Below are positions 1 through 64,000 of a stretch of 64,000 nt of DNA, piece by piece. How positions within the stretch are numbered: the stretch's first letter is position 1; the number at the start of each line of letters is the position of its first letter. Source of the stretch: Nitrososphaeria archaeon (GTDB lineage Archaea > Thermoproteota > Nitrososphaeria > JACIWG01); contig JBEKIG010000002.1 in assembly GCA_050011875.1 (NCBI GenBank), positions 66,822 to 130,821 on the forward strand, given 5' to 3'. The notes below the pieces were generated by a model. It ran no database searches and was not told the origin of the DNA. It saw only the letters and a program-made list of their open reading frames with translations. The translations under genes and the position numbers were made by a program.

Positions 1-285
1 CTTCAATCTTATAAATGTTCTTTATGCACTCAAAATTCAAGGTCTCTAATATTAATATCCAGTGTACATTGCACCCTATGTTTTGAGATACATGAGGTAG
101 TATTTGGATAATATATAATGAAATCAGTTCGCTCTTTTTTTCTCATAATCAATATGTTCAGGCTTAAATCTAAAAATACCTTCCATTAGTTTAGATTTCA
201 TATAGGCACGCTTATCATGTTCTGATTCCTTTACCCTAATTGTTTCCATTTGAAAGAAGGAGCTCCTTTTCCAAATCGAGCCTCC

Positions 286-1314
286 TCACATTATTGGTTC
301 AATCTGGACTTTGAGAGCTTTAGCGCTATTTACCAGGTCAAATCCTTCTTTCAGTCGATCAAGTGGAAAAGTATTGGAAACGAGTTTCTCAACATTTATC
401 TGCTTCTTTGAGAGAACTTTCAAAGCCCTCTCAACATGAGCTGTAACATGATCGTAACTTCCTGTGACCTTGAGTTCACCATAATGGATAATGTTGGGGT
501 CTAATTCAATATTCGTTTGAGGGTAGGTTCCACCGAAAAACACAATCGTGGCCGACGAAGCTACCGCTTTAAAAGCGCTTTCTATGGCAGTCCTGTTTCC
601 TGTCGCTACAATTACAGAATCAGCACCGTATCCTCCTGTGAAATCTTTAACAGCTTTGGACATATCTTCCCTCAATGGGTTCACTATTGAGTCGGCACCT
701 AGCTCGGTTGCTATTTTGAGTCTACTTTCAATAACTTCACTTAATATAACACTTGCTCCTGAAAGCTTAGTAATCTGTAGGTTAAGCAGACCCATTGGTC
801 CTCCGCCTATGATCAAAACTGTCTCACCTAGTCTTGGTGATATTATCTCATTCGCATGTAAACACACTGCAATCGGTTCTGTAAACGCAGCTTCCAAAAA
901 ACTTACACTTTCTGGGATTCTGAACAAAGATTTGGCAGGCGTCTTAGCATATTCAGCAAATCCTCTAACGATGTTACTTTTATTCTTGCACAAATTCGTT
1001 AAACCTTTTTCACAATACTTACAAATTCCGCATGAGACAATTATTTCAGGTACAACTCTATCTCCTATAGAGAAGTCCTTAACCGAACCGCCAACTTCAA
1101 CAACGTCACCACACCATTCATGCCCAGAAAGACCATAGCTTTCTTTACCATATGGAAACATCTGTCTCTTATAAACTCCTTGATAACTTCTTACATCGCT
1201 AGGGCAGATACCGATTCTTTGAACTCTTATCAATATTTCGTCTTCCCTAGGAGTTGGAATGTCGACATCTTCTATGCGGATGTCCATTGGGCTATAAAGT
1301 AATGCAGCCTTCAT
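286..1314 (-). CDS. Zn-dependent alcohol dehydrogenase family (threonine/sorbitol dehydrogenase-like MDR)
   Basis: The catalytic-Zn motif GHEWCGDVVEVG and the structural-Zn motif CGICKYCEKGLTNLC are present, as is a Rossmann glycine-rich segment (LIIGGGPMG). The start is placed at the internal MKAALLY, so the ORF-track N-terminus is probably an extension. Confidence 0.7.
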   Translation of the reverse strand: MKAALLYSPMDIRIEDVDIPTPREDEILIRVQRIGICPSDVRSYQGVYKRQMFPYGKESYGLSGHEWCGDVVEVGGSVKDFSIGDRVVPEIIVSCGICKYCEKGLTNLCKNKSNIVRGFAEYAKTPAKSLFRIPESVSFLEAAFTEPIAVCLHANEIISPRLGETVLIIGGGPMGLLNLQITKLSGASVILSEVIESRLKIATELGADSIVNPLREDMSKAVKDFTGGYGADSVIVATGNRTAIESAFKAVASSATIVFFGGTYPQTNIELDPNIIHYGELKVTGSYDHVTAHVERALKVLSKKQINVEKLVSNTFPLDRLKEGFDLVNSAKALKVQIEPIM

Positions 1315-1609
1315 CGTTTTTCTATTAAAATTAGACATGCACTTCGCGATGAAAAAAAGTGAAAATAAGTTTTTAAACTTTTCCATTAATTGATGTAGCA
1401 TCTAAAGAAGCTGAAAAGAGGGCTTAGCAATAATGGAAACATAATTAAAACTGATAAAAAATAAAGTCTAACTGACATAAAAATAAAAATAACGATTTTA
1501 ACAAAAATAATTAAACTAAATTTTTAATTAAAAACAAATTGTTGAGCGTTAAATTAATAGAAAAATGCATACAGGCATTAAAAAAAGATAAGACCAGTTA
1601 TATTCAATT

Positions 1610-2476
1610 TTAGATTTTAAGTATTTTTGATATATTACCGCCCAAAATAAGTTCTCTTTTCTTCCGATCAGGGATTGCTACATTGATTTTCATGATTTCA
1701 ACTTGCATAGATGGTCCGGGTGTATCTGTCCCAAAAACCAATTTCTCTGCTCCCGCCTTGTCCACAGCTTTCCTTAAGGACTCCACATTGTTGTTCATTG
1801 TTGTATCCAAGTAGAGGTTATCATATTTCATAGCTTTAGAAATGGCGTCTTCTGTGTTCTGCCAAAACCCCATATGCGCCATAATTAGAGGAACATCCGG
1901 GAAAGTTTCCGCCATGTCCCCAAACTGTGCCGGAGTGCAGTGAGGACAATCGCCTTGGCCGTGACTTATTATCGGGATCTTGAGCTTTGAGCATTCTTCG
2001 AATATTGCATCCGTCAGTGAATGTGCGTTAAGGGAAAAATGGTGTATGGCTGGGTGAAGTTTTAAACCCTTGAATCCTAGTTTGTTTACACACCTTTCCA
2101 GTTCCTTCACTGCTTTTTCTCTAGACCATGGGTTCACAAGTGAGAAGCCAATTAACCTACCGGGATATTTTTTTATTGATTCAAATATATAGTCATTGTT
2201 TTCGACAATATTAAATGAGTATTCAGGGAAACCGAATATGATCGCTTTGTCAACGCCTGCAATATCCATTTCGCTAATAAGCCTTTCAGGAGTTTGATAC
2301 ACTTCAAGCCCCGGTTCAGGTTTTCCTATGTGGTTGTGAACGTCTATTATCACATTTTCAGGAATAGGCTTTTGTATATTTAAGTATTGAGATTTTATAA
2401 AAAATTTTTCTACAAAAGTTTCACATTTATAATTCTTGGTTGACGCTAAAATATTTAAGCAGGTAAATTTACACAT
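1610..2476 (-). CDS. Amidohydrolase-2 family metal-dependent hydrolase (TIM-barrel)
   Basis: An N-terminal HxH motif (DVHNHIG) and a C-terminal FGTDTP Asp motif are present, typical of the PF04909-like family. Confidence 0.55.
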   Translation of the reverse strand: MCKFTCLNILASTKNYKCETFVEKFFIKSQYLNIQKPIPENVIIDVHNHIGKPEPGLEVYQTPERLISEMDIAGVDKAIIFGFPEYSFNIVENNDYIFESIKKYPGRLIGFSLVNPWSREKAVKELERCVNKLGFKGLKLHPAIHHFSLNAHSLTDAIFEECSKLKIPIISHGQGDCPHCTPAQFGDMAETFPDVPLIMAHMGFWQNTEDAISKAMKYDNLYLDTTMNNNVESLRKAVDKAGAEKLVFGTDTPGPSMQVEIMKINVAIPDRKKRELILGGNISKILKI

Positions 2477-2485
2477 AATGAAATT

Positions 2486-2890
2486 ATGAAAGTGTACAAG
2501 GAGTCTATTGATTTTAAAACGTCTAAAGGGATCAGTTTTATGGATATAACGGAGAAAATATCTGATGTAGTAAGTAATTCAAAGGTCACGAACGGTATAG
2601 TTTTTCTTTTTGCGCCACATGCAACAGGAGCCATAATAATCAACGAGTATGAGAGTCGGCTCTTGATAGATATCAGGAAATTCTTGGAGAAGCTTATTCC
2701 TATAAATGAACCCTATGAACATCCAGAGAATGCGCCATCGCACATTCTCTCTTCTTTCTTCAGACCGTCATTGGCTGTTCCTCTTACACAAGGCAGAATA
2801 CAGCTTGGAACTTGGCAGAGTATAATTTGGGTCGAAGTCGAACCTTGGTCACGCAATAGGAATGTCTATATTACAATAATTGGCGAATAA
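2486..2890 (+). CDS. YjbQ/UPF0047 family protein (secondary thiamine-phosphate synthase-like)
   Basis: The size of about 134 aa and the overall sequence pattern fit the YjbQ family. Confidence 0.5.
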   Translation: MKVYKESIDFKTSKGISFMDITEKISDVVSNSKVTNGIVFLFAPHATGAIIINEYESRLLIDIRKFLEKLIPINEPYEHPENAPSHILSSFFRPSLAVPLTQGRIQLGTWQSIIWVEVEPWSRNRNVYITIIGE

Positions 2891-2937
2891 TTTTAAATCT
2901 TAGCACTTAAAAATATATGTAATCGGCGTAGAATACC

Positions 2938-3651
2938 GTGAACATCGCCGCTGTTTCCTTTGACGTGTGGGACACTCTTCTAAGGCTCAAGCCTTTCTAT
3001 TTTAGGATTGCTAATGAAATCGGCTTAGAGAACAATAATAGCCCAACTAAGGTCTACGAAGATATGTTGAAGAATTATGCGGTGTTAAAAGAATATAGAA
3101 GTAAGGGAATGCTAAGGTATGACGATATCGTTAACCATTGTTTGGAATTGTCATCGGAGAATTTAGGTATCGATATAGAACTTCTAAAAAGGTCAATAAC
3201 GAGAACCATCCTTAATGTTGAGCCAAATGAAATTCTTGTTAAAGAAGCGCCTCAGGTATTAAGTGAACTTAAATTTCAAGGGAAACGGATTGTAACGCTT
3301 GGGAATCTTATCTTCTGGCCTGGTTATTATAATAGGATTCTTTTAGAAAGAACTGGTTTGACTAAGTACTTTGACTTTCAGCTATATGCGGATGAAATAA
3401 AATTCTCAAAGCCTAGTAAAGAAATTTTTTTGAGGTTGTGTCATGTGTTAAGTCTTGAACCTCAGAGAATTGTTCACATAGGAGATAATAAGATAGAAGA
3501 TTATGAAGGAGCATTAAATGCAGGTTTCTACGGAATCTGGCTAAATCCCTTGTATAATAATGGTGTTGAGATCGTGAATAAAAGTGCGATAGTGAATTCA
3601 ATATCTCACATACCTAAGGTTGTTAAAGTATTTGATGGGGATCTAAACTAA
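2938..3651 (+). CDS. HAD-superfamily hydrolase
   Basis: Motif I (FDVWDTLL) and a C-terminal GDN..D motif are present. Confidence 0.6.
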   Translation: MNIAAVSFDVWDTLLRLKPFYFRIANEIGLENNNSPTKVYEDMLKNYAVLKEYRSKGMLRYDDIVNHCLELSSENLGIDIELLKRSITRTILNVEPNEILVKEAPQVLSELKFQGKRIVTLGNLIFWPGYYNRILLERTGLTKYFDFQLYADEIKFSKPSKEIFLRLCHVLSLEPQRIVHIGDNKIEDYEGALNAGFYGIWLNPLYNNGVEIVNKSAIVNSISHIPKVVKVFDGDLN

Positions 3652-3692
3652 AGTACCAACCATACAATAATTTCATTTATTCATGATGTATG

Positions 3693-4148
3693 TTAATCAA
3701 TTGATATACAGGATATTGTGGCTTCATTTAATGCTATGACATCTTCTGTCCTTAATTCAAGAAGTTTTTCCCTTGTACCGCCCCCACAGAATATGGTGTT
3801 ATAATTCACTAGAGATTTGTCGATGATTGTTTTCATCTTTATTTTATGGCCGACCGAAGGAGTGGCGCCTGGAAGGAAACCGCTGATCTGTTCCGCTTGA
3901 TCAAAGGGTACGAGCCGGACTTTCTTTACGCCTAGCAAAGAAGCAACGCGATCCAGATTAACTTTCTTATCACCGGGTACAATCAACAGTATGTATTCTC
4001 CTGTATCCGTTTTAGAAACCAGGTTCTTCGTGAGTCTATTTAATTCGAGCCCGGCAACCTTAGCCGCATCCGCTGTATGAATCGTTTCAGGTTTTTCTAT
4101 AAATCGATGCCATATTTTCTTCTCTTTAAGAAATTCTTCAAGACTCAT
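3693..4148 (-). CDS. YbaK/ProX-family aminoacyl-tRNA deacylase domain protein
   Basis: The 151 aa size and the overall pattern (..HTADAAKVAG.., GATP..GH) match the YbaK/EbsC family. Confidence 0.6.
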   Translation of the reverse strand: MSLEEFLKEKKIWHRFIEKPETIHTADAAKVAGLELNRLTKNLVSKTDTGEYILLIVPGDKKVNLDRVASLLGVKKVRLVPFDQAEQISGFLPGATPSVGHKIKMKTIIDKSLVNYNTIFCGGGTREKLLELRTEDVIALNEATISCISID

Positions 4149-4280
4149 TGTCTTTCACCCATTATGCTCTAGTTTAAACGAGTTATGGTCGGCCTGATGG
4201 GCACTAAAAGATAGCGTCATGTTGCTTATTCGATATTTTCACAAAAATCAAACTAAATTCGTTTAACATATTGTATATCG

Positions 4281-4296
4281 AGCTTGATATCAAGCT
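4281..4296. promoter_or_regulatory. Perfect 16-bp palindrome AGCTTGATATCAAGCT about 150 bp upstream of the aldolase gene; candidate operator
   Basis: The sequence is exactly self-complementary, which was verified directly in the window. Confidence 0.3.
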
Positions 4297-4446
4297 TGAA
4301 TAATATAAATAGGAGGAAATAAAGGTGAACAGTTTAACCAATTCTATGTTTTTATGCTGATTCCTATAATAATTCCTAAATTTTTCATCGCCTTTTAAAA
4401 AAAGCTTATATGAGGCAAAAAGTTAGCGGTTAAACGTGATATATAC

Positions 4447-5328
4447 ATGTTAGAAAGCACAAAAGAAATGTTAGAGAAGGCGAAAGAGGAGAAATATGGT
4501 ATCGGACTATTTGTTATTTTCAATCTGTCTTTTATTAAACCAGTAATTGAAGCCGCCGAAGAAGCACATTCTCCAGTAATGATTGGAGCAACATATGGGC
4601 TCGCAGAGGCAAGTGGAGGCGAGAGCTTCCTAGCGCATATGAGGGTCGCCGCTGAAGAGGCTAAGATTCCTGTAACAGTTCACCTGGACCATGGAAAAAC
4701 CTTCGAGCAGGTGATGGCATGTTTAAAGTACGGATGGACTTCTATGATGTTTGATGCCGCGAATAAGCCTCTCAAAGAAAATATCCAATTAACACGTGAA
4801 GTGGCAAGAGCATGTCATGCTGCGGGAGTACCGATCGAAGCCGAACTTGGTGAAATGCCTGTAGTGAAAGATCAAAACAAAGCGGAATTTCCAAAGGAAA
4901 TGATGACGAAACCGGAAGAAGCAGAGATTTTTGTCAAAGAAACAGGAATCGACATATTAGCTATTTCTATAGGACAGATTCACCATTTCCCTCAGATAGA
5001 GAACGGTATGCACCCAGTGAAAAGAGTCGCAAAATTAGATTTTGAGAGACTTAAAAAAATTAGAGATGTTACAGGAAACACCTATTTGTGTATGCACGCA
5101 GGTTCACATGTGCCTTTCGAAGCTTTGGAGAAAGCTATTTCCATGGGGATTGTTAAATTAAACATTGGCACAGCTTTGTCATCGGTTTGGACAGACACCT
5201 TAAGAAAAACAATAATAGAAAACCCAAATGAAGTGATGGCGCAGAAAATAGTGGATCCTGCTGAAAAAGCGGTAAAAAAAGAAGTTTCAGAGTATCTAAA
5301 AGTTCTGGGATCAGCGGGTAAAGTATAA
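4447..5328 (+). CDS. fba: Class II fructose/tagatose-bisphosphate aldolase
   Basis: The HLDHG motif, the overall class II ketose-bisphosphate aldolase pattern and the size (293 aa) all fit. Confidence 0.7.
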   Translation: MLESTKEMLEKAKEEKYGIGLFVIFNLSFIKPVIEAAEEAHSPVMIGATYGLAEASGGESFLAHMRVAAEEAKIPVTVHLDHGKTFEQVMACLKYGWTSMMFDAANKPLKENIQLTREVARACHAAGVPIEAELGEMPVVKDQNKAEFPKEMMTKPEEAEIFVKETGIDILAISIGQIHHFPQIENGMHPVKRVAKLDFERLKKIRDVTGNTYLCMHAGSHVPFEALEKAISMGIVKLNIGTALSSVWTDTLRKTIIENPNEVMAQKIVDPAEKAVKKEVSEYLKVLGSAGKV

Positions 5329-5365
5329 GAAGTGCGCCTAGCACTCATTTATTAAATAAAATTTG

Positions 5366-5410
5366 AAGGAGAATCTTTCTCCTTCTAGGCCTCCTACTTT
5401 TTTTGTTTCT
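5366..5410 (+). terminator. Hairpin (GAAGGAGAA-TCT-TTCTCCTTC) followed by a T-tract, downstream of fba
   Basis: A 9-bp perfect stem is followed by AGGCCT and an oligo-T run, which is the archaeal-style termination signal. Confidence 0.4.
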
Positions 5411-5572
5411 TATACATATTTATCTGAATTTATTAAGAGTTTATGAAAGAACTTGTCAGATGATACTTTTCAATCAAAAACAGCTTTTTTGCTCAGGAAA
5501 TCGTTTGATGTACTTTAGAACACCAAAGCTTAATAGTTAAGAAAATAACAGTTAACAATATGTTTAATTTAT

Positions 5573-5806
5573 TTATCCTTCCATGACGATCATGGTCAAC
5601 GTTGAAATGACATTATCAAGTCGTCTAGTCCTCCAAGTTATTATCTCCTTCAACTTGTCCATTGTTTCTGCTTCGACTTTTGCTATTACGTCGTATGTGC
5701 CGTACACAACATAAGCTTCTTTTACTTCCTTTATGCTTTTTAGTTCTTTCAATATTTCTTTTTCTGTTCCTGCTTCTGAATTGATCAACACAAATGCTAT
5801 TTGCAT
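5573..5806 (-). CDS. Stand-alone Lrp/AsnC C-terminal (RAM) ligand-binding domain protein
   Basis: A 77 aa protein with a beta-alpha-beta-beta-alpha-beta pattern typical of the AsnC C-terminal domain. Confidence 0.5.
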   Translation of the reverse strand: MQIAFVLINSEAGTEKEILKELKSIKEVKEAYVVYGTYDVIAKVEAETMDKLKEIITWRTRRLDNVISTLTMIVMEG

Positions 5807-6218
5807 CTTAATCCTTAGCTTATTAATACAAAAGAATATTAAACTTTTCTTTTTCAGGCTCTGTCAAGTCTCCGTTTGGTTTTATAGGCTGTAAAAAATC
5901 GTTTGGTAGATTCTAATATTCTTGGTGTTAATTAGACTAACATGGCTTTAGTTAGATAGCTTTAAATAATGACTTTTGGTAACAAAGTTACCATAAAAAG
6001 CTTTTTATGCCATCCTTTAAAAAAGGGTGCAGGCGGTGGGGTAAGAGGTGCTTACCCCATCACCTTCTTTCTGCCATTTGGACAGTATTCAGCTATACCT
6101 TCCACGTCCCCATTTTAGTAGAAATGGCACGACAGATGCTAATATTGCAACTAACGAGTAGTCAATTGCAAATGTCACCACCATTCCTATCATGAGGGAC
6201 AGTGTGAAGGCTACTTTG

Positions 6219-7538
6219 AGGTGCAAAGTAAACCGTCGCTTTGAATTAATATACACTCAGTTATAAAGTGTTATCTTAGTATGTTGAAAGAATGGTCAAA
6301 TATCTTTGCTTGCGTTTTGAATTAGTGTTATCCACTTGTTATCTCCTTTTACTTCAATTCCACATCGATCTGCGGGTGTCTTCCCTTCTAATGCTTCATG
6401 TGGTCTTATGTAGTTATGATATATCTGATAGCCTTTAAGAATAGGTGTATCTGTTTTCTTTAATCCTCTCATAACCTTCTCTCTATCTCTTATCTCTCCG
6501 TTCATCCTCTCCATCTTATTGTTGTGAACTTCCCCACTTAACCGAATTTCTCTTATGTGCTTTGTTCTTGGGTTATGTTTAGTGTAGAACTCTTTCGTGC
6601 ATGCGTCTTGGTATGCTCGCAGTCCATCTGTTATTATGGTAAGAGGTTTTTTTCCAGATATTTCTTTTCCCATTTTGAAAAGGTTTCTTGCGTCATGAGT
6701 ATATTTTGTGTCCGCTACCTCTTGAGCAATCCAATATCTCGTTTCATCATCCATAAGAGCGAAGAGGTATTTCATATTCCCTTTAACCTTAACCCATAAT
6801 TCGTCAGCTCTCCACGTATCGCTAACATTTGGTTTCAGTTTCTCTACATAGTTTTCCATGAGTGAGATGTATTTCTTTATCCAATTATAGACGGTCTGAT
6901 GTGAGACCTCGACACCTAAGAGTCTTAAAGATTCCATCGTGTTTCTCAAAGATTCTCCGTTAAAGTATAGTTGCATAGCTGAGGTTATTGCTTGAGGGTT
7001 ATGTTTCATCTTCTCAAAACCTATGTTAATAGTAAAATATTTACCACATTCTTTACAGTAGAACTTTTGAATATCGCCAAACTTATTGTGTCTTATACCC
7101 CACTTCATCAAGTTCTGAGAGCCACAGAATATGCAACTTGAAATATTTGTGATAGGCTCAATTTTCCTAACCTCAACTTCCTTTCTTATTGAAAGGGAAA
7201 ATTCAACCGCAAAAATATGCTTACATTTCACACCTCTAAAAGTATAGTCTGGGCAAGAACATTTCCAGCCTAACTCTGTGCTGAAAACATCATAAACACC
7301 ATTACCACTTTGAGAATTAACTTTGTAAGAGTGTTCATCTATTCTCTTTACCTCTGTCCTCTTTTCACATATCATTTTCCCAAGTTGTTCACGAAGGTTC
7401 GTTTCCATTTATGCATCGCTATATACCTATACACAGGTATATTATATAAACTTATGCCTATTAGAGTGAACATTTATATACCTAAGACAAGCATAGGATT
7501 ACCATGAGCCTATTAAGCACAGCGACTTTTGCAAGTCC
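6219..7538. mobile_element. IS6-family insertion sequence (approximate ends)
   Basis: The transposase gene is flanked by imperfect inverted termini GGTGCAAAGT (left) and, reverse-complemented, GGACTTGCAAAAGT (right). Both resemble the IS6/IS26 terminal consensus GGCACTGTTGCAAA. No target-site duplication was found. Confidence 0.4.
6296..7408 (-). CDS. IS6-family DDE transposase with an N-terminal SWIM-type zinc-finger domain
   Basis: The IS6 pattern is present (DELWVKVKG..YLFALMD, then TDGLRAYQ, then NNKMERMNGEIRDR, then YHNYIRPH). N-terminal CSCPDY..CKH Cys/His clusters form the zinc finger. Confidence 0.8.
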   Translation of the reverse strand: METNLREQLGKMICEKRTEVKRIDEHSYKVNSQSGNGVYDVFSTELGWKCSCPDYTFRGVKCKHIFAVEFSLSIRKEVEVRKIEPITNISSCIFCGSQNLMKWGIRHNKFGDIQKFYCKECGKYFTINIGFEKMKHNPQAITSAMQLYFNGESLRNTMESLRLLGVEVSHQTVYNWIKKYISLMENYVEKLKPNVSDTWRADELWVKVKGNMKYLFALMDDETRYWIAQEVADTKYTHDARNLFKMGKEISGKKPLTIITDGLRAYQDACTKEFYTKHNPRTKHIREIRLSGEVHNNKMERMNGEIRDREKVMRGLKKTDTPILKGYQIYHNYIRPHEALEGKTPADRCGIEVKGDNKWITLIQNASKDI

Positions 7539-7683
7539 AAAGACGAAATCGCTTCGAGCCACTATTCCAGAGGGTATAGTGGCATACTTAGACCTCAAAG
7601 CGGGAGATAAGTTAGAGTGGAGAATGGAAATAGAGGATGGGAAAAAAGTTGTAAAGTTGCGGAAGGAAAAGAGAAGCGAATGA
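7504..7683 (+). CDS. AbrB/MazE-like swapped-hairpin DNA-binding protein (59 aa; missing from the ORF track)
   Basis: The translation MSLLSTATFASPKTKSLRATIPEGIVAYLDLKAGDKLEWRMEIEDGKKVVKLRKEKRSE has an AbrB-type core (tIPkeivayLdlkaGDkle). The stop lies 1 nt before the next ATG. The 5' end overlaps the putative right IS terminus. Confidence 0.45.
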   Translation: MSLLSTATFASPKTKSLRATIPEGIVAYLDLKAGDKLEWRMEIEDGKKVVKLRKEKRSE

Positions 7684-7684
7684 A

Positions 7685-8164
7685 ATGGCTTATTGGAAAC
7701 CAGAACTTTCAGAAGTGGACAAAAATGTGATAAGACAAGCTGACAAAATACTTTCATCCCTTGAAGGTGAATATATACTGGATTTGGAAATGGCTGAAAA
7801 AAAGGAGAAACATGGTGGTCATTTCGAAGTTACTTGGTTTAAACAAAGTTGGTTCAAACCAAAGGCGGATTATGCAACTTTATGGTCACAAACAAAAAGC
7901 GTATACCAAGAATTTAGACCTCTTAATAATTTTAAAACTGTCATATGGGCAGATAGGTTAATCAAGATATTCAACTTGTTTGAAGCAAGTGGAATATTCA
8001 AGAAAAGCGATACATTTGTCAAGTTAAAAAAATCAGAGGAGGAAATTAAAACTTTGAAGGATAAAATTGAGAAGTTAGAAAATCAAATGGCGTCTATGTT
8101 CACTGAATGCCCAAAATGTGGATATACAAAACCAGATAATGTCCTTCACAGTAGCGTAGAGTGA
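7685..8164 (+). CDS. Hypothetical protein with a C-terminal coiled coil and CPKCG zinc-ribbon
   Basis: A 159 aa ORF with no recognisable family, tightly coupled to its flanking genes. Confidence 0.4.
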   Translation: MAYWKPELSEVDKNVIRQADKILSSLEGEYILDLEMAEKKEKHGGHFEVTWFKQSWFKPKADYATLWSQTKSVYQEFRPLNNFKTVIWADRLIKIFNLFEASGIFKKSDTFVKLKKSEEEIKTLKDKIEKLENQMASMFTECPKCGYTKPDNVLHSSVE

Positions 8165-8169
8165 TTCTA

Positions 8170-8478
8170 ATGCCTAATCTTGTGAAATGCTCAAGATGCG
8201 ATAAAGTCTTTATCTGGGAGGAATTTGAGAAACATAGCTGCACCCCTTGGGTTAAAGGGTTTAAGGAAATTAGAACCCCTTTTTGGTACGAACATGAAAC
8301 ACAAGACGGGCGTAAAACCATCAACTTTGATGGACTCGATGACGGAATATCCTATAAGATAATCTTAGAAAAAGAACGGGAAGCAATCGAATACTTACCA
8401 ACCATCACCAAACGAAAATTTACAGATGAAAAACCAAACAAAGACTTGACAAAGCCCTTTTTCAACTTAAAAATATAA
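8170..8478 (+). CDS. Hypothetical C2HC zinc-finger protein
   Basis: The N-terminal motif CSRCDKVFIWEEFEKHSC is a zinc finger. The ATG at 8170 sits 5 nt after the upstream stop. Confidence 0.4.
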   Translation: MPNLVKCSRCDKVFIWEEFEKHSCTPWVKGFKEIRTPFWYEHETQDGRKTINFDGLDDGISYKIILEKEREAIEYLPTITKRKFTDEKPNKDLTKPFFNLKI

Positions 8479-8646
8479 GATATAGTATTAAACTGAACAA
8501 TAGGCTTAGTTTTACTTTCGCATACAATTTTTTCATATTTTTTAACTTTTGGAGAGAACACAAATTGAAAAATCTTCGTCAACAGGTCACAGATCGGTTC
8601 CATGAAGCACTCTAACGCCTATTAAAATACCTTATGCAACAAATTT

Positions 8647-9360
8647 CTAGGATGTACCCTGTTTTTGTTTATCCATATAGTTCTTGATGTCTTGCCGAAT
8701 CTGTTCTATTGTTTTACCCTCTATAGGTAAACCTAAGCCTTTTGCAGCCGCAAGTGTTGCTTTCATCTGGGCAGACTTCTGCTCTTCATGAATCCTCCTA
8801 GGCCGCAAAACATCAGTCTGAATCCTGAACAGGACTATAATGAAGCCGACTATGATTAGAAGAGGACCTAGAATCAAGGCATATGTTGAAGGGCCATGTT
8901 CTTCTTCAACTAGGTCAAGAGACAATAACATTATTGTGGCCTGACCTGTTCCAGATTTTCTAAATACGAAATGATAAGTATCGTTTTTATCAAACGTGTA
9001 AGAGAAAGTGCCATTTGAAGACATTTCCTTCGTATAAAAAAGAGCCACACCACTGCCATTTAGAGACCAACTCTTAAACTCATTACTATTGAAGCCTAGC
9101 ACGATGATGGTGCTTCCAGTTACAACAGTAAAGTTTCCGACAACACTAAATCCTTTCTGGATATTAAATGTAAGATTAAGGCTGGAAGGGGGGTCGGGAA
9201 TTGTATACAGTTTTCCGGGAGGTACTAACGCAGTAGAATTGTATGTAGTTTGAGAGAGACCTACTACGTCAGCAAATTGATTGAAATATTGCGAGGGCAT
9301 TAAAACAAGAATGCCTCCGATAAGTAGTAATATTAAACCAAATATAAGGAACCTTCTCAT
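8647..9360 (-). CDS. Membrane-anchored extracellular protein
   Basis: There is an N-terminal TM helix, many N-glycosylation sequons (NST, NLT, NFT, NGS, NGT, NDT), a C-terminal TM helix and a charged tail. Confidence 0.45.
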   Translation of the reverse strand: MRRFLIFGLILLLIGGILVLMPSQYFNQFADVVGLSQTTYNSTALVPPGKLYTIPDPPSSLNLTFNIQKGFSVVGNFTVVTGSTIIVLGFNSNEFKSWSLNGSGVALFYTKEMSSNGTFSYTFDKNDTYHFVFRKSGTGQATIMLLSLDLVEEEHGPSTYALILGPLLIIVGFIIVLFRIQTDVLRPRRIHEEQKSAQMKATLAAAKGLGLPIEGKTIEQIRQDIKNYMDKQKQGTS

Positions 9361-9436
9361 ACTTTTGCGATAACCGAGGACAGTTATTAAGTATTATGGT
9401 GAAAAAGTAATCTTAGGCCGTATTTTTTTAATTCAC

Positions 9437-10294
9437 TTATTTTGAAGTATCTTGCTGATCGTTGGTAGTCTTCTTACCATCTACGTTGAAGCTTTCAATA
9501 TCCTTCCAAGCATCTTCGGAAATCAGTTTGTTCAGACGTTCCTCTTCAACAGGTGCACCAAATTCTTTCTCTAACCGCGCCTTTAAATCGGGTGACTGTG
9601 CCATTTGAACAAGGAATATGTACATCTCCATGTTATATGCGAATACACTTTCGAAATAGAGTCCAAGAACGGCTTTAGCCAGTTCTTTATCCTCAAAATT
9701 ATTTGACGCCTTTTCAATCACTTTTTCGACATTCTTTTTCTGCTCACCGATGAACTCTTCGAACATTTCTTCGATTTCGACACTAAATTTGTTTTTTTCT
9801 CTAATAAAAGAGATAAGGTTCTTTATTTCTTCCTGGTATTGATCAAGATAAAAAAGAATCAAGTAATCTGAATATTCAGGGTTTTCAATAATATAGTTTA
9901 ATGTGAATAAAAAATCGTGCCTGAGAGAGTTAAATTTATTATCAAGAATTTCCTTTGAGGTGCTTTTCTCAATCAATCTAAATAAACTAGCAGATTGATT
10001 TTTCTTTTCCAAAAATTTCTGGAAGACAGAAAAAAGGTAGCCGTGAGGAAAATTAGTTATATCTGTGTTAGGATTCAATTCGTAATATGTCGAAGGTGGA
10101 CGCGTTCCAGGGTCAACCTTTCTCTTAACTATACCTTTATCCGTAAGATCTCGGAGCCTATCACTAAGTGTTCTAGAGCTGATATCCGCCAACTTCTTCA
10201 ATTCCTGCCACCGTAAACTGCCCCTCCCCAGAAGTAGATTCAGAATTTTAGTTGTCGTTATAACCTTCTGAACATCTTGCATCTTTTCGTTCAT
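9437..10294 (-). CDS. Winged-helix transcriptional regulator (HxlR-like N-terminus) with a long C-terminal domain
   Basis: The segment WQELKKLADISSRTLSDRLRDLTDKGIVKRKV..YELN matches the HxlR-type winged-helix pattern. Confidence 0.45.
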   Translation of the reverse strand: MNEKMQDVQKVITTTKILNLLLGRGSLRWQELKKLADISSRTLSDRLRDLTDKGIVKRKVDPGTRPPSTYYELNPNTDITNFPHGYLFSVFQKFLEKKNQSASLFRLIEKSTSKEILDNKFNSLRHDFLFTLNYIIENPEYSDYLILFYLDQYQEEIKNLISFIREKNKFSVEIEEMFEEFIGEQKKNVEKVIEKASNNFEDKELAKAVLGLYFESVFAYNMEMYIFLVQMAQSPDLKARLEKEFGAPVEEERLNKLISEDAWKDIESFNVDGKKTTNDQQDTSK

Positions 10295-10488
10295 GTCACT
10301 CCAACATTAAGTTTAGGGGACATTGATAATAAACTTTCTGTTTATCGATTGTTATTGCAATACTGTCACTTTAAAAAATACAGCTAAAAAAATGGCACAT
10401 TACATTAAAAATAGCAGAGATATAAAAGTTAATATTATATTTGTCAATAAAATTTGTAAGTCATAAAGAAAAAAAGATGATTTTATCA

Positions 10489-11832
10489 TCATGATGCTAG
10501 AACGACGAAAGATAATGAGTACGTATTTGTGCCATCGCTTAGTTCCAAGCCTAAAGTATATGTAACGTTAGGAACAAATGCCCCGTTTGCACATGTGAAC
10601 CAAAGTGTCTTAGTTTCTCCAGGGTTGATAATGGTGCTTTGTGCAGGTGGATTTGATCCCCCTGGTGAAGGTGCAATCGAAGTTATCTTTTCCTGGGTTA
10701 TCTTTGAGAAACCATTGTTCTTTATGTTCAGGATCAAGTTGTTTCCAGTAGTGTATCCACCGTCGATTTCTGCTCTGAACTGACTGCCACTTCCAGTCAC
10801 TTTACACGAAAGGTCATATGCCTGTTGAGTTTGAGCCCAACCTACAGATAATTTAATATTGTAAGTTTCGTAAGGGTCAAATGTAATTGATTTACCGTAT
10901 ATATCCTTAAGATCGTAGGAGAATTTGACTGCCGCACCTGGATTGATACCACCAAGTAGTTGTATCTGTCCACTTGGTAAATTTGTACCCTTTGGTCTCG
11001 GTTCAATATCCACTAACTCAATCCAATTTATTGGTAGAGAACCCGTGTTTCTTACATCAGTGTAAAGTCTGTCACCGATAACATACGCATTCTCCACTCG
11101 ACATTTAAGTAGAATCGAAATAATGCCCTCATGTTCCTTCCTTATTTCACTATAGTCTTTAGAAAGTTTCAAGTAATTCTCCTTTATTGAATCAATATTG
11201 GTTGTCAGTTTGTTGTATTTTTCCCGAGATGCTTTTACCTCAGAGTTTATTCCTGTAAAATATGTTGTAAGCTGACTACTCTTCAAGACACGGTCTTCAA
11301 GAAAATAAGCTATAAAGAAAATTATTCCTACGAGAATTACGACAAAAACTCCATAGCCTATCATGACAATAGCAAATACGCCTTTTTCGATAAGAGGTTG
11401 TAGCGAACCACTTTGACTTCCGGCTTCAGAGACAAGTTCCGATCTTACCGAATCAACGCCGAGTATCCACAGAAGACCTGTCATAATGCTGAAGACGCCT
11501 GCGAATAATGATATTTTTCTGTAAGCTATAGATAGAGTACCCAATATTATTGAAGCAAAGTAAAGAAGAGTTGCGGCTATCATCGTTCTCATCATCAATA
11601 AAATCTGAATCAAAGTATTGAGGAAGATGCCCATGTTAGTCGTTGGAAATGAGTAAGAGGTGTTAATGATTATTTTGAATATATCAGCCAGCATCAGGTT
11701 ATATTGATCATTAGTTGTAGTACTGGGCAAGCTCGTACTCGTGCTAAACAAGCTAATGCTGAGCCAAGGCATGGGGGAAGCAAGGATCAGAACTAATAAC
11801 CCTAATCCAGCTACAATACTAAAAGTTTTCAT
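10489..11832 (-). CDS. Polytopic membrane protein with a coiled coil and a beta-rich extracellular domain
   Basis: A signal/TM segment is followed by about four TM helices, a coiled-coil segment and a Ser/Thr/Gly-rich C-terminal domain. Confidence 0.45.
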   Translation of the reverse strand: MKTFSIVAGLGLLVLILASPMPWLSISLFSTSTSLPSTTTNDQYNLMLADIFKIIINTSYSFPTTNMGIFLNTLIQILLMMRTMIAATLLYFASIILGTLSIAYRKISLFAGVFSIMTGLLWILGVDSVRSELVSEAGSQSGSLQPLIEKGVFAIVMIGYGVFVVILVGIIFFIAYFLEDRVLKSSQLTTYFTGINSEVKASREKYNKLTTNIDSIKENYLKLSKDYSEIRKEHEGIISILLKCRVENAYVIGDRLYTDVRNTGSLPINWIELVDIEPRPKGTNLPSGQIQLLGGINPGAAVKFSYDLKDIYGKSITFDPYETYNIKLSVGWAQTQQAYDLSCKVTGSGSQFRAEIDGGYTTGNNLILNIKNNGFSKITQEKITSIAPSPGGSNPPAQSTIINPGETKTLWFTCANGAFVPNVTYTLGLELSDGTNTYSLSFVVLAS

Positions 11833-12031
11833 TGTTACTATTTTTTAAGATTCCATTATTTAACGATTACGGAGCAAATATTTTTTATAAAGATTGACAG
11901 ATAAATACTTCGAAGATTTAATTTTATGGTAAACAGAGTTTACCATACATTAAAGACTCAAATTTGAAAAGTGTTGGGTAAATAAAGTGTGCTATATTCT
12001 TTTTATTATTGTTTATAGTAACATAGGCCTA

Positions 12032-12724
12032 TTATTTTATTTTTAAGACATTAAGTCCTTCAATGATTCTTTGTACCGTTTCCTCAGGAGGACTGTTCAT
12101 CCAAACATCAACAAAGGGGATCTTACCTTCCTTCTTATCCATATAGTATTCAATAATAGGTTTACTCTGTTTTTCATAGACCTTTAATCGTTCTTTGATC
12201 ACCTTTGGATTATCATCGTTTCTCTGAATAAGAGGTGAACCGCATTTGTCACATATCATATCTTTGTGAGGCAGCAGGGGTGGTAAAACATAATTTACGC
12301 CGTTAATAGTTTTTTTAATGTCTGCGATATTATAATTGCCATCACATTTTGGATTAGAGCATATTCTTCTCGCCGAAATCTTCTCGACGAGGATTTCGCT
12401 TGGGGCGTTAATCCTTATTATAGCATCAATCTTTGCAATTTTGTCTAGCGCTACAGCTTGTCTTAAAGTTCTAGGAAAACCATCTAAAATAAAATTGTCC
12501 AAGTTACGAAGTTTCTTTTGAATTACTTCTATCACTATTTCGTCTGGAACAAGCTTTCCCTCCCTTAGGAGATCCTCAATTTTCTTACCCAATGCTGAAC
12601 CCTTCCTTATTTCTTCCCTAAAGATGTCGCCAGTGGAAATCTTTTCTAAACTAAATTTCTCCTTAAGTCTAATGGAGTACGTGCCTTTACCTGAACCAGG
12701 TGGTCCTAAAATTATCAACTTCAT
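12032..12724 (-). CDS. adk: Adenylate kinase (long form with Zn-binding LID)
   Basis: The P-loop GPPGSGKGT is present, and the LID carries the CSNPKCDG..CDKCG zinc motif. Confidence 0.85.
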   Translation of the reverse strand: MKLIILGPPGSGKGTYSIRLKEKFSLEKISTGDIFREEIRKGSALGKKIEDLLREGKLVPDEIVIEVIQKKLRNLDNFILDGFPRTLRQAVALDKIAKIDAIIRINAPSEILVEKISARRICSNPKCDGNYNIADIKKTINGVNYVLPPLLPHKDMICDKCGSPLIQRNDDNPKVIKERLKVYEKQSKPIIEYYMDKKEGKIPFVDVWMNSPPEETVQRIIEGLNVLKIK

Positions 12725-12812
12725 ATTATTCGCTCACATACTCTTACATTAAATATTTTAAACTTTTTCTACAGCAAAAATGGCTTTAAAAATATTTAAC
12801 TAAGGATATGGC

Positions 12813-14321
12813 TTGCTATTAACAATGCATCAAGAACAAACGGTAGATGAGCAGATAAATATTTTCTTTGATCCAAAGTCAGTGGCTGTAGTAGGCGCTT
12901 CACGGAAAGTAAACAAAGCAGGTTATGTGATATTTAAGAACTTTGCTGAGAATAAGAGAACCGGTTTATTCAAAGGAGAGCTCTATCCGATTAACCCTAA
13001 CGAAGATACTATTCTAGGGTACAAATGTTACCCGACGTTAACAAAAGTTCCCATTGATGAAATAGAACTTGTCGTAGTAATTGTTCCAGCAGCTGTCGTC
13101 CCTGAGGTTATGGAGGATGCTTCGCAAAAGAAATCAAAAGCGGCTATAATAATAACAAGCGGTTTTGGTGAAACAGGAAATCACGAACTCGAGAACCGCA
13201 TCAGAGAGATCTGCCTAAAATCTGGGATACGAGTCTTGGGACCTAACTGCCTTGGCGTTTACGATCCTTTAACAGGTATAGATACTCTCTTCTTGCCGGA
13301 GACAAAGGTTCTTATTTCTGGAGAAGAAGTAATTGCGACACCTCGTCCGATCCCCGGTGAGATCGCTGTAATAACGCAAAGCGGCGCATTTGGTGCAGCC
13401 ACCCTAGATTATCTTGCGGGTAGACAGTTGGGGATTAGCAAGTTTGTTAGCTTTGGCAACAGACTAGATTTAGATGAATCAGATTTGCTACAGTACTTTT
13501 TTAAAGATGAAGCAACAAAAGGCATACTGGTCTATCTTGAGGGAATTAAAGATGGAAAAAAGTTCATGGAAATCTCACAAAAGGTAACCGAGATTAAACC
13601 TGTAGTCGTGCTTAAGACTGGGAGGACCAATGCAGGAGCTAAAGCAGCAATGTCGCACACAGGATCAATGGCCGGAGCAGACGACATATATAATACTGTT
13701 TTTTTGCAAACGGGTATAATTAGAGCAAGCGATATGAATGAATTTTTTGATAATTGCAAGGCCTTGGTGTTCCAGCCCCCTGCATCTGGCAACAATATAG
13801 CTATAATTACAGATGCTGGCGGACCTGGCATAATGGCTGCGGATGAATGCGAGTTTAAGGGACTAAAAATTGGAGAACTTTCCGGAGAAAGTGTAAAGGC
13901 GTTGGAGGAAATGCGCCAAAGAAAAGAAATTCCTGAATACGCAAGCATTTCAAATCCAGTCGACCTAACCGGCTCTGTTACAACAGACATGTTCGTTAAT
14001 GTGACAAAAATAATATTAGAGGACTCTACTCTTAATGGAATCATAATACTCGGACTACATCACGTCCCTGGTCTGCAAGAAGATTTTATCGATAGAATCG
14101 CCAATCTAACAAAATATTACACCAAACCTGTAGTATTTTGCGATATTGGCGAAACCGAAATGGCACTTTATGTTCGCTCAAAATTTGAAAAATTTGGCAT
14201 ACCAGCTTACGCATCCCCTGAGGATGCGGCTCGAGCTATGGCTTCACTTTATAATTACGGCCTATACCTTTTAAAACAGAACAAACTTAATGATTTTCTG
14301 AATAAATTCATGAAAAAATGA
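12813..14321 (+). CDS. Acetyl-CoA synthetase (ADP-forming) alpha subunit / CoA-binding succinyl-CoA-synthetase-like protein
   Basis: The N-terminal CoA-binding motif VAVVGASRK is present, followed by the succinyl-CoA-ligase-like flavodoxin domain. No beta (ATP-grasp) subunit lies adjacent. Confidence 0.6.
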   Translation: MLLTMHQEQTVDEQINIFFDPKSVAVVGASRKVNKAGYVIFKNFAENKRTGLFKGELYPINPNEDTILGYKCYPTLTKVPIDEIELVVVIVPAAVVPEVMEDASQKKSKAAIIITSGFGETGNHELENRIREICLKSGIRVLGPNCLGVYDPLTGIDTLFLPETKVLISGEEVIATPRPIPGEIAVITQSGAFGAATLDYLAGRQLGISKFVSFGNRLDLDESDLLQYFFKDEATKGILVYLEGIKDGKKFMEISQKVTEIKPVVVLKTGRTNAGAKAAMSHTGSMAGADDIYNTVFLQTGIIRASDMNEFFDNCKALVFQPPASGNNIAIITDAGGPGIMAADECEFKGLKIGELSGESVKALEEMRQRKEIPEYASISNPVDLTGSVTTDMFVNVTKIILEDSTLNGIIILGLHHVPGLQEDFIDRIANLTKYYTKPVVFCDIGETEMALYVRSKFEKFGIPAYASPEDAARAMASLYNYGLYLLKQNKLNDFLNKFMKK

Positions 14322-14678
14322 AGAGTTTTAGATCCCAATAACTAGCATTGACCGAACCAAATGATAACACATATAGCTATTTTTGCTACAATTGAATCAT
14401 AATTACAAAATAGCCAAATATATTAAAGGTAACTGATTTTTTTTCTTATTAGTTAGAAGTTCGGTGTAAATGTGGTGCAATTAATTGTTGTTATTAATTA
14501 CTTTAAAACATTTATTGTACAAGTTTTTGTAATACGTGTATAAGAGTTATTTCAAACTAAGATTATGCTTTTGGATTTTGCAGTAGTTTTTAATGCGAAT
14601 AACGCATATTTGAGGGTAAAAAATGGTCAATTTTTTATTCAGAAACGTTTAAAAAACTTGATGATGCAATAAGAAACT

Positions 14679-15422
14679 ATGACAGAGAAGAAAGAAAAGA
14701 AAAAAGACGTAGGTCAAATGACTAATGTTGAAATAATGCAGGAACTTAGAAATTTTGATACTGCCACCATATGTAACGTTGTTGCTACATATCCGGGAAG
14801 TGACATTTGCCTAAAACTATATGACGCATGGTATGGAGAATATTACACTGATCTGAATCTCCATTGCATGTACCCAGACCTTGGTCCATTGTGTGGTTAT
14901 GCTGCGACAGCCTGGTATTCCCAAGAATCAGCTGATTATACTAAACTAGATGAGTGGTTGTTGTATGATCATCTGGACTTGAGTAATAAACCGATAATTC
15001 TAGTTACCAAGCAAACATATCCTCCTGAACTAGTTGATTCGTCAGGCCTTTTCGGGGGAAATATGACTTCCCAGTTTAAAGCAATGAAAGTAATCGGTAT
15101 TGTCACAGACGGCCCCATGAGAGATTATGAAGAAATAAAAGAGATGAAAGTACAGTATCTTGCTAAAGGACTTACTTCTGGACATGGCCCGCTAATGCTG
15201 AGAGGAGCCAACATACCGATTAGGGTCGCTGGAATGTCTGTTTCACCAGGCGATATAATTCATATGGATATCTGTGGAGCAGCAAAGTTCCCTGAAAAAT
15301 ATCTTCAAAAAGTATTAGAGTATGCTATTGAACTCAGAAATAGAGAGGTCAAGCACCAAAGCATGTTCCAAGACCCTAACTTTAGTTATAAAAAATGGAA
15401 GGAGAGCTCCAAGAAATACTGA
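14679..15422 (+). CDS. RraA-like family protein (4-hydroxy-4-methyl-2-oxoglutarate aldolase / MenG-like)
   Basis: The motifs TATICNV, GPMRDYEEI and SPGDIIHMDICGAAKFP match RraA family signatures. Confidence 0.55.
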   Translation: MTEKKEKKKDVGQMTNVEIMQELRNFDTATICNVVATYPGSDICLKLYDAWYGEYYTDLNLHCMYPDLGPLCGYAATAWYSQESADYTKLDEWLLYDHLDLSNKPIILVTKQTYPPELVDSSGLFGGNMTSQFKAMKVIGIVTDGPMRDYEEIKEMKVQYLAKGLTSGHGPLMLRGANIPIRVAGMSVSPGDIIHMDICGAAKFPEKYLQKVLEYAIELRNREVKHQSMFQDPNFSYKKWKESSKKY

Positions 15423-15465
15423 GTATATCTCCCTCTATTTGAAGAAATGATCTTGATACACTGGG

Positions 15466-16449
15466 TTACCGTTCAATTGAACAGTACATCTTTTCTCCTT
15501 TCTTTTTTACTTTAATAAGTGTCTTAACTTGTATACCGAACTTATCTAGAACCTGTTGTTTCCCCTTATAAATTTCCTTCTCCATTATACATGCGACATC
15601 AATTATTTTGACACCCTGTTTTTGGAAAGTATCGATCAAAGAAATTAATGTACCTCCGGTTGATATCGTGTCATCGATTATTAGTATTCGGTCGCCTGCT
15701 TTAACACTATATATGTAGTATCTTCCTTTCTCATAACCGGAAGAATATTTTACTTTATCTAAGAGGTAGTCGGTTGTGCCAAAAGGTCTCTTCCTTATGA
15801 TCGCCATAGGTTTTCCTTTACTTTGAGCTACGAGCGTAGCTATTGGTAAACCTAATACTTCAGGCACCACCACCTTATCAATTTCGTCTGAAGTTCTATC
15901 ATTTATTTCGCTTGCTATCCAGGACAGTGTTCTAGGACTTGGGGGAGGCACGTGTTTTGTAATCCTATTTAATATGAACTCGTATACCTTCCTCGAACCG
16001 TCTTTCACCCAACGCCTTCTAATTATTTTTGCATTTTCATAATACGAGGTTATTTCAGAGACTATTTCTTCATCATATTTCTTTTTCAGCGTTTGCGATT
16101 GTCTTATTTCTCTGAAGAAACATGTAACATTTCCTGTGTGACAGGTCGGTCCATATGGGTCGACCATATAAAGTATGGTATCATTGTCGCAGTCTACTCT
16201 GATCTGTACAACTTTAAGAAGATTTCCGGATGTTTCACCTTTCATCCATAACTTTTTCCTTGATCTACTCCAGAAATAGCCGAATCCCGTCTCTAAAGTT
16301 CTGTTTACAGCCTCTTTGTTGGCATAGGCGATCATAAGGACCTTGTTTGTTATAAAATCTTGCACGACAACAGGAACGAGACCGTTTTCCCCAAATTCTA
16401 TGTCCTCTTTTTCAACTGCTCCGTATGTTTTCATGTAATCCTTACACAC
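15466..16449 (-). CDS. hisI: Phosphoribosyl-AMP cyclohydrolase (HisI) fused to a type I phosphoribosyltransferase domain
   Basis: The N-terminal roughly 115 aa form the HisI fold (..WSRSRKKLWMKGETSGN..CDNDT..). The C-terminus carries the PRPP-binding motif ILIIDDTISTGGTL. It is the last gene of the his operon and overlaps hisF by 19 nt. Confidence 0.7.
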   Translation of the reverse strand: MCKDYMKTYGAVEKEDIEFGENGLVPVVVQDFITNKVLMIAYANKEAVNRTLETGFGYFWSRSRKKLWMKGETSGNLLKVVQIRVDCDNDTILYMVDPYGPTCHTGNVTCFFREIRQSQTLKKKYDEEIVSEITSYYENAKIIRRRWVKDGSRKVYEFILNRITKHVPPPSPRTLSWIASEINDRTSDEIDKVVVPEVLGLPIATLVAQSKGKPMAIIRKRPFGTTDYLLDKVKYSSGYEKGRYYIYSVKAGDRILIIDDTISTGGTLISLIDTFQKQGVKIIDVACIMEKEIYKGKQQVLDKFGIQVKTLIKVKKKGEKMYCSIER

Positions 16450-17147
16450 ACTCCTCTGTCGGCAAGATATTTTTTCACAGCTTGCACGGGATACTCGTTA
16501 AAATGGAATATTGACGCGGCCAGCACAGCGTCAGCCTTCCCTATAGTAACCGCTTCATATAGATGCTGTGGGTTTCCTCCACCTCCACTCGCTATGACCG
16601 GGATGTTAACGTTTGAAGATACAAGTGAAGTTAATTCAAGGTCGTATCCGATCTTTGAGCCATCCCTATCTATCGATGTTAGAAGGATCTCCCCTGCCCC
16701 AAGCTTTTCCACATTCACAGCCCAATCCCTCACATCAATTCCCCTCGCTTTGCGGGCACCGTGAGTATAAACCTCAAAGCCCGAATGCACGCTTTTCGAG
16801 CGTTTCCCATCTATAGCTACAACCACACACTGGCTGCCATATTTGTTAGCGAGCTCGGTTATTATGGTGGGTTTTTCGACAGCCATAGTATTTATTGACA
16901 CTTTATCGGCTCCATTCCTCAAAATTGAATATGCATCATCCATGCTTCTTATCCCACCTCCGACAGTAAACGGAATATCTAGAACTTCTGCAACGCTCTT
17001 GACAACGCTTAGTAAAGTTTTTCTTGTTTCGATTGTTGCTGTTATATCTAAAAAGACTATCTCATCAGCGTTGTCATTTCTGTACTTAAGTGCCATTTCA
17101 ACAGGGTCGCCCGCTACTTTCAAGTCGACAAAGCTTTTTCCTTTCAT
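16431..17147 (-). CDS. hisF: Imidazole glycerol phosphate synthase cyclase subunit
   Basis: The (beta/alpha)8 HisF pattern is present (DEIVFLDITAT.., GGGIRS) and the gene sits in operon context. Confidence 0.85.
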   Translation of the reverse strand: MKGKSFVDLKVAGDPVEMALKYRNDNADEIVFLDITATIETRKTLLSVVKSVAEVLDIPFTVGGGIRSMDDAYSILRNGADKVSINTMAVEKPTIITELANKYGSQCVVVAIDGKRSKSVHSGFEVYTHGARKARGIDVRDWAVNVEKLGAGEILLTSIDRDGSKIGYDLELTSLVSSNVNIPVIASGGGGNPQHLYEAVTIGKADAVLAASIFHFNEYPVQAVKKYLADRGVCVRIT

Positions 17148-17187
17148 TACCTTACCGTTGTCGACATCTAGGCACGGAATTATCCTT

Positions 17188-17907
17188 TTAGCTACACTCG
17201 TTTCTGGTCACCTTTAAAGCGTCAGAGATGTCAATTAATCTATCGTATATTACTCGGCCGAGGATTACCCCCCTGATTTTATAATTTTTCAAGACTCTGA
17301 TATCGTTTAATGAAGAGATTCCGCCTGCAACATAAATTTGTTCAGAGAAATCATGTAACAGGTCCAAGTATGAAGTATCAAGGCCTGTTAGTGTACCATC
17401 CCTTTGAACGTTTGTTGAAAGAAATAACCTGAAACCTTGATTCCAAAGACCTTGGATTGTGGGTTGAAGCTCAAGGGCTAATTTTTTTTTCCAGCCATTT
17501 ATGACAATCTTTCCCTGTGAATGATCTATGGCAACAATTATTTTTTCTGCACCAAATTTTAACAACTCTGCGTGATCAATTTGACCTGTAAATATCCCAG
17601 TTCCGATAATAGCTCTGCAAGATCCTATTTCAAATATCTTTTCTACGTCCCGTATGCTATGTAGTCCGCCTCCCACCTGAATTTTTATATTAGATTTCTG
17701 AATAATTTTCCTAATTACTTCAGAGTTACTTCCTATTCCTAAAGCTGCATCAAGGTCTATAATGTGTAGGCCGTCGACCTTCATTTTCTCCCAATTTTCA
17801 GCGGTTTTAACTGGGTTATCGCTGTAAACTATCATTTTCTCTTGTTCACCTTTTACTAACCTTACAACCTTTCCTTTCATTAGGTCAACTGATGGCCATA
17901 CTTCCAA
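17188..17907 (-). CDS. hisA: ProFAR isomerase
   Basis: A HisA-like TIM barrel (SVDLMKGKVVRL, VGGGL) in his operon context. Confidence 0.8.
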   Translation of the reverse strand: MEVWPSVDLMKGKVVRLVKGEQEKMIVYSDNPVKTAENWEKMKVDGLHIIDLDAALGIGSNSEVIRKIIQKSNIKIQVGGGLHSIRDVEKIFEIGSCRAIIGTGIFTGQIDHAELLKFGAEKIIVAIDHSQGKIVINGWKKKLALELQPTIQGLWNQGFRLFLSTNVQRDGTLTGLDTSYLDLLHDFSEQIYVAGGISSLNDIRVLKNYKIRGVILGRVIYDRLIDISDALKVTRNECS

Positions 17908-17911
17908 TTTC

Positions 17912-18514
17912 TCATCTCTTTACGTACTTAATAAAATTCTCCAATATTTTTTTTCCTACATCTCCCGACTTTTCAGGATGAAATTGTGTTCCAAACAAGT
18001 TTTTCTTTTCGACAACTGAAGTGAATTTTGAGCCATAGAATGTCATACCTGTCTTAATAGAATCGTCTTTTGGTTCAGGATAATACGAGTGAGCAAAGTA
18101 AACCCACCTCGGTTCATATATATGATTGAGTAAAATGCTGTCCTTATTTAATTTAACTGAGTTCCATCCCATATGCGGTATTTTTACACCATTGCTAAAT
18201 CTAATTACTTCACCTTCGAATATGCCTAACCCATCACCCGGTCCCTCTTCACTTCGTTCAAACATGAGCTGAAGCCCAAGACATATTCCAAGCAGGGGGA
18301 CACCTTCTTCGATCGCTTCTATGATCTTGTTTTTGACTTTCTCCATGGTTTCGCAGGCTGATGAAAAACTTCCGACACCTGGAAGAATGATCGCGGAATA
18401 TTTCCTTAAGTCATAATTTTTTGGAATGACATCAACATCGACGTTGAGTCTTCTAAGTGAAGATAGAAGACTAAACATGTTGCTTGCTCCATAATCTATT
18501 ACAGCAAATTTCAT
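17912..18514 (-). CDS. hisH: Imidazole glycerol phosphate synthase glutamine amidotransferase subunit
   Basis: A class I GATase with GICLGLQ, and HSY near the C-terminus. Confidence 0.85.
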   Translation of the reverse strand: MKFAVIDYGASNMFSLLSSLRRLNVDVDVIPKNYDLRKYSAIILPGVGSFSSACETMEKVKNKIIEAIEEGVPLLGICLGLQLMFERSEEGPGDGLGIFEGEVIRFSNGVKIPHMGWNSVKLNKDSILLNHIYEPRWVYFAHSYYPEPKDDSIKTGMTFYGSKFTSVVEKKNLFGTQFHPEKSGDVGKKILENFIKYVKR

Positions 18515-19090
18515 CTACATCTTGCCTTTGGAGCTAGGAATACCTTTCCGTTTCCGATCTACTTCCCATGCTTCGCTTAAAGATAGGGCAAGACCTTTGA
18601 ATACCGCCTCGACCTTGTGATGATTGTTTGTGCCTCTCAGAACATTTACGTGCAATGTAAATTTTAGCGAATTCGCTAGAGTCTCAATAAAATGCGGTAT
18701 GTCTTCTGAAGCCATATCTTCTATTTGTCCGCTCCATAAATCAAGTTCTATATCTGAGAATTGGCGCGTGACTAAATCGATGCTCACGAGTGCCAAAGCA
18801 TCGTCCATTGGAACTATTGAATACCCAAACCTCTTAATACCATTCCTGTCGCCAAGCGCTTGTCTTAACGCTTCCCCTAACGTTATCGCGACATCCTCAA
18901 CTATGTGATGACTTAGATCACCTTTTGCTTTAATTTCGAGGTCAATATAGCTGTGAACAGCAAGCTCACAAAGAAGGTGGTCTAAAAATCTTATACTGGT
19001 GTCTATGTTGGTTTTACCATCCCCATCTATGTTCAACTTTATCTTGATTTCAGTTTCTTTGGTTTTTCTCTCAACAGTTGAAGTTCTCAT
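18515..19090 (-). CDS. hisB: Imidazoleglycerol-phosphate dehydratase (monofunctional)
   Basis: HisB-type His/Glu-rich motifs are present (RFLDHLL, SHHIVEDV) in his operon context. Confidence 0.85.
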   Translation of the reverse strand: MRTSTVERKTKETEIKIKLNIDGDGKTNIDTSIRFLDHLLCELAVHSYIDLEIKAKGDLSHHIVEDVAITLGEALRQALGDRNGIKRFGYSIVPMDDALALVSIDLVTRQFSDIELDLWSGQIEDMASEDIPHFIETLANSLKFTLHVNVLRGTNNHHKVEAVFKGLALSLSEAWEVDRKRKGIPSSKGKM

Positions 19091-19091
19091 G

Positions 19092-20189
19092 TTATGTCAC
19101 CGTAAATCCCCTTGTATATAACGTTGCGAGGTCATCGACTGACTTCACAATCAAATCTGCGCCTTGCTCTATAAAGAATTTTTCGACAGCCAAAGGATCT
19201 TCCTTGAGTCCTGTTATACCTGCAAACATAATTTGAGTTAAACTTTTTTTTGCGTTATTAGCCATTAGAACATCCTCAGATGAGTCACCGACATATAATG
19301 TAACAGAATTTCCAGCTAAATTTAGAAGCGGTAAAGGAGAAGGTTTTTTCATCGGAATTGCCTTTTTGTTGTCTCGTCTGACAACATCCTCTATAAAGAT
19401 TGAAGAATCAAGGTCAAAATATTCTATGAGAGATCCTAAAACATGTTCTACGCCAATTCTTGAACGCCCTGTAAGCATAAAAAAAGGTAAACCGATATCT
19501 GTTCCAAGCTTTTTAAATGATTTTTCGTTTACCGCCGCTCTCTCATTTCCAATTAGTCCTTCCCTAGTCAATATAGGTCTTGAGCCATAGATCTTCTTAT
19601 AAATTTTGTTACCATAGTATATCGAATCGAAAAGTTTAACGAGTGAACTCTTTGAAGGATTTAATGGTACACCGAGTTCTTCTATTAATTGCTGGAATTC
19701 ATCCAAAGTTCCTTTTTTATTACATGTCGATATTGCGTATTTGTCTACATCAGAGATCGGATCAGTTTTAAGAGAGCTGAGGAAAGTCTTAAATTGTAAC
19801 TGCAATGACTTCTCGTTTATTTCTTCGCTCGCCTGATTAAACCCGCCACATTTCAACCAAAATAGGATTGCTTTTGCCGATTCCCTTGACAGCTGTGAAA
19901 AAATGAAGACTGTCAAGGCGTATACAGCATCCCACTCGTTGTTATAGAGCCCGCTTTCCCTCAATTTTTCAATCTGCGTTCGATCTATAGGTGATTTTTT
20001 CCTCAGGGGCCTAAAAATGTAGTTGAGAACTTCAATTATCGTGGAGTCATACGAATTTCTTGAATCAACGAGAACGCCATCGCAATCAAATACTAGGTGA
20101 TTAGCTGAATTTAGTTTACCCAAGCTCCTGTTAAGCAACAATGCTCTCCCCTTGCTCAGTCTGATTTCTAAATAGTTATTGACTGACAA
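19092..20189 (-). CDS. HAD-superfamily phosphatase with a large cap domain, embedded in the his operon (candidate histidinol-phosphatase)
   Basis: Motif I is VFDCDGVLVDS and the C-terminal motifs are K..GDSSED. It overlaps hisC by 14 nt and ends 1 nt from hisB. Confidence 0.6.
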   Translation of the reverse strand: MSVNNYLEIRLSKGRALLLNRSLGKLNSANHLVFDCDGVLVDSRNSYDSTIIEVLNYIFRPLRKKSPIDRTQIEKLRESGLYNNEWDAVYALTVFIFSQLSRESAKAILFWLKCGGFNQASEEINEKSLQLQFKTFLSSLKTDPISDVDKYAISTCNKKGTLDEFQQLIEELGVPLNPSKSSLVKLFDSIYYGNKIYKKIYGSRPILTREGLIGNERAAVNEKSFKKLGTDIGLPFFMLTGRSRIGVEHVLGSLIEYFDLDSSIFIEDVVRRDNKKAIPMKKPSPLPLLNLAGNSVTLYVGDSSEDVLMANNAKKSLTQIMFAGITGLKEDPLAVEKFFIEQGADLIVKSVDDLATLYTRGFTVT

Positions 20190-21243
20190 TCTTCTTCACT
20201 AGTTTGAAAAAAGTTTGGTTCATTTCACCTGTTCCGACTGTAACTCTAAAATAGTGTTCGCCGAATATCTTCCCAATGTTCCTAATCATTACGCCCTTAT
20301 CGTACAATTGATTATAGAATTTGTCAGGGTCAATAGGAGAGCGGAAAAGTATAAAGTTCGCCTCTGATTTGTAGGCTTCAACCCCCACCGATTTAAGGTC
20401 GTTATAGAGTTTTTCCCTTTCAACCTTAAGTCTATCGACCGCATCTTCTATGATCTTTCTGTTTTGAAGAAGCTTGATGGCGATTCTAGCAGAGAAGTTT
20501 ACGATGGGGTATGTTAACTGAGCAACAGTTGAGATCGGCTTCGATATTTTGGGGTTAGCTATCATGTAACCTATTCTCAATCCAGCTAAGCCATACGACT
20601 TCGAGAAAGTTCTCAATACAATAAGATTTTTATATTCATTAATCAAAGAATAAACGGAGTATTTTGCGAAATCAACGTATGCTTCATCGACGACTACGAG
20701 ACCGTCAAGTCTGTTAACCACTTCTCTTACAATCTCTATGGGAAACTGATTGCCTGTTGGATTATTTGGTGAACAAAGTATGACTAATGTGGCCCCCTGT
20801 CCTTCTTGAACAAATTTATCGAGGTCCAAAGAGAAATCTGGTTTAAGTGGCACAGCTACATATTCACCTCCATTAAAAATTGTCCTATAGCGATAAACTG
20901 GAAAGGTGGGGAAGATTGAGACAATTTTTTGTTCCGGGGCAAAAATGTTAAGCAGTATGTCGATGAGCTGATCTTCTCCAGAACCCACAGTAATACTGTC
21001 TTCACCCAAATTTAGAAACCTTGAGAGAACCTTAATTAATTCAACGTTTTCTATATTTGGGTAGAGCCTTAAATCAACTTCATTAAGCACTTCTTCAGCT
21101 AATCTTCTTAGAAGATCTCTGTCCATAAGAAAATTCTCGTTAGCATTAAGCCTTAGAATTACATTTTCCACGTCTTCCATGGGATAGAATTCGTACTTGT
21201 TCAAGTTTTCGAGCCTATCAGCTACTACCCTGTTAAGCATCAT
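20176..21243 (-). CDS. hisC: Histidinol-phosphate aminotransferase
   Basis: A class I/II aminotransferase pattern (NANENF.., TFSKSYGLAGLRIGY) in operon position between hisD and the HAD gene. Confidence 0.8.
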   Translation of the reverse strand: MMLNRVVADRLENLNKYEFYPMEDVENVILRLNANENFLMDRDLLRRLAEEVLNEVDLRLYPNIENVELIKVLSRFLNLGEDSITVGSGEDQLIDILLNIFAPEQKIVSIFPTFPVYRYRTIFNGGEYVAVPLKPDFSLDLDKFVQEGQGATLVILCSPNNPTGNQFPIEIVREVVNRLDGLVVVDEAYVDFAKYSVYSLINEYKNLIVLRTFSKSYGLAGLRIGYMIANPKISKPISTVAQLTYPIVNFSARIAIKLLQNRKIIEDAVDRLKVEREKLYNDLKSVGVEAYKSEANFILFRSPIDPDKFYNQLYDKGVMIRNIGKIFGEHYFRVTVGTGEMNQTFFKLVKKIVSQ

Positions 21244-22556
21244 TTTCTTCCCACTAAATATTCTATTGACTTCAAATGGTTAGTTAGTCCTTCTGAGGAA
21301 GCTAACGTCTTGATCGTTGGTAACGATTTAACGATCCCAGACTTCGACGCTATGACCACTCTAACCAACTTAATATAGTCTAACACGTTTAATCCGCCTC
21401 GATTTAACGCGTAACAGTCAGTTGGAAGAACATGATTTACTCCTACGAAATAGTCCGTCACAACACTCGACGAATTAACTATGATCACTCCGGCATTTCC
21501 AATTTTGTCTACGATTCGATTAAAATCTTTTGAAATTACTTCAAAGTGTTCAGGGGCAAAACCGTTAACGAAATCAACTACGGTATCTACGCCATCAGCA
21601 ACGATAACAAATCCCTTGCCTTCGAGAGCTGCTGTGACTATTTCTTTACGGTCCACGGTCCCAATTATCTTTGATACCTCACTCACTACTTTTTCAGCCA
21701 GCTCTTGGGAACAGGTTATGAGCCCGCAAACAGAGTCTGTTCCATGTTCCGCTTGAGATATTAAATCTAGAGCGATAGACTTAGCATCGGCTCCACTATC
21801 TGCATAGATTATTATTTCTGTAGGCCCAGCTGGCATGTCTACTTGAACGTCTCTTGTAACTATTGTTTTAGCTTTTGTAACATAAGCATTACCGGGACCA
21901 ACTATCTTATCAACTGGCGCTATTGTCTCTGTGCCGTATGCAAGGGCTGCGATAGCCTGCGCACCTCCGATCCGGTAAACTTCTGAAGCACCCGCGATAT
22001 CGGAGGCAACAAGCATCAATGGAGTGAGTTTATTTGGCGGTGTTGCAACAACTGTTCTTTCTACACCGGCTACTTTGGCCGGAACCACGGTCATCAATAG
22101 TGTACTTGGATACGATGCCTTCCCACCGGGGATATAGCATCCCACACTACGGATAGGTCTTGTTGTCTGACGAATAATGAAACCATTAGCTTTAAGTGTT
22201 ATGTTCAGTCTATCCTTTGTTTTTTTTTCTAATTTCTGAATGTTCTTTTTTAAGGTATATAGCGCTCGAACCTCTTTTTCATTTACCTTTCTATAAGCCT
22301 GTTGTATTTCTTCCTGAGTAATTCGAAGCAAATTTTGCCTTAAAGATATGCCATCAAATTGCCTTGTGTATTCTATCAGAGCATTATCACCCCTTTTTCT
22401 AACATCGTCCACTATTTCCACAACCTTTTTGTCAAGTTCAATATCCAAATCAGATTTCTTTCTTACTTCATTTAGTACATGATCTATATCGTTCTTAGCT
22501 AGTTTGAAGAATTTCATGTCATTTTCCACCGTTTTCTTCTTTGGCGATATCCTCAA
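21240..22556 (-). CDS. hisD: Histidinol dehydrogenase
   Basis: A 438 aa protein with the HisD pattern (..QAEHG..), overlapping hisC by 4 nt. Confidence 0.85.
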   Translation of the reverse strand: MRISPKKKTVENDMKFFKLAKNDIDHVLNEVRKKSDLDIELDKKVVEIVDDVRKRGDNALIEYTRQFDGISLRQNLLRITQEEIQQAYRKVNEKEVRALYTLKKNIQKLEKKTKDRLNITLKANGFIIRQTTRPIRSVGCYIPGGKASYPSTLLMTVVPAKVAGVERTVVATPPNKLTPLMLVASDIAGASEVYRIGGAQAIAALAYGTETIAPVDKIVGPGNAYVTKAKTIVTRDVQVDMPAGPTEIIIYADSGADAKSIALDLISQAEHGTDSVCGLITCSQELAEKVVSEVSKIIGTVDRKEIVTAALEGKGFVIVADGVDTVVDFVNGFAPEHFEVISKDFNRIVDKIGNAGVIIVNSSSVVTDYFVGVNHVLPTDCYALNRGGLNVLDYIKLVRVVIASKSGIVKSLPTIKTLASSEGLTNHLKSIEYLVGRK

Positions 22557-23502
22557 GCGGCATTATCAGTTGGGGCTCGTGTACTACAAGACCTTGAGCC
22601 ACTTTTCGAAGTTTAGGTAGCAATCTTATGTAATCAGACCTGTTAATGATGGTGTTGACAGCATACCAACCGGGCTTAGAAAGGGGGCTTATCGTTGGAC
22701 CTTTAAGCCCAGGAAGCAGACTGATAAGCTCCTGTAGTTTACCCTCTTCAACATTGACAAATATGTGCAGCTTCTTGCTGCTTTCAATTACACCCCTAAA
22801 GAGCGCAACCACATCGTAGATCTTTTCTCTTTTATTTGGATCATTTAAAGAAGCTTTGTTAGCGATTAGAACCGCTTTAGACCTAACTATTACATCTATG
22901 GGTTTTAATCCGTTTTGTTCTAAAGTCGTACCAGTTTCTGACACATCAGCTATTGCATCAGCTTCTTCTGGAGGTTTAGCTTCTGTGGCACCGAAAGAAA
23001 GGTAGACTTGAACGTGCTTGTTATCACCGGTCTTCCACCATGGTGTTACAATAATTGGTTTCTCTCTGCCGTAGAGTTTTTTATATTCTCTGAGATCAGA
23101 TATATACCGAGACACGGATGATGGGTACTCCGTCGATATTCTAATGATCTTATCGGAAGCATGATATGATTCAAGAAGTTTCTCGAATGAATCTACGTTA
23201 ATTGTTTTTGGAACCGCTATCATAAGATTTACAGCACCATACTCCAAATTTAAAAGAACTTTTACACGCGCTTTAGTTTCTTGAACCCAGTCAAGGCCTG
23301 TTATTCCGATGTCATAAAGACCGTCGGAAACGTAGATAGGTATTTCCTGAGGTCTTAGAATCTTAAACTTTATCTCAGAGTCATCGGATGTGGGGCGATA
23401 GCTTCGTTCTTTTCCGTATATTCTAATAAACGCTTTCTCAAGAAAGTCGTAGGTTGACTTTTCAAGTGATCCTTTTGGTATAGCAAAAAGTATTCTAGAC
23501 AA
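22519..23502 (-). CDS. hisG: ATP phosphoribosyltransferase (long form)
   Basis: The N-terminal HisG pattern (AIPKGSL, TGLDW) is present. The 327 aa length implies a C-terminal regulatory domain. It is the first gene of the operon. Confidence 0.8.
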   Translation of the reverse strand: MSRILFAIPKGSLEKSTYDFLEKAFIRIYGKERSYRPTSDDSEIKFKILRPQEIPIYVSDGLYDIGITGLDWVQETKARVKVLLNLEYGAVNLMIAVPKTINVDSFEKLLESYHASDKIIRISTEYPSSVSRYISDLREYKKLYGREKPIIVTPWWKTGDNKHVQVYLSFGATEAKPPEEADAIADVSETGTTLEQNGLKPIDVIVRSKAVLIANKASLNDPNKREKIYDVVALFRGVIESSKKLHIFVNVEEGKLQELISLLPGLKGPTISPLSKPGWYAVNTIINRSDYIRLLPKLRKVAQGLVVHEPQLIMPLEDIAKEENGGK

Positions 23503-23747
23503 AAAATAACACCTTCCAGACCGCTAAATTATTTGATTCCTTTTTATCCTTATCTTCAATAAAATTTCTTAGTGTTACACAAAGTTCATAGGCTATTATG
23601 AACTAAACCACCCATCAGCTAACCACGCCAACATCTCATAAATAAAGTGTATATAAATATAGTGTAGAAATTTTCTATGAAATATATTATAACTAAACAG
23701 GATTTTCGATTATATCAATTTTTTAGTTAATACAACCTGTATTATAG

Positions 23748-24992
23748 ATGGTAAAACATTTATTTCAGCGTTCTCTGCCACATCAGACGATGGGTTCAGA
23801 AAAAAAGAGTACAAATAAAAACAATAAGAAGTACAAGGGTTTTTCAACGGAAAGCGTGCACGGTCACGACTTTTATGAAGTCGAAAAAGGCCTTTTCAAG
23901 GTTCCTATATATATGACTGCAATATGGGAACAGTTCGACAGAGTTACTGGAAAGGAAAGAAAAACTGAAAGGAACGTTGATCTTAAATATTCTAGAGAAG
24001 AAAATTTGACTGTTAACGCTTTTGAGAAGGCACTTTGTAAACTTGAACAAGGGGAAGATGCTTTAGCCTTTAACAGTGGCATGGCGGCGATATTAACTGT
24101 TTATCTTAGCTATCTATCTTCAGATGACACAATTTTGATAACAAAGGAGAGCTACGGTTTAACGCAGCAACTAGCGAGAGACATGGGTAAATACGGTATT
24201 AAAACAATTTTAGCTGGTCCCGAAACCGATGATTTAGTTAATTCAATTGATAAGCACGTCAAAATGGTTGTTATTGAGACAATTACGAACCCTCTGCTAA
24301 AGGTTGTGGACGTTGATGAAATCGCCAAAAGATGTCTAGAGGTAGGTGCAAAACTTTTAGTTGACAACACCTTCGCTACACCTTTACTTTTAAAACCGCT
24401 TAAACACAACGCATGGATCTCGATGAACAGCTTAACAAAGTACATAGGTGGACACAATGACCTAATCGGAGGATCTATCGCATCAGATTCGAAGAGCATC
24501 TTAGAGCTTTTTGACTGGCGTAAGAAAATAGGCAATATAATGAACCCCTTTGAAGCCTTCCTTATGATAAGAAGCCTGCCAACTTTAAAGATCAGGTTCA
24601 TGCAGGAATCGAAGACGGCGAAGGAGCTAGCTGAATATTTGCTTAATCATAGGGGAGTTGAAGAAGTTTATTATCCAGGATTAAAGAACAGCCCTTACCT
24701 CGATGTCGCGAACAGGTTGTTCGAAGAGAAGGCGTATGGCGGTGTTTTAAGCTTTAAGATTAAGGGAGCAAAGGACGAGGTTTTAAGATTTCTTATGCGC
24801 CTACAGATCGTTAAAGCATCTCCGAGCCTCGGTGGCGTAGAATCACTGGCCACATACCCCGTTCTAAGCGCTTCGCGTGGCATGGAACCTGAGGTAAGAG
24901 AGGAGCTGGGCATAACTGAGAATCTTATAAGATTGTCTGTAGGTCTCGAAGATGTTGAGGATTTGAAGGAAGACATCGACAACGCACTATAG
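23748..24992 (+). CDS. Cys/Met-metabolism PLP-dependent enzyme (cystathionine gamma-synthase / O-acetylhomoserine sulfhydrylase family)
   Basis: The PLP-lysine signature SLTKYIGGHND is present. The true start may be the internal MGSEKK. Confidence 0.75.
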   Translation: MVKHLFQRSLPHQTMGSEKKSTNKNNKKYKGFSTESVHGHDFYEVEKGLFKVPIYMTAIWEQFDRVTGKERKTERNVDLKYSREENLTVNAFEKALCKLEQGEDALAFNSGMAAILTVYLSYLSSDDTILITKESYGLTQQLARDMGKYGIKTILAGPETDDLVNSIDKHVKMVVIETITNPLLKVVDVDEIAKRCLEVGAKLLVDNTFATPLLLKPLKHNAWISMNSLTKYIGGHNDLIGGSIASDSKSILELFDWRKKIGNIMNPFEAFLMIRSLPTLKIRFMQESKTAKELAEYLLNHRGVEEVYYPGLKNSPYLDVANRLFEEKAYGGVLSFKIKGAKDEVLRFLMRLQIVKASPSLGGVESLATYPVLSASRGMEPEVREELGITENLIRLSVGLEDVEDLKEDIDNAL

Positions 24993-25078
24993 AACACCTA
25001 ATTTACACAAATTCTATCGGAACTCTCTTTCCCACTAAGTACGGTGTATGTTATTGATAAATTTCAAGCCAAAGATTT

Positions 25079-25558
25079 TTACCCGCCAGGTCCACCGTGT
25101 AACACCGCATCTTTCCAGACCATATCCCATACAACATCTTCTGTAAGTGCTTCTTTTGACATTATCGCGTTTTTCAGCTCCTGAAATATCCTGTGATGTT
25201 TACCTTCATCTTCTAGTATTATATTAAGTATCATCTTTAACCTATAATCGTCAACAGATTGTATTATCTTTTTAACTCCGTCGTAAAGATGTGCCTCATT
25301 TTTGATGTGAAAGTCGATTTCTTCCTGGATTTTTTCAATGTCACTTTCAGGCACCATCTTCCTTTCTTTGTCTAGAAGATCTATTGCAGATAGATAGAGG
25401 TTAGAATGCTTCTCGGAATCTAAAGCTGTTACTTGGATAAGAGACTTAATCACGTTGCTATCTATTTGGTCGGCAAGTTTATGAAGCTTCTTAGATAGGT
25501 CATATTCTTCACCGACCATTTCGTTAAGAACGTTTCTGACATCAATTTTAATACTCAT
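25079..25558 (-). CDS. Hypothetical protein (possibly ferritin-like, with E..H motifs)
   Basis: A 159 aa acidic helical protein with two E-x-H-like clusters. No firm family could be assigned. Confidence 0.3.
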   Translation of the reverse strand: MSIKIDVRNVLNEMVGEEYDLSKKLHKLADQIDSNVIKSLIQVTALDSEKHSNLYLSAIDLLDKERKMVPESDIEKIQEEIDFHIKNEAHLYDGVKKIIQSVDDYRLKMILNIILEDEGKHHRIFQELKNAIMSKEALTEDVVWDMVWKDAVLHGGPGG

Positions 25559-26323
25559 GTTTTAAAAGTGTTCTTTAAAATATATATAAATCTTTACATA
25601 TTTATCGACATTGAGATAACCAAATAACTTACAAAAAGTTTTATTGAAGTTCAATTTAGCGTTTACGCTGCTGCCGACTAAATCCCAGACTAATGATTCT
25701 GTGAAAGGTTTAAAGAAAAAAGGTTTATTCTTGTAGAAGGTATAATATTTGATTTCTGTCAAAACCTTACAAGCTTTCTCTTTTACTCACAGAAATGTTT
25801 TCAGAAAATAGGGTGAAAAATTCAAGTTGGCAGCCGTGACTCTGGTTTACACCTATTTTCGTCCAAGCCGCGATAGCTTTACCTTCAGGTTTTGAACATT
25901 ATGATTAGGTTATATAGCTTATCTGATCAATAATATTTCAGTTAACCTAATCGACTGCACTTTTTTTAAACATGATAGAAGCTATTGAAAAAATTAGACT
26001 TTGAAATAAAGCTCAAATTCGCTATCGTGAAGAGTCTAGCTCTGTTTAAAATCATGAAACACCTTGGACTCAATGGTATTAGGTTACTAGTTAAACCTCT
26101 TGAGTTTACAACCGACTTAATATTCCGAATTTTCAAGTAGTTGTAATTTAATTCTTGAATTTATTTCTACACTTAGTTTATCCAACACTGTTTAAGAAAA
26201 AGTCAATCAGATGGGAGTGTTGGGTAAACTTTGTTTTGGGTTTATAATTAAATGTTAAGATTTCATGTGTAAAACAAGTGCAAAGGTGCTCCTTGTAAAA
26301 TGTTGCCCCCTATAGGGATTCAG

Positions 26324-26845
26324 TCAATGCAGTCCTTTGTCCCAAGGGAACACTTTATACTTCCGATAATAGTCAGCGATTCCTCCTTCAGTAATTATTT
26401 CTAGCATGAATTGAGGATAAGGTTTTATTTGATCGATTAAATTAATTTTTTCATCAGTTATTCTACCTTCAGCTAAGTCAATTGAAAGCACATCTCCATC
26501 CTTCACATTTTCGATAAACTTGGATGACGCAACAACCGTTGGTAGACCAACGTTCACTGAATTTCTAAAAAATATCCTTGCGAAGGATTCTGCTATTACG
26601 GCTTTCACACCAGCTGCTTTAAGCACTCTAGGAGCCTGCTCCCTGCTAGACCCGCAACCGAAGTTTTTGCCCGCAACTATAACACTGCCGACAGCCATTC
26701 TATCCCTGAGCTTAGGGTCAAGGTCTTCGAAAACAAACTTCGTAAGCTCACTTATGACCTGCGTCCTATATTTGTATTTCCCAGATATTATCAAATCAGT
26801 GTTTATATGGTCACCTAATTTAACGCATGTCGCTGTTATTTTCAT
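26324..26845 (-). CDS. leuD: 3-isopropylmalate / homoaconitate dehydratase small subunit
   Basis: The LeuD-type swivel domain with GKNFGCGSSRE is present. It overlaps leuC by 4 nt. Confidence 0.75.
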   Translation of the reverse strand: MKITATCVKLGDHINTDLIISGKYKYRTQVISELTKFVFEDLDPKLRDRMAVGSVIVAGKNFGCGSSREQAPRVLKAAGVKAVIAESFARIFFRNSVNVGLPTVVASSKFIENVKDGDVLSIDLAEGRITDEKINLIDQIKPYPQFMLEIITEGGIADYYRKYKVFPWDKGLH

Positions 26846-28104
26846 GTAACATCACCATATTTCCTTGGATCAGTTATCTTGCCCTCTAAGGCTGTTGCAG
26901 CTGCCGTTGCCGGACTAGCTAGGAATATCTTTGATGTACTTGCCCCCATCCTTCCTGTAAAGTTTCTATTACTAGTGGACACGGCGATTTCTTCTTCGCC
27001 TAGAAGCCCCATATGAGCTCCAATACATGGACCACAAGTCGGCGGACCAACAGTGCACCCTGCACTTACAAGTTTCTGAAGATAGCCATCTTTCAGAGCT
27101 TCCAAATAAAGCCTCCTTGAGGCAGGAATTACGATACACCTTACTTTAACATGTTTTCCTTCAAGGATTTTTGTAGCAACCTTAATGTCTTCAATTCGTC
27201 CATTTGTGCAACTGCCTATGAACACTTGGTCAACTTCCAAACCCTCGACCTCAGTTACGTTTTTAACGTTATCAACATTCGAGGGTGCTGCCACCATCGG
27301 TTCAAGCTTTCCAGCATCGAAGTATAGCTCTCTAACATATTTGGCTTCCTTATCAGATTTAATAGCTTCAAAGCTGACTATTCTGTTCTTAAGCCAAGAT
27401 TCTGTTTTTTCATTAAGTTCCATAGGGCATGCTTTTGCGCCCATCTCGACTGCCATATTAGCGATTGTCATCCTGCCATCAACGGAAAGTCCATCTATGC
27501 AAGAGCCGTGATATTCGACAGCTTCATAGGTTAGTCCATCTGCTTTAACCGCACCCAGAACCTGAAGAACGATGTCCTTTGACATAACCATGTTCCGAAG
27601 CTTTCCATCAACAGTGATCTTGACGGTCTCTGGCACCTTAAACCAGAGCTTCCCCGTTGCCATCGCTAAAGCTGCATCAGTGCTGCCGACGCCTGTCGCA
27701 AAGGCGTTGAAAGCGCCGTGTGTTACACTATGGGAGTCCGCCCCTATAACGACATTTCCCGGTTTAACATACCCTTCTTCAGGTAAAACTTGGTGACAGA
27801 TACCTGAACCGATATCAAAAAGTTTCAAACCTTGCTGTTTTGCGAACTTCCTTAAAGAAACGTGAATATTCGAAATCTGTGGAGATGGACTAGGTGCTGC
27901 ATGGTCTATGAAGAAGACGACTTTAGTTGGGTCAAAAACCTTCTTGATTCCCAGCTCTTCCATTGATTCGATGGCGAGCAACGCTGTGCCGTCGTGCGCG
28001 AATACGACATCAATATTTGATGTAACAAAGTCTCCTGAGGAGACTTCTTTCTTTCCCGACGATTTTGCCAGGATTTTCTCAACAATCGTTGACATAACTT
28101 TCAC
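26842..28104 (-). CDS. leuC: 3-isopropylmalate / homoaconitate dehydratase large subunit (aconitase family)
   Basis: A 420 aa aconitase-family protein with Cys ligands (..GSCTNG.., ..CGPCIG..). Confidence 0.8.
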   Translation of the reverse strand: MKVMSTIVEKILAKSSGKKEVSSGDFVTSNIDVVFAHDGTALLAIESMEELGIKKVFDPTKVVFFIDHAAPSPSPQISNIHVSLRKFAKQQGLKLFDIGSGICHQVLPEEGYVKPGNVVIGADSHSVTHGAFNAFATGVGSTDAALAMATGKLWFKVPETVKITVDGKLRNMVMSKDIVLQVLGAVKADGLTYEAVEYHGSCIDGLSVDGRMTIANMAVEMGAKACPMELNEKTESWLKNRIVSFEAIKSDKEAKYVRELYFDAGKLEPMVAAPSNVDNVKNVTEVEGLEVDQVFIGSCTNGRIEDIKVATKILEGKHVKVRCIVIPASRRLYLEALKDGYLQKLVSAGCTVGPPTCGPCIGAHMGLLGEEEIAVSTSNRNFTGRMGASTSKIFLASPATAAATALEGKITDPRKYGDVT

Positions 28105-28225
28105 GGTTCTACAGGAGTTAACTGATTTTCCCCTTGAACTATCATTCTATTTAACTCCTTAAATCCAAAACTATTCCTAATATAAACTTTTAAATTTTAG
28201 AGAAAAAAATTGTCTTAATAGAAAA

Positions 28226-28576
28226 TTAGCTGAAGATTTTTTTGATGCCGTTAAATAACTTGCCTAGAGCTGACACTTTGGGTTCAATTTCTTTTGGCAC
28301 GTAATTTGTTTGTGGTGCTGGAACTCCGCTTACAATGTCATGGAATGTTTTATATATCAAAACGCCTTTGTTCGTAGTTTTGTATAAGACACCTTCCCTA
28401 ATAACAAGGCCGTTCCCAAGCATTTTAACTAACGTTACATAAAGCGATGATTTTGGTAGGTTTGTTTTATCCAAAATATCTGGGAAAGATTTCATTGAAC
28501 CATCTAATGAACCTAAAATGATATACGCATTTTCATCTAATACACCCAAAACCATCCTATGAGGTTGCTTAGGCAC
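28226..28576 (-). CDS. Small winged-helix DNA-binding protein
   Basis: A 116 aa protein with a helix-turn-helix-like segment (LDKTNLPKSSLYVTLVKMLGNGLV). Confidence 0.35.
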   Translation of the reverse strand: MPKQPHRMVLGVLDENAYIILGSLDGSMKSFPDILDKTNLPKSSLYVTLVKMLGNGLVIREGVLYKTTNKGVLIYKTFHDIVSGVPAPQTNYVPKEIEPKVSALGKLFNGIKKIFS

Positions 28577-28617
28577 ATAAGCAACATCTAAGTTTATATA
28601 TATAAATATGAAGGAAA

Positions 28618-29031
28618 CTATTTCTGCTCTCCATTATCAGATTGTCCTTTTTTAGGTTGTTGAATCTGAGCCATTGGAGGTAGAGGTGGAGGTGGTATTT
28701 GGACGGTTTGAATCATCTGGGACTTTTTTACCTCTTCTATAACAGTATTGGAAATTACCTTTACAACCGAGGCAAAAGTGGCTACGCCGACAAAAAAGCC
28801 AACAAAAATAAAGATCAATAAGATAGGACCGGCATATTGTTGAATAATAGGTTGCACTTGCGTAACAATTTGAGTGCTGTTAAGGTTGCCTAGATTTCCG
28901 ATTCTGGATACTAAACTTGCTAAAATAGAGACGCTAAGAAATATAAAAATCAGGGCACCAATTATCGCCCATAGAGCGACCCAAAGAAATATTATGAATC
29001 CATTCCAAAAAGCTTTACCCCAACCGATCAT
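28618..29031 (-). CDS. Small membrane protein with a Pro-rich C-terminal tail
   Basis: Two or three TM helices are followed by PPPPLPP. Confidence 0.4.
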   Translation of the reverse strand: MIGWGKAFWNGFIIFLWVALWAIIGALIFIFLSVSILASLVSRIGNLGNLNSTQIVTQVQPIIQQYAGPILLIFIFVGFFVGVATFASVVKVISNTVIEEVKKSQMIQTVQIPPPPLPPMAQIQQPKKGQSDNGEQK

Positions 29032-29130
29032 CTACATCAAATTTTGCAAACACGTCTGTGATATAAATTTATCTTCAACAATTTTCACGATGAGAGTTTA
29101 ATACTTATATAAATAAGATGTGAAGCCTTT

Positions 29131-29433
29131 TTGAGTGGAATGGAAATCGTTTTATACGTTGAACAAAAAAATAATGAAAAACTTAAACAGGCTCTTTTTG
29201 GAGATGATATTGTTTCTAGATCAAATATCATCGTACACGAAGCTGCTTCCTTTGGAAAAAGTGCCGGATTTTATATAAGGGTGTTAGGTGACGAAAAACA
29301 ATGCAAGAAAGCCTTAGAACTTTCAAAGGATATGGGAATTGAAGTTACGGGTGAAGAAAAAGAGAAGGTGCTCAAACAGTTGAATGAGGAAAGTGAAAAA
29401 TCATTAGAAGGCTTTGGAGGCATATTCGGCTAA
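29131..29433 (+). CDS. Hypothetical protein
   Basis: A 100 aa ORF, followed by a palindrome plus T-tract terminator. Confidence 0.3.
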   Translation: MSGMEIVLYVEQKNNEKLKQALFGDDIVSRSNIIVHEAASFGKSAGFYIRVLGDEKQCKKALELSKDMGIEVTGEEKEKVLKQLNEESEKSLEGFGGIFG

Positions 29434-29484
29434 GTGTCTTTTTAAATAGATAACCAAATCTTATAACACATTATATTCTTAATA

Positions 29485-29510
29485 AAACAGTTAACTGTTT
29501 TTATTTTGAT
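29485..29510 (+). terminator. Palindrome AAACAGTTAACTGTTT followed by a T-rich tract
   Basis: A perfect 16-bp palindrome lies immediately 3' of the 29131..29433 ORF. Confidence 0.3.
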
Positions 29511-29778
29511 TATTAAGATTTAATGCTCTAAACACATGAAACGATTTTTAAAGCCTTCTAAAATGCTCTATAGGATATTTACCTATCACGGTTAAAACAG
29601 AATCAAAAAAAGAAAACCAAAACCAAGTATCCCATTTTATAAAAATCGCCAATGACATAAAGTTTTCCAGATATCCCAATCAAAGAGTTATTGTCTTTTG
29701 AATTGTACGCTTTATTTCCATCAAAAAGAAGGAGAAAATGTTCAATTTCCAATTTCGAGACTTTTCCATCCCCAAATT

Positions 29779-29994
29779 CTACACTGTTGGATCCGACCAA
29801 AAGCCTTTAACGATCGGGTCTTTTTTTTCTTTTGTTGATTCTTCACGTTTCTTTCCCACTTCCTTATAGGCATCAGCGCAGGCCAGGGAGCAGAACTTCA
29901 TTGTTTTACCACCGATCTTCTTCACTACAATATTGTCTTGAACTGAAATTTTCTCCTTACAGTTTGGACATTCTTCTTCTACCATATTAATCAT
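29779..29994 (-). CDS. TRASH/YHS-domain metal-binding protein
   Basis: The motif CPNCKEKI....KFCSLAC matches the TRASH pattern (C-x2-C-x..-FCS-x2-C). The true start is probably MVEEE at 29985. Confidence 0.55.
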   Translation of the reverse strand: MINMVEEECPNCKEKISVQDNIVVKKIGGKTMKFCSLACADAYKEVGKKREESTKEKKDPIVKGFWSDPTV

Positions 29995-30284
29995 AACTAA
30001 TATGAGCTTGTCATAATTAAATATTTCCCGAACATTTTTGGGTATATTAATCTGAAAGCTTGAGGGAAAGATAGACGAGGAAGCTCAAGCCTTCCTAAAG
30101 GAAAAGGAAAGGTTTTAAGCTGAGAAGAAAAGCTGGGAGAATAGGTTTAATGAAATGGAGAAGATGTCAAAAGAACAAACAAAGTTAGTGAATGAACTTA
30201 TCAAACAGAGAAGTCTAAAGTCAACTAACTAATCCATAGTCTTATCGACGTCTGCTTCTTCTTTTCATCCTCTTTGCTTTCCTT

Positions 30285-30593
30285 TTAACGACTTTCCCTT
30301 TTTGTTTTACTTTTCTCTTCTTTTTTTCTAATCTTAATTGTTCTATATCCTATAACATCACCAAGAAGACTTCTAATAGCAACTCTCTTAGTCTTAGTCT
30401 TACTTTTCGGCTTTCTTACAACTCTTTGCCTAATTACTTTTGTCTCATACTCTGGTCCCATTAAATATTCATGTTTAATAGTTACTCGTCTGTGTCCATA
30501 TCTTCTATGACATAATGGACAAAGGAAAACGACTGATTGAGCTCTTGGTGTAACAGTTGGGTCTCTAGTGTGATGGAAATCACCTTCCTCCAT
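30285..30593 (-). CDS. Basic Lys/Arg-rich Zn-finger protein (hypothetical nucleic-acid binding)
   Basis: The motif CPLCHRRYGH is followed by a KSKTKTKR-type basic tail. Confidence 0.35.
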   Translation of the reverse strand: MEEGDFHHTRDPTVTPRAQSVVFLCPLCHRRYGHRRVTIKHEYLMGPEYETKVIRQRVVRKPKSKTKTKRVAIRSLLGDVIGYRTIKIRKKEEKSKTKRESR

Positions 30594-30604
30594 TTTTAAA
30601 TTAA

Positions 30605-30850
30605 TATGACATTTTTTACGATCTTGGTTCTGGGTTCGGTGACATAATTAGAGAAGCGTCTAAGACTTGCGATAACATAACGGGGATTGAAATCGAGCCT
30701 ATCAAATACTTCGTAAGCAAATTTCTAATAGGAAATAAGGCTAAAGTTATACTTGGAGACTTCTTTAAAGCCAATCTAAGCAACGCAACGGTAGTTTTTG
30801 TATTTCAATATAGGGAAAGAATCAATAGAAGAATAGGGGAGAAGTTATAA
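30605..30850 (+). pseudogene. Truncated class I SAM-dependent methyltransferase fragment (no ATG start)
   Basis: The open frame begins directly after a TAA stop with no ATG, GTG or TTG. It encodes SAM motif I DLGSGFGDI plus about 70 aa. Confidence 0.3.
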
Positions 30851-30987
30851 AAAAGTTCCTAGAAATATATTGAACATGAACAATTTGAGCAGCTTATCGC
30901 TCCATCCGGAAAATTTGTCAAATTAAATAAAAGGAAATGATTATGTATAGTAACGCACAAGTTTAATATATTTGTGATTCTCGCAGA

Positions 30988-32472
30988 ATGCTGAGTGTTC
31001 AGAGGACATTGATAATAAAAAATTCTTTGGAACTTCTACAACATGGCAACGTTTCAGGGCGAAAAACTGTTTTAGAAATTATCGAATCAGGACTTCAGGC
31101 CTCCGACCCATACTTTAACACGAAGAAATTGATCAAACTGAGAAATAAAAAATTGATTATTGGTCGACCAGGGTTGTCTTTTTTTACATCGGATGGCAGA
31201 AATATTAGGTCACTGCTTGTTTTTGACTTATCCAAAATAAATAACATTTATGTCGTTGGCGGAGGAAAAGCCGCTCAACGACAGGCTAAAGCGATAGAAG
31301 ATGTCCTTGGAAATCTGATCACTGAAGGACACATTAATGCTAAAAAGGGAGAGGAGGTTCAACTCAAGAAAATTGAGGTTACTCTTGCAGGACATCCCTT
31401 ACCAGACGAAGACGGTGTCAGAGGCTCAAAAAGGATCATGGAGATAGAGTTAAAGGCAAAGAAAGGTGACATCGTCTTCTTTTCAGAATCTGGAGGAGGC
31501 TCAGCATTGATGGCTTTACCCGGACCTGGACTTAAACTGGAAGACATCCAAGCTGTCACAAAAAAACTTTACTTTGAGAAGGGTGCGTCGATGTGGGATA
31601 CAAATACGGTCAGATGGAATCTGATGATTCTTAGAGGAAAGGATGAAAGGTATGTTGGAGATGCTACAATGATCTGTTTTCACACAGACGAGAGACCTTT
31701 AGGTGTTGAAGTTAACGTAAACAGACGTGTGGGAGGAGTTGGAACATATAGGGATGCTAAGAATACATTAAAAAAATATGGCATCTGGAATGATGTCCCT
31801 GAATCGGTCCGAAAATATTTAGATAGAGCAGATCCCCGTTATTCACCAATAAAAAAAAGGGAATTAGATGGTAAACCTCATTACCATTTTAGGGTCATGG
31901 GGCCTGAATATATGTTGGAAGCAGCCAAGAAAAGAGCTGAAGAGATAGGTGTTAACGCGTCGATAATTTCCTCAAGCTTAAGCGATATTGAAGCTAATGC
32001 GGTCGGGAACATGCTGGCCTATATCGCCAAAGAAATAGAAATCTTTGGCAGGCCATTTAAAGCTCCTTGTGTTCTAATCTCTGGCGGGGAACTTCTTGTT
32101 AAGGTTGGGGAAAAGAAAGGACTGGGTGGAAGAAATCAGGAATTCGTCCTCTCTACAGCTTCCAGGTTGGCTGGAAGTAGCAATATTGTTATTGCCTCAT
32201 GCGATTCTGATGGAACAGACGGACCTACAGACGCAGCTGGCGGCATTGTAGACGGTTTTACAGTAGAAAGGGCTGAAAAAGAAGAAATTAATATAATGGA
32301 AGATCTCGATAATCATAACAGCTTTAATGCTTTATCCAAATTGGGAGATCTTATCTTCACTGGCGCAAGGGGAACAAATGTTCAAGACCTTCGCATCGTA
32401 TATGTTGGAGGTATGAAACAAAATCAACGTGAACAGGTTCCGGGTTACATAACATCATTATTTATAAAATGA
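30988..32472 (+). CDS. Glycerate 2-kinase, MOFRL family (paralogue 1)
   Basis: The GGGKAAQRQAKA and DSDGTDGPTDAAGG motifs match the DUF4147+MOFRL family. It is about 65% identical by eye to the 33828..35306 paralogue. Confidence 0.55.
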   Translation: MLSVQRTLIIKNSLELLQHGNVSGRKTVLEIIESGLQASDPYFNTKKLIKLRNKKLIIGRPGLSFFTSDGRNIRSLLVFDLSKINNIYVVGGGKAAQRQAKAIEDVLGNLITEGHINAKKGEEVQLKKIEVTLAGHPLPDEDGVRGSKRIMEIELKAKKGDIVFFSESGGGSALMALPGPGLKLEDIQAVTKKLYFEKGASMWDTNTVRWNLMILRGKDERYVGDATMICFHTDERPLGVEVNVNRRVGGVGTYRDAKNTLKKYGIWNDVPESVRKYLDRADPRYSPIKKRELDGKPHYHFRVMGPEYMLEAAKKRAEEIGVNASIISSSLSDIEANAVGNMLAYIAKEIEIFGRPFKAPCVLISGGELLVKVGEKKGLGGRNQEFVLSTASRLAGSSNIVIASCDSDGTDGPTDAAGGIVDGFTVERAEKEEINIMEDLDNHNSFNALSKLGDLIFTGARGTNVQDLRIVYVGGMKQNQREQVPGYITSLFIK

Positions 32473-32683
32473 TATACTTAGTTGTCTTTTTAGATATATT
32501 GAGTTTAACAAACACAATCTTTACCGTAAACCAATCTATATTTATTAAAATAAGTTTAAGTGTAGGCTAAATAGTGTTTACAGATAAAACCTAGTTATTA
32601 AAAATTGAACACCAAAATTATTACCTGCTGGCTAAGCACTTTTTTAGGTTAAATACATTAAGTAGAAATTATAACCCTAAAAT

Positions 32684-33799
32684 ATGAAGGTTAGAGAAGT
32701 TTTTAACAGGTTTGCGCCTTATGAATGGGAAATTTCACCTCGTGAAATTGCGGGTATAGCAAACATCCCGGTTGAAAGGGTTTTACGGCTTGATACAAAC
32801 ACTTCTCCTTTCCCCCCAAAAAAATGGCTCAAAAAATTAGCTAAAAATTTGGTTAACGTACCTGTGAATCAATATCCTGATACAAAATATTCAGAAATAA
32901 CTCAAGCAATTACGAAATACGTCAAAGTGGATTTGGATAATATCGTGATGACTAAAGGTGCGGACGAAGCGATAGATATAATAGTTAAGACATTTCTAGA
33001 GTGCGAAGACAAAATAATTCTTTCAGCCCCCTCATATCCTATGTTTAGGGTCGCATCGGAGATAGCAGGCGCAAAAGTTCTTGAAGTGGACAGAAAAAGT
33101 GAACCACCCTTCAGGGACGATGTAAATGAGATAATTCATGTCGGAAAAAAAGAGAAAGTTTCTGCTGTTTTCCTTAGTAATCCCAACAATCCTACGGGAA
33201 CTCTGATGGAAGTAGATGATATAAGAAGATTAGCAGAAGAAATAAAGTGCGCTATCATAATTGACGAAGCATACTTCGAATATTGTGGTAAGTCTGCCGT
33301 GAAATTAATAAAAGAGTATGAAAACGTTGTGATTATTAGGACCCTCTCTAAAGCCTTTTCTCTCGCTGGTGAAAGAATAGGTTACATTCTGGCAGATCAG
33401 AAGACAGTTGACAAATTTAACTACGTAAGGCCCCCAAATTCACTAAGTGTTACCTCGATAGAATTGGCGCTGATAGCTTTATCCGATATCAAACAGATGC
33501 AAAAGTGGGTTAACGAAGTGATAAGTGAAAGGGAAAGATGCTTTAATATTTTAAAGTCAATTAGTAATGTTAACCCATACCCTAGTACTGCCAACTTTAT
33601 ACTCTTTAAACTCTCCGACGTTAGTGCGGACTTTGTACACAAAGAGTTGTTGAAGAAGGGAATAAGCGTTCGAAACTTAAGCGGTACGAGAAACCTTAAA
33701 AATTGTCTGAGAGTGACAATCGGCTCAAGAAATGATAACGATAGATTCCTTGAGGAGTTGACGACAATCATTAAAACCAATCGTAAGAATAATATATGA
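32684..33799 (+). CDS. Class I/II PLP aminotransferase (HisC-like subfamily)
   Basis: A fold-type I aminotransferase pattern (..NPNNPTG.., RTLSKAFSLAGERIGY). It lies between the two glycerate kinase genes. Confidence 0.6.
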   Translation: MKVREVFNRFAPYEWEISPREIAGIANIPVERVLRLDTNTSPFPPKKWLKKLAKNLVNVPVNQYPDTKYSEITQAITKYVKVDLDNIVMTKGADEAIDIIVKTFLECEDKIILSAPSYPMFRVASEIAGAKVLEVDRKSEPPFRDDVNEIIHVGKKEKVSAVFLSNPNNPTGTLMEVDDIRRLAEEIKCAIIIDEAYFEYCGKSAVKLIKEYENVVIIRTLSKAFSLAGERIGYILADQKTVDKFNYVRPPNSLSVTSIELALIALSDIKQMQKWVNEVISERERCFNILKSISNVNPYPSTANFILFKLSDVSADFVHKELLKKGISVRNLSGTRNLKNCLRVTIGSRNDNDRFLEELTTIIKTNRKNNI

Positions 33800-33827
33800 G
33801 AGTTGTTGGACACCAACGACATATTTA

Positions 33828-35306
33828 ATGCCTTCGATAATTAACAACTTCGATAAACTTGCATCACACGGTAATACTAGGGGAAGGAAGATTATTTTAG
33901 ACATTCTCGAGGCAGGGCTTCAAGCCTCAGACCCCTACGACAACGTGCGAAAGCTGATTAATCTTAAAGGAAAAAAATTAATGATCGGTTGCGAGGAGAT
34001 CGTAGGCTCAACATCCGATGATAAGCCGATAAAGAAGCCTTTGGTATTTGACTTGTCAAAAATAGGAAAAATCTATGTGATAGGAGGCGGTAAAGCTGCC
34101 CAAAGGCAAGCTAAAGCCTTAGAAGATATTCTCGGTGACCTGATAACGGAAGGATATATAAATGCAAAGAAGGGTGAGCCAAAACAGCTGAGAAGGATCA
34201 AAGTGACTTTTGGCGGCCACCCTCTCCCTGACGAAGACTGTGTGAGGGGCTCTAAGAGAATTTTAACGATATTGAAAAAAGCGAAGAAAGGTGACTTGGT
34301 GTTTTTTTCTGAGTCGGGAGGGTCATCGGCGCTGATGACGCTACCAGGACCTGGACTAACGTTAGAGGATGTGAAAGATGTCACAAGAATGCTCTATTTC
34401 GAAATGGGCGCTTCTATGTGGGAAACTAATACTGTTCGATGGAATCTAGTAATTCTTAGAGGTCGTGAAAAGAGATACGTTGGTGAAGCAACCCTTATAG
34501 TGCTGGGAGTTTTTGAGAGACCACCTGGCATCAAAGTCAATGTGAGGCCAACTCAGGGACATGGATCGTATGTGGAAGCAAAAAATATCTTAAAGAAGTA
34601 CGGTCTCTGGGAAAGAGTTTCGCAATCTGTCAGAGATTACCTAGATAAAGCAAACCCGAAGTATGCTACTTTAAGTCTTGAAGAACTTCGAAAGAAAAGA
34701 CATTACCACTTCAGGGTGATAAGTCCCGAATATATGCTACAAGCAGCAGAAAAGAAAGCAAAAGAGCTGGGTATAAATGCAACAATAGTAGCTTCGAGCC
34801 TAAGCGATATAGGAGCAAAGGAAGTAGGGGAGACTTTCGCATATATGGCTCAGGAGGTCGAAAACTACGGGAGGCCATTGAAGCCACCTTGTGTTCTGAT
34901 ATGCGGAGGAGAGCTCATTGTAAAGGTAGGTGATAAAAAGGGTTTAGGTGGGCGAAATCAGGAATTTGTTTTATCAGCAGCAACTAGAATTGCGGAAAGT
35001 AAAAACATAGTGGTTGCTTCAATAGATTCTGATGGAACAGACGGGCCTACAGACGCAGCTGGAGCGATTGCTGATGGTTACACCCTTGGAAAAGCTAGCA
35101 AAATGGGTTTAGATATCTTTAATGAACTTGACAATCATAACTCATATTACGTTCTAAAAAAACTTGAGGACCTATTGTTTACAGGCGCAAGAGGCACTAA
35201 CGTTCAGGATTTACGCGCGGTCTATATAGGTTCAAGGACCAAAATCACATATAGTGCATTGCCCGAATACCTTCAAACTTTGATCTCAACCAAAAACCCA
35301 GTTTGA
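33828..35306 (+). CDS. Glycerate 2-kinase, MOFRL family (paralogue 2)
   Basis: It shares the same motifs as paralogue 1. Confidence 0.55.
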   Translation: MPSIINNFDKLASHGNTRGRKIILDILEAGLQASDPYDNVRKLINLKGKKLMIGCEEIVGSTSDDKPIKKPLVFDLSKIGKIYVIGGGKAAQRQAKALEDILGDLITEGYINAKKGEPKQLRRIKVTFGGHPLPDEDCVRGSKRILTILKKAKKGDLVFFSESGGSSALMTLPGPGLTLEDVKDVTRMLYFEMGASMWETNTVRWNLVILRGREKRYVGEATLIVLGVFERPPGIKVNVRPTQGHGSYVEAKNILKKYGLWERVSQSVRDYLDKANPKYATLSLEELRKKRHYHFRVISPEYMLQAAEKKAKELGINATIVASSLSDIGAKEVGETFAYMAQEVENYGRPLKPPCVLICGGELIVKVGDKKGLGGRNQEFVLSAATRIAESKNIVVASIDSDGTDGPTDAAGAIADGYTLGKASKMGLDIFNELDNHNSYYVLKKLEDLLFTGARGTNVQDLRAVYIGSRTKITYSALPEYLQTLISTKNPV

Positions 35307-35678
35307 GCTTAATAATTGCTTGGAAGCAACGGCGACTACTTCCTAAATTTTATGGCTTCAGGGTTGAGGGCGAACTTTGGAATTGCACCCCATAGCGCCT
35401 ACCCTATCTGCAGCTCCAACATCGAGTCACATTTCATGAAAGTCTCTATGCTCGACCCTGCAGTATGAGGTGTTATAATTAAGTTGTCCAATTTGAACAA
35501 AGGATTGTCAGGCTCAGGCGGCTCCTTTTCAAGGACATCAAGACAGGCTCAGAATATTCACTTTTCCCCTAAAGCCTTGTACAAAGGGTTGTCATATGGT
35601 GTAAAGAGTCGATTTAACGCTATAGTTCAGAATTTCCCTTAAAGCCATAACTATCTTAAAATCAAAGTGTTTCTTAAA

Positions 35679-36662
35679 TTATTTTTTAGTAAAAGGTGAA
35701 TTTACAGGGAATAATGGTTTCTCTCCGTGAAGAACCCTTAATATCTCTTCTGCCGCTGTCACCGCCATCCTTTTTCTGCACTCGATCGTATTTGAAGCTA
35801 GGTGAGGTGTGAGTAAAACGTTCTTTAATTCTATAATTGGGTCGTCGAGTGGAAGAGGCTCTTTGTAAAAGACATCGATTCCTGCTCCAGCTATCCATTT
35901 TTCCTTCAAAGCCTTCACAAGCGCGCTGTGATCTATTATAGGCCCCCGAGCGACGTTTATTATGAAAGCGGTGTCCTTCATCTTTTTTAATTCTTCTTCA
36001 CCGATCAACCCCTTCGTCTGTTCCGTCAACGCACAGGAAATGGTAACGAAATCGGAATCGCGTAAAAGTGTTTCCAAGGGTTCAAATTCTACGCCAAATT
36101 TTTTTTCAATCTCATCCTTTCGAACAATATCGTAATATAGGAGTTTCATCTTGAAACCTTTAGCTCTTTCAGCGATGCAGACGCCTATTCTACCTAAGCC
36201 TATGATACCAAGAGTTTTCCCGCAGACATCGGTTCCCGTAAACAGCATCGGATCTCTAACAGTCCAACGCTTCGATTTGACGAAGTAATTTGCTTCACAG
36301 ATCCTTCTTGCCGACGTTAGGAGAAGACTAAAGGCCTGATCCGCAACAGTCTCGTTAAGGACAGGCGCCGTAGTCACCCAGATCCCCCTTTCATCAGCTG
36401 CTTCTAAATCCACGTTATCGAATCCTACACCATGTCTTGCGATAACCTTCAGCTTAGGTCCTGATTCAATAACCTTCCTAGTAGCTCTCTCAACATTTAA
36501 GGTTACAAGTAGGGCGTCGGCATCCTTAACAGCTTCTACCAACTCCTCCTCACTCGGCGGCTTCGGAAAGATTTTTAGCTCAGCTTCCCTTTCTAGCAGC
36601 CTCACTCCTTCTTCTCTCATCGGAGCGGTTACAACTATCCTAAACTTTACCAAAACTTTCAC
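35679..36662 (-). CDS. D-isomer-specific 2-hydroxyacid dehydrogenase (glyoxylate/hydroxypyruvate reductase-like)
   Basis: The NAD-binding motif GIIGLGRIG is present, together with the catalytic His/Glu/Arg pattern (..RHGVGFDNVD.., ..HLAS). Confidence 0.75.
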   Translation of the reverse strand: MKVLVKFRIVVTAPMREEGVRLLEREAELKIFPKPPSEEELVEAVKDADALLVTLNVERATRKVIESGPKLKVIARHGVGFDNVDLEAADERGIWVTTAPVLNETVADQAFSLLLTSARRICEANYFVKSKRWTVRDPMLFTGTDVCGKTLGIIGLGRIGVCIAERAKGFKMKLLYYDIVRKDEIEKKFGVEFEPLETLLRDSDFVTISCALTEQTKGLIGEEELKKMKDTAFIINVARGPIIDHSALVKALKEKWIAGAGIDVFYKEPLPLDDPIIELKNVLLTPHLASNTIECRKRMAVTAAEEILRVLHGEKPLFPVNSPFTKK

Positions 36663-36836
36663 CCCTTCCTATGCAAGACCTTTAAGCCAAAATGAAAAAA
36701 TGATTTTGCAGCTTCCCCATTAGTAGTTGAAAACATAGGTTGTGAATAATGTATACAATATTTAAGCTTTGAGTTTCTTTTTTCCTAAGGAAAATACTTT
36801 TTATATGGAAAGGGTTTAGTTGGAGACGATAACGTA

Positions 36837-38315
36837 ATGGAATATAATTTGTTAACAAGGTTGCATAGGTTTCCTCCTCGATACGGTCCTGAATGGGGAT
36901 CCGGGGGAGTATTCGGTCTGAGGTACTATAAGGGTACTTTATACTTCAACCTGTCATTTGAAGGTGAGGCCCATTTTGTTGACGCAGAAAGAGACAAAGT
37001 ATATAGTTACAACCTGATTGGACCAAGCCCTGTCTCAGGAGGTGACACGTACAACGCCGTTGACACGGTTGACGATCAGATATACTTCGGCGGATGGATA
37101 CATGCGCCTGCAGTTTACGACCGATCTGGTGAAAAGAGAGCGATATCATTTGTCAACAAATACAGCCACGTCCACGAATATGATACAAAAGAAAAAAAGG
37201 TCCGCCTAGTTTGGAAAGATAGCATACATGACTCTACTGAATGGGCAGGAGAGGTCTCTGAGATAGTGTACAACCCTGTCGACGATAAGCTATTGCTAGC
37301 AAGAGCTGACGGACACAAGAACCTCGGCATATTTTCTCTCGATAGAAAAAGTGGGGAGACCCAGTTGATTAGCCAGGACCCAGGTGTCAAGGGCACACTC
37401 TTCCTTGACACGGCATGTTTTGACACATCATGCATCGGCAATTTTACTGGATTACAGTGTCTAGAGCTTTCCAGCAACAAATGGGTAAAACAGAAGATAG
37501 AAGATTTATCGGAGATTTCAGTCGACGATGGCTCATGTTTTAGACCATTCGTCGGATCCATGACTTCAGCGTACGCGAGGCTATTCGTTTTCATTAAGGG
37601 AGGAGTGATTGTGGGCAACCCCTTAGATTATAACAGAGAAACAATGAAGTTCATCAGGCTATTCGACTTCGGATACTCGGGATACTCGCCAAGCAGAACG
37701 GTCGCACTACCTTTTGGAGGAGGCGTTTTAACGGCTTTCAATTCCTTTACACACGGTTTCGTTAATCCGATGAACCCTGAAGAAGTAAAAGAAGCAGAAG
37801 TCGTCAACACAATTATCGGCCCTTCGGTGCTGGTTTATCTATCGCCTCCAATGGCTCGAATAGTAGGCTCCTTAGGAGCTAGGGTAACCTCGATAGAAAG
37901 TTTTGGCGACAAGATTCTACTAGGAACCTCAACAACGGCGAATCTATCAAGGTTTTATGCGACACCTATAGACGCGGGATACAGGGACGTTCTGACTTTA
38001 GACAGTAGCTTGCTCCTTTCGAATCAGCCTCCTGTAAGCTACAGTATACCCGGCAGCAGGATCGCTAACCTAAATTGGGGGGGGATACCTCTTTTCGGCT
38101 ACAAGAACTCGAAAATGGTTTTCAAAGCCTCAAAAGACAACAGGCTGACTGTGTACGAATATGACATAGGTCTACCTGTGCAAAAAGCTGAAAGAGATGT
38201 CCGCCAAATTAAAGCTGGTAAGAATGTAATTAACCTTTCAGACTACGATAGAATATTGTCGTTCAAACTCGAAGAAGAGGACTTAGAGGCTATGATTTAT
38301 TTGCATCTTAAATAA
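36837..38315 (+). CDS. Conserved hypothetical protein (492 aa, cytoplasmic, beta-rich)
   Basis: A long ORF with protein-like composition and no recognisable motifs. Confidence 0.4.
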   Translation: MEYNLLTRLHRFPPRYGPEWGSGGVFGLRYYKGTLYFNLSFEGEAHFVDAERDKVYSYNLIGPSPVSGGDTYNAVDTVDDQIYFGGWIHAPAVYDRSGEKRAISFVNKYSHVHEYDTKEKKVRLVWKDSIHDSTEWAGEVSEIVYNPVDDKLLLARADGHKNLGIFSLDRKSGETQLISQDPGVKGTLFLDTACFDTSCIGNFTGLQCLELSSNKWVKQKIEDLSEISVDDGSCFRPFVGSMTSAYARLFVFIKGGVIVGNPLDYNRETMKFIRLFDFGYSGYSPSRTVALPFGGGVLTAFNSFTHGFVNPMNPEEVKEAEVVNTIIGPSVLVYLSPPMARIVGSLGARVTSIESFGDKILLGTSTTANLSRFYATPIDAGYRDVLTLDSSLLLSNQPPVSYSIPGSRIANLNWGGIPLFGYKNSKMVFKASKDNRLTVYEYDIGLPVQKAERDVRQIKAGKNVINLSDYDRILSFKLEEEDLEAMIYLHLK

Positions 38316-38434
38316 ATTTGAAAAATAAGCATTTAATGGCGCTTAAGTAAAGCCTTTATCAGTTGCAGTGTGCCCTAGGCCTTTAGAAAAAAAGCATGCT
38401 TCTCGATTTTTTAATCTTCTTGAGGTTCAAAGTA

Positions 38435-39184
38435 TCATAATTTATCATAATCAAAGTATAATGTATCATACGCCTTTATTACGTGATCGATGGCATCTTC
38501 TCTTTTTCCTTGTAGGATCAAATTTTTTGCAGAATTATATTCTTCCAACGCAATTTCGAAGCCGGGTTTACCTTTTGAAATCTGGATCAGTTGACTGACT
38601 AGCAGAAGCATTTCATCTAAGTATGTATTGTTGAGAAAATTAAGTTTTTCATAGTACTTGATTCTGTCCCTGTCGCCCTTAAATGGCTCTTTTTCAGAAG
38701 GCAGCTCTGCCAGCCTTTGTCCTGACGTAAAAATGGATTCAATAACTTGTTCGAAGTTAAACCTAGACACCGGCGTCGGTTCAATAGCTCTGAAGCCTTT
38801 GTGATAGAAGAAACGATATATGTTCTGCACAGCCGAGCATAGGCCTTTACCAGTTCCAAATGCAACCGATATTCCAATCCCATATTTTCCTTTTGAATTG
38901 GATATTCTAACAGTATCCATGAAATTTTTCGTCAAGCCATTGATTAAACCCCAATAGACGGGTGCACCGATGACAATAGCATCTGCTCCTTCACATAAGG
39001 AATTCAACTCTTCAGGGCAGACAGCCTCTTCTGTGTAGATTGGAACATTGTAATCTATTAAGTATACCTTCTTAGCTTCTGTACCTTTTGATTTAACGCC
39101 GTCTAAACATCTACTGACTAGCTGATCGGTTAGTTTCCCCTTTCTTGGACTTCCAATGATGCCTATAACCTTCTTTAACGTCAT
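38435..39184 (-). CDS. NAD(P)H-dependent FMN reductase-like flavoprotein
   Basis: The flavodoxin-like N-terminus KVIGIIGSPRKG..ADAIVIGAPVYW matches this family. Confidence 0.5.
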   Translation of the reverse strand: MTLKKVIGIIGSPRKGKLTDQLVSRCLDGVKSKGTEAKKVYLIDYNVPIYTEEAVCPEELNSLCEGADAIVIGAPVYWGLINGLTKNFMDTVRISNSKGKYGIGISVAFGTGKGLCSAVQNIYRFFYHKGFRAIEPTPVSRFNFEQVIESIFTSGQRLAELPSEKEPFKGDRDRIKYYEKLNFLNNTYLDEMLLLVSQLIQISKGKPGFEIALEEYNSAKNLILQGKREDAIDHVIKAYDTLYFDYDKL

Positions 39185-39770
39185 ATTTCTCTTATTAAGT
39201 CACGAAACTTGCACTATATAGATTTTTTCAAAAAAATAATATAGTATTATTTATAAGTAGATACTTATATAATCACACTTTTTCTCCTTCCTTGATAGTT
39301 GGAATGCCTCTATTATGTTTAGGTTAAGACATTTTGGGATTCCACAATCTTGGCTTTGCTCAGTGCTATGAAGTCACATTTTTAGAAGATAATACGCTTA
39401 CTAAAGCTGGTGTAGAATCTTAAATTGTTATCTTATTTGTGAAAAATTATATGTTAGTTGCAGTGAAATGAAATGTATGGATGTTTTCAGTTCCAGGATA
39501 TAAGATAGATCTAGTGATCCGACAAGACAGAGCTAGCAGAAGATTTGAGAAATTTGGGGTGTTATTTCTATTTTACGTTCAAGAAGTAGGACAAGGATCA
39601 TCCATTACAAACCAATACTTCTATACCGACAAGGTCATAATACATGTTTTGAAAAAGGGCACCCCTTACTCGGAAAACATAAATTCAGAATAGGCTTAAT
39701 TATAAATTATTATTTCTACGTGCAACTCAAGGTGAATGACCAGATATGAAATCTTTTTTACCCTTATCCG

Positions 39771-42512
39771 CTATGATGGCTTTGGATTTTCGACTCGGAC
39801 CACACCATGCTTACCAGCTACCCGCCTCGGCAACACAACCCTCCAAAGGACCACAACAGCCACCAAGACAACAGCTATCAAAACAATCAAAATAGACGCG
39901 ATAACCCAGTTTATCGAGAAGCTTGCCTGCAGGCTCTCAGCAGAGTTCACCACCACGCTGACGCCGGTCTCGCTTGAAGACGTTGCACCAGACCAGCCGT
40001 CAAACTTGAACAGGAAAAACGCAGGACTAGCTGCAAGCTGAACAGTCGAACCCAAGGGCACAAACAGCGTCCTATTACTCGCACCACCCACCTTACCAGC
40101 AAGCGAGGCAGAGCTATAGGAAACGCTTCCGAAACTCGAAGAAACAACAGAGAGACCAGGATAGAACATAGCGCTTTCAAAGATAGGACCACGAACCGTA
40201 ACAGTGAACGGATTACTCACCCCCCCATACGAGCCGACCCCTGAACCATTCCAAAACTCGAACTGCCAACCACCATTTGAAGCAGCAGAAAGCTGAACCT
40301 GCTCACTGGAATTAAACCAATCCGACAAAGGAGACACGAAACCACCCTGCTGGCTGTTGGAAAGGACCTGAACATAATATTGGTGGTAGTATTGTAAGGT
40401 CGCGGTGGTAGGTCCCGAGACAGCCCCTGCGTCGGTCTGAGACGTAATCCACCTTTCAGATGAATTAGAACTGGAGAGAGGGTTAGTGACCGACCAAGAT
40501 GAACCATAATCAAACCAGTAAGAGATAGACATACTCATTAAGGTCGGCGAAAACTTCACACCATTCTGCAAGCCTGAGAATAGCGGGGCGGCTGGCGAAC
40601 CACCTCCAGACATAGAATACGCCAGAGTCCAAGCCACCTGGAAGTAATACGGAACAACTACCACAGACCCCGAAACAGTTCCCGAGGTTCCAGTAATGGC
40701 TATCCACCTTGTGTTGGAATCGGACCCTGCTAGCAAGGCTGTGAACGAATAGGATGAATTCGCGTCCGCCCAGTCAGTGAAATTCGCCACCCCCTGCATC
40801 TGCGACCCAAACCTGATGTAACCGACGGTTGGAGCAGTGTAGCCAGGCTGACCGGAGTTCTCAAAGGTGAAGCTAAACAGAACGTAGTACTGGTCGTAAT
40901 ATGTGAAAAGAACGGACTGGGCGGCGGAAACGGTTCCTGAGGTCACATCCTGAGTGTACCATCTATGCACGCTACTCGACCCCTGTAAGGGGTTCGAAAC
41001 AGACCAGAGCTGTCCGCTGTCAGCCCAATAGTCCGTGGGTGAGCCGAAGAGGCTAACAGCAGCCGTTGAGCCGAACTGAGTTAGGGTAAGATTGGGCGCG
41101 GAAGGAGCTCCTCTCCCTACTGTCGTATAGCTGGAAGTCAACCTGTACTGGTGGTAGTATGTTACAGAGAATGAAGTACTAGCGCTGACCACGCCAGTCG
41201 CAGACTGAGTGGCCCACCGTTCGTTTACGGACGATCCGGGCAACGGATTCTGAAAGGAATACAATGAGTTGGTGTCCATGTAGTAGGTGGTAGAATTAGT
41301 GGAAAGCTGGATGCTGTACTGAATCCCGCCGAAACTGTATGTGAAGGATGGTGCAGAATACCCACTTCCCCCACCTTGAACCAAATAATTCATGTTAACT
41401 GTGACAACACTATATACTCCCGTGGTGAACTGATACCCGTCAGAAGCCTCCGTGGCGTTATGGGATGAGACGTACTGCAATGTGTTCGGACTCGTGTAGG
41501 CGACGGGAGTATTCGTGGAAGCCAAGAATAACAATTGGCCAGTGCTCGGCACCCATTCATCCATCCACATCCAGGCGGAGGGTTGTGCAAAGTTGTTTTC
41601 CCAATATGTCACATTTGCCTCTCCTCCATAATATGTTGAGGAGTGCCACCATTCCGTCATAAGCCCGGTCCAGAAGCCGATACTGTTCGTTGGCGATGAA
41701 GTAAGGCCTATGAAATAAGAAGAGCCCTCCTGGTTGAACATCTTTACGGCCCCTGCCCCCGTATTATAATCATATGCTTGCATCACGACGTCGCCCCCAG
41801 AAAAGAACAGGTTAAGGAGGACTGTATCCCCCTTGTTCACGGCCCCTGAGAAGGACGATATTCCACCTCCGCTTGCTGGGTAGATTGAATTACCACTTGG
41901 GTCAAAGACTTCGTAATTCATGCTAAAGCCCGATGCGTAGCCGCCACTAGAAAAAGGCCAATTCCAAGAAAGGCCCACCTGATACCAATACCCCGTATCA
42001 GTAAGGCCACATAGCAGATAGCCCGGTCCGTAGCCGTTGCTGTCCGCCTGAGCCACCGCGGTGATGTTGTATGCCATGCTTGTGAAGTTCTGGGTGAAAG
42101 TTAACCCCAGCTGCTCGTCGTAAATCGCGGATGGTTGATTCTCAACTGGGTAATCCTGGTTGTTTACAGTAGACAGCTCCAAACCAGCCAATCGATGGCC
42201 TTGCGATTGACCCGCCGGAGAATCAGAGCTGAAAGATTCTGGTACGTTTGGACGACACATCGAGCAAGAGTAAGATCCATCCGAACCCAGCCCAGTTGAA
42301 ATGTTAACACCACCTGAAGAGGGATTCATGACGGAGGAAGTTGCTCCAAAAACGCCAACATGAGGCGCTGTCCAACCAAGAGCGACAAGCATTACAATTA
42401 ACAGAATGCAGAAACCTAATCCCTTGGTAATACGTCGAACTGGGCAACCTTGAATCTTAATCAAAGCCGGTTTCAACCTTCTCTTTACGCATCGACACCT
42501 TCGTGACTGCAA
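39771..42512 (-). CDS. Large secreted/cell-surface protein (S-layer or adhesin-like) with a C-terminal TM anchor
   Basis: This Ser/Thr/Gly/Tyr/Trp/Asn-rich ORF (913 aa in the ORF track) has an N-terminal hydrophobic signal. The likely start is TTG at 42464, giving MIKIQGCPVRRITKG followed by the h-region. The C-terminus has a TM helix and an RR..K tail. GC content is higher than in neighbouring genes. Confidence 0.6.
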   Translation of the reverse strand: MQSRRCRCVKRRLKPALIKIQGCPVRRITKGLGFCILLIVMLVALGWTAPHVGVFGATSSVMNPSSGGVNISTGLGSDGSYSCSMCRPNVPESFSSDSPAGQSQGHRLAGLELSTVNNQDYPVENQPSAIYDEQLGLTFTQNFTSMAYNITAVAQADSNGYGPGYLLCGLTDTGYWYQVGLSWNWPFSSGGYASGFSMNYEVFDPSGNSIYPASGGGISSFSGAVNKGDTVLLNLFFSGGDVVMQAYDYNTGAGAVKMFNQEGSSYFIGLTSSPTNSIGFWTGLMTEWWHSSTYYGGEANVTYWENNFAQPSAWMWMDEWVPSTGQLLFLASTNTPVAYTSPNTLQYVSSHNATEASDGYQFTTGVYSVVTVNMNYLVQGGGSGYSAPSFTYSFGGIQYSIQLSTNSTTYYMDTNSLYSFQNPLPGSSVNERWATQSATGVVSASTSFSVTYYHQYRLTSSYTTVGRGAPSAPNLTLTQFGSTAAVSLFGSPTDYWADSGQLWSVSNPLQGSSSVHRWYTQDVTSGTVSAAQSVLFTYYDQYYVLFSFTFENSGQPGYTAPTVGYIRFGSQMQGVANFTDWADANSSYSFTALLAGSDSNTRWIAITGTSGTVSGSVVVVPYYFQVAWTLAYSMSGGGSPAAPLFSGLQNGVKFSPTLMSMSISYWFDYGSSWSVTNPLSSSNSSERWITSQTDAGAVSGPTTATLQYYHQYYVQVLSNSQQGGFVSPLSDWFNSSEQVQLSAASNGGWQFEFWNGSGVGSYGGVSNPFTVTVRGPIFESAMFYPGLSVVSSSFGSVSYSSASLAGKVGGASNRTLFVPLGSTVQLAASPAFFLFKFDGWSGATSSSETGVSVVVNSAESLQASFSINWVIASILIVLIAVVLVAVVVLWRVVLPRRVAGKHGVVRVENPKPS

Positions 42513-43391
42513 ATGAAGTTTGAGTACCCGTGACTTCTGGTCGCAGAAAGTTCGACAAGAAGGAATCTCTTAAGCCATAAACGATAAACATCAGAGACAT
42601 TGTGTAATGCGTGTTAATAAATCTTAATTTCTGCCAGCCATTCCTTGATAAGCTTGAAAATTATGTTTACTTTGTTTCACGTTCGTTCTGATTTGTAGTA
42701 AGAATCGTGGTGCTCGAAGGAAAGGTCAAGATCCCCACAGTGAAGCGTTCGAATCTCTGTAAACAATCCAATCCTGGTTTGGGTAAGGCGGGATTCATAC
42801 CTAAATGGGTTCGAGTCCCTAAATGATGATCATATGATGCGGCGTCCGGGATTTAGCTCCGAACGGGTATGCAACAGTCAGAAATGATGCCGAGGGCCGG
42901 GTATTAACACAAATGTTTGGGTTCAAACACTACTTACGAAAATTAAATCTCTATTAAACTGGTGGATAAGGGTTCCTTTATATAGTAGGACCACTTCTTA
43001 TATTCGATAGCGATGCGTCTTAGTAGATTTGTTACTAACATGGAAGGATATCTGATTAAGAGCAGAGGCTATCAAAGCCGACTTCTAAATTTTAGAAACA
43101 TCTAACGAATCATGATTTTGGTCTATCTTTAGAATTGGCGATAGAATAAAAGATATAGTGTGGCTAGTTGACCTCTCGCTTTTTTTATATTAAGGAATAG
43201 ATTTATAATTTTATATACTCAATAAAGGATAATTGTATTTTGAAGGCATTGAATAATGATCCTGATAAAGACTTAGTTGAAAAACAAGAATTACATAGTT
43301 ACTTTCCTTCCACACATCCTGCATCTGACAATTGGGCCGATATTCATTTTCACACGTCTTGCATGCCTTCTCATAATGTCTCACATCAGAA

Positions 43392-45572
43392 TTAGTTCTC
43401 TATTCCATTATCTTCTCCAGTTTCTCCTCCCTGCAGAATTTTTAAGGTATTCTTTATTTCTTTCAATTCTTCACTTGATATGTCATAAAGCCTTGCGACG
43501 TTTTTGTCAAGTTCTTCTTCAACTTTTTCCAATTCTTCTTTAGCTTTTGGATCATTTCCTTCATGTGATATCTTTGCAAGTTCGTGTGCTTTTAGTGAAA
43601 GATTGGAGATATCAATATGGAGGGTATTATTTAAGTCAAATTTGGGAATATACACAACATTTGGTACATCTGTTGTAATATGAACCTCAAGCAGATAACT
43701 ACTGACAATTAACCTTGCAAATGAGGAGTTTAGGATTCCACATAGATAATGTGCTTCTTCTCTCGTTTTAGATGTTATCATAACTAAACCATGTGAAAGT
43801 GCTACAACTTTCTCACCTAAGAATCCATCATTGACGGGAGTTATTACTGAACATGAAAAGCTTGCTATACCTGAAATAGAACCTGCTATGTGCTTCCAAA
43901 CTATTTTATAGGGAGATAAAGATGGGCCAACATTAAAAAGCATGTAAAAAGGTATTTTTTCTATTTCTTTACTTTTGCCTTGATAGACAACCAATTTTGT
44001 CTTGAACGGTTCCCCTTTGCGACCTATCAGTTCTTCGTAGAAGCTTTTGAAATATGAGAATGTACCTGGATATCGTGCCTTTAGCTCAGAAATTGGTATT
44101 GTGTTTCCCTTCCAATCTGTGGGTAATAGAATATAGAGTTTGGGCTTATAATACCACATCTTTGCGTCCTTGCCACGTATTATGGGATAAACAAGGTCTT
44201 TTTCAACAACATGTTCTAACTTCTTTACTTTTGCTTTTGCAGTTTCACTTATATTTTCAACTAAGAGCTTATTTGCATTTTCACTTTTAATTTGTGCCCA
44301 AAAGACTGCATCAAGTCCGGTAAAGATACCTGAATGAGCCTTATAATCAGATGGCCGCATTATTCTCTGTGCGATTTCATAAGCTTTTTCGCTGATTATC
44401 ATCCATGGCGTTTCTGGGTTTCCCTTTTTTATAGGAGCTAAAATCATGCAATATCTTTTTATCGTCTCTCTTACTTCCTCTAAATCAGATTCTTGTGCAA
44501 CTCCTTTACTATTTTGACTACTCCACATAATACATGGAATGGGAAATTCAGTCTTACCACTTTTCTCGATTATGATCAGGGATGTCCTGTTAATTGCACC
44601 TTCAAATGGAAAAAGAGTGACTAAGTCATGGATTTTTAAAACGCTGCACGGGATTTTTCTTTCTTTTTCGTCAATACCATTTGCTAAAAATCTTCTGAAC
44701 CCCGCCCCCGCTTGAGTTTTATACAATGTAAAAGGTATTAGAAAAGCGAACTTACCATGATCTTTAACGTATCTGTCTAAACATCTTGCGGTAAAGAGCA
44801 TTGACATATCTCTCTTGGTTTTACCTAATCCCATTCCTTCTGTTTTTTCCAATAAACCATAACTGTCCCATAGTCTTTTAGTATCATCCCTATATTTTTC
44901 TGGCAAGCTTTCCCAGTTTATCCAAGGAGGATTTCCAACAACGTAATCAAATTTCTCTATTAAAAGGGGGGCGAAGGAGTTCTTCAGTAATCTCGTCCAA
45001 ATCTTGTTTTTTCCTTCTTTCTCAAGTTTCCTCATGAACATGTAAAGTCTTATCAGAGAGTCTATCGTTTCCCCTTTGACATTCTTTAAGGCGTTTTCCA
45101 AAAGTCCGCTGAATTGGTCTTTAGTGTAGTCACCTTTGAAACCTGTCTCAATAAACGCTAACACGGTCGGGAGCAACTTTTTATCAAGAACTTCAGAGGG
45201 AAACCAAAACTCGCCTACAGCAGTCCTTAGATATACTTCCCATTCACCAGAGAATGTAGGCTTCCTACTAACTAATATTGAGTCAGCCAAATATACTGGA
45301 ATATCGATATTCTGTCCAAACAGAAGCCTGTTCAATTCACCTAAAGCTAAGACATAGTTCGCTCTGGCAGCTAACACAGCTAAAGGATTAAGATCTATAC
45401 CAATCACATTATGGGTGATTTTGCTAAGTAATTCTCTTTTATCAGAATAGAATTCTCTCTCAGCCCAATCTTTTATTCTGTTTATTGCCAAAACTAGGAA
45501 GGTTCCTGAACCACATGCAGGATCCAAAATCCTTCTTTCTGGATTTCCATCAAAACCAACTTCATCAAGCAC
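43392..45572 (-). CDS. N6-adenine DNA methyltransferase / target-recognition portion (internal Met start) of the split type IIG gene
   Basis: Motif I precedes motif IV, the gamma-class order. A long C-terminal region is a candidate target-recognition domain. Confidence 0.65.
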   Translation of the reverse strand: MLDEVGFDGNPERRILDPACGSGTFLVLAINRIKDWAEREFYSDKRELLSKITHNVIGIDLNPLAVLAARANYVLALGELNRLLFGQNIDIPVYLADSILVSRKPTFSGEWEVYLRTAVGEFWFPSEVLDKKLLPTVLAFIETGFKGDYTKDQFSGLLENALKNVKGETIDSLIRLYMFMRKLEKEGKNKIWTRLLKNSFAPLLIEKFDYVVGNPPWINWESLPEKYRDDTKRLWDSYGLLEKTEGMGLGKTKRDMSMLFTARCLDRYVKDHGKFAFLIPFTLYKTQAGAGFRRFLANGIDEKERKIPCSVLKIHDLVTLFPFEGAINRTSLIIIEKSGKTEFPIPCIMWSSQNSKGVAQESDLEEVRETIKRYCMILAPIKKGNPETPWMIISEKAYEIAQRIMRPSDYKAHSGIFTGLDAVFWAQIKSENANKLLVENISETAKAKVKKLEHVVEKDLVYPIIRGKDAKMWYYKPKLYILLPTDWKGNTIPISELKARYPGTFSYFKSFYEELIGRKGEPFKTKLVVYQGKSKEIEKIPFYMLFNVGPSLSPYKIVWKHIAGSISGIASFSCSVITPVNDGFLGEKVVALSHGLVMITSKTREEAHYLCGILNSSFARLIVSSYLLEVHITTDVPNVVYIPKFDLNNTLHIDISNLSLKAHELAKISHEGNDPKAKEELEKVEEELDKNVARLYDISSEELKEIKNTLKILQGGETGEDNGIEN

Positions 45573-45716
45573 CAGTTCTCCTAACCAATCGGGCGTGAAG
45601 TATTCACCTAAGTCATGTCTAACTTTTTTGGGTAGGAGATTTTGATATAGCTGTTTGAAAAGGTCTTTTACTTTCTCTGGATAAAGTTCAGAAGTTCCTG
45701 GATCATATTCCTTAAG

Positions 45717-46706
45717 TTACTCTATGATGAGGATAAATGCGTCCGCAATTTCTTTACTCCATTCATCTAAATACCAGGCGAAATAATCGGCTTCAAACAA
45801 GTTTCTTATGCCAAGTTGGGCTATTATTCCCCCTTCTTCAAGATCCTCTAGCTCTTTCTTCATCTCATCCAGATCCATTTGATACGCAATTTCTATTCTG
45901 TCAAGAAAAGAGCCGAACATAGGGTTAAAGTAAGAAATCACTTCAGATGTGATCAACTTCATGATAAAAGTATAATATGCATGGGTAGCGAACATCAGTT
46001 TCTCAGGATCCATTACCTTAATGTCCTTCAGACCATAGTATTCCAAGAGGGCACTTAGTTTTTCCGGGGAGTAGGCGCAAACTTGAGAGAAAACCCTTCT
46101 CCAATCCTCAAAAAGCACGCTTGTCCTTTTAGATCTGCAGTTTGCCAAACTCGAATATATTTGAGTTACAACCTTCCTGCTCAGCTCCCCTGGCCCAAAG
46201 TCCATAACCAAAGCTTCAGGTTCGATCACTCGAAGCTTTAACCCTCTTATCGCCTTCAAAAGGACCTTAAGAGTTTCACTATTCACAGCAAGAGGCTTAT
46301 CCTGTTCTTCCCACTTGTTTTTTCTGAATCTTATAGTGGCAAAATTGTAACCATCTATTATGACACCAAACCATCTACCGAGAAGTTTAGGATCAACAGT
46401 TTCTTCCCTGATATACTTCTTCACCTGCTCCTTTGTTTTCTCAAATTCGTTTTGGTCATCAAGTTTCCTTGGCGCCTTAAATTCTATTATCACCTGCCCA
46501 TATAACGCATCTTTTCTAGCTCCAGAGATTATTGTGCGCTGTTCATATTTCGCTGGAGGAATATTCCACTTTTTTATTATTGGATCGAGCAACTTAACAA
46601 TTTCGATCTTTAGTTCTTCTTCGTTTTCTGCTACCGAAGCAGCTCTATTTATATCATTAGCCAATCCCTGTGTGTCCACCGTTTCTAAGCTAAGTTCAAC
46701 TCCCAC
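45717..46706 (-). CDS. N-terminal nuclease/helical portion of the split type IIG gene
   Basis: A Mrr/MmeI-like D...EXK motif is present, and the ORF ends at the in-frame TAA. Confidence 0.45.
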   Translation of the reverse strand: MGVELSLETVDTQGLANDINRAASVAENEEELKIEIVKLLDPIIKKWNIPPAKYEQRTIISGARKDALYGQVIIEFKAPRKLDDQNEFEKTKEQVKKYIREETVDPKLLGRWFGVIIDGYNFATIRFRKNKWEEQDKPLAVNSETLKVLLKAIRGLKLRVIEPEALVMDFGPGELSRKVVTQIYSSLANCRSKRTSVLFEDWRRVFSQVCAYSPEKLSALLEYYGLKDIKVMDPEKLMFATHAYYTFIMKLITSEVISYFNPMFGSFLDRIEIAYQMDLDEMKKELEDLEEGGIIAQLGIRNLFEADYFAWYLDEWSKEIADAFILIIE

Positions 46707-47008
46707 ATTAAATCAAAGAATTAATATTATTCGATATTTATAAATTTGATATTGACATGATATTCCTCAAGCCACTTCTGAAAGCCGGATAGGGCAGTCT
46801 ACATGTTTTCTACTTTTTAGATAATAAGCCTGTATAGAGTTTGCAGCCTCCATAAAATGGAGACTCCTACACGTTCACCTCACAGAGATAGACCTTTATA
46901 AAATCGGATCGGTAAAGAATTTCCCTTAACATCAAGCTGAAACCTGCTTCCCTCCAATACTAGACAATCTTTACCAAATTGGTTATGTCAATTTCTGAAT
47001 AAAATAAC

Positions 47009-47248
47009 GTGTTGAGCGACAGCGTTTTAAGATTTTTAGTTTTGGCTCAATCAGAAAAAATCGGAAACGCTAACGATAAACATTCCGCTTGCTGGCTCGG
47101 ACAGATCCCCCTGTGCAATATCGCGCATCATATCGCTCTCATGCAAAACGATAATAAGTTGAGCCAACAGGAAATAGTTATCGATAGCATTTTGTTTTAA
47201 AACGTGTTGAGCCAAACCAAATTTAGATGTTTGTCTTTAGCTCAATCA
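47009..47248. repeat. Two 45-bp palindromic-ended units (GTGTTGAGC...GCTCAATCA) 195 bp apart, plus an extra half-site
   Basis: Units at 47009-47053 and 47204-47248 are 32/45 identical and have perfectly conserved inverted ends (TTGAGC/GCTCAA). A third GTTGAGCC half-site lies at 47158. Confidence 0.4.
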
Positions 47249-47429
47249 ATTTTAAATGCACTTAACCGATTCGGCTATGACCCTTAACCAAATCAGTTAA
47301 GTTTATCCTTAACCAAATTGCGCCAAAAGTAGCGGGCAAGATAGACAACCCCTACACGAGGTACAGGGGAAGGAAGATCAATAACCGAGACTTTCTCTGG
47401 CTGTTCCCAGACCTTGGAAGGTGTTATAG

Positions 47430-47720
47430 ATGAGTGTGTCTGATAGTTTCTTTTCAGCACTATCAATCATTGCACCTTCGTCTGTTGAAATAGTAAAGAA
47501 GATACTTGAGAAGTGAAAGCTGTCTGACAGGGAGCTGGAGCTCCTGATTCTAGCTTCAATAAGCGAGCAGAACAAGACGATAGGTAGATTATTTGAAAAA
47601 TCAGAAAGTCAGTTTAAGGTCGTGTGTACAAACCAGGAGGCCATGCAAAGGAACATCCAGACTACTTTGATCGAGATAAAGAATCTAAAGCAGGACCTAT
47701 ATCGAAAGGGCGCTATTTAG
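47430..47720 (+). pseudogene. Small HTH-like gene fragment with an in-frame TGA
   Basis: The translation is MSVSDSFF..ILEK*KLSDRELELLILASISEQNKTIGRLF... The LuxR/sigma-70 region-4-like segment LSDRELELL follows an internal stop at 47514-47516. Confidence 0.25.
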
Positions 47721-48900
47721 GAAGTAACCAAACTGGTTATGTGTCCCTTACGTTTACCATATTAGTAAATGGCACCGTTTGCGTTGCCAGACTCGTTTCA
47801 TGACAAAAAAATCGCATGTTTTATCACTATTTTTTTTAGCTAAATTTGGCCTTGAAATGACCTTAAAAAATGTTTACCAATGGGAAATAGCTCACCCAGT
47901 GATTAAAGTATCCTAAAATCCCCTTTTGCCCCGTACTTATAACAGGAAGTATGCTATCTCAATGAGAAGAATGATTATGCATCCAACTCCGATAATCCAG
48001 ACGAATAATGTAATAGGAGAGTTTTAGCGACTTCTTCAGGATCTTCTCTCATCAGCTTCCCAATCTTCTGTGATCCGCTGTCTACGGTCTCCTGCCCCTT
48101 CACGATCTTATCAATTACGTCGACGCAAGCATCTATGATCCTAAATGCTACTTGTTTAAGACAGCCAAAACGTTAGATTTCCACAGCTCTTATATAACCC
48201 GAAAGTAGACTTCAATTTATAATTTTTTAGTCAATGCACCCTTCCATTATAAAACAACTTCAGGAGACCCTTTATTTTTTCCCTTTCATCATCAGTTGGC
48301 ATCCATCCAGTCTTCTTTTATTAGGTTCCCCAAGATTCTATCTAACGACTTTCTGCCATAAGGTTCACATGCACCATACGAGTCTCTCTTTGATATGCCT
48401 ACGAGTTTAGAGTATACTATGTATAGCATATATTCTATTATCATCAACAAAAAGATTATGAGTGTAGGGTAAACTAAGTGCTAACATTATTTTATGATTA
48501 ATGAGTGTTAGTAAGAAATTACATTAAATATAGTCTTTAAAGATTAAAGGAAATATTTGACGAGGCTGGATTAATAGTTTTAAGCAAACTTACAGTATCA
48601 GAATACGTGAGAAGATAATGTATGGTGCAAAGAGGAGCAAGAAGCAGAAAAAAAGATTAAAGAAAGGAAAAAGACGTTAAGTCTTCTGCTAGTTCTAGTG
48701 GAAAAGTATAATTAAGATATATAGAAACTTGTAATACAAAGAAGGTTAGAGCTCAATTCATATCAGCTAGACATTAAACAGACTTTAGCCCTCAAAGATT
48801 GGAGAGATACATTATAAAGTAAGTTTGTAAATTTTACAATATAACTATTATGTTGATATAAGTTGGAAATCTCACAGATATAGCACGAAGGACTTGTTGA

Positions 48901-49392
48901 CTAAACCTTATTATTTCGAGAGATGAAGTCTTCCTTATCTCCTGATAGTTGGTAAATATATGCTCCAATCTCCACCTTCCCTTCTCTTCTAAGTTTAGAA
49001 AAGAGCCAAGACAGTAAGCTAAACTGTTCTACTGTAAGTGGTGGGTCCTTATAACGTGATGGATCGCTGAAGACCCATTCACCTTCTCCCTGCTTATATG
49101 CCTTCCAAGGAAGCACGCTAAGTGCGGGTTCTTGAGCTTGTTGCGATACTATACTGGGCTGAAAGCTCTCTTCAGACGAGGATGTGGGAACTGGAGAAGG
49201 TTTTGTCCTCTTTAATCCTAAAACATAAACCAAGGTAATATCCTGAAATAGATTTCCTTTCTCATCCAGTTTTGGGATCGCCCTTTCTTTTATTGATAGA
49301 AGCTCCCAACCATTGAGAAGATGGTCATTTACTGCTTGAACTTCTGTTAGCTCTTTAACAGCTTCTATACCCCTATAATTTCGTTCATTCAT
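48901..49392 (-). CDS. Hypothetical two-domain protein with a Ser/Pro-rich linker
   Basis: A 163 aa ORF with no recognised motifs. Confidence 0.35.
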   Translation of the reverse strand: MNERNYRGIEAVKELTEVQAVNDHLLNGWELLSIKERAIPKLDEKGNLFQDITLVYVLGLKRTKPSPVPTSSSEESFQPSIVSQQAQEPALSVLPWKAYKQGEGEWVFSDPSRYKDPPLTVEQFSLLSWLFSKLRREGKVEIGAYIYQLSGDKEDFISRNNKV

Positions 49393-49970
49393 TGATTATA
49401 CCATCCTCTACTCGTTATATATGAGCGTAATGTTTTTCTTAAACCACTTTTCAAATCATATCAGCTGCCCTACTATCACTATTGTTTAATTCCTAATTAT
49501 TATGATCGACATTTAAATCTTTTGAAATATTCGGAAACTTGTCATGGAGGACTCAATAGAAGTTCATGTTCATTTAGAGGATCTTTTTTATATGCAAAGT
49601 TTATAGTTAATGTGTGTTGGCGAGGCTTATACTATGTTAGATTAGTTTGTCCCAATTAGCATAGTCATGTAGAGAGGCTAATACCTTAAATGTGTCATCT
49701 TACAATTCAACATGATAAAGCAGACCATGGTATTAATCTCTGGCTCGTCCTAGACGTGTTTAGGTATTCATTGTACCTCCACCGGGATATTAAAGGCTTG
49801 AAGTATGCAGAAACATCGAAATGGAAATAAGACCATAGTTGTTGGTCAACCCATTTGATCTGTCTGAATATTCTAAATTTTTGAAAAAATTCTTCCGTTT
49901 CTGATAAGTGATTTATCGATTAGAAATAATATTAAGACTATTTCTTTATAAGATGTAATAATAAAAGTAT

Positions 49971-50858
49971 ATGGAAATGTTGACTTTCTACATTGTAGAT
50001 GTGTTTGCGGAGTCAAAATATTCAGGTAACCAACTTGCGGTCGTTATAGGTGCAGAGGGACTTTCTGGCTTAGTAATGCAGAAGATTGCAAAGGAAATAA
50101 ATTATTCGGAAACAACCTTTGTTCTGTCAAAAGAAGAACAAGGAGGCGGATATGATGTCCGCATTTTTACTCCAGAAAGAGAGGTGCCATTTGCAGGCCA
50201 TCCGACTCTTGGAACTGCATACGTTATACAGCACGAAATTGTTAAGGCCGCTGTTGATAAGATAGTTTTGAATTTGAAAGCGGGCAAGATTCCGGTATCA
50301 TTTAACCATAACGGGAAGCAGAGGGGCATTTTATGGATGAAGCAGTTACAGCCTGTGTTCGGTCAAAACCTTGATATCAAATCAATTTCACAGGTTTTGG
50401 GTCTCAATTCTGAGGATCTGGACAGTAGATTTCCTATCCAAGAAGTTTCTACGGGTCTACCTTTTATTATAGCTCCATTGAAAAGCTTAGATGCTTTAAA
50501 GCGGGCTAGAACTATTAAAGAAAAATACTTTGAGTTAATCAAGAATATACAAGCAAAAGCTATACTCATCTTCTGTCCCGAAACTCATAAAAAAGGGAAA
50601 AACCTGAGTGTCCGCGTTTTTGCCGACTACTATGGTGTGGCAGAAGATCCTGCAACAGGAAGTGCAAATGGTTGCCTAGCTGCATACTTGGCAAAACATC
50701 GGTATTTCGGAGGAGGTCGAGTCGAAGCTCGGGTGGAACAGGGTTATGAAATAGGCAGACCCTCTCTTCTTCTTCTCAAAGCTGAGGATAGACAGGGGAA
50801 AATAGATGTACAAGTTGGCGGAAGAGTCATAATGATTGCAAAAGGGAAATTCCTGTAA
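49971..50858 (+). CDS. PhzF-family isomerase-like protein
   Basis: The N-terminal pattern FYIVDVFAESKYSGNQLAVV..ETTF and the size (295 aa) fit PhzF. Confidence 0.65.
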   Translation: MEMLTFYIVDVFAESKYSGNQLAVVIGAEGLSGLVMQKIAKEINYSETTFVLSKEEQGGGYDVRIFTPEREVPFAGHPTLGTAYVIQHEIVKAAVDKIVLNLKAGKIPVSFNHNGKQRGILWMKQLQPVFGQNLDIKSISQVLGLNSEDLDSRFPIQEVSTGLPFIIAPLKSLDALKRARTIKEKYFELIKNIQAKAILIFCPETHKKGKNLSVRVFADYYGVAEDPATGSANGCLAAYLAKHRYFGGGRVEARVEQGYEIGRPSLLLLKAEDRQGKIDVQVGGRVIMIAKGKFL

Positions 50859-51220
50859 TTTATGTTCACAATTTAAATTTATTTTAGCTGTTTTTTTCTT
50901 GCTATCAACTCTTCCACAGTTTTGGTCGTTGATTGTAATGGAAATGCTTCTTAGCTTTAATATTATCTTAAACTTAGTTTAGCCAACACCTTAACAGATT
51001 ATCCGATAGGAATCAGAGTATAGGATATAGATTGTTTACCCAAAACTTATTGTGTAAAAAATTTTAATCAAGAAAGGAAAAGCTAAGTTTACCTACAATA
51101 GCAATGTTTAAAATTCTTATACACATTCTACAAACAGCTCTGGGGATATATTCGCAATTAGAACTAATTGCTTGTACAGTCATATAGATAATGTTTATCC
51201 CAAAGAAGACTTTTGGTTGT

Positions 51221-52378
51221 TTATTTTACGCCTTCGAATGTACGACCAGCTTGAGCAACTAACTTTCGAATTGGAAGTTTTTGGGGACATTTTGTTTCAC
51301 ACTGTCCACATTGTACACAGTTCTTTGCTCCATTTTGAGCAGAAATGATTTCATTGTACTTCTTGATAACTTCTGCTTGCATAGCGGAATCCCCACGTTT
51401 TCTTCCATGTTCATTAGACAAAGCGAATATTTGAGGAATATTAACACCTTGTGGACATGGCATACAATATCTGCACCCTGTGCATCCTATAAAGCCGAAC
51501 TCACGATATTTTTCCCGCACTTTTGCGATAGTTCTAAGATCATCTTGTGTCAACTTTCCTGGTCTCGAACGGCCTGCACTTTTGACATTTTCTATTACTT
51601 GCCCCATTGTACTCATTCCACTTAGAACAACTGAAACTTCAGGTTGATTCCAAACCCATTGAAGAGCCCATTCTGCTGGTGTCCTTTTAACTTTAGCGTC
51701 ATCCCATATCTTTTGAATTTCAGTTGGCGGCTTAAGAGCTAACATACCCCCTGCTATGGGTTCCATAATTACAGCCCCAAGTCCTTTAGAGGCGATATAC
51801 TTTAGCCCCTTTGTTCCTGCTTGGAAGTCTGTGTCCATATAGTTGTACTGAATTTGACAGAACGTCCACTTGTTTGTACTATCGATTATTTCCTTTAAAA
51901 CACTAAAATCATCGTGGAAACTGAATCCAAGGTAACGGATCTTTCCCTCTGAAATTGCCTTGTCGATGCATTCGATTACATTTAGGTTTATCATCTTTGG
52001 CCAACGTTCTTTATTTAATCCATGCAGTAAATAGAAGTCTATTTTTTCTGTTTCTAATTTTTTTAACTGCTCGTTAAGGTATTTATCTGTGTCTTCCTTG
52101 GAATTTAATAACCAAGTAGGAAGTTTTGTCGCTAATCTTACTTTCTCTCGATAACCATCTTTTAATGCTTTACCGACTAATATTTCGCTGTTACCACCAT
52201 GATATGGATATGCCGTATCAATGTAATTTACTCCATGGTCGATAGCATATCTTATCATTTTTATCGCTTCAGCTTCATCTATCTTGGAACTATCACCACC
52301 TACTGTTGGCAGTCTCATTACGCCAAAACCAAGCGCTGAAACCTTCCAATTAAGTTTACCAAAATTCCTATATTTCAT
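51221..52378 (-). CDS. Aldo/keto reductase with a C-terminal 4Fe-4S ferredoxin-like domain
   Basis: The AKR N-terminus is present (KVSALGFGVMRL..DTAYPYHGG). C-terminal Cys clusters are CTGCRYCMPC and CVQCGQCETKCP. The start is placed at MKYRNFG. Confidence 0.6.
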   Translation of the reverse strand: MKYRNFGKLNWKVSALGFGVMRLPTVGGDSSKIDEAEAIKMIRYAIDHGVNYIDTAYPYHGGNSEILVGKALKDGYREKVRLATKLPTWLLNSKEDTDKYLNEQLKKLETEKIDFYLLHGLNKERWPKMINLNVIECIDKAISEGKIRYLGFSFHDDFSVLKEIIDSTNKWTFCQIQYNYMDTDFQAGTKGLKYIASKGLGAVIMEPIAGGMLALKPPTEIQKIWDDAKVKRTPAEWALQWVWNQPEVSVVLSGMSTMGQVIENVKSAGRSRPGKLTQDDLRTIAKVREKYREFGFIGCTGCRYCMPCPQGVNIPQIFALSNEHGRKRGDSAMQAEVIKKYNEIISAQNGAKNCVQCGQCETKCPQKLPIRKLVAQAGRTFEGVK

Positions 52379-52701
52379 ATTCATTTCAATGCATACGTGC
52401 ACATTTGGAATGATATATTTGTTTTTATCTTTACAAAATGGCCCAGTTTCTTATGTATTTCCATTGAATAATTTGGATTGTCTTGAGGAAAAATCACCAG
52501 GTTGATGATCGCCGGCTTTATAATATGGTAGATACCTTCCAAGCACGCATCCATGTGTGATAGTTGAAACCTTTTTTTAGTAAGAAGGCCTAAAAGATCT
52601 TTAATTAGAACAAACATTTGACTTCTAATATTATCTCTAGTACTTTTTTGTTATATGGAAAAGTTTTAATGACTATTTTATAATACATCAAATGTATTAT
52701 A

Positions 52702-52878
52702 ATGTCTGAAAAGATTTTTCCAAATTGGTATAAATATCTTGCTTATGTTGTTGCCTTTTTTCTCCTTCTTTCTTTATTTCTCAATGGTGTTATTCTCATT
52801 CTCACTCTTATATTCTCTCTTATTCTAACTCTCTTTCTCTTTGGTTATTACATTTTGAGGAGAAAAAGACTTCATTAA
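52702..52878 (+). CDS. Small two-helix hydrophobic membrane protein (58 aa; missing from the ORF track)
   Basis: The translation is MSEKIFPNWYKYLAYVVAFFLLLSLFLNGVILILTLIFSLILTLFLFGYYILRRKRLH. Confidence 0.25.
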   Translation: MSEKIFPNWYKYLAYVVAFFLLLSLFLNGVILILTLIFSLILTLFLFGYYILRRKRLH

Positions 52879-53084
52879 ATTTTTTAAAGCAATTGATTTT
52901 GCAGTATTATCTGTTTAACTAAATCATAAGTGTTAGATAAACTATCTATATCCTATACTCTAATAATGTATTTAGGTGTTGGCTAAACTAATGATATGAA
53001 CAAAATCCCAAATATAAAGTTAGAAATAAAGAATTAATCACACTATATTTTTTATTCTATCGCCAACTCTGGCGGAGTGGTCCA

Positions 53085-53426
53085 ATGGTCGAAGGTGCTA
53101 GGGTCGATTTCAAAGGATATGAGACTCCATCTAATCTTAGTAGTTCTATAAGATGGTTTGTCAAGCACAAACTAAAGAAGAAGATCTTAGAACTCAGTTC
53201 AGATTTGAATCACTTGAAAAAGAACCCTGACTTGTACGACTTATTCATTACTACCATTAGTGAGAATACTAAGGAATTAGATAACCTTAGCAAAAATGCT
53301 AAGGAAGAAACAGAACAAACCCCATCTTTCCCTGAAGGCTTTAAGACACAAAGTGTTTCAAAGGCTTCGTGGAGGTGGGGAGGGGATTTGAACCCCTGTA
53401 GATCCGCTCTGCAGGCGGATTCGTAA
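53085..53426 (+). CDS. Hypothetical ORF whose 3' end overlaps tRNA-Cys on the opposite strand
   Basis: A 113 aa open frame, which is unlikely by chance in AT-rich DNA. Its last roughly 19 codons are the reverse complement of the tRNA 3' half. Confidence 0.25.
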   Translation: MVEGARVDFKGYETPSNLSSSIRWFVKHKLKKKILELSSDLNHLKKNPDLYDLFITTISENTKELDNLSKNAKEETEQTPSFPEGFKTQSVSKASWRWGGDLNPCRSALQADS

Positions 53427-53444
53427 CGGCTCCGACACCCCACC
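53370..53444 (-). tRNA. tRNA-Cys (anticodon GCA), with encoded CCA
   Basis: The minus-strand sequence is GGTGGGGTGTCGGAGCCGTTACGAATCCGCCTGCAGAGCGGATCTACAGGGGTTCAAATCCCCTCCCCACC-T-CCA. It folds into a 7-bp acceptor stem, an anticodon stem TCCGC/GCGGA with loop CTGCAGA, a T-arm AGGGG-TTCAAAT-CCCCT and discriminator U73, which is the identity element of tRNA-Cys. Confidence 0.8.
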
Positions 53445-53720
53445 ATCATTTAAACCCTATTGATTTGAAGTAATGCTATATTAAAATTTTTTCGATTTTA
53501 AGGTTAGATCCCTTTGAAATAATAGTAGCGCTATTTTTTTATGGAGTCTGAAAGCGCGTTTATAATGGCGTCTTTTTTTTCGACATTTTATCCTCTATCT
53601 GTCCTTGAAGATTGTTTTCTTTTCTTACTTGTTTTATTTTAGAAAGAAGCCGCAAAGCTTCTCAAAAGGGATTTCTAACCCATTTTTAGATCATTTGTTC
53701 TAGTTGATAGATGAGTTAAA

Positions 53721-55085
53721 TCACATTTGAGCGTAGTTGTAGAGGAAAGATACCACTGATTTCTCGAACGCTCTAATTCCTTCAACAGTAAAGTATTCGT
53801 TGGGCGCGTGAGCTAAACCTCCGTGACCTAAGCCTCCAAACATCATCTTCATGTTAAAAGGTTCCTTGCAGAACAGATACATCGGGGCTGAACCTGGCAT
53901 CATTGGAAGTATAATCGGTTCGTGTCCAAATTCCCTGAACATCTTAATTGCTGCCTGAGAAATTTTTTCCTTAACTGACGTTTTAACCCAGCCATAATTG
54001 CATAGTACCCTTACTTCAATATCTCCAAATCCGTGTCTGTTTAGATGCTTCTTGATCTTTTCAACGACCTCTTCGCCTGTCATGTTTGGTACTAGTCTGA
54101 CGTCAACTTTCACAAGTATCTTGGATGGTACAATCGTTTTTGTAGCTGGCCCCGTCCAACCGCCAATAGCGCCTGCGAGGTTTATCGGCGAGGGTTCAAA
54201 GATCAGTTCTCTAGCCATCACTTTGATGTTTGTTCCTCTATACTGCCTAACATCGTAGACGCTTGTCATCATTTTAACGATACTATCTGCGTTTGAATCA
54301 ACGTTGTTTAGGTCTTCTTCTGATGGTGGTTCCACGTTTTCATAAAATCCTTCAACAAGGACGCCATCCTCTCCCCTCATGCTATTTAAAGCCCAAATCA
54401 TCCTCCAAATTGGGTTCGGAAGGATCGCAGCCTGGCTTGAATGGACATCTAGGGGGTTTGTTGTGCATTCAAGTTCTAGATATACTACTCCCTTGAATCC
54501 TAGTGTTAAAACGGGTCGTGCTCCTTTCACCCATTGACTTGGCTGTGCCATGTAGATTGCTTCACATTTTTTAAGTTCATCAGAGCATTTTTCAGCAAAT
54601 TCCGGGATATGTACACTACCCTGCTCTTCTTCCCCTTCAACGCCGACAATAAAGTTAAAGGGTAAATCTCCTGTGACATCCTTTATCGATTTTAGAGCGT
54701 TAAAGAATCCCATAAGAGGACCTTTGCTATTAATAGCCCCTCTAGCAATAATACGGTCTCCAACAATTTTGGCTTCATGAGGTGGCGATGTCCACTTGTC
54801 AACAGGCTCAATGGGCTGTGTATCGTACATTCCATATGCAAAGAGTGTTCGATTGCTTGTCTTTGACTTGAGTTTTCCAAAAGATACCGGATATCCACTT
54901 GTTGCAATGTTCCTTGCCTCTCCCCCAAGAAGGTTTCTTATATAATTGCAGTTCATTTCTGCAGTTTCTTTCATACCGAGACCGGTGGAAGATATACTGG
55001 GCTGTCTAAGGTACTCCTGAATTCGCTTTACATGTTCGTCGAAATGCTCGTCGATATATTGATATATTCGTTCTATATTTGACAT
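53721..55085 (-). CDS. M20-family metallopeptidase / amidohydrolase (ArgE/DapE/dipeptidase-like)
   Basis: M20 catalytic and dimerisation domain patterns are present (..GMYDTQP.., GVEGEEEQGS). Confidence 0.6.
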   Translation of the reverse strand: MSNIERIYQYIDEHFDEHVKRIQEYLRQPSISSTGLGMKETAEMNCNYIRNLLGGEARNIATSGYPVSFGKLKSKTSNRTLFAYGMYDTQPIEPVDKWTSPPHEAKIVGDRIIARGAINSKGPLMGFFNALKSIKDVTGDLPFNFIVGVEGEEEQGSVHIPEFAEKCSDELKKCEAIYMAQPSQWVKGARPVLTLGFKGVVYLELECTTNPLDVHSSQAAILPNPIWRMIWALNSMRGEDGVLVEGFYENVEPPSEEDLNNVDSNADSIVKMMTSVYDVRQYRGTNIKVMARELIFEPSPINLAGAIGGWTGPATKTIVPSKILVKVDVRLVPNMTGEEVVEKIKKHLNRHGFGDIEVRVLCNYGWVKTSVKEKISQAAIKMFREFGHEPIILPMMPGSAPMYLFCKEPFNMKMMFGGLGHGGLAHAPNEYFTVEGIRAFEKSVVSFLYNYAQM

Positions 55086-55152
55086 TTTTTCTATTATAAC
55101 TTTTTGGTTTTCATATTTAAACGTTAATAAACGACAAAAAAAGGGGAGAAAG

Positions 55153-55746
55153 CTATCCTTCCCTAGGCTTCGCGATTATTTCTTTTATTTTAAGATCCAG
55201 AAACTTTCTAGAACATACTGAATCAAGAACAATAGCAGTGTCTGCTCCTTCACTTGTGCCAGCTATAGCTATAATTTCCTTACCCAGCGGAATCAGTCCT
55301 GCGTCTGCAGCCATAAGTGTAATTTCTACACATACTTTCATACCTTGACAGAACCTGTAAAGAGTCTCCCTGACGACTTCGTTTGTTGAAATTCCGCCCA
55401 TCTTTCCGGTAAACGCGGAGCTTACATCATCTCCAAGAGCGTGAATACCCGTATGCACCTTTATCTTTTTCTCAAGCAACTTTCTTTTTTCTTCAGGAGT
55501 CATTGGCCAACCTTCTTCTTTCCATCCTTCACAAATTGATACAGCGACCAAATTAAATACTGGTTCCTTGAAGATTTCTGCTGTTTTCAAACCGGTTGAA
55601 CCGTGTGTAGTAGCCACAACTATGTCTGTTATACCAAGCTCTTTGGCGCGATCGTAAGCTAATTTCAGCGTTTCTCCTGTGTTAACAGAACCTTTTTCTC
55701 CATAATATATAACAGTCTTTTTCATTAAAATCACATCAGATACCAA
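55153..55746 (-). CDS. Stand-alone pyruvate-kinase C-terminal (PK_C)-like domain protein
   Basis: The segment ITDIVVATTHGSTGLKTAEIF..PVFNLVAVS resembles the PK alpha/beta domain. Confidence 0.4.
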   Translation of the reverse strand: MVSDVILMKKTVIYYGEKGSVNTGETLKLAYDRAKELGITDIVVATTHGSTGLKTAEIFKEPVFNLVAVSICEGWKEEGWPMTPEEKRKLLEKKIKVHTGIHALGDDVSSAFTGKMGGISTNEVVRETLYRFCQGMKVCVEITLMAADAGLIPLGKEIIAIAGTSEGADTAIVLDSVCSRKFLDLKIKEIIAKPREG

Positions 55747-56100
55747 AAAAATAAGACGTTGTTATTATATCTTTTGAAAACGTGTAACCCCCTAATTGTT
55801 CTTTAAATGTCATAAACATAAATATGTGTTATTAATCAATTACTTTTGTGATCGATGTTTCGTCCATATCTAAAAAGGAAACATCAAAGATATTAGATAT
55901 ATTATTTATCCAAATAAAGAAAGGATACGTCTAATTTTTAAATATTTAGGGATATTAAATTATGAGCATAAACAGATTGGCCAAAGTAACAATCAATCAA
56001 AATCTACTTTTATGCCATATGATTATTGAAATAAAACTATTTTCATTTTCCCATTTTTTTGTGAAGAAGCCGTGTTTATATAATTCGATCTTATACATGA

Positions 56101-57270
56101 TCAGTATAAAAGTTGCTTTTTCATGTAATCCGCATATTCTTTAAACTTTTCGAACTTGAATTCGACATGGATGAGGTGATCTACCGTTGGTATATATCCC
56201 CCCATCTCCTTTAATATAGGTACTTTCGAATCGACTTCTTTTCTCATTCTTGCACCACCTTCTGACGCTTCCCTTTTATCGATGTTCCCCAGAAGGAAGA
56301 GCTTGTTTCCGTACTTCCTCTTCACTTCAATGGCATTCATCTTGGAATTAACTTCCAGCGGCCACATACCATTTATTCCTGCCTCGATCGTCAGGTCAAA
56401 AAGAGGCTCGATGTAGCCATCACTGTCTTCAAGTACCTTCTCTATTTTATTTTTCTTCAAGAAACTTGTGACCCTTTTGTAGTGTGGTAGAAGATATTTC
56501 TTGTATAGCATCGGAGACAGGCATGGCCCATTCTTTTCTGCCATATCCTCCCACCAGTAGACCATATCAATCCTTTCCTTTAGTGTTTCAACAGCATCTT
56601 TCATGGTCTCTACAGTATAGAATTCCCAGTGATCTAGCATGTCCTCTATTAATTGAGGGTCCTTATAGAATGTAGTTAAGAATCCTGGGATACCCATGAG
56701 CTCCGCTCCAAAACCGTAAAAGCCGCTGATGCTGATCGCTGTACATCCTGCCTGATAGTTTTCAAACGCTTGCATGTAGGCGTCTTTTTCCCAGTCTTTA
56801 GGATATCTTAACGGATTATAGGGGTCAAGTCTCTTTTTATACTCCTCCCAACTTTTACGATCTTTAACCGGGAACTCTAAAAACATAGGCATACTATACC
56901 AGATGTACTCGGCTTTCTTGAAGCGTCGGGCAATCGCCCCGGTTTGAGTTAAAACGTCGACGTTTCTATCGGTTTCACCTAAAACCTTTTGCTTGAACCT
57001 GGGTATAGGACCTAAATCTATTGGCACAGTCATTCCTGTAAAGTTATAGCATCCAAAATATGGGTATGGATTCATGCCCCTTAGTATGGGCCAATTCAGT
57101 AAAGATACGCTTCCTGCCCTCACCTCCCAATCTATAACAAGTATCTTATCAGCTGGCAGGCCCTCGCCGAACCATTTGATCATTGTCTCATCATAGAATT
57201 TCTCGCACCATGGGAGCATATCAGGTTTTTTAAAGTTGATTACCGCTTTGATTCTCTCTCTCGGAGTCAT
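56101..57270 (-). CDS. Uroporphyrinogen-decarboxylase (URO-D) family protein, MtaA/CmuA-like
   Basis: The N-terminus MTPRERIKAVINFKKPDMLP matches the URO-D family start. The C-terminal segment GGYIPTVDH and the size fit. The start is placed at the internal Met, while the ORF track extends to 57333. Confidence 0.5.
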   Translation of the reverse strand: MTPRERIKAVINFKKPDMLPWCEKFYDETMIKWFGEGLPADKILVIDWEVRAGSVSLLNWPILRGMNPYPYFGCYNFTGMTVPIDLGPIPRFKQKVLGETDRNVDVLTQTGAIARRFKKAEYIWYSMPMFLEFPVKDRKSWEEYKKRLDPYNPLRYPKDWEKDAYMQAFENYQAGCTAISISGFYGFGAELMGIPGFLTTFYKDPQLIEDMLDHWEFYTVETMKDAVETLKERIDMVYWWEDMAEKNGPCLSPMLYKKYLLPHYKRVTSFLKKNKIEKVLEDSDGYIEPLFDLTIEAGINGMWPLEVNSKMNAIEVKRKYGNKLFLLGNIDKREASEGGARMRKEVDSKVPILKEMGGYIPTVDHLIHVEFKFEKFKEYADYMKKQLLY

Positions 57271-57447
57271 CAAAATTCTATTGCGCCTCAAGTTCATAAA
57301 ATGCATGGGCAATATTAAGGTTTTTAAGGTCACTTTAGGAACATACTTTTTTTACTTTTAGGCGTTTTTCTACTGTTAGCAAGTGTAACAAAAGATAAAT
57401 CAAGGATCAAGGAAACGCTTAGAACTTTATACTAGGCTTTTATGATT

Positions 57448-57972
57448 CTACTTTACGATAGTAAGGCTCTTAACCACCTTTATGTTTTGCAGCTCAGAAA
57501 TAACCTCTGATGGAACTTCTCCTTCTATTATCAGTGTTAGCTTTGGTTCCTTATTCAATTCAGGGTCGTCGGCTACCGCTTGTCTGATGATCAGTTTATT
57601 CTTGGCCATAATAGAAGTTACTTCTGATATTATGCCAGGTCTTTCCGCCTGAGATGTTATAATAATGACCGTAAATCCAAAATAGTGGGCAACATCCTTG
57701 AAGAATGTTATAGGAGTTAATTTTGTAAAGATATTAACTAGATTAGGATTAGATAGTATCAAATCAGCGGTTTGTCTTACTACCCTACGATCGACATTTA
57801 GAGCACGAGATATGGATATGTCTGGGATTTCAATCTCTTCAGAGTAATAGCGCCCATTGCTACCAACTCTGATGCCCGTCTCCAGCATCTTTCTTAATAT
57901 GATTGCCTGAGCTTTTCTCCGTCTTGTATTGCTTTCTATCATAGACCAAATTCCTCTTTCGTGAGCCAACAT
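57448..57972 (-). CDS. HTH plus ACT-domain putative amino-acid-responsive regulator
   Basis: An N-terminal helix-turn-helix-like region is followed by a C-terminal ACT-like beta-alpha-beta-beta-alpha-beta segment (FTVIIITSQAERPGIISEVTSIMAKNKLII). It is divergent from TrpB2. Confidence 0.45.
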   Translation of the reverse strand: MLAHERGIWSMIESNTRRRKAQAIILRKMLETGIRVGSNGRYYSEEIEIPDISISRALNVDRRVVRQTADLILSNPNLVNIFTKLTPITFFKDVAHYFGFTVIIITSQAERPGIISEVTSIMAKNKLIIRQAVADDPELNKEPKLTLIIEGEVPSEVISELQNIKVVKSLTIVK

Positions 57973-58045
57973 TGATTCAATGGACAGATCTGTTTAATAA
58001 AAGTCTTTCCGAGACGCTTCATACTATGTACATTTTTGTACATGA

Positions 58046-59452
58046 ATGTATATTAATGATTATATTAATGCATATAGCATGGTCAAAGATCAAGGCAACA
58101 AGATAAATCTGCCAGCAGAGGATATACCTAGATCATGGTATAACATTCTTCCGGACCTACCTGAACCGCTTCCACCCCCACTTGATCCTGCAACGGGTAA
58201 GCCGGCTAATCCTGCTGCGTTGGAAAGAATATTTGCGAAAGAATGTGTGCGCCAAGAGGTTTCAACTGACAGCTTTATACCCATCCCTTCTGAAGTTCTT
58301 GAGATATATCTGACGTTGGGAAGACCAACCCCTCTCTTCAGAGCGAAGAGACTTGAAAGAATTCTAGGGACGCCGGCTGAAATATACTTCAAGCGTGAAG
58401 ACTTAAGTCCGGTTGGAAGCCACAAGCCGAATACCGCTATAGCACAGGCATACTACCTTTCCAAGGAAGGTGTTAAGAAGGTTACAACCGAGACAGGTGC
58501 AGGACAGTGGGGTTCAGCTCTTGCACTTGCAGGATCCTTTTTTAACTTAGAAATAATGGTTTTTATGACGAGGAGCTCATATAACACCAAACCTTATCGA
58601 AAAATCCTGATGGAACTTTTCGGCGCAAAGGTGTACTCTTCTCCAAGTGATCAGACAAAAATTGGGCGTGAATTTCTAGGTTTGGATAAGGAACATCCTG
58701 GCAGCCTAGGTATTGCGATAAGCGAAGCATTGGAAATCGCCTTGAGTGATGAACATAGAAAATATTCTTTGGGAAGCGTACTAAATCACGTTTTACTGCA
58801 TCAGACCATAATTGGTTTGGAAGCAAAAAAACAGATGGAAATGGTCGACAAACAACCTGACATAATCGTAGGCTGTATTGGTGGTGGAAGCAATTTTGCT
58901 GGCATTTCTTATCCTTTCATACACGATAAGCTCAAGAATAAAAGTGAGACCCAATTCCTTGCGGTTGAACCTAAGGCTGTGCCGTCGACAACCCGAGGAA
59001 GGTACATCTACGATTTTGGTGATTCAGGAGGCATGACACCTATGCTCAAGATGTATACGCTTGGCAACAGATTTCCAATTTCGCCAATTCATGCTGCAGG
59101 GCTGAGATATCATGGTAAAGCGCCATCTCTATCATTGCTGATAAAAGATAAGGTGGTTAACAGTATTTCTTATGACCAAAAGGAAATCATGGACGCAGGA
59201 GTTCTTTTTGCTAAGGCTGAAGGAATAGTACCTGCGCCGGAAACAAATCATGCAATAAAGGCTGTAATCGATATTGCTTTAAAGGCAAAGGAAAAAGGAG
59301 AGAAAAAGACGATTCTTTTCAATTTCAGTGGGCATGGACTGCTAGATCTCAACGCATATCAAGATATGCTCAATAGAACAATAACGGATTATGAACCAAC
59401 TGATGAGCTCATAAACAAGTCCCTATCCCAGGTTCCAAAAGTTGGTAACTAA
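58046..59452 (+). CDS. trpB2: Tryptophan synthase beta-chain paralogue TrpB2
   Basis: The TrpB2-specific N-terminal extension ([19 protein letters not shown]) is present. The PLP lysine sits in [12 protein letters not shown], and GGGSNFAG is present. Confidence 0.8.
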
Positions 59453-59999
59453 ATTGAGAAGAATCAACTCTTCCAATACAAAGTATGAAAATACCTTTTG
59501 CAAACTAGGTTTACATAATGGAGAATCCTACAAATTCGAAAGCTTAGAAGCCATAATTGTAGAAATAAACGAGCTTAAAGAACACGAGAAAATAGATGAA
59601 CAATATTGCGAACAGTTAAAAAGTAGAATACAGAAAGACGGTTTTATCAAGAAGGCAATAGCAGTTGATGCTAACACCCGAATAGTGTTAGACGGACATC
59701 ATAGGCTGAACGCTTTAAGGAGACTGGGTTGCAAAAGGATACCGGCTATTCTCGTAGACTATAATAGTCCGATGATTCAGGTGCAAGGATGGAACAAAGA
59801 TACTGTCAGCAAACAAGCGGTAATAGTGGCGGGAACAACCCCAAATAAACTTCCTCCCAAGACAACCAGACACACAGTAATCATCAATGGGTTATCGAGA
59901 CACATTTCTTATATAGAGAAAAATGTGAACATACCTTTATCGGAGCTAAAGCCTAAAAATTATGATGCAATGCTTTCAAAATTTGTTGCCAAAAAATAA
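59442..59999 (+). CDS. ParB/sulfiredoxin-fold protein (candidate free L-serine kinase)
   Basis: The DGHHR motif sits in the context [23 protein letters not shown]. An 11-nt overlap with the trpB2 stop indicates translational coupling. Confidence 0.45.
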
Positions 60000-60511
60000 A
60001 CTTCGTAAGTAAATAGTTAACTGTTATTTTTTTAATTTTTAATTATTTATTTTGGATTAATCTGGGGTATAAGTGGTATAATAGCTAGCTTTTTTCTATT
60101 CCTATTTATCGATACTTTAATAATTATTTTTCTGACAAAGTTAAATTTGATTTGAAAATAAGTATTTTAATTGCGTTATTTACTTCATTTATATCTGATA
60201 TTATATTTGTTATTTCCTTGACACGTGTTTACATATCAAAAACCCCACCATGTAGGCTCTGGACGGGCTGGAGGAGACCAGAAGTCAGCCTGTTGACGAG
60301 CAGAAGAAATCATTAGCCTATCGTCAGGTGGACCACAAACAGTCCTCCGTTACATGCAAGCATATGCAACCAACGACACCGCCAAGTCCAGGCGATGATC
60401 CTCTCAACGTTCGCCCGCATCTTCATCCCTTGCTTGAGGGCCAGCTGCCATCCTGAAGTTTAACCCTAAATACCTTCCGTTCGCAATATATCGGGACGCA
60501 CCTGACCGGAA

Positions 60512-61585
60512 ATGAAAATACTCTTCGGCGTCTGCTCGTGGGGTCTAGGGCACGCCACTCGCACCCTCCCTATAATAAGGAAGATTATTGAAGATGGCCA
60601 CGAGGTCACAGTGGTCTCGAGCGGGAGAGCCCTGAGCATGCTGAAACAGGAGCTTGGCCCCGGCCCCAGCTTCGCGCGGCTGGATGACTACCATCCGCCG
60701 GGGACCTTGAACCCGAGTTACCTGACCGTGGGCACGCTGCTCCGTTTCCCGGTCTACGTCACCGCGATGTTACACGAACATGACTTCGTCAGGAGGTTGC
60801 TCGCGCGGAGGAAGGTGGACGTGATCTTCTCAGACAATCGCTTCGGCTTTTACTCCCGTGAAATAGCAAGCTTCTTCATGACCCATCAGCTCAGGATCTT
60901 GAACCCCCTCGGCGTCGGCGTCCTCGAGGACGGGACCGAGATCTACAACAAGTACTTCCTCGACCGATACACCGGCATCCTAGTGCCCGACTTCGAGGAG
61001 GACGGCCTGGCGGGCAGGCTCGACCACGGCCTCTCCATCATTGACGAGAAGCGCCTGAACTACATCGGCGTGCTGTCCGAATTCAGCTATCATCCCGCCG
61101 TCGAGGACGTGGATGTCTTCGTCTCCATCTCCGGCCCCGAGCCTCAGAGGAGCGCCTTCGAGGGCCTGGTCCGCAAGCAGCTGGACGACTTTGAAGGGAG
61201 GGTTGTGGTGTCGCTGGGCAAACCAGAGGACAACGGTCACATGGTACACAACCTCAAAGGCTATCTGGAGAGGGATGAAAGGGAGGAGCTGCTCAACCGG
61301 TCGAAGATCGTCGTCGCCAGGTCCGGCTATTCCACCCTGATGGACCTCTGCTCTCTAAGGAAGAGGGGGTTCCTGATCCCCACGCCGGGACAGGTGGAGC
61401 AGGAGTACTTAGCCAAGTACCACATGGAGAGGAGGAACTTCTACAGCGTCCGAGAGAGGGAGCTGGACTTCAAGGCGCAGCTGGAGGAGGCCCTCTCATT
61501 CCGCTCACCTAAGCTGAAGTATCCGACTGACAGGGCTGTGGAGAAGGCCGTCGACGTCATCACCGGGACGGCCCGAAGCGCCTGA
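60512..61585 (+). CDS. GT-B glycosyltransferase, MJ1255/MurG-like family
   Basis: The N-terminus MKILFGVCSWGLGHATR is present, and the C-terminal half is typical of GT28-C/UDP-glycosyltransferase-like domains. Confidence 0.55.
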   Translation: MKILFGVCSWGLGHATRTLPIIRKIIEDGHEVTVVSSGRALSMLKQELGPGPSFARLDDYHPPGTLNPSYLTVGTLLRFPVYVTAMLHEHDFVRRLLARRKVDVIFSDNRFGFYSREIASFFMTHQLRILNPLGVGVLEDGTEIYNKYFLDRYTGILVPDFEEDGLAGRLDHGLSIIDEKRLNYIGVLSEFSYHPAVEDVDVFVSISGPEPQRSAFEGLVRKQLDDFEGRVVVSLGKPEDNGHMVHNLKGYLERDEREELLNRSKIVVARSGYSTLMDLCSLRKRGFLIPTPGQVEQEYLAKYHMERRNFYSVRERELDFKAQLEEALSFRSPKLKYPTDRAVEKAVDVITGTARSA

Positions 61586-61590
61586 TCTCC

Positions 61591-62556
61591 CTATATGAGG
61601 CTGTCCACATAGGGCCTAAGGGCTGAGATACCGCTTCTAAGGGAGATGAACGAATCAGTCGCGAAGTACTGATACCAATGGCAGTCGATGTCGCAACTCT
61701 TCATCTTTTCCCTGCATTCTCTGGCCCTCTCCGTGCCCAGGAATCCCATAAGGGGCTCCTCCGACGCGTCGATGCTTTTCTCCATCAACGTCCTGCAGGG
61801 ATAGTAGAGCCGTCCATCGGCGTCGATGATGATCGAAGCAGCGTTGCAGCTGTGTGGGACCTCAAGGGTCCTCAGGTACTTGTCGGTGGTGATGATGGTC
61901 CCCGGATACTCGTTCTTGAGCCGTAGGACCTCATCCCTGAAGACCCTGGTGTCCGGCAGGAAGTCCTCGGTCCCTGGAATGTGGCAGGCTGGCATTACGA
62001 CAGCCTTGGCGCCGGCGTCGTGGCATTTCCTAATCTTGGACTCCAGTGTCTGGAGGTACTCCTTCATCACCACGATTTGCACGCAGACGATGGGACCCCA
62101 GGACGCGAACTCTTGAAGGGATTCGTAGAGGTCGAGGTTTCTGTGGCCTTCGTCTATGCTAACGTGGAGGAAGTCAATGTACTTGGCGTACTCCTTCATG
62201 GGCCTCCTGTCGAAGAGCTTCCCGCTCGAAGTGAAGAGGAGGTAGAGGGGCTTGGTCCGGGCGTATTCGAGCACCTCGCCGATGTCGGGCCTCAGCAGAG
62301 GCTCCCCGCCCTCCAAGCTGAGGAGGACGACGCTGGAGTTCGCGACGTTGTCGATGACCTTGAGCAACTTCTCAGTGGGCATATCAGGCGTCTGGGACCT
62401 CCATACGTTACAGAACTCGCAGCGAGAGTCGCATCGCTGTAGGACCTTGAATGAGCAGTAGAACGGAAAGCGGAAGTCCTTTGCCGTGTAGTCGGCGTAG
62501 GCATACCTGAGCGTGACAATGTACTTGCTGGCTGGCAGGTGCCTAATTCGTGACAT
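61591..62556 (-). CDS. Radical SAM enzyme with a SPASM/twitch-like C-terminal Cys domain
   Basis: The CDSRCEFCN (CxxxCxxC) and GGEPLL motifs are present, together with C-terminal Cys clusters CNAAS..YYPC and C..C..C. It is convergent with the glycosyltransferase, with a 5-nt gap. Confidence 0.7.
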   Translation of the reverse strand: MSRIRHLPASKYIVTLRYAYADYTAKDFRFPFYCSFKVLQRCDSRCEFCNVWRSQTPDMPTEKLLKVIDNVANSSVVLLSLEGGEPLLRPDIGEVLEYARTKPLYLLFTSSGKLFDRRPMKEYAKYIDFLHVSIDEGHRNLDLYESLQEFASWGPIVCVQIVVMKEYLQTLESKIRKCHDAGAKAVVMPACHIPGTEDFLPDTRVFRDEVLRLKNEYPGTIITTDKYLRTLEVPHSCNAASIIIDADGRLYYPCRTLMEKSIDASEEPLMGFLGTERARECREKMKSCDIDCHWYQYFATDSFISLRSGISALRPYVDSLI

Positions 62557-62768
62557 GGTGACCCTGATATCCTTGCACTTTAAAAAGAATTGCGCCGCAG
62601 AAGCGAGTCGTAGATGAAGACGAGCCTCTTGGCCACCTTCCCTATGTCGTGGGAATCCAATGTCGCCTGTCCCTCTCGGGCCAAGGACTCTGACAGATCA
62701 TCATCCCCCCGTGGTCGTCACAGGGCCGTCACGAAGTCGGCCGCAGAGTCCCCCAAAAGTCGGAAGTG

Positions 62769-63896
62769 TTATAATTGGATAGTTATTCGTTTACCCTCTT
62801 CTGCTGACTTAAGAATCGAATCTACTATTACGCAATTTCTGTAACCATCTTCGAAACTAGCACCGTATGGCTCTATTTTCTTATCATTAACGATAGCATC
62901 GATGAAATGATGTATTTCACCAATATAGGTCTCACCGAAGCCTATCATAAAGCCAGTTGGCCAGAGTTGCTGGATTCCCGTCTGATTTTTATCTGGGAAT
63001 AGAATTTTTGCCTCACCTTCAGTAGCATAAAAGAGTAGTTCGTTAATTTTTTCCATGTCAAACATAAGTGAACCTTTTTCACCATTTATTTCAAAACTAT
63101 TATAATTTTTTCTACCAGTGACAAACTTTGAAATTTCGAGGGTTCCTAATGAACCATTTTCAAATTCGATAACAACGGCCGTTGCATCCTCAACAGTAAC
63201 TCTTCCCTTCTTAGTTGGATCTCCGATCAAGGGTCTCTCATTAATGAATGTTCTTGTAGCAGCGCTGACAGCAGACACCTCACCAAGAATGAATCTTGCC
63301 AAGTCAATAGAATGACTTCCTAAGTCACTTATTGGTCCACTTCCAGCCCTATCTTTCAACAGCCTCCATTTAAGAGGAAAATTGGGGTCAACGAGTCTAT
63401 CGGTGAAAAATCTTGCTCTGTAATGGTATATTCTTCCAAGTCTTCCAGACTTCACGATTTCTTTTGCCATTATGGCAGCTGGAATAAACCTGTAATTGAA
63501 AGCTACCATCGTTTTTACAGAAGCTTTTCTTGCGGCATCACGCATTAATTTAGCTTCTTGACTATTCCTTCCCAAAGGTTTTTCGCATAACACATTTTTC
63601 CCAGCTTCAATAGCTTCGATTGAAGGCTCTTCATGCATATCATTAGGTAGAGAATTGTCGACCAAATCCACATCAGGACTTTTCACTACAGATTTCCAGT
63701 TAGTTGTATAGTTCCTGAACCCATAGTTTTCAGCGGCTTCTTTTAACTTAGATTCAGTTCTACCGAATATGATAGAGAGGTCAGGCACAGCCGGAGGTGG
63801 CCAAAAAAAATGAGGCATTATTTTATAAGCGAATGAATGCGTCTTACCCATAAAAGCATAACCTAACATCCCCACGCCTATTTTCTTAACCGTCAT
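62769..63896 (-). CDS. Gfo/Idh/MocA-family NAD(P)-dependent oxidoreductase
   Basis: The N-terminal Rossmann motif IGVGMLGYAFMG and EKP motif are present, with the C-terminal alpha/beta domain. Confidence 0.7.
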   Translation of the reverse strand: MTVKKIGVGMLGYAFMGKTHSFAYKIMPHFFWPPPAVPDLSIIFGRTESKLKEAAENYGFRNYTTNWKSVVKSPDVDLVDNSLPNDMHEEPSIEAIEAGKNVLCEKPLGRNSQEAKLMRDAARKASVKTMVAFNYRFIPAAIMAKEIVKSGRLGRIYHYRARFFTDRLVDPNFPLKWRLLKDRAGSGPISDLGSHSIDLARFILGEVSAVSAATRTFINERPLIGDPTKKGRVTVEDATAVVIEFENGSLGTLEISKFVTGRKNYNSFEINGEKGSLMFDMEKINELLFYATEGEAKILFPDKNQTGIQQLWPTGFMIGFGETYIGEIHHFIDAIVNDKKIEPYGASFEDGYRNCVIVDSILKSAEEGKRITIQL

Positions 63897-64000
63897 AAAC
63901 TCTGTAACAACTCGATGAAGTATATAAATTTGTTTGGAATTCTAATCTAAAATATACTTACACACTATTTCCATCATCTTTTAAAGGTTGTTCGTTTTTC

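Follow-up and report, generated by a model that had tools for sequence, protein, structure and literature searches.

The histidine operon of the window (by which we mean the whole stretch of DNA that was analyzed, 64,000 nucleotides in length) runs along the minus strand from hisG to hisF, and closes with a gene in which hisI continues, in frame, into a type I phosphoribosyltransferase (PRTase, or PRT) domain (Table 1). The same order of his genes is found at homologous loci—L001, L002, L093 and others—and L093 is syntenic with the window. By Pfam assignment, the operon accounts for every step of the pathway except that of HisE, and its sole extra domain is the PRT domain.

The fusion gene is a single unbroken open reading frame (ORF), both in the ORF list and in the sequence itself, with its stop codon at positions 15466-15468. 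Two starts are available to it: an ATG at 16434, which yields a protein of 322 aa, and the listed GTG at 16449, which yields one of 327 aa. The shorter form is most likely the genuine one, because its ATG and the hisF stop share bases in an ATGA, and the N-termini of aligned homologs fall at this ATG; residue numbers below all refer to it. Pfam recognizes PRA-CH at residues 39-112 (E 9e-34) and Pribosyltran at residues 178-309 (E 3e-14), each above its gathering score. The original prediction, that HisI is fused here to a type I PRTase, is borne out by these matches, and the failure of PRTase HMMs that it had named as a possible refutation was not seen. It was right, too, that the extra PRTase is not the catalytic unit of HisG: hisG is a separate gene of the long form, and the Pfam scan of the fusion protein found no HisG domain (PF01634). 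Neither Pfam nor NCBIfam detected a DNA- or RNA-binding domain in the protein, and the partner of the PRT domain is HisI.

Table 1. Genes of the histidine operon, and domains and motifs of the hisI-PRT fusion (positions are those of the window; residues are those of the 322-aa form)
Feature	Position	Strand	Residues	Basis and remarks
hisG	22519-23502	-		Pfam; long form, HisG + HisG_C domains
hisD	21240-22556	-		Pfam
hisC	20176-21243	-		Pfam
HAD-family gene, 365 aa	19092-20189	-		Pfam
hisB	18515-19090	-		Pfam
hisH	17912-18514	-		Pfam
hisA	17188-17907	-		Pfam
hisF	16431-17147	-		Pfam; last gene before the fusion
Rest of his operon upstream of the fusion (hisG to hisF)	16431..23502	-		Pfam
hisI-PRT fusion gene	15466..16434	-	1-322	322 aa + stop; ORF list, sequence
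HisI (PR-AMP cyclohydrolase) domain	16099..16434	-	1-112	Pfam, NCBIfam, invariant residues, model superposition
Linker helix	16036..16098	-	113-133	AlphaFold2 helix with pLDDT > 90; low conservation
Archaeal Hpt/Apt-type type I PRTase domain	15469..16035	-	134-322	Pfam, NCBIfam, Foldseek
R214-K215-R216	15787..15795	-	214-216	Aligns with RK motif of APRT and XPRT
Flexible-loop motif VKYSSGYEKGRYYIYS	15706..15753	-	228-243	Aligns with APRT YxLEYG loop
PRPP-binding loop ILIIDDTISTGGTL	15646..15687	-	250-263	Conservation, Pfam PRT match

The HisI half scores 115.6 bits against PF01502 (cutoff 27) and 147.7 bits against the NCBIfam HisI equivalog, NF000768 (cutoff 126). Its metal-binding and catalytic residues—D81, C82, D83, D85, C98, H99 and C105, arranged as DCDxD ... 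CH ... C—are invariant among 38 members of the family. An AlphaFold2 (AF2) model of the fusion, built on a 31-sequence alignment of the family, has a mean pLDDT of 94 and a pTM of 0.89, values which imply that the two domains pack against one another in a defined way. In Foldseek, the HisI half of this model superposes on 1zps with an rmsd of 0.5 A over 92 residues (51% identity), and HisIE is matched as well. By profile, residues and structure match alike, then, this half is a complete HisI domain, and it is predicted to be an ordinary, active enzyme. HisIE (NF002747; 6j2l, 7bgn) resembles the fusion in having HisI at its N-terminus, with the same fold and metal-binding residues, a second domain at its C-terminus, and the last place in the his operon. 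The second domains are unlike: that of HisIE is an all-alpha bundle of the HisE/MazG kind, whereas that of the fusion is an alpha/beta type I PRTase with no match to the HisE profile.

Between the HisI fold and the PRT domain lies a linker of 21 residues that is weakly conserved (mean pairwise identity 26%) and is modeled as a single helix; residues 134-322, which follow it, are alpha/beta in the model, and no all-alpha four-helix bundle of the HisE/MazG kind is present there. The first part of the PRT domain carries a YxYxxNPxTxxxPxxxP motif that is common to stand-alone relatives. The middle segment had been described as one without the Glu-rich helices of HisE, and so far as this denies a HisE-like segment it agrees with the HisE HMM described below; there is no unexplained spacer, however, only the linker helix and then the N-terminal part of the PRT domain.

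The PRT half matches PF00156 at 52.9 bits (cutoff 26.3), and when searched alone against NCBIfam it finds its best match in HPT_Archaea (NF040646), at 132.5 bits against a cutoff of 200. Membership of the Hpt/APRT group was tested with four models (NF040646, NF009211, NF002635 and TIGR01090): the PRK12560 'APRT' model gives 129 bits (cutoff 188), the PRK02304.1-4 'APRT' model gives 128.5 bits (cutoff 146), and the fourth score in the group is 52, against a cutoff of 185.85. The score against purR_Bsub is 40.6 bits (cutoff 258.7). The PRT half is thus related to the Hpt/APRT families, yet it falls below the cutoff of every curated NCBIfam family and is a member of none. HPT_Archaea and the PRK12560-type 'adenine PRTases' are the best-scoring named families, and they cover the full domain; they share with it the YxYxxNPxT, ExxG, RKR, GY-loop and DDxxSTGGT motifs and K286, and they differ from it in that the scores, 129-132 bits, lie well short of the cutoffs of 188-200, and the identity to stand-alone members is 33-40%. 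The hpt genes of methanogens belong, we take it, to the HPT_Archaea family. In vivo, these genes act as hypoxanthine PRTases, as revealed by counterselection with 8-azahypoxanthine (PMC3462420, PMC11267900).

When the modeled PRT half is compared with the PDB by Foldseek, the matches include the XPRT of Bacillus subtilis (1y0b, 2fxv) and the APRT of Escherichia coli (2dy0), with target TM-scores of about 0.77-0.79 and probability 1.00; the model thus has the Rossmann-like PRT core and its hood. Together with 7y94, also E. coli APRT, these are the closest solved folds, and the PRPP loop, the RK motif and the Tyr/Glu flexible loop all align, despite a sequence identity of only about 20%. Where APRT has the Arg of its 'EARGF' motif, the PRT half has Leu (PExLGxP), and XPRT likewise has a residue other than Arg. 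Also among the top matches is the PRPP/ppGpp-binding domain of PurR (1p4a, 7rmw). In the PurR of B. subtilis, as in the fusion, a PRTase fold follows an N-terminal domain unrelated to it, and PurR takes bound PRPP or ppGpp as its signal; unlike the fusion, PurR has a DNA-binding winged helix for its N-terminal domain and is catalytically inactive, whereas the fusion pairs the fold with an enzyme, and most members of its family have a conserved catalytic loop.

The PRPP-binding loop on which the original prediction was founded is present, with a hydrophobic run that leads to two acidic residues and xxSTGGT, and its residues D254, D255, S258, T259, G260, G261 and T262 vary little or not at all among the intact members of the family and are identical in stand-alone relatives. 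The triplet R214-K215-R216, which we take to belong to the pyrophosphate-binding loop from what is generally known of APRT and XPRT, is kept in 90-100% of the intact fused members and is common to the stand-alone relatives. In the flexible loop, intact members show no or almost no variation at Y230, S232, G233, E235, G237, Y239, Y242 and G243. Five motifs in all characterize the intact PRT domains: DKVVVPExLGxP, AIxRKR, YxSGYExGxYYxYG, (V/I)DDxxSTGGT and KxxYxG. Among the 31 intact members, mean pairwise identity is 0.58 for HisI, 0.48 for the PRT half and 0.26 for the linker, and in this the PRT half comes close to HisI.

Column by column, we compared the 31 fused PRT domains with 85 stand-alone archaeal relatives of the Hpt type. 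Positions conserved at 85% or more in the fused set number 37, and at 23 of these the stand-alone group has the same residue—E192, G195, R214-K215-R216, G233-Y234, D254-D255, S258-T262 and K286 among them. Because so many of the conserved positions coincide, the catalytic machinery does not appear to have been remodeled. The residues specific to the fusion, Y230, S232, E235, Y239, Y242, Y289 and a few others, which set the PRT half apart from stand-alone Hpt proteins, cluster in the flexible loop and in the base-side motif. The domain does not have the look of one recruited for new chemistry; rather, it looks like one whose core chemistry is unchanged and whose base preference has possibly been altered, and, given the fusion-specific residues, its substrate may differ from a standard purine. 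K286 aligns with the lysine of the 'EK' motif of XPRT, which contacts the O6 of 6-oxopurines, and this hints at a substrate of the 6-oxopurine (hypoxanthine or guanine) type. On the evidence of its residues, we regard the PRT half as a diverged archaeal type I PRTase of the Hpt/Apt kind, with the core catalytic motifs kept.

The fusion is not confined to this operon. A search of 5.8 billion protein clusters found some 50 with the PF01502 + PF00156 architecture, their identities ranging between 91% and about 35%, so the fusion is, as the original prediction had wondered, conserved in relatives. The source labels of these clusters name metagenome-assembled genomes of Nitrososphaeria, Nitrososphaerota, Thermoproteota, Desulfurococcales and Korarchaeota, and none names a cultured organism; a scan of GTDB genomes disclosed at least one further fused locus (L008) among the 80 loci listed. 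At most of the 16 family loci inspected, the fused gene closes the his operon; at two, L007 and L091, it is divergent from hisG. In L091 we noticed, once, a gene for a HIT hydrolase, and in L092, again once each, a DHH phosphoesterase and a cluster of the xanthine-dehydrogenase type; considered as alternative pyrophosphatases or as links to purines, these neighbors were set aside for want of conservation from locus to locus.

In principle, a hisI gene could be joined to a PRTase gene by a frameshift, by a sequencing error or in a chimeric assembly, and the first two of these had been raised from the start as grounds for refutation. We found nothing in favor of such an artefact. Two entries annotated as stand-alone PRTases (P0035 and P0040) had at first suggested a split form, but the true ORF at both loci is a fusion of 321 aa that begins just after hisF, and the split is the product of mis-called starts. 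Because about 50 clusters share the fusion, almost invariably as the closing gene of a his operon, it is not the result of a frameshift; the clusters come from independent NCBI, JGI, ENA and Logan assemblies, moreover, the ORF is continuous, and AF2 packs the two domains together with confidence. An artefactual origin is effectively refuted, and we assign it a negligible probability.

Proteins of the same PRT subfamily were seldom found on their own. With the PRT half alone as query, a word-indexed search returned only fused proteins and one distant protein from Vibrio, and when 1.84 billion representatives were searched exhaustively with phmmer, the top ones of the 780 matches were representatives of the fused family. 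Four candidate 'stand-alone orthologs' (P0035, P0040, P0138 and P0143) were rejected as mis-called starts or truncated fused genes. The nearest proteins that truly stand alone (P0141, P0142 and P0145-P0147), at 33-40% identity, are PRTases of the ordinary archaeal Hpt type and have the same set of motifs. Among the proteins found, then, close homologs of the fusion-type PRT domain are almost exclusively fused to HisI, and this is more than simple co-expression would need; it suggests a tighter coupling of the PRT domain to the pathway.

The coupling is not absolute. On at least three separate occasions a lineage has lost all five PRT motifs at once: P0033 is one case, P0036/P0039 another and P0049/P0050/P0051 a third, and P0138, P0143 and P0144 are further, partial cases. 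The region of the flexible loop is deleted in the degenerate members. Their HisI domains are up to 90-94% identical to those of the nearest intact relatives, and the his genes are still alongside at the degenerate loci examined (L003-L007). The degenerate proteins remain open frames, of 281-297 aa, and PRT HMMs still match them, but at equal HisI divergence their PRT domains evolve clearly faster than intact ones, and for this reason we take the constraint on them to be relaxed rather than shifted. The converse can be found, too. P0140 nests within the fused family, sharing 47% identity with the fusion P0139 over a stretch that starts in the last residues of HisI and takes in the linker and the C-terminal tail, and no PRT motif is missing from it, yet Pfam finds no HisI domain in it and the HisI HMM of the family gives 1.4 bits. 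It lies outside any his operon, adjoining a polar-amino-acid ABC transporter. Since P0140 has kept the PRT motifs without HisI and without a his operon, the PRT domain would appear to have a function independent of HisI, and this, taken with the independent decay of the halves, indicates that the HisI and PRT activities are separable.

These losses bear on the suggestion that the PRTase domain might be a PRPP or nucleotide sensor. In the manner of PurR or PyrR, the domain would serve mainly as a ligand sensor or a scaffold, with base turnover not its main role, and the binding of PRPP or nucleotide, or dimerization, would regulate or stabilize HisI, and perhaps an assembly of HisG with HisI. 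The high rank of ligand-bound PurR domains (cPRPP or ppGpp; 1p4a, 7rmw) in the structural comparison is in keeping with this, as are the fixed interface between domains indicated by the pTM of the model, and the persistence of open, recognizable PRT domains in the three or more lineages that have lost the catalytic motifs, which fits a residual structural role. Intact members, however, keep the residues of the flexible loop, which binding alone does not need, and both acidic residues of the PRPP loop; the degenerate domains behave as domains under relaxed constraint; and the intact PRT domain of P0140 has no HisI to regulate. We do not favor the sensor or scaffold, then, and would give it rather poor odds.

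The gap in the operon at HisE invites another explanation, and for this it matters how thoroughly hisE was sought. An HMM of the HisE domain was built from 65 HisIE proteins, and its sensitivity is such that it detected HisE in 61 of 87 control loci. Against six-frame translations of the entire 64-kb window it found nothing, with a best E of 0.57, and Pfam found no PRA-PH, MazG or Nudix domain in the ~60 ORFs of the window, so the original statement that no hisE or MazG-like ORF lies in the cluster holds for the window as a whole. Run on the fused proteins, the HMM gave E values of 0.7-1.3 or worse, and Pfam matched neither PRA-PH (PF01503) nor MazG. The idea that HisE might be hidden in the linker, or elsewhere in the operon, was rejected on these grounds, the HMM being negative in six frames in the window and in 16 loci of the fused family. 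In the 183 kb that surround ten other, non-redundant fused loci, it found no hisE or MazG-like gene either.

Could the PRT domain have taken the place of HisE? It would then convert PR-ATP to PR-AMP and pyrophosphate, and pass the PR-AMP to the HisI to which it is fused. PR-ATP would be held through the sites for 5-phosphoribose and for pyrophosphate, and the whole would mimic the HisI-HisE fusion of bacteria. HisE is, after all, the one step for which the operon has no gene, and PRT the one domain left over; no hisE lies in the window or around the other fused loci; and the close relatives of the domain occur almost only joined to HisI. PRPP synthetase, moreover, shows that a protein of the PRTase fold is able to cleave the alpha-beta bond of ATP. 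The domain stands C-terminal to HisI, where HisE stands in all HisIE fusions (PMC1963479). A precedent exists in Desulfovibrio, where the HisE step is performed by a non-canonical protein, the MazG-family PR-ATP diphosphatase DVU1186 (Price et al. 2018, PMC5764234), with the difference that DVU1186 is an all-alpha NTP pyrophosphatase related to HisE, whereas the fold of the PRT half is unrelated.

The absence of hisE loses much of its force when relatives without the fusion are considered. In Bathyarchaeota (L020, L037, L015), Caldarchaeales (L018) and Nitrososphaerota (L047), hisI is unfused, encodes a protein of 113-116 aa, and is the last gene of the operon, and no hisE was found within 10 kb on either side of these G-D-C-B-H-A-F-I operons. 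Unfused archaeal hisI and hisE genes, what is more, are generally apart on the chromosome (Fani et al. 2007, PMC1963479). Local absence of hisE thus says little, because the unfused sisters lack it equally and because archaeal hisE is usually apart from hisI, and as evidence for replacement we reject it. It was from this absence that the original prediction had raised a 'non-orthologous replacement', and the other evidence is no kinder to the proposal: the active-site residues are those of ordinary Hpt-type PRTases, with no sign of a new hydrolytic chemistry; three or more lineages that retain HisI and the operon have each seen all five motifs decay; and P0140 has an intact PRT domain with neither HisI nor his operon. 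Replacement of HisE by the PRT domain is unlikely. The boldest form of the idea is that these archaea rely on the PRTase-fold domain as their PR-ATP pyrophosphohydrolase—an analogue of HisE with an unrelated fold, which occupies, next to HisI, precisely the place of HisE in bacteria and eukaryotes, and which might cleave the alpha-beta phosphoanhydride of PR-ATP in the manner of PRPP synthetase. It has, we think, a similarly slim chance, and under it lineages with a decayed PRT domain would have to have gained another HisE. If true, it would give a core pathway a clear example of non-orthologous displacement. We expect instead that the hisE gene lies at another place in the genome, the usual arrangement in archaea.

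The explanation we prefer, with a probability of roughly 0.5, is that the fusion is bifunctional, an ordinary HisI combined with an active, Hpt-like purine PRTase. The N-terminal domain would catalyze step 3 of histidine biosynthesis, and the C-terminal domain, in most members of the family, is probably an active PRTase that would convert a purine base and PRPP to nucleotide and pyrophosphate. Fusion would pack the PRTase rigidly against HisI, and translational coupling to hisF would place it under the control of the his operon. Synthesis of histidine uses PRPP and the purine ring of one ATP for every histidine made, which offers a rationale for coupled salvage: a PRTase made at the same time could help to replenish the pool of nucleotides. 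A further role of the PRTase domain may be that of a structural partner of HisI, and dependence of HisI upon it would explain why decayed PRT domains are retained. In at least one of the genomes with the fusion, that of L001, another PRTase adjoins a PNP gene, and a dedicated salvage enzyme may already exist there.

Histidine biosynthesis is a textbook model for the study of gene fusion. We found no description of a HisI-PRTase protein in the PMC and bioRxiv literature, nor anything relevant on Thermoproteota that lack HisE. Fani et al. (2007) knew of no archaeal his-gene fusion other than hisIE (PMC1963479), and the his fusions given in a survey of archaeal fusion proteins from 2024 are HisIE, HisHF and HisA/F-HisIE, without HisI-PRTase (PMC11237513). 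As neither of these accounts includes it, we consider HisI-PRTase to be an undescribed architecture, made up of two well-known domains and conserved across several uncultured lineages of Thermoproteota. It ties histidine synthesis, physically, to the metabolism of PRPP and purine nucleotides, and if its PRTase is a salvage enzyme it shows how thermophiles short of purines might offset the drain of the pathway on ATP and PRPP. The automatic annotation at JGI records both domains for some members. Pipelines name the fusions simply 'phosphoribosyl-AMP cyclohydrolase', or split off from them stand-alone PRTases that are false, and such entries need correction.

The stop codon of hisF and the start codon of the fused gene overlap in an ATGA (window 16431-16434), an arrangement which suggests, from the sequence, that translation of the two is coupled. 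A GTG at 16449, listed mechanically as a start for the fused gene, is probably not used.

Starts have also been mis-called among relatives. Two entries, P0040 (197 aa; L001 10001-10594) and P0035 (208 aa; L002 8100-8726), carry the public annotation 'phosphoribosyltransferase family protein'. They are not stand-alone PRTases: the true ORFs (L001 9629-10594 and L002 7761-8726) each encode a 321-aa HisI-PRTase fusion, and the annotated starts are thus internal methionines. One member of the family, P0140, has lost the HisI domain; a 76-aa remnant is left, devoid of catalytic motifs, and the PRTase motifs are all intact. Its gene lies outside any his operon, next to a polar-amino-acid ABC transporter.

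Histidinol-phosphate phosphatase is the other step of the histidine pathway with no assigned gene in the window, and the HAD-superfamily protein encoded within the operon is a candidate for the archaeal form of this enzyme. A very large insert separates its HAD motif I from the core recognized by Pfam (residues 233-313). A HAD gene occupies the same slot in the fused loci L001, L002, L003/L004, L007 and L093; it is absent from this position in the unfused Bathyarchaeota operons L020 and L037, and in L008, L090, L091 and L092.

Genes with likely or possible purine connections accompany the fusion at two loci. At L001, some 7 kb from the fused gene, a second, unrelated PRTase—196 aa and weakly XPRT/HGPRT-like—sits beside a PNP_UDP_1 nucleoside phosphorylase (17469-18800); the two are likely to be a pair dedicated to purine salvage, present alongside the fusion in the same genome. 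At L092, a three-gene cluster of the xanthine dehydrogenase/CO dehydrogenase molybdoenzyme type (11024-14702; domains FAD_binding_5, Fer2_2 and Ald_Xan_dh_C/MoCoBD) lies immediately downstream of the fused gene and, at this single locus, could be a link to purine metabolism.

Features of the window, and the gene of the HisI-less relative P0140
Feature	Position	Strand	Setting
DDE (IS240-type) transposase with SWIM zinc finger	6296-7408	-	
HAD-superfamily protein, 365 aa	19092-20189	-	between hisC and hisB
DUF4147 + MOFRL (glycerate-kinase-like), paralogue 1	30988-32472	+	
Class I/II aminotransferase	32684-33799	+	between the DUF4147 + MOFRL paralogues
DUF4147 + MOFRL (glycerate-kinase-like), paralogue 2	33828-35306	+	
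ORF, 913 aa, no Pfam match	39771-42512	-	adjoins methylase
Eco57I/MmeI-type restriction-modification methylase, 726 aa	43392-45572	-	
ORF, 329 aa, no Pfam match	45717-46706		further downstream of methylase/913-aa ORF pair
P0140 gene, fused family without HisI domain	L088 1656-2540; L089 1038-1922		

Elsewhere in the window, a tract of some 2.2 kb (46700-48900) is free of ORFs that reach 70 aa, whichever strand is read. Nothing in it resembles a CRISPR array or matches Rfam at gathering thresholds; the sole repeat there is an imperfect 48-nt direct pair (47006-47053 and 47201-47248; 75% identity). The transposase indicates that the window also houses a mobile element.

Follow-up and report, generated by a model that had tools for sequence, protein, structure and literature searches.

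When histidine synthesis is reconstructed automatically, histidinol-phosphate phosphatase is still the step most often left without a gene, and it is missing in 20% of prototrophs (GapMind 2026 survey). In Thaumarchaeota, a then uncharacterised hydrolase gene lying between hisC and hisB was noted by Fondi et al. in 2009 (via PMC10804674). In Nitrosopumilus maritimus, the gene at this position, Nmar_1556, was studied by Kinateder, Mayer, Nazet and Sterner (Protein Sci 2024; PMC10804674), who purified its product and named it nmHisN. In vitro, nmHisN is a specific Mg2+-dependent histidinol-phosphate phosphatase (kcat 0.79 s-1, KM 73 µM), inactive on ATP, fructose-6-P, glycerol-1-P, glyceraldehyde-3-P, PLP, PRPP, D- and L-phosphoserine and phosphothreonine (PMC10804674). 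With the gene arrangement reported in 2009 and the N. maritimus enzyme characterised in 2024, the phosphatase gap was thus already closed.

Structurally, nmHisN is a HAD protein with a single large insertion, for which nine helices were predicted; it is held to be related to the smaller toHisN of Thermococcus onnurineus (Lee et al. 2008, cited in PMC10804674), its cap being unrelated to those of E. coli HisB-N or P. aeruginosa HisN (PMC10804674). Alanine scanning singled out Y24, D25, K56 and E64 as critical (the fingerprint) and I28 and I52 as accessory, I20 being the least important of the scanned residues (PMC10804674). In the sequence network of the same study (identity threshold 45%), cluster I gathers 154 sequences from Thaumarchaeota and Bathyarchaeota, and its fingerprint columns contain Y (98%), D (66%, the rest mostly N), K (64%) or R (32%), and E (54%) or D (46%) (PMC10804674). 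R at K56 and D at E64 are the residues of the characterised Thermococcus enzyme toHisN. K56R was accepted as compatible, and the fingerprints explicitly accepted are YDKE, YDRD and YDKD (PMC10804674).

The probable hisN gene within its cluster

The window analysed here, i.e., the whole stretch of 64,000 nucleotides, carries a his cluster of nine genes in the order hisG-D-C-N-B-H-A-F-I, all of them on the minus strand and either overlapping or separated by gaps of at most 40 nt:

22519..23502, minus strand: hisG, long-form ATP phosphoribosyltransferase (PF01634 + PF08029)
21240..22556, minus strand: hisD, histidinol dehydrogenase (ORF; syntenic PF00815 genes; tblastn 40-54% identity)
20176..21243, minus strand: hisC, histidinol-phosphate aminotransferase (TIGR01141 292.9 bits, cut-off 276.6)
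19092..20189, minus strand: hisN, putative nmHisN-type C1-capped HAD histidinol-phosphate phosphatase (by homology), 365 aa, TTG start
20138, minus strand: alternative hisN start, TTG codon 18, 348 aa, GGGGAG in front
18515..19090, minus strand: hisB, monofunctional imidazoleglycerol-phosphate dehydratase (PF00475 IGPD 1e-51; 191 aa)
17912..18514, minus strand: hisH (ORF; syntenic GATase genes)
17188..17907, minus strand: hisA (ORF; syntenic His_biosynth genes)
16431..17147, minus strand: hisF (ORF; syntenic His_biosynth genes)
15466..16449, minus strand: hisI (PRA-CH) + type-I phosphoribosyltransferase domain (PF01502 residues 39-112, PF00156 residues 178-309)

The first-pass annotation had described a HAD gene of 365 aa between hisC and hisB, coupled to hisC by an overlap and ending 1 nt from a monofunctional hisB, with a DxDGV motif I, a large cap and a C-terminal GDSSED motif. 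Most of this description is borne out. The reading frame is intact and encodes 365 aa from a TTG start, while its stop codon (19092-19094) is separated by 1 base from the ATG of hisB (19090). HisB itself (191 aa) is monofunctional, with an IGPD domain only and no phosphatase domain found in it using Pfam and NCBIfam. In the hisN product, motif I reads F34-D35-C-D37-G-V, motif II is T240 (in LTGRSR), motif III is K282 (in KKPSP) and motif IV is G301-D302-S-S-E305-D306, with about 190 residues between motifs I and II that are predicted by AlphaFold2 to form an all-helical cap. These four motifs are invariant or nearly so in alignment A1, which includes 21 homologues sharing 26-65% identity.

The overlap with hisC is the one element of the description that depends on the choice of the start codon. 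From the long start (20189), 14 nt are shared with hisC, the stop codon of which ends at 20176; from the short start, 37 nt separate the two genes and nothing is shared. Public gene calls on the identical sequence are themselves split between 348 aa and 365 aa, and the start codon is ambiguous. We favour the 365-aa form overlapping hisC because its first 17 residues are conserved in three homologues (P0002, P0004 and P0005, 49-66% identity; MSVNNYLEIRLSKGRAL vs. MFVDNFSEIRFKKGKVL and MYDRGYVRIRSKGRTAL) and are modelled by AlphaFold2 as a beta-hairpin (pLDDT 82-90).

With 29.2 bits against a gathering score of 26.4, the hisN product passes the Pfam HAD model PF00702. Such a weak score (29 bits) would be compatible with a non-catalytic or decaying HAD relic, retained by its operon position only, yet this is hardly credible for a protein that has an intact ORF, a confident AlphaFold2 model and all four catalytic motifs kept across homologues as distant as those of alignment A1.

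Predicted fold and cap residues

The AlphaFold2 model, built on alignment A1 (mean pLDDT 91.5, pTM 0.88), has a Rossmann-like HAD fold, and only HAD families match the protein by Pfam. Between D37 and T240, the cap is predicted to comprise about ten helices, i.e., nine of at least 7 residues (44-58, 70-77, 85-98, 102-114, 126-139, 146-159, 162-172, 182-201 and 222-232) plus one 4-residue turn (212-215), with no second insertion. Two other matches in the cap, one to an RGS-domain Pfam family (E 9e-4, below cut-off) and one to a Cas11b chain of the PDB (E 0.11), were treated as noise. The best full-length match found by Foldseek is 1QYI (E 4e-10, TM 0.62), followed by 6IAH (E 5e-8, target TM 0.74), and a search of the PDB with the family profile recovers 6IAH (E 6e-20) and 1QYI (E 3e-11 over residues 29-365). 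No HisB-N chain was found among the PDB sequence matches of the single-sequence and family-profile searches.

Other phosphatase types and family names were considered and set aside. A HisB-N type does not agree with a hisN that is a separate gene beside a hisB that is IGPD only, and the corresponding model, TIGR01662, reaches 16.8 against a cut-off of 44.6. PHP-type (HisJ/HisK) and IMPase-type enzymes (HisN of Actinobacteria and plants) were discarded, only HAD families being matched and the model having a HAD fold. As for phosphoglycolate phosphatase, the two equivalog models score 22.7 vs. 225 and 18.6 vs. 180 and cover the motif III-IV region only. The model TIGR01548 (HAD-SF-IA-hyp1), the name of which is applied by IMG to some Nitrosopumilus orthologues, aligns end to end (residues 32-313 vs. 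model positions 3-197 of 197) with 55.8 bits for a cut-off of 140.2; judged by these scores, the hisN product is a relative of TIGR01548, not a member of it by the NCBI criterion.

The hisN product shares with nmHisN a HAD core with DxD and a single large cap, all-helical, that follows motif I, as well as its genomic setting (hisC-N-hisB position, hisGDC-N-BHAFI order, monofunctional hisB), and at the fingerprint positions of the cap both have the same Y, D, E and two isoleucines. The window protein differs by its level of identity (27-29% to the proteins encoded between hisC and hisB in Nitrosopumilus), by R77 in place of K56 and S43 in place of I20, by about 40 extra cap residues (alignment columns around 118-150 and 183-190) and, if the long start is right, by a beta-hairpin of about 20 residues at the N-terminus. 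In the model, the fingerprint residues sit in the first three cap helices, and the extra insertion comes after these helices.

Likenesses to other described HAD proteins are more partial. The enzyme toHisN and the solved relative Tt82 of T. thioreducens (PDB 6IAH) are of the same HAD lineage, with the SYD motif and an arginine at K56, but they have 240 aa, a much smaller cap (seven helices per PMC10804674), a D at the E64 position and about 18% identity to the window protein; at the fingerprint positions, 6IAH has SYD and R...D, which is the toHisN pattern. HisB-N of E. coli and Gammaproteobacteria carries out the same reaction with the same superfamily chemistry (DxD nucleophile, Mg2+), but it is a domain of HAD subfamily IIIA joined to IGPD, its inserts are small and non-helical, and it is regarded as an independent recruitment (PMC10804674). 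Also catalysing this reaction as a stand-alone HAD enzyme, paHisN (PA0335) of Pseudomonas aeruginosa is phosphoserine-phosphatase-like, with two small inserts and a fingerprint (D16-D18-Y47) in another spatial arrangement, and it is not considered related to nmHisN beyond the superfamily (PMC10804674). Finally, 1QYI (Staphylococcus aureus Q8NW41, a structural-genomics HAD protein of unknown function) has a similarly large helical cap, but it is bacterial and only 17% identical.

To number the cap residues, we used as a reference the Nitrosopumilaceae ORF found between hisC and hisB at locus L009, counted from its TTG start, which reproduces all seven published numbers (I20, Y24, D25, I28, I52, K56 and E64). 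The tie to Nmar_1556 is therefore made through the described gene position and the matching residue numbers, not through its own sequence; in a second search, seeded with a Nitrosopumilus orthologue, none of the 120 matches listed out of 3282 is named N. maritimus. According to alignment A1, the equivalents in the window protein are S43, Y47, D48, I51, I73, R77 and E85. Across the 21 homologues, the column of Y47 is always Y (21/21), that of D48 is mostly D (17/21, R and N occurring twice each), those of I51 and I73 are I in 19 and 18 sequences, respectively, that of R77 is R (13) or K (8) and that of E85 is D (11) or E (10), a composition that matches the published logo. The window fingerprint is thus YDRE, with the nmHisN residue at three positions and the toHisN residue at the fourth, a combination absent from the explicit list of the authors (YDKE, YDRD, YDKD; PMC10804674).

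Homologues, gene order and assignment

Our search of 5.8 billion protein sequences returned 49 homologues of the hisN product. The nearest ones (41-66% identity) come from MAGs of uncultured Nitrososphaeria and “Thermoprotei”, while Nitrosopumilales proteins of 324 aa are recovered at 27-29% identity (E 1e-24 to 1e-30, 88% of the query covered). The homologues are the genes found between hisC and hisB in Nitrosopumilus, Nitrosotalea, Nitrosotenuis, Nitrosarchaeum, Cenarchaeum, Nitrososphaeraceae and Bathyarchaeia, and a genome scan (one genome per species) found at least 27 loci with the HAD homologue in these same taxa and in Caldarchaeum. The first-pass annotation had named, as a finding that would speak against its proposal, a PHP- or IMPase-type enzyme elsewhere in the genome together with the absence of the HAD gene from the his clusters of relatives. 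Using tblastn with the nine His proteins of the window, the HAD gene was observed in the his cluster, directly upstream of hisB, in 24 of the 27 loci listed. It is also immediately upstream of hisB within the his cluster in all four close relatives examined. The complete order hisG-hisD-hisC-HAD-hisB-hisH-hisA-hisF-hisI is identical at L001, which carries a 324-aa homologue, and at L003, where the homologue is 42% identical to the window protein. In three closer relatives (L033, L034 and L035), the HAD gene is upstream of hisB, and the flanking leuCD and cystathionine-synthase-like genes are common with the window. In L004, L012 and L018, the HAD homologue lies outside the his cluster, and L031 has a partial weak match only.

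Some loci show variations on this arrangement. At L034 and L006, hisC is missing from the cluster and the HAD gene directly follows hisD; at L013, there is no hisB after the HAD gene, and at L024 hisB lies 1.3 kb downstream. On a single contig, locus L022 (Bathyarchaeia) has two paralogous HAD genes (1698-2786 and 6001-7101), one between hisC and hisB and the other downstream of hisI. Finally, a 324-kb contig labelled as an uncultured Blastocatellia bacterium (L020, CALHAI010000004.1) carries a complete archaeal-type hisG-D-C-HAD-B-H-A-F-I cluster, the His proteins of which are 41-56% identical to those of the window; either this contig is misbinned or the whole his cluster was transferred into an acidobacterium.

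The first-pass annotation had proposed that the HAD gene is the missing histidinol-phosphate phosphatase, and this proposal draws support from the homology to Nmar_1556, from the same genomic position and from the cap residues. A scan of about 36 other ORFs of the window (at least 85 aa, a few excepted) revealed neither a PHP nor an IMPase domain. Taken together, the gene at 19092..20189 very probably encodes the HisN (EC 3.1.3.15) of this archaeon, of the nmHisN/toHisN type, and by homology its product is a new and divergent member of a known archaeal phosphatase family. Single-linkage clustering of a sample of 73 family members indicates how divergent it is: at 45% identity, the window protein belongs to a subclade of 15 members, hosted by uncultured, non-Nitrosopumilales Nitrososphaeria, which joins the Nitrosopumilales clade only at 35% (a value obtained from 73 sequences vs. 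506 in the paper, so that bridging sequences may exist). As far as alignments can tell, the differences of this subclade are ordinary within the family and leave the catalytic motifs untouched; since they do set it apart from the characterised enzyme, we infer, by comparison, that histidinol phosphate is the substrate there too.

The enlarged cap might instead have shifted the specificity of the phosphatase towards another substrate, e.g., phosphoglycolate, phosphoserine, a sugar phosphate or a nucleotide. Along with the extra insertion of 40 residues, this reading could invoke the name given to the identical protein by one public source (“phosphoglycolate phosphatase-like HAD superfamily hydrolase”), the position of the subclade apart from the nmHisN clade at 40-45% identity (in the 73-sequence sample) and Tt82 (6IAH), which is the closest solved protein by sequence, the second by fold after 1QYI, and is reportedly of broad specificity. 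We nonetheless consider a different substrate unlikely because each of the six specificity positions has either the same residue or a conservative replacement and because the hisC-hisB position is kept across lineages sharing less than 30% identity. Moreover, the phosphoglycolate phosphatase models score about one tenth of their cut-offs, the insertion is placed beyond the three cap helices that bear the fingerprint, and nmHisN was inactive on phosphoserine and phosphothreonine, on sugar phosphates and on PLP, PRPP and ATP (PMC10804674).

Following HAD chemistry and the work on N. maritimus, HisN would act as a monomeric, Mg2+-dependent HAD phosphatase. Attack by D35 on the phosphate group of L-histidinol phosphate would yield an aspartyl-phosphate intermediate, which is then hydrolysed, with D37 as the probable general acid/base, T240 and K282 binding the phosphate, and D302, D306 and D35 together holding Mg2+. 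Specificity is expected to come from the first three cap helices, in which Y47, D48 and E85 may contact the imidazole ring, R77 could take the role of K56 in nmHisN, and I51 and I73 would serve as accessory hydrophobic residues. Presumably translated within the tightly packed hisG-D-C-N-B-H-A-F-I unit, HisN would receive its substrate from HisC and deliver its product to HisD.

In public resources, the window protein and its relatives go by the names “hypothetical protein”, “HAD family hydrolase” and “phosphoglycolate phosphatase-like”; for instance, the identical protein in a Nitrososphaeria archaeon MAG is MGD0329089.1, a “hypothetical protein”. The 2024 assignment has yet to reach annotation pipelines. 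Assigning the gene to an nmHisN-type HisN closes the phosphatase gap for this lineage, and its value is that of an annotation correction, not of a discovery.

The HisE step and the surroundings of the cluster

Two further statements of the first-pass annotation, namely that all the other steps of the pathway are encoded in the operon and that the phosphatase is the only step without an assigned gene, do not hold. In neither the operon nor the roughly 36 ORFs scanned in the window (at least 85 aa, a few ORFs excepted) did we find a PRA-PH (HisE) domain, and the phosphatase is not the only gap because HisE is absent from the operon too. The last gene combines HisI with a phosphoribosyltransferase domain, and the bifunctional HisIE model aligns to the HisI part alone (model positions 6-122 of 208). 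Hence, no gene visible within the window accounts for the step that links HisG to HisI.

The phosphoribosyltransferase domain of the HisI fusion is adenine/hypoxanthine-PRTase-like and falls below every NCBIfam cut-off. The fusion is in frame and recurs at L003 (11710-12645) and L035 (10712-11677); neither L033 nor L034 has it, nor does any of the Nitrosopumilales and Bathyarchaeia loci, in which HisI is about 110 aa long. To our knowledge, this HisI-phosphoribosyltransferase fusion has no earlier description.

Some HAD enzymes are pyrophosphatases, and members of this kind (BT2127) occur among the distant fold matches of the hisN product. Combined with the missing HisE domain in the operon and in the scanned ORFs, this might suggest a dual role, in which the histidinol-phosphate phosphatase would also have phosphoribosyl-ATP pyrophosphohydrolase (HisE) activity. 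Such a role covering the HisE step is speculative and, in our view, highly improbable: the fold matches of the BT2127 type are weak (TM 0.36-0.39), and archaeal hisE often sits elsewhere in the genome, the scope here being 64 kb. In addition, neither ATP nor PRPP was hydrolysed by nmHisN (PMC10804674). It also appears quite unlikely that the long-cap subclade with R at the K56 position is not strictly isofunctional with nmHisN, with the 40 additional cap residues conferring a second or altered substrate that would, at the extreme, extend to the HisE step. For the window gene, the reading as HisN is the one that we retain.

On one flank of the his cluster lies an RraA-like gene (window 14679-15422, plus strand), which, among L033-L035, is seen only at L033. 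The other flank (window 23748-28104) includes a gene of the cystathionine-gamma-synthase family, a small ORF and leuD/leuC-like aconitase subunits; the small ORF is devoid of family matches in the window, and its counterparts at L034 and L035 have a weak Rubrerythrin match or none. Further away, the window has a second HAD gene (2938-3651, plus strand, 237 aa), an ordinary HAD-IA protein that lacks the large cap and is unrelated to the his cluster, its best models (REG-2-like and TIGR02253) being both below cut-off. Lastly, a 370-aa ORF (6296-7408, minus strand) combines a SWIM zinc finger with a DDE_Tnp_IS240 transposase domain and is probably an insertion sequence.

Follow-up and report, generated by a model that had tools for sequence, protein, structure and literature searches.

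The region 57448..59999 of the window (the whole stretch of 64,000 nucleotides analysed here) is probably a tryptophan-controlled indole-salvage unit, in which a small protein of the ParB/sulfiredoxin (ParB/Srx) fold, called mini-SerK below, would supply O-phospho-L-serine (OPS) to the enzyme TrpB2. The small protein is thus predicted to be, probably, a serine kinase feeding TrpB2. Such a two-gene module had been proposed in the sequence-only reading, and it gains support from the relatedness of the small protein to the serine kinases SerK and SbnI, the conserved pairing of the two genes and the presence of a probable TrpY-family regulator. The data show what the genes encode and the fold of the small protein, and they show that the catalytic residues, the gene neighbourhood and the operator boxes are conserved. 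The features of the locus are the following.

57448..57972, minus strand: divergent regulator, probably of the TrpY family, 174 aa, with an N-terminal DNA-binding part and a C-terminal ACT domain
58027..58052, no strand assigned: operator-like boxes TGTACA-N4-TGTACA-N4-TGTATA in the trpY/trpB2 intergenic region, in 10-nt phase
58046..59452, plus strand: TrpB2 (TrpB-like PLP enzyme), 468 aa as a mechanical ORF
59442..59999, plus strand: mini-SerK, ParB/Srx-fold protein, 185 aa, TTG start
59583-59588, plus strand: key residues His48-Glu49 of mini-SerK
59853-59873, plus strand: C-terminal key motif PPKTTRH of mini-SerK
60027..60053, plus strand: oligo-T tract (T7, T5, T4) read from the sequence, 28 nt past the mini-SerK stop codon

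Judged by its sequence, the product of 58046..59452 is a clear TrpB2. It scores well above the cutoffs of the NCBIfam models NF009057 (689 bits, cutoff 366) and TIGR01415 (671 bits, cutoff 519), both of which describe the 'TrpB-like PLP enzyme', i.e. TrpB2, and its K127 (58424-58426) aligns with the PLP lysine motif. The best matches in the PDB are the Sulfolobus enzymes TrpB2i (6HUL, 6e-145) and TrpB2a (4QYS, 6e-138), whereas canonical TrpB1 structures match at only ~1e-40. The ATG at 58079 (M12), which would give a protein of 457 aa, is the likelier start, because homologues align only from about residue 18 onwards and position 58046 lies within the stretch taken up by the three TGTACA-type boxes. 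Arg354 (59105-59107), within the motif GLRYHG, is aligned with the Asp of the TrpB1 motif GLDYPG. Each of the three solved TrpB2 structures, 4QYS among them, likewise has Arg there, and a phosphate-binding role may be suggested for this residue. TrpB2 enzymes reportedly prefer OPS in vitro, a finding credited to Busch et al. 2014, and the enzyme of the window would be expected to share this preference as a member of the family. It resembles the known OPS-dependent TrpB2 (Busch et al. 2014; S. solfataricus TrpB2a, 4QYS) in the clear TrpB2 match and the Arg of GLRYHG. The literature searched links no dedicated kinase to the OPS supply of the known enzymes, whereas here a candidate kinase is encoded in the same operon.

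The gene of this candidate kinase follows trpB2 directly. Its first TTG produces the 11-nt overlap with the TrpB2 stop codon (59450-59452) that had been noted before. However, a second in-frame TTG at 59454, 1 nt past this stop, would give a protein of 181 aa; in the alignment, the homologues P0003, P0004 and P0005 have their Met1 at this position, which may be the real start. The overlap therefore stands for the TTG at 59442 and is lost with the TTG at 59454; trpB2 and mini-serK abut with either. Conservation is poor over residues 1-28, for which disorder is predicted, and within the family the TrpB2-linked copies alone carry an N-terminal extension of 30 aa. The AF2 model of the protein has a pLDDT of 84, with values >90 across most of residues 30-170 and >=90 in 129 of the 185 residues. 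Twenty-five homologues were retrieved by word index, and a profile search extended the family to 1,793 clusters at 50% identity (E<=1e-10). The existence of homologues, the confidently predicted fold and the recurring gene pairing argue against a chance ORF. Members of the family are labelled 'ParB N-terminal domain protein' or 'hypothetical' in public records.

To our knowledge, free serine kinases are known only from a few Thermococcales and Desulfurococcales and from staphylococci. Three comparisons (NCBIfam, family profile against the PDB, Foldseek) agree in grouping mini-SerK with SerK and SbnI and not with ParB, Noc or sulfiredoxin, as the sequence-only reading had anticipated. The NCBIfam matches are SerK at 6.8e-15, SbnI at 1.2e-8 and parB at 2.7e-3. 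A phmmer search of the PDB with the single sequence retrieved 1VK1/5X0B at ~6e-9, and the family profile matched SerK at 5.1e-23, SbnI at 1.2e-14 and Noc/ParB at 1e-2 or worse. The top nine Foldseek matches of the AF2 model are SerK and SbnI entries (~2e-8), with a TMq of 0.60 over 233 aligned columns for SerK; sulfiredoxin ranks below SerK, SbnI and ParB (E 6e-3, TMq 0.34).

SerK, an ADP-dependent L-serine kinase (TK0378 of T. kodakarensis, PDB 5X0B-5X0K; PF0380 of P. furiosus, 1VK1), is the best match of mini-SerK in both sequence and fold. The two share the ParB/Srx N-terminal domain with the DGHHR motif, the His-Glu pair with its catalytic Glu (Glu30 in SerK, E49 here), the C-terminal K-x-x-V (Lys/Val) segment and PKTTRH. 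They differ in that mini-SerK lacks ~95 residues, and identity is only 14-18% in structural alignments. The family profile spans residues 15-236 of Tk-SerK in a single alignment, in which SerK residues ~108-202 form an insertion; this subdomain is missing from most members of the family and present in the longer relatives P0118, P0152 and P0140. Mini-SerK consequently does not have the full two-domain architecture of ~240 aa. Because the ~95-residue subdomain is lacking, it fails the cutoff of the SerK equivalog NF053625 (54.9 bits, cutoff 380), matching model positions 13-103 of 244, and the name mini-SerK reflects this. SbnI, the second-best match in sequence and fold, aligns only by its N-terminal domain (profile positions 7-119 with SbnI residues 4-114). 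The C-terminal regulatory part of SbnI has no counterpart in mini-SerK, and the score against the SbnI equivalog NF033589 is 34.6 bits against a cutoff of 350.

Alternatively, a ParB-like protein that binds DNA or acts as a nuclease, or a repair enzyme akin to sulfiredoxin, could lie downstream of trpB2 by accident. NCBI annotates mini-SerK as a 'ParB N-terminal domain-containing protein', there is a weak Pfam ParB_N match (18.3 bits, below the 26.3-bit cutoff), and nuclease activity was once reported for the P. furiosus SerK homologue (PMC5120207). However, the matches to ParB, Noc and Srx lie 10 to 20 orders of magnitude below those to SerK, and the scores against the ParB and Noc models are far below their cutoffs (TIGR00180, 17.5 bits, cutoff 58.45; TIGR04285, 17.7 bits, cutoff 315). 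Mini-SerK has no helix-turn-helix (HTH) or dimerization domain, nor residues left to form an HTH. Sulfiredoxin is a single-domain protein of ~100 aa with a catalytic Cys in a GCHR-type motif. The corresponding motif of mini-SerK is DGHHR, without this Cys, and metabolic genes recur as neighbours across phyla. The strength of the matches and the absence of the domains and of the Cys consequently led us to reject a ParB, nuclease or sulfiredoxin identity, and we regard any such function as highly improbable.

The predicted serine kinase activity is further favoured by conservation at the level of single residues. The DGHHR motif, recognized from the outset, occupies aa 84-88 (nt 59691..59705). 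The residues H48, D84, G85, H86, R88, Y107, W117, K124, P139, K140, T141 and H144 are invariant or near-invariant in the family alignment, and all of them are identical in Tk-SerK. E49 is aligned with Glu30 of SerK, the site of the mutations named in PDB titles ('E30A', 'E30Q'), and K124, V127 and P139-H144, also invariant or nearly so, are aligned with the SerK segment 'PTKEEV...SPKTTRH'. This conservation bears on another scenario, in which the protein either phosphorylates a small molecule other than serine, such as threonine or homoserine, or binds nucleotides as a regulatory subunit of fold-type-II PLP enzymes. A SerK-like archaeal protein has been found to bind CTP and not ATP, and the ParB fold is used elsewhere as an NTP switch (PMC12704722). 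The fusion partners in the family are diverse (ArgH-like, nucleotidyltransferase and methyltransferase domains), and fusions to CysK bring the protein physically close to a PLP enzyme, as would suit a regulatory subunit. One relative sits among cobamide nucleotide-loop genes (a CbiB-CbiZ-CobS-CobY-like operon), a pathway that needs threonine phosphate or serine phosphate as a precursor; this hints at a role in providing the threonine- or serine-phosphate linker. Against this scenario, the catalytic Glu of SerK and every invariant polar residue are kept, and therefore chemistry rather than switching, in a SerK-like pocket, is favoured. Moreover, the three recurrent genomic contexts described below have serine and OPS in common, and not threonine. 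Another substrate or a regulatory role is thus unlikely.

We searched for related loci with a 16-sequence alignment of the mini-SerK family as seed. TrpB2 is the immediate same-strand neighbour of mini-SerK in seven of the 60 loci from GTDB species-level genomes and in 7/80 metagenome loci, and it adjoins four of the nine closest homologues looked up. The pairing occurs in both gene orders, mostly with gaps of -4 to ~10 nt. The pair together with a TrpY-like gene is found across a whole clade of close relatives, and the opposite gene order appears in two or more other, separate clades that include CPR bacteria. On a neighbour-joining tree, the TrpB2-linked genes are distributed over three or more clades, which span Thermoproteota, Gracilibacteria and Saccharibacteria. 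The co-occurrence of trpB2 with ParB/Srx genes, which the sequence-only reading had put forward for examination, thus recurs in both archaea and CPR bacteria. A literature search found no paper describing this pairing, in agreement with what had been surmised. Nor is there a report of SerK beside trpB2; the word 'tryptophan' is absent from the study of SerK (PMC5120207).

The commonest other neighbours are CysK/CysM/CBS enzymes, which depend on serine in an activated form and are found within 400 nt in 16 of the 60 loci. In L002, P0026 and P0168, mini-SerK is fused outright to such an enzyme, and the CysK/M-type neighbours score 212-278 bits against the SbnA family model. Ten long multi-domain matches were scanned; they comprise CysK/M fusions, tandem duplications, nucleotidyltransferase and methyltransferase proteins, and no fusion of mini-SerK to TrpB2 is among them. 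A third context, found in 28 of the 80 metagenome loci, consists of a hydroxyacid/phosphoglycerate-type dehydrogenase, mini-SerK, GcvH and GcvPA, in this order, and resembles the serK-serA neighbourhood of Desulfurococcales (PMC5120207). Serine and O-phosphoserine are the theme shared by the three contexts (TrpB2, CysK/M, SerA-like with Gcv). SerK supplies an OPS-using CysK (PMC5120207), and many mini-SerK neighbourhoods are similar to this arrangement. The logic is also that of SbnI and SbnA in staphyloferrin B synthesis of Staphylococcus aureus, where a ParB/Srx-fold serine kinase is encoded beside an OPS-consuming fold-type-II PLP enzyme; here the consumer would be TrpB2, in a tryptophan instead of a siderophore context. 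However, only about 10% of the family members adjoin trpB2 and 38 of 70 loci are without any PLP partner, so the family may not be monofunctional. The neighbours in the latter loci are heterogeneous (SecE, ABC ATPases, ArgG, a beta-eliminating lyase), and no common partner was found among them. Some bacterial copies of the gene are frameshifted. A split gene was considered and discarded as the explanation, as the second frame of L052 has no start codon from the preceding stop to the conserved VDY.

The same contexts have to be weighed for the reverse direction of the reaction, in which mini-SerK would turn OPS into serine, regenerating the nucleotide, and L-serine would go to TrpB2. The precedent is the DUF1015 protein 'SerBK', proposed to interconvert serine and phosphoserine in the direction of serine: it remotely resembles SbnI in structure, adjoins serA/serC and can stand in for serB (GapMind 2026 preprint). 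The dehydrogenase/mini-SerK/Gcv arrangement, the commonest context in metagenomes, would fit a flux from 3-phosphoglycerate through serine to glycine, and two mini-SerK homologues carry the JGI label 'DUF1015 family', which a Pfam search of mini-SerK itself did not reproduce. On the other hand, DUF1015 (PF06245) is a separate Pfam family of much larger proteins, without a match to mini-SerK even at E<=0.1, and the preprint itself considers the reverse reaction thermodynamically unfavourable. CysK/CysM, the commonest partner and in some cases a fused one, cannot use plain serine, and no CysE is encoded nearby. The reported OPS preference of TrpB2 enzymes argues against this direction as well, and a tryptophan-controlled operon would make little sense for a general metabolite such as serine. 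We therefore consider the reverse direction quite unlikely, and the formation of OPS by mini-SerK is the reading retained below.

The divergent gene upstream of trpB2, first described as an HTH-ACT regulator that would sense an amino acid, probably encodes a member of the TrpY family. It scores 169.6 bits against the NCBIfam model NF053754 (TrpY_fam), just under the cutoff of 180, covering 161 of 163 profile positions, and carries a Pfam ACT domain at aa 102-164. A divergent TrpY-like gene also adjoins TrpB2 in L001, L003 and L063-L065 and in five metagenome loci. The operator-like boxes begin at 58027, 58037 and 58047, and the third overlaps the TATA-like TATATTAA. At <=1 mismatch, the pattern has its sole site in the 64-kb window here, with two overlapping matches against 0.10 expected. 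Related boxes occupy the same position in L001, L064 and L065 and, in a degenerate form, in L063. TGTACA is said, after Xie & Reeve 2005 and Karr et al. 2008, to be the consensus of the TRP box.

TrpY binds TRP boxes within overlapping divergent promoters (PMC6737238). As at the TrpY locus of Methanothermobacter thermautotrophicus, a gene of TrpY type is transcribed divergently and TGTACA-type boxes are repeated over the divergent promoters. The two loci differ in the controlled genes, which are trpEGCFBAD in the methanogen and, as predicted, trpB2 and mini-serK here. Not all TrpY homologues are trp regulators, TK1227 being one that is not, and most Crenarchaeota are without TrpY (PMC6737238); the lineage of the window belongs to Thermoproteota. 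No other trp genes were seen among the tested ORFs of the 64-kb window, and nine genes on the minus strand at 15466..23502, considered as a possible trp operon, turned out to be a his operon. Searches with Rfam and ARAGORN across the window detected one tRNA-Cys only.

Taken together, we propose that the TrpY-family repressor would sit on the phased TGTACA-type boxes over the divergent promoters and silence trpB2 and mini-serK at high tryptophan. When the operon is expressed, mini-SerK would phosphorylate free L-serine on its hydroxyl at the expense of a nucleotide (ATP, ADP or CTP), with Glu49 as the presumed catalytic base and DGHHR gripping the nucleotide phosphates. TrpB2 would then condense O-phospho-L-serine with indole, releasing tryptophan and phosphate. 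Since the stop codon of trpB2 abuts or overlaps the start of mini-serK, the two proteins could be kept at a fixed proportion. Oligo-T tracts are archaeal terminators, and the tract at 60027..60053 is, from its sequence, likely the transcription stop of this two-gene operon.

The presence of a candidate kinase in a tryptophan-regulated trpB2 operon offers a testable answer to the questions of why TrpB2 prefers OPS and where the OPS comes from. A plausible rationale is that spending one phosphoryl group makes the capture of indole effectively irreversible. If the genome also encoded serA, serC and serB, OPS would be at hand without such a kinase. TrpB2 and mini-SerK might also be used as a compact two-enzyme cassette for the conversion of serine and indoles into tryptophan analogues.

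More tentatively, the family as a whole could be a very large, unrecognized group of minimal free serine kinases, forming a portable 'serine activation' module docked on or fused to OPS-consuming beta-replacement enzymes; we consider this generalization possible, with the balance slightly against it. If it is true, the partner would be set by the need of the lineage: TrpB2 for tryptophan, and CysK/CysM/CBS for cysteine, replacing CysE. Phosphoserine, and not acetylserine or serine, would then be the general activated form of serine in many uncultured archaea and in CPR/DPANN lineages, and a +1 frameshift at a Cys codon would gate the kinase in some bacteria. In the archaeon of the window, indole salvage would be driven by nucleotides and regulated by tryptophan. 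The recognition of truncated serine kinases as widespread in uncultured archaea and CPR/DPANN would alter the reconstruction of tryptophan and cysteine pathways for genomes that look auxotrophic.

A TrpB2 gene and the gene for a small ParB/Srx-fold protein, here called mini-SerK, are arranged in the window as follows:

57448..57972, minus strand: divergent TrpY-like gene
58046..59452, plus strand: TrpB2 gene, ORF of 468 aa
59442..59999, plus strand: mini-SerK gene, ORF of 185 aa with a TTG start
60027-60053: oligo-T tract (T7, T5, T4) after the mini-SerK gene, likely terminator

The TrpB2 assignment made in the sequence-only reading is confirmed by two models of TrpB-like PLP enzymes, i.e. TrpB2: NCBIfam NF009057 (689 bits, cutoff 366) and TIGR01415 (671 bits, cutoff 519), the canonical TrpB model giving just 163 bits. 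The nearest solved structures are Sulfolobus TrpB2 6HUL (6e-145) and 4QYS/6HTE (about 6e-138), solved TrpB1 proteins matching at about 1e-40. The PLP lysine is retained (K127), and in pairwise alignments Arg354 (GLRYHG) matches the Asp of TrpB1 GLDYPG; this Arg is common to all three solved TrpB2 structures. The TrpB1 Asp is PfTrpB D300, or Salmonella beta-Asp305, which contacts the serine hydroxyl, and an Arg facing the leaving group would fit a phosphate ester substrate. O-phospho-L-serine (OPS) is preferred by TrpB2 enzymes, according to a passage of PMC11917138 citing Busch et al. 2014. The ATG at 58079 is a likelier TrpB2 start than 58046, since alignments to homologues begin near residue 18 and 58046 falls within the stretch of operator-like boxes.

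With TTG 59442 as its start, mini-SerK shares 11 nt with the end of TrpB2, stop codon (59450-59452) included, as first read. An alternative in-frame TTG at 59454, 1 nt past this stop, matches the Met1 position of P0003, P0004 and P0005 in the homologue alignment, making the real start uncertain; the two genes abut with either. The DGHHR motif was likewise found, at residues 84-88 (59691..59705).

In NCBI the product is named 'ParB N-terminal domain-containing protein' (Nitrososphaeria archaeon MAG). HMM and structure searches group it instead with the free serine kinases SerK and SbnI, ahead of ParB, Noc and sulfiredoxin, in line with the kinase relationship first suggested. NCBIfam matches are SerK at 6.8e-15, SbnI at 1.2e-8 and ParB/Noc at about 2e-3; among PDB sequences, PF0380 (1VK1) and Tk-SerK (5X0B) match at about 6e-9, SbnI at 6e-7, and Noc and ParB at 0.2 or worse. 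A family profile built from 23 members is far more decisive than the single sequence, reaching 5.1e-23 for SerK in one alignment across SerK residues 15-236, 1.2e-14 for SbnI (N-domain only), 2e-4 for the pNOB8 ParB-N nuclease and 1e-2 or worse for Noc/ParB. As aligned, the architecture is that of SerK minus residues ~108-202; longer relatives (P0118, P0152, P0140) keep a SerK-like insert. In the AlphaFold2 model (mean pLDDT 84.4; 129 residues at >=90), residues 30-170 are confident, and Foldseek against the PDB ranks nine SerK and SbnI entries first (E 2e-8 to 2e-7; TMq to SerK 0.60 over 233 columns), with ParB-N domains (1e-4 to 1e-3) and sulfiredoxin (6e-3) ranking lower. The (near-)invariant polar residues of the family, H48, E49, D84, G85, H86, R88, Y107, W117, K124, P139, K140, T141 and H144, are all identical in Tk-SerK, Glu49 aligning with SerK Glu30, the position altered in the deposited E30A and E30Q mutants. 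This sequence, fold and residue-conservation evidence places mini-SerK in the SerK/SbnI branch of ParB/Srx-fold proteins, though outside the curated SerK equivalog (54.9 bits, cutoff 380). Sequence and Foldseek matches both favour SerK/SbnI and lend no support to a role in DNA binding, as a nuclease or as a sulfiredoxin.

The closest relatives (P0002-P0005) share an N-terminal extension of ~30 residues in which one Cys is conserved (…FCKLGLHN / …ICKPSLHN), which in the window protein comprises residues 1-28 (59442-59525) and is disordered in the AlphaFold2 model. P0008 and P0009 have the extension without the Cys, and most other family members lack it. Carriers confirmed as TrpB2-linked are P0003, P0009 and locus L001 (taken as P0008); the extension may be a docking peptide for TrpB2.

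The divergent HTH-ACT regulator postulated earlier does carry an ACT domain and reaches 169.6 bits with the model of the TrpY family (cutoff 180). Between trpY and trpB2 lies TGTACA-tttt-TGTACA-tgaa-TGTATA (58027-58052, 10-nt phase), the sole such site in 64 kb (0.10 expected); in the same place, relatives have TGTACA-N4-TGTACA (L065) or TGTACA-N4-TGTATA (L001, L064). TGTACA is the TRP-box consensus, and TrpY controls trpB2 in M. thermautotrophicus. In that organism TrpY binds TRP boxes in overlapping divergent promoters and represses in a Trp-dependent manner; not all TrpY homologues regulate trp genes (PMC6737238).

Conservation of the pairing was assessed in one genome per GTDB species (61 loci, neighbours scorable at 60) and in the best 80 metagenome loci. 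It recurs in both: TrpB2, 53-70% identical to that of the window, is the immediate same-strand neighbour of mini-SerK at 7/60 species loci, and lies directly upstream in 7 of the best 80 metagenome loci, five of these also having a TrpY-like gene. The species loci are:

L001, L003 (Nitrososphaeria, Bathyarchaeia): TrpY-like gene divergent, TrpB2 then mini-SerK, the window layout
L041 (an archaeon): TrpB2 then mini-SerK
L019 (Nitrososphaerota): mini-SerK then TrpB2
L013, L020 (Gracilibacteria): mini-SerK then TrpB2
L039 (Saccharibacteria): mini-SerK then TrpB2

In five of the seven, our own ORF predictions put the two genes -4 to +7 nt apart. Exact-sequence look-up of the nine closest homologues shows a divergent ACT-regulator and a PALP gene (~455 aa) preceding mini-SerK for P0007, P0009 and P0010; P0003 is likewise preceded by TrpB2, its contig ending inside that gene, beyond which the regulator would lie. 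Chance adjacency to one particular gene would give, as a rough estimate, ~0.1 per 60 loci in genomes of 1,000-2,000 genes, versus the seven observed. These seven are partly dependent, representing at least three independent arrangements. In a short neighbour-joining tree of the kinase cores, which carries no bootstrap support, TrpB2-linked members occupy three or more distinct clades scattered among CysK-linked members, a separation that is only indicative.

The family is large: among 1.84 billion cluster representatives the profile matches 3,831 at E<=1e-3, 1,793 at <=1e-10 and 223 at <=1e-30, most of them 120-180 aa long. Its carriers include many CPR and DPANN organisms, whose metabolism is reduced.

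In the genome loci, CysK/CysM/CBS-type enzymes make up the largest group of neighbours, immediately adjacent on the same strand at 16/60 loci and 1.3 kb away at three more. Three fusions of this type occur: a single 464-aa protein (L002:6004-7398) with mini-SerK N-terminal and a CysK/CBS-like enzyme at aa 145-463, and the similar P0026 and P0168. Downstream of P0013 come a PALP+CBS protein and a PLP enzyme of Cys/Met metabolism; P0017 follows a 302-aa PALP protein and adjoins SHMT. Since cysteine synthases cannot use serine itself and require O-acetylserine or O-phosphoserine, a serine-activating enzyme is the natural reading of mini-SerK at the usual place of cysE.

The commonest context of close relatives is GcvH and GcvPA directly 3' of mini-SerK, in 28/80 metagenome loci (L077, L078, L103, L115, L128 and about 23 more; examples L120:1033-2179 and L122:27-2249), with a GhrB/phosphoglycerate-dehydrogenase-like enzyme upstream in six of the 28 and a GcvR-like ACT protein upstream in seven. 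In the genome set, L004-L006 show this arrangement too, with GcvPB following. This echoes the serK/3-phosphoglycerate-dehydrogenase neighbourhood, and the serine-assimilation route put forward for Desulfurococcales and Thermococcus (PMC5120207). It suggests a glycine/serine/phosphoserine/3-phosphoglycerate route, potentially relevant to glycine-cleavage or reductive-glycine metabolism. Reverse or SerBK-like action, towards serine, would be compatible with this dehydrogenase/Gcv context, but fits poorly with Trp-specific control and with the CysK/M partners and fusions. Serine and O-phosphoserine are thus the one metabolite pair common to the three recurrent contexts, which have nothing else in common; neighbours at the remaining loci are heterogeneous.

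Mini-SerK is also fused to an ArgH-like lyase (ArgG upstream in L033 and L021), a sugar-1-phosphate nucleotidylyltransferase and a methyltransferase (further fusion entries: L033:1723-3633, P0099, P0142), and its domain is tandemly duplicated in several cases. P0015 (L068:41-3945) stands at the end of a cobamide nucleotide-loop cluster (CbiB, CbiZ, CobS, CobY-like nucleotidyltransferase) and could make the threonine phosphate or serine phosphate needed for the aminopropanol/ethanolamine linker; to our knowledge, the archaeal kinase for this linker phosphate is poorly defined. The cobamide-loop context, the diverse fusions and the subdomain absent relative to SerK keep alive another substrate, or a regulatory role, for mini-SerK.

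A frame change interrupts the mini-SerK gene at the same codon in 11 loci from bacteria (TM6/Babeliaceae, Paceibacterota, Saccharibacteria, Roizmanbacteria and others), seven of which adjoin cysK/cysM:

L043:6160-6240; L044:2250-2320; L047:470-540; L048:6175-6250; L049:4545-4620
L051:6160-6235; L052:6135-6205; L055:4890-4960; L058:6130-6200
L037, L042, near 6201: different type, two extra bases, TAG instead

Nine read ...CCG GTG TAT CTT T|GTC GAC TAT..., and with one T skipped the consensus of the family, ...PVxL-VDYN..., is regained at the correct length. The P-site holds CTT, TTT or CTC and the 0-frame A-site always TGT (Cys), with a stop two codons on; this context resembles the prfB +1 site (TAT CTT TGA C). 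A start codon for a separate second ORF was sought in L052 and none was found. The frame change looks like a programmed +1 frameshift and, speculatively, might sense Cys-tRNA supply.

For the window operon, serine kinase action suggests the following scheme. At low tryptophan the TrpY-like repressor would leave the trpB2/mini-SerK promoter, and both genes would be translated from one message, stop/start coupled. Mini-SerK would phosphorylate free serine and TrpB2 condense O-phosphoserine with indole to tryptophan and phosphate, one phosphoryl group being spent on a better leaving group, by which scarce indole would be captured tightly and irreversibly. A dedicated kinase would make sense if serine comes from uptake or glycine rather than the phosphorylated pathway, which fits the reduced metabolism of CPR/DPANN carriers. 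The phosphoryl donor of SerK is ADP (PMC5120207); the ParB fold of SerK and SbnI has been described as an ATP-binding module, and a SerK-like archaeal protein bound CTP (PMC12704722).

Immediately 3' of the operon, G+C rises from about 0.40 to 0.53 (60400-62600), probably marking an inserted foreign segment or assembly join:

60512..61585: glycosyltransferase, in the high-G+C stretch
61591..62556, minus strand: 321-aa ORF, its CxxxCxxC motif, seen by eye, suggesting a radical-SAM enzyme

In L062, L063 and L065 a DUF2139 gene lies 3' of the kinase gene; in L062 and L063 a 2-hydroxyacid dehydrogenase comes next. Elsewhere the window holds a his operon (15466-23502, minus strand; hisG-D-C-(HAD hydrolase)-B-H-A-F-I), whose last gene (15466..16449) encodes HisI fused to a purine phosphoribosyltransferase-like domain. 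Histidinol-phosphate phosphatase is often missing, and the HAD-family gene 19092..20189 is a candidate for it by its location between hisC and hisB.

Already known are the component families, the preference of TrpB2 for OPS and the placing of a kinase beside an OPS consumer; SbnI-SbnA and SerK-CysK follow the same logic as that proposed for mini-SerK with TrpB2. The sequence-only reading knew of no description of the pairing, and none was found in the literature searched on TrpB2, phosphoserine and ParB. No report with both TrpB2 and a serine kinase was found, nor a serine-kinase term in the literature searched on tryptophan synthase/indole salvage; the SerK discovery paper (PMC5120207) does not mention tryptophan, nor does the main text of a 2025 survey of ParB-fold proteins mention PLP-enzyme partners. 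What is new is the truncated architecture, its wide distribution and the operon pairing with TrpB2 under a TrpY-type regulator.

Follow-up and report, generated by a model that had tools for sequence, protein, structure and literature searches.

The locus raises two questions: how two neighbouring genes of high GC content came to stand in a GC-poor archaeal genome, and what their products may do. The window, by which we mean the whole stretch of 64,000 nucleotides analysed here, belongs to a Nitrososphaeria archaeon. We consider it highly probable that the GC-rich island in it is a fragment of about 2.5 kb of a glycosyltransferase cluster from high-GC Nitrososphaeria, brought by illegitimate recombination into a slot of the GC-poor host and coding for enzymes of an envelope glycoconjugate. 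The foreign origin of the island, its anatomy as a fragment, the variability of the slot and the fold classes of the two products are established in what follows.

Extent and composition of the island

The segment between window positions 60243 and 62759 has 57.6% GC, against 38.5% for the remainder of the window. Sliding windows of the same length taken elsewhere give 38.6 ± 2.9% GC (maximum 51%), or 38.1 ± 2.0% once an outlier at 39.8-42.5 kb is set aside; with this spread, the island lies at a z of 6.7 to 9.9. The GC-rich stretch at 40-43 kb was looked at separately: it is not rRNA, it holds one 913-aa open reading frame (ORF) rich in Ser, Thr and Gly, and a relation to the island was not shown.

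The island contains two intact genes, a glycosyltransferase of 357 aa (60512..61585, + strand) and a radical SAM enzyme of 321 aa (61591..62556, - strand), which are convergent and 5 nt apart as the initial annotation had described them. Their GC3 is 0.82 and 0.79 respectively, against 0.37 ± 0.04 (maximum 0.48) in the 24 host ORFs of at least 250 aa which served as the baseline; their codon usage is far from that of the host, and a GC3 of 0.8 continues into the non-coding and pseudogene ends of the island. The sharp step in GC noticed initially is therefore real. It had been placed exactly at the ends of the two native genes: this holds on the right, where the step lies at most 10 nt from the stop of the flanking gene (62769), while on the left GC rises at about 60243 and not at 59999.

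Both ends of the island are broken donor genes

On the left, the last host gene (59442..59999, + strand) codes for a 185-aa ParB_N / SerK-like protein, named after weak Pfam and NCBIfam matches; it is syntenic and kept in relatives of the host, with 91-93% nucleotide identity in two of them (L093 and L095), and homology stops at 60006. It is followed by a 236-bp AT-rich spacer (60007..60242; 20% GC), host-like in composition and lying within the non-syntenic segment. Searched by blastn, by tblastx and by local alignment with shuffled controls, this spacer matched nothing significantly (aligned to the L095 spacer it scores 49, no better than shuffles at 44.6 ± 6.1), and it holds a 31-nt motif which recurs elsewhere in the host contig. 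The GC-rich left end of the island proper (60243..60396; 154 nt, 54.5% GC) has no detectable homolog: the same three kinds of comparison found no significant match in the fetched loci, and an exact 32-mer taken from it is absent from the metagenome contigs searched. Next comes a frameshifted 3' stump of a donor gene for a 77-aa membrane protein (60397..60460, + strand), homologous to the C-terminus of a 77-aa ORF of the donor-side contig L096, relative to which it carries indels and is split across two reading frames. The region upstream of the glycosyltransferase gene (60461..60511, + strand) is donor-derived and has the motif AACCCTAAATACC 38-50 nt before the ATG. This motif is conserved in L096, L010, L011 and L016, and may function as an archaeal promoter. 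A scan for sigma-70 promoters and intrinsic terminators was uninformative for an archaeon.

On the right, the segment 62583..62759 (- strand), which also contains the upstream region of the radical SAM gene, is the remnant of a glycosyltransferase gene of the GT4 family: truncated at its 5' end, it retains the last 59-60 codons and has an in-frame TGA. It was recognised both by tblastn against the GT4 protein of L005 (72% identity, E = 3.6e-20, with the stop inside the match) and by nucleotide alignment, which is 80% identical and begins exactly at 62759. Relatives of the host align up to about 62756-62758 and relatives of the donor from 62759 leftwards, about 4 nt at the junction (62756..62759; AAAG on the + strand) being common to sequences of the two types; the breakpoint is thus mapped on one side to within a few bases. 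Beyond it lies the gene of a Gfo/Idh/MocA oxidoreductase of 375 aa (62769..63896, - strand; Pfam matches), hereafter GFO, which is 94-95% identical in nucleotides in L007, L008 and L095. We tried to date the decay of the GT4 stump by its dN/dS. The value of 0.40 is the same as in the matching region of intact genes (0.34-0.49), so the decay cannot be dated in this way.

Since both ends of the island are decayed 3' stumps of genes that neighbour the pair on the donor side, the island is a piece of a larger donor cluster. The event may be pictured as follows: a fragment whose length is 2.36 kb at the least and probably about 2.5 kb would have been cut from a glycosyltransferase cluster of Nitrososphaeria of 57-61% GC; only the two central, tail-to-tail genes would have stayed intact, both outer genes having been cut through and left to decay, and expression would rely on the promoter-like sequences retained from the donor.

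The same locus in close relatives of the host

We then have to ask what the slot holds when the island is absent. Four relatives (L095, L093, L007 and L008) have flanks about 92-95% identical in nucleotides to those of the host, and in all of them the slot holds alcohol dehydrogenase (ADH) and/or glyoxalase (VOC) genes, or matching downstream sequence, at 31-39% GC. The gene order is SerK-ADH-VOC-GFO in L095 (flanks 93-94% identical), SerK-VOC-GFO in L093 and ADH-GFO in L007, while L008, whose GFO flank is the most similar of all (95.3%), has VOC-type sequence right after the GFO stop. Nowhere in the 64-kb window is there a VOC gene. Among genomes 93-97% identical, at least four different gene contents thus occupy the space between the SerK-like gene and GFO, which is a variable hotspot. 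The finding which the initial annotation had named as fatal to a transfer, relatives carrying the same genes at native GC in this place, did not appear, the four relatives having other genes or sequence. No clean empty site, with SerK directly abutting GFO, was found. A search of the metagenome contigs with the SerK-like protein gave no match and also missed the source contig itself. In the event we propose, the fragment would have landed by illegitimate recombination in a genome of 38.5% GC, between the convergent SerK-like and Gfo/Idh/MocA genes, and would have displaced a native alcohol dehydrogenase-glyoxalase cassette.

A slot with at least four contents among close genomes, together with an AT-rich spacer motif that is repeated elsewhere in the genome, might also be expected if the island were the cargo of a mobile element (what is left of an integrated plasmid or virus, a transposon, a cassette system) and if the alleles of the slot were made by site-specific recombination. 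We regard this as very improbable, if slightly less so than the other alternatives. There is no integrase or transposase in the list of ORFs of the window, the only tRNA is 7 kb away and so offers no target, and neither terminal inverted repeats nor flanking direct repeats were found. The island ends inside donor genes, which fits random breakage, and the way the relatives differ in ADH and VOC looks like the outcome of simple deletions of native-GC genes.

Support for the junctions

Could the island instead be an assembly chimera, in which DNA of a co-occurring high-GC archaeon was misjoined into a low-GC contig? Part of the assembly record points that way. The left junction coincides with, or lies close to, a break in one MEGAHIT and in one Logan assembly; the MEGAHIT one stops one contig at 60261 and begins another at 60241. 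Run SRR7028486 has island and host flank on short contigs that are not joined, and donor-like contigs are found within the same ENA accession series (L005). Nevertheless, three sequences run across the left junction: the JGI contig, a Logan contig from run SRR13201612 (100% identical over 52857-62217) and the NCBI MAG, in which the four genes have consecutive protein accessions (MGD0329125-28). Across the right one run the JGI contig and a MEGAHIT contig of ERZ27250170. In all, three assemblers recover the junctions. Moreover, the MEGAHIT host contig itself extends 19 nt into the GC-rich DNA, and the joins share no sequence that might mislead a de Bruijn graph. A TGA and frameshifts mark the two ends as pseudogenised stumps, which a living donor genome would not carry, and an exact look-up of the two proteins gave no identical island in a high-GC context. 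Hence an artefactual join is unlikely, and we give the chimera very little weight. The other finding named initially as fatal, junctions lacking support, did not appear at the level of contigs. No difference is seen between the assemblies that cross the junctions (100% identity), so that they may sample one population or partly the same libraries.

The donor side

The closest relative of the island is found in L096, 87.4% identical in nucleotides over 60397-62753, followed by L005 and L009 (85.7%), and all three keep the convergent arrangement with its spacing of 5 nt. Of the individual proteins, the glycosyltransferase has 85% amino acid identity to P0122 of L096, and the radical SAM enzyme 90% to P0001 of L005. 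In a neighbour-joining tree of the radical SAM enzyme the window nests among Nitrososphaeria contigs of 57-61% GC. The genes of this clade have a GC3 of 0.80-0.89. The initial annotation had called for the donor to be sought by BLAST and phylogeny, and this succeeded as far as the clade. As the nearest relative is only about 87% identical (dS about 0.4-0.5), the true donor is unsampled.

These data also bear on the idea that the two genes are native and ancestral, that relatives have lost them, and that selection or biased gene conversion has held their GC high. The pair is widespread in Nitrososphaeria, Methanomethylicia and Thermoplasmatota, and a Nitrososphaeria lineage of 45% GC (L012 and L013) carries it natively. 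The island genes, however, are 82-90% identical in amino acids to the high-GC clade and only 65-75% to this lineage; the reference loci fetched include 57 with both genes, and in every one of these the GC across the pair is that of the remainder of the locus; the GC3 of 0.8 reaches non-coding sequence and pseudogene ends; and three relatives have native-GC ADH and/or VOC genes in the slot, the fourth having VOC-type sequence. A native origin is thus barely credible. Taken together, the match of GC in the 57 loci, the nesting among high-GC contigs, the stumps and the native-GC alleles of the relatives make horizontal transfer well supported.

Compositionally atypical islets acquired horizontally are the subject of the Lawrence-Ochman amelioration framework. 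Our island resembles them by its step in GC and GC3, its patchy occurrence among relatives, its variable intergenic slot and its accessory envelope-sugar cargo: it has an atypical composition, it is absent at the locus from relatives that keep the flanks, and it nests in a lineage of matching composition. It differs from the typical islet in being very small (2.5 kb) and devoid of mobility genes, in being the torn middle of an operon pair with both neighbours truncated, and in that the transfer took place within one archaeal class. It had initially been seen as a very recent, unameliorated acquisition from a high-GC donor. The high-GC origin stands; its recency is bounded only as later than about 5% of nucleotide divergence between hosts, and the remnants are already decayed. 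Directional substitutions show a GC-to-AT bias on the branch of the window of 48:5, against 29:15 on that of L096 (p = 0.005) and 43:10 on that of L005/L009 (not significant). Beginning amelioration may be read from the stronger bias on the window branch, although this is only a hint. The transfer itself is a textbook case of a known phenomenon, in a GC-poor archaeon of soil or sediment; its value lies in being an unusually well-delimited example in an uncultured archaeon, with the displaced native genes and the donor clade identified.

The two enzymes

The glycosyltransferase matches PF13528 (46.7 bits) and PF04101 (26.7 bits), both above threshold, and its dN/dS is 0.21. Its AF2 model (pLDDT 89) has the GT-B fold, with two Rossmann-like domains, the C-terminal one predicted to bind the nucleotide sugar: in Foldseek the model retrieves UDP/TDP-glycosyltransferases of the GT1 family at TM 0.62-0.68, and also MurG, so that the predicted architecture is shared with GT1/GT28 enzymes such as YjiC, YojK, OleD, CalG and MurG. 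The more precise label first given to it, the MJ1255 family, is not borne out. The corresponding model TIGR00661 (MJ1255/VC2487) scores only 41.7 bits, far below its cutoff of 195.9, and covers only 45 N-terminal residues (2-47), despite the TIGR00661 label that some homologs carry at JGI. A literature search on MJ1255, TIGR00661 and PTO1314 found nothing relevant.

The other enzyme has PF04055 at 50.2 bits (threshold 29.5), and the motif C42-x3-C46-x2-C49 is invariant in 25 homologs; together with the fold matches, this places it in the radical SAM superfamily, whose marks are the CxxxCxxC motif and a partial TIM-barrel core. C191, C237, C254, C288 and C292 are also conserved, and the initial description of a CxxxCxxC enzyme with extra C-terminal cysteines was accurate (C42/C46/C49; C237, C254, C288, C292). 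Its dN/dS is 0.10. No curated NCBIfam model accepts it: the best, TIGR03961 (PTO1314 family), gives 66 bits for a cutoff of 306. SPASM/twitch enzymes are recognised by a C-terminal Cx9-15Gx4C followed by further cysteines, which ligate one or two auxiliary [4Fe-4S] clusters. The evidence on the SPASM label initially proposed is mixed: there is neither a Pfam SPASM domain nor a full CxxCx5Cx3C motif, while the cysteines C237-x10-G-x5-C254...C288-x3-C292 resemble a partial pattern of SPASM/twitch type. The AF2 model (pLDDT 83.5, with low confidence at residues 297-313) finds its best PDB matches in BlsE, SuiB, PqqE, SkfB, viperin, MoaA, anSME and DesII, the nearest being SPASM/twitch enzymes. 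At the level of this model the best of all is BlsE (7vob; TM 0.65, E = 4.6e-12), and other sugar-modifying SPASM/twitch enzymes, DesII (8hzv), AbmM (8wm2) and SpeY (7wzx), stand within the top 50. The likeness to this set consists in a cysteine pattern that looks partly SPASM-like and in the glycosyltransferase partner; identity is only 14-18%, and RiPP maturases, viperin and MoaA score about equally.

A conserved gene module and its possible function

We counted the neighbours of the pair in 82 clustered loci: the radical SAM gene is present in 80, the GT4 gene in 59, the GT-B gene in 56, a flippase-like LPG_synthase_TM gene in 53 and a gene for a 616-aa polytopic membrane protein in 52. The five-gene module occurs at 313 places in GTDB species-representative genomes, and no description of it was found in the literature searched. 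Its carriers are MAGs labelled Thermoplasmatota, Methanosuratincola, Conexivisphaerales and Nitrososphaerales, which according to record titles come from peat, soils and sediments; in Thermoplasmatota, polyprenyl synthetase and IDI2-like genes lie near it. From fold classes and gene neighbourhood, the module is probably concerned with making or modifying a glycolipid or glycan of the envelope, and the two intact enzymes of the island most likely act on a glycoconjugate of the cell envelope. The GT-B enzyme would transfer a nucleotide-activated sugar to a hydrophobic or lipid-linked acceptor, and the radical SAM enzyme, by means of a 5'-deoxyadenosyl radical and one auxiliary Fe-S cluster, would alter that sugar or its precursor: oxidation, epimerisation, decarboxylation and ring rearrangement are candidate reactions.

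A possible archaeal analogue, already named initially, is the calditol synthase Cds (Saci_1489) of Sulfolobus acidocaldarius, a radical SAM protein thought to act on a hexose attached to GDGT (PMC13459092, PMC9092360) and found mainly in organisms from acidic environments (PMC13459092). Both would be radical SAM enzymes of archaea with a glycosyl group as plausible target; Cds depends on a prior glycosyltransferase step, and the module described here adjoins isoprenoid-lipid genes in Thermoplasmatota. The lineages carrying the module are mostly not thermoacidophiles. By this analogy one may speculate, at rather long odds, that the pair is the portable core of an undescribed archaeal pathway, distinct from calditol synthesis, in which isoprenoid membrane lipids or a lipoglycan receive a head group made of a sugar epimerised or rearranged by radical chemistry. 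Were this true, the pathway would be conserved from Thermoplasmatota to Methanomethylicia and non-ammonia-oxidising Nitrososphaeria, and the island would be a case of its core passing from one lineage to another and functioning in the absence of the other module genes.

The glycosylated-peptide (RiPP) maturation cassette also suggested initially, with a short precursor encoded upstream of the glycosyltransferase, has little left to recommend it beyond the maturases SuiB, PqqE and SkfB among the structural neighbours and the presence of short upstream ORFs: the GC-rich 29-aa ORF does exist, but it ends in the frameshifted stump of the 77-aa membrane-protein gene, no peptide-binding RRE domain is matched in Pfam, and over 80 loci the conserved partners turn out to be glycosyltransferases and polytopic membrane proteins, with no conserved small ORF, peptidase or exporter.

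Coming back to an action on an envelope glycoconjugate, we must note that the GT4, flippase-like and 616-aa genes were not transferred with the island and that no GT4 or flippase-like homolog occurs in the approximately 86 kb of the host contig searched, so that the pair may be non-functional in its host. On the other hand, it also stands alone in L012 and L013. The island and these stand-alone pairs suggest that the radical SAM enzyme and the GT-B transferase form a self-sufficient unit, which would make them a small and tractable target for heterologous expression and for lipid or glycan analysis. In this respect the cargo is a more useful by-product of the analysis than the transfer event.

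The GC-rich island and its ends

The segment at 60243-62759 of the window, here called the island, has a GC content of 57.6% versus 38.5% in the other 61.5 kb. As equal-length sliding windows elsewhere have a mean GC of 38.6 ± 2.9% (38.1 ± 2.0% when one other outlier is set aside), the island is 6.7 to 9.9 SD off. It holds a glycosyltransferase gene (GT; 60512-61585, + strand; Pfam Glyco_trans_1_3 / Glyco_tran_28_C) and a radical SAM gene (rSAM; 61591-62556, - strand; Pfam Radical_SAM), with GC3 values of 0.82 and 0.79, against 0.37 ± 0.04 (0.48 at most) in 24 host ORFs with a length of 250 aa or more. The ORF positions bear out the initial annotation, which described the two genes as convergent and 5 nt apart. 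The GC step that it reported on the left is present but is not at the end of the upstream gene: the rise comes about 243 nt beyond, after a spacer of 20% GC. The assignment of GT to the MJ1255 family also needs correcting, the match to TIGR00661 being far under the cutoff. As for the SPASM domain proposed in rSAM, no match to it was found, but five conserved C-terminal cysteines make up a partial SPASM/twitch pattern.

In donor-type loci the gene order is GT2, a 77-aa membrane protein, GT, rSAM (tail-to-tail with GT), GT4 and an LPG_synthase_TM (flippase-like) protein. The last 59-60 codons of GT4, interrupted by an in-frame TGA, are left at 62583-62759 (- strand; 72% identical, E = 3.6e-20), and a C-terminal stump of the 77-aa gene is left at 60397-60460, where indels split it across two reading frames. 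The 29-aa GC-rich ORF previously picked out upstream of GT terminates inside this frameshifted stump. Since stumps of two donor genes are found at its ends, the island is a middle piece torn from a larger cluster. About 4 nt at the right junction are common to host-type and donor-type sequences, and no integrase, tRNA or flanking repeats were found at the island, from which we infer that it would have entered by illegitimate recombination.

On the host side, a 31-nt AT-rich motif, AATAGTTAACTGTTATTTTTTTAATTTTTAA, is found at 60012-60042; with 84-94% identity it also occurs elsewhere in the host contig, at 5530-5559 and 29485-29516 of the window and at 17110-17140 of L001. It is a possible terminator or promoter element of the host. 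At 58046-59999 (+ strand) a 468-aa PLP-dependent enzyme (PALP) has an 11-nt overlap with a 185-aa ParB_N-type gene, whose best NCBIfam match is the ADP-dependent serine kinase SerK (54.9 bits, cutoff 380); the two may be a serine-kinase/PLP-enzyme pair.

A second compositional outlier in the window, at 39771-42512 (- strand; 51% GC, GC3 0.55 versus the host mean of 0.37), is a single 913-aa Ser/Thr/Gly-rich ORF that has hydrophobic segments at both its N and C termini and gave no match in Pfam. It may be a further foreign gene, or may reflect an amino-acid-driven bias. A 726-aa Eco57I/MmeI-type DNA methyltransferase (43392-45572, - strand) adjoins the GC-rich surface-protein gene.

Reality of the join

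The junctions were judged from assembled contigs and MAG accessions, and the assemblies may come from one population. The window sits within the JGI contig Ga0427922_0000120 (213,926 bp). The left junction is spanned by a Logan contig of run SRR13201612, 100% identical across 52857-62217, and the right junction by a MEGAHIT contig of ERZ27250170, from 60241 onward. Another MEGAHIT contig of ERZ27250170, which carries the host flank, reaches 19 nt into GC-rich DNA and stops at 60261. In an NCBI MAG (Nitrososphaeria archaeon), the SerK-like protein, GT, rSAM and the Gfo/Idh/MocA protein have the consecutive accessions MGD0329125-28. Breaks near the 20% GC spacer occur in some assemblies. Were the island the product of a chimeric assembly, one would have to admit joins made without common sequence, and both ends are decayed gene stumps, which are not expected in a living donor genome. 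We concluded that the island is a real, well-delimited horizontal acquisition.

The slot in host relatives

We reached contigs of close relatives via homologs of the Gfo/Idh/MocA protein (62769-63896, - strand). One of them (L095; 9,952 bp, 38.7% GC) is 93.1% identical to the window over 56083-60006 and 94.2% over 62768-64000, and its genes are in the same order. Its two flanking genes are separated by 1,923 bp of native GC, which encode one zinc alcohol dehydrogenase and one glyoxalase/VOC protein. The slot of L093 contains the glyoxalase gene only (544 bp, 30.7% GC) and that of L007 the dehydrogenase only. The nearest relative across the Gfo/Idh/MocA flank, L008 (95.3%), has a contig which stops 21 nt beyond the stop codon, in glyoxalase-type sequence. 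Homology to the relatives extends to 60006 in the left flank and, in the right flank, to about 62756-62758; no glyoxalase gene was found anywhere in the 64-kb window. Therefore genomes 93-97% identical have at least four alleles of the slot at 59999-62769, which lies between the convergent SerK-like and Gfo/Idh/MocA genes: both genes, glyoxalase only, dehydrogenase only, and the island. Locally, the slot is a hotspot of gene turnover, and the GC-rich allele is the exception among its alleles.

Donor clade and age of the transfer

In a neighbour-joining tree, the rSAM of the window nests in a group of 57-61% GC. The nucleotide identity to the window is 87.4% over 60397-62753 for L096 (JGI 3300044800, 60.6% GC), 85.7% for L005 (an ENA contig, 57.4% GC), 85.8% for L009 (Nitrososphaerales archaeon SMAG_U12145, 57.9% GC) and 76% for L010 (Conexivisphaerales SPRUCE 7, 56.9% GC). 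The nearest relatives are at a dS of 0.44-0.52, so the true donor is not among the sampled lineages. In 57/57 fetched reference loci in which we found both genes, from 27% to 61% GC, the stretch that spans the pair has the same GC as the remaining locus; of all fetched loci, it is thus only in the window that the GC of the pair departs from its surroundings. Together with the GC step, the slot of the relatives and the stumps, the nesting in this clade supports the acquisition from a high-GC donor proposed initially.

In the high-GC relatives GC3 ranges from 0.80 to 0.89, and the two genes of the island lie at the bottom edge of these values. Lineage-specific third-position changes from GC to AT and from AT to GC number 48 and 5 on the window branch, 29 and 15 on the L096 branch, and 43 and 10 on the L005/L009 branch; the bias of the window differs from that of L096 (p = 0.005) and not significantly from that of L005/L009. 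The loss of GC3 is a few points at most. The transfer is later than the divergence of about 5% from L008 at the nucleotide level, and old enough for the stumps to have gained one nonsense mutation and several indels. The dN/dS values (0.10 for rSAM, 0.21 for GT) are for the most part a product of donor-clade evolution.

Predicted function of the cargo

The phenomenon itself is ordinary; its modest interest lies in the variable slot and in an uncharacterised rSAM-glycosyltransferase module. Clustering the ORFs of 82 fetched loci gave as members rSAM (80/82), GT4 (59), the GT-B transferase (56), the LPG_synthase_TM protein (53) and a 616-aa polytopic membrane protein (52). The last has no Pfam match and is encoded between the GT4 and GT-B genes in Thermoplasmatota (L055, 8207-10057; L046, 6944-8794; and 50 other loci). 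Neighbours of the module in Thermoplasmatota include polyprenyl synthetase (25 loci) and type-2 IPP isomerase-like genes (19 loci). The GT4, flippase-like and 616-aa genes were left behind in the transfer, and no GT4 or flippase-like homologs were found in about 86 kb of the host contig. Within this widely conserved module, the island delimits a minimal two-gene unit; the pair without module partners is also found in L012 and L013.

The model of GT (pLDDT 89) has a GT-B fold, nearest to MurG and to GT1 enzymes glycosylating hydrophobic small molecules. That of rSAM (pLDDT 83.5) is nearest to BlsE, then to SuiB, PqqE, SkfB, viperin, MoaA, anSME and DesII; identities are 14-18% throughout, and the group is mixed, with several sugar-modifying enzymes. 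Among curated families, the best match of rSAM, TIGR03961 (PTO1314), reaches 66 bits for a cutoff of 306. The suggestion of a glycosylated-peptide (RiPP) maturation pair fails because there is neither a conserved precursor gene nor RiPP-type partner genes. The nearest functional analogy in the literature is calditol synthase, a radical SAM enzyme whose presumed substrate is a hexose bound to a lipid (PMC13459092, PMC9092360). Our preferred reading of the cargo is a pathway for an envelope glycolipid or lipoglycan, where rSAM would alter a sugar.

Donor sequence was kept upstream of both genes: before GT, the motif AACCCTAAATACC, 38-50 nt before the ATG, is conserved in several relatives, and before rSAM, a conserved T-rich element overlaps the GT4 stop codon. 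From these elements, expression of the pair in the host is plausible.

One MAG (JOPF010, Nitrososphaerales, 45-47% GC; loci L012 and L021) has two rSAM copies, one with an adjacent GT and one without. A contig titled Ignavibacteriales bacterium (L088; native GC 53%) carries homologs of rSAM (50% identity) and of GT (35%), and this pair in a contig assigned to a bacterium could reflect mis-binning or inter-domain transfer.
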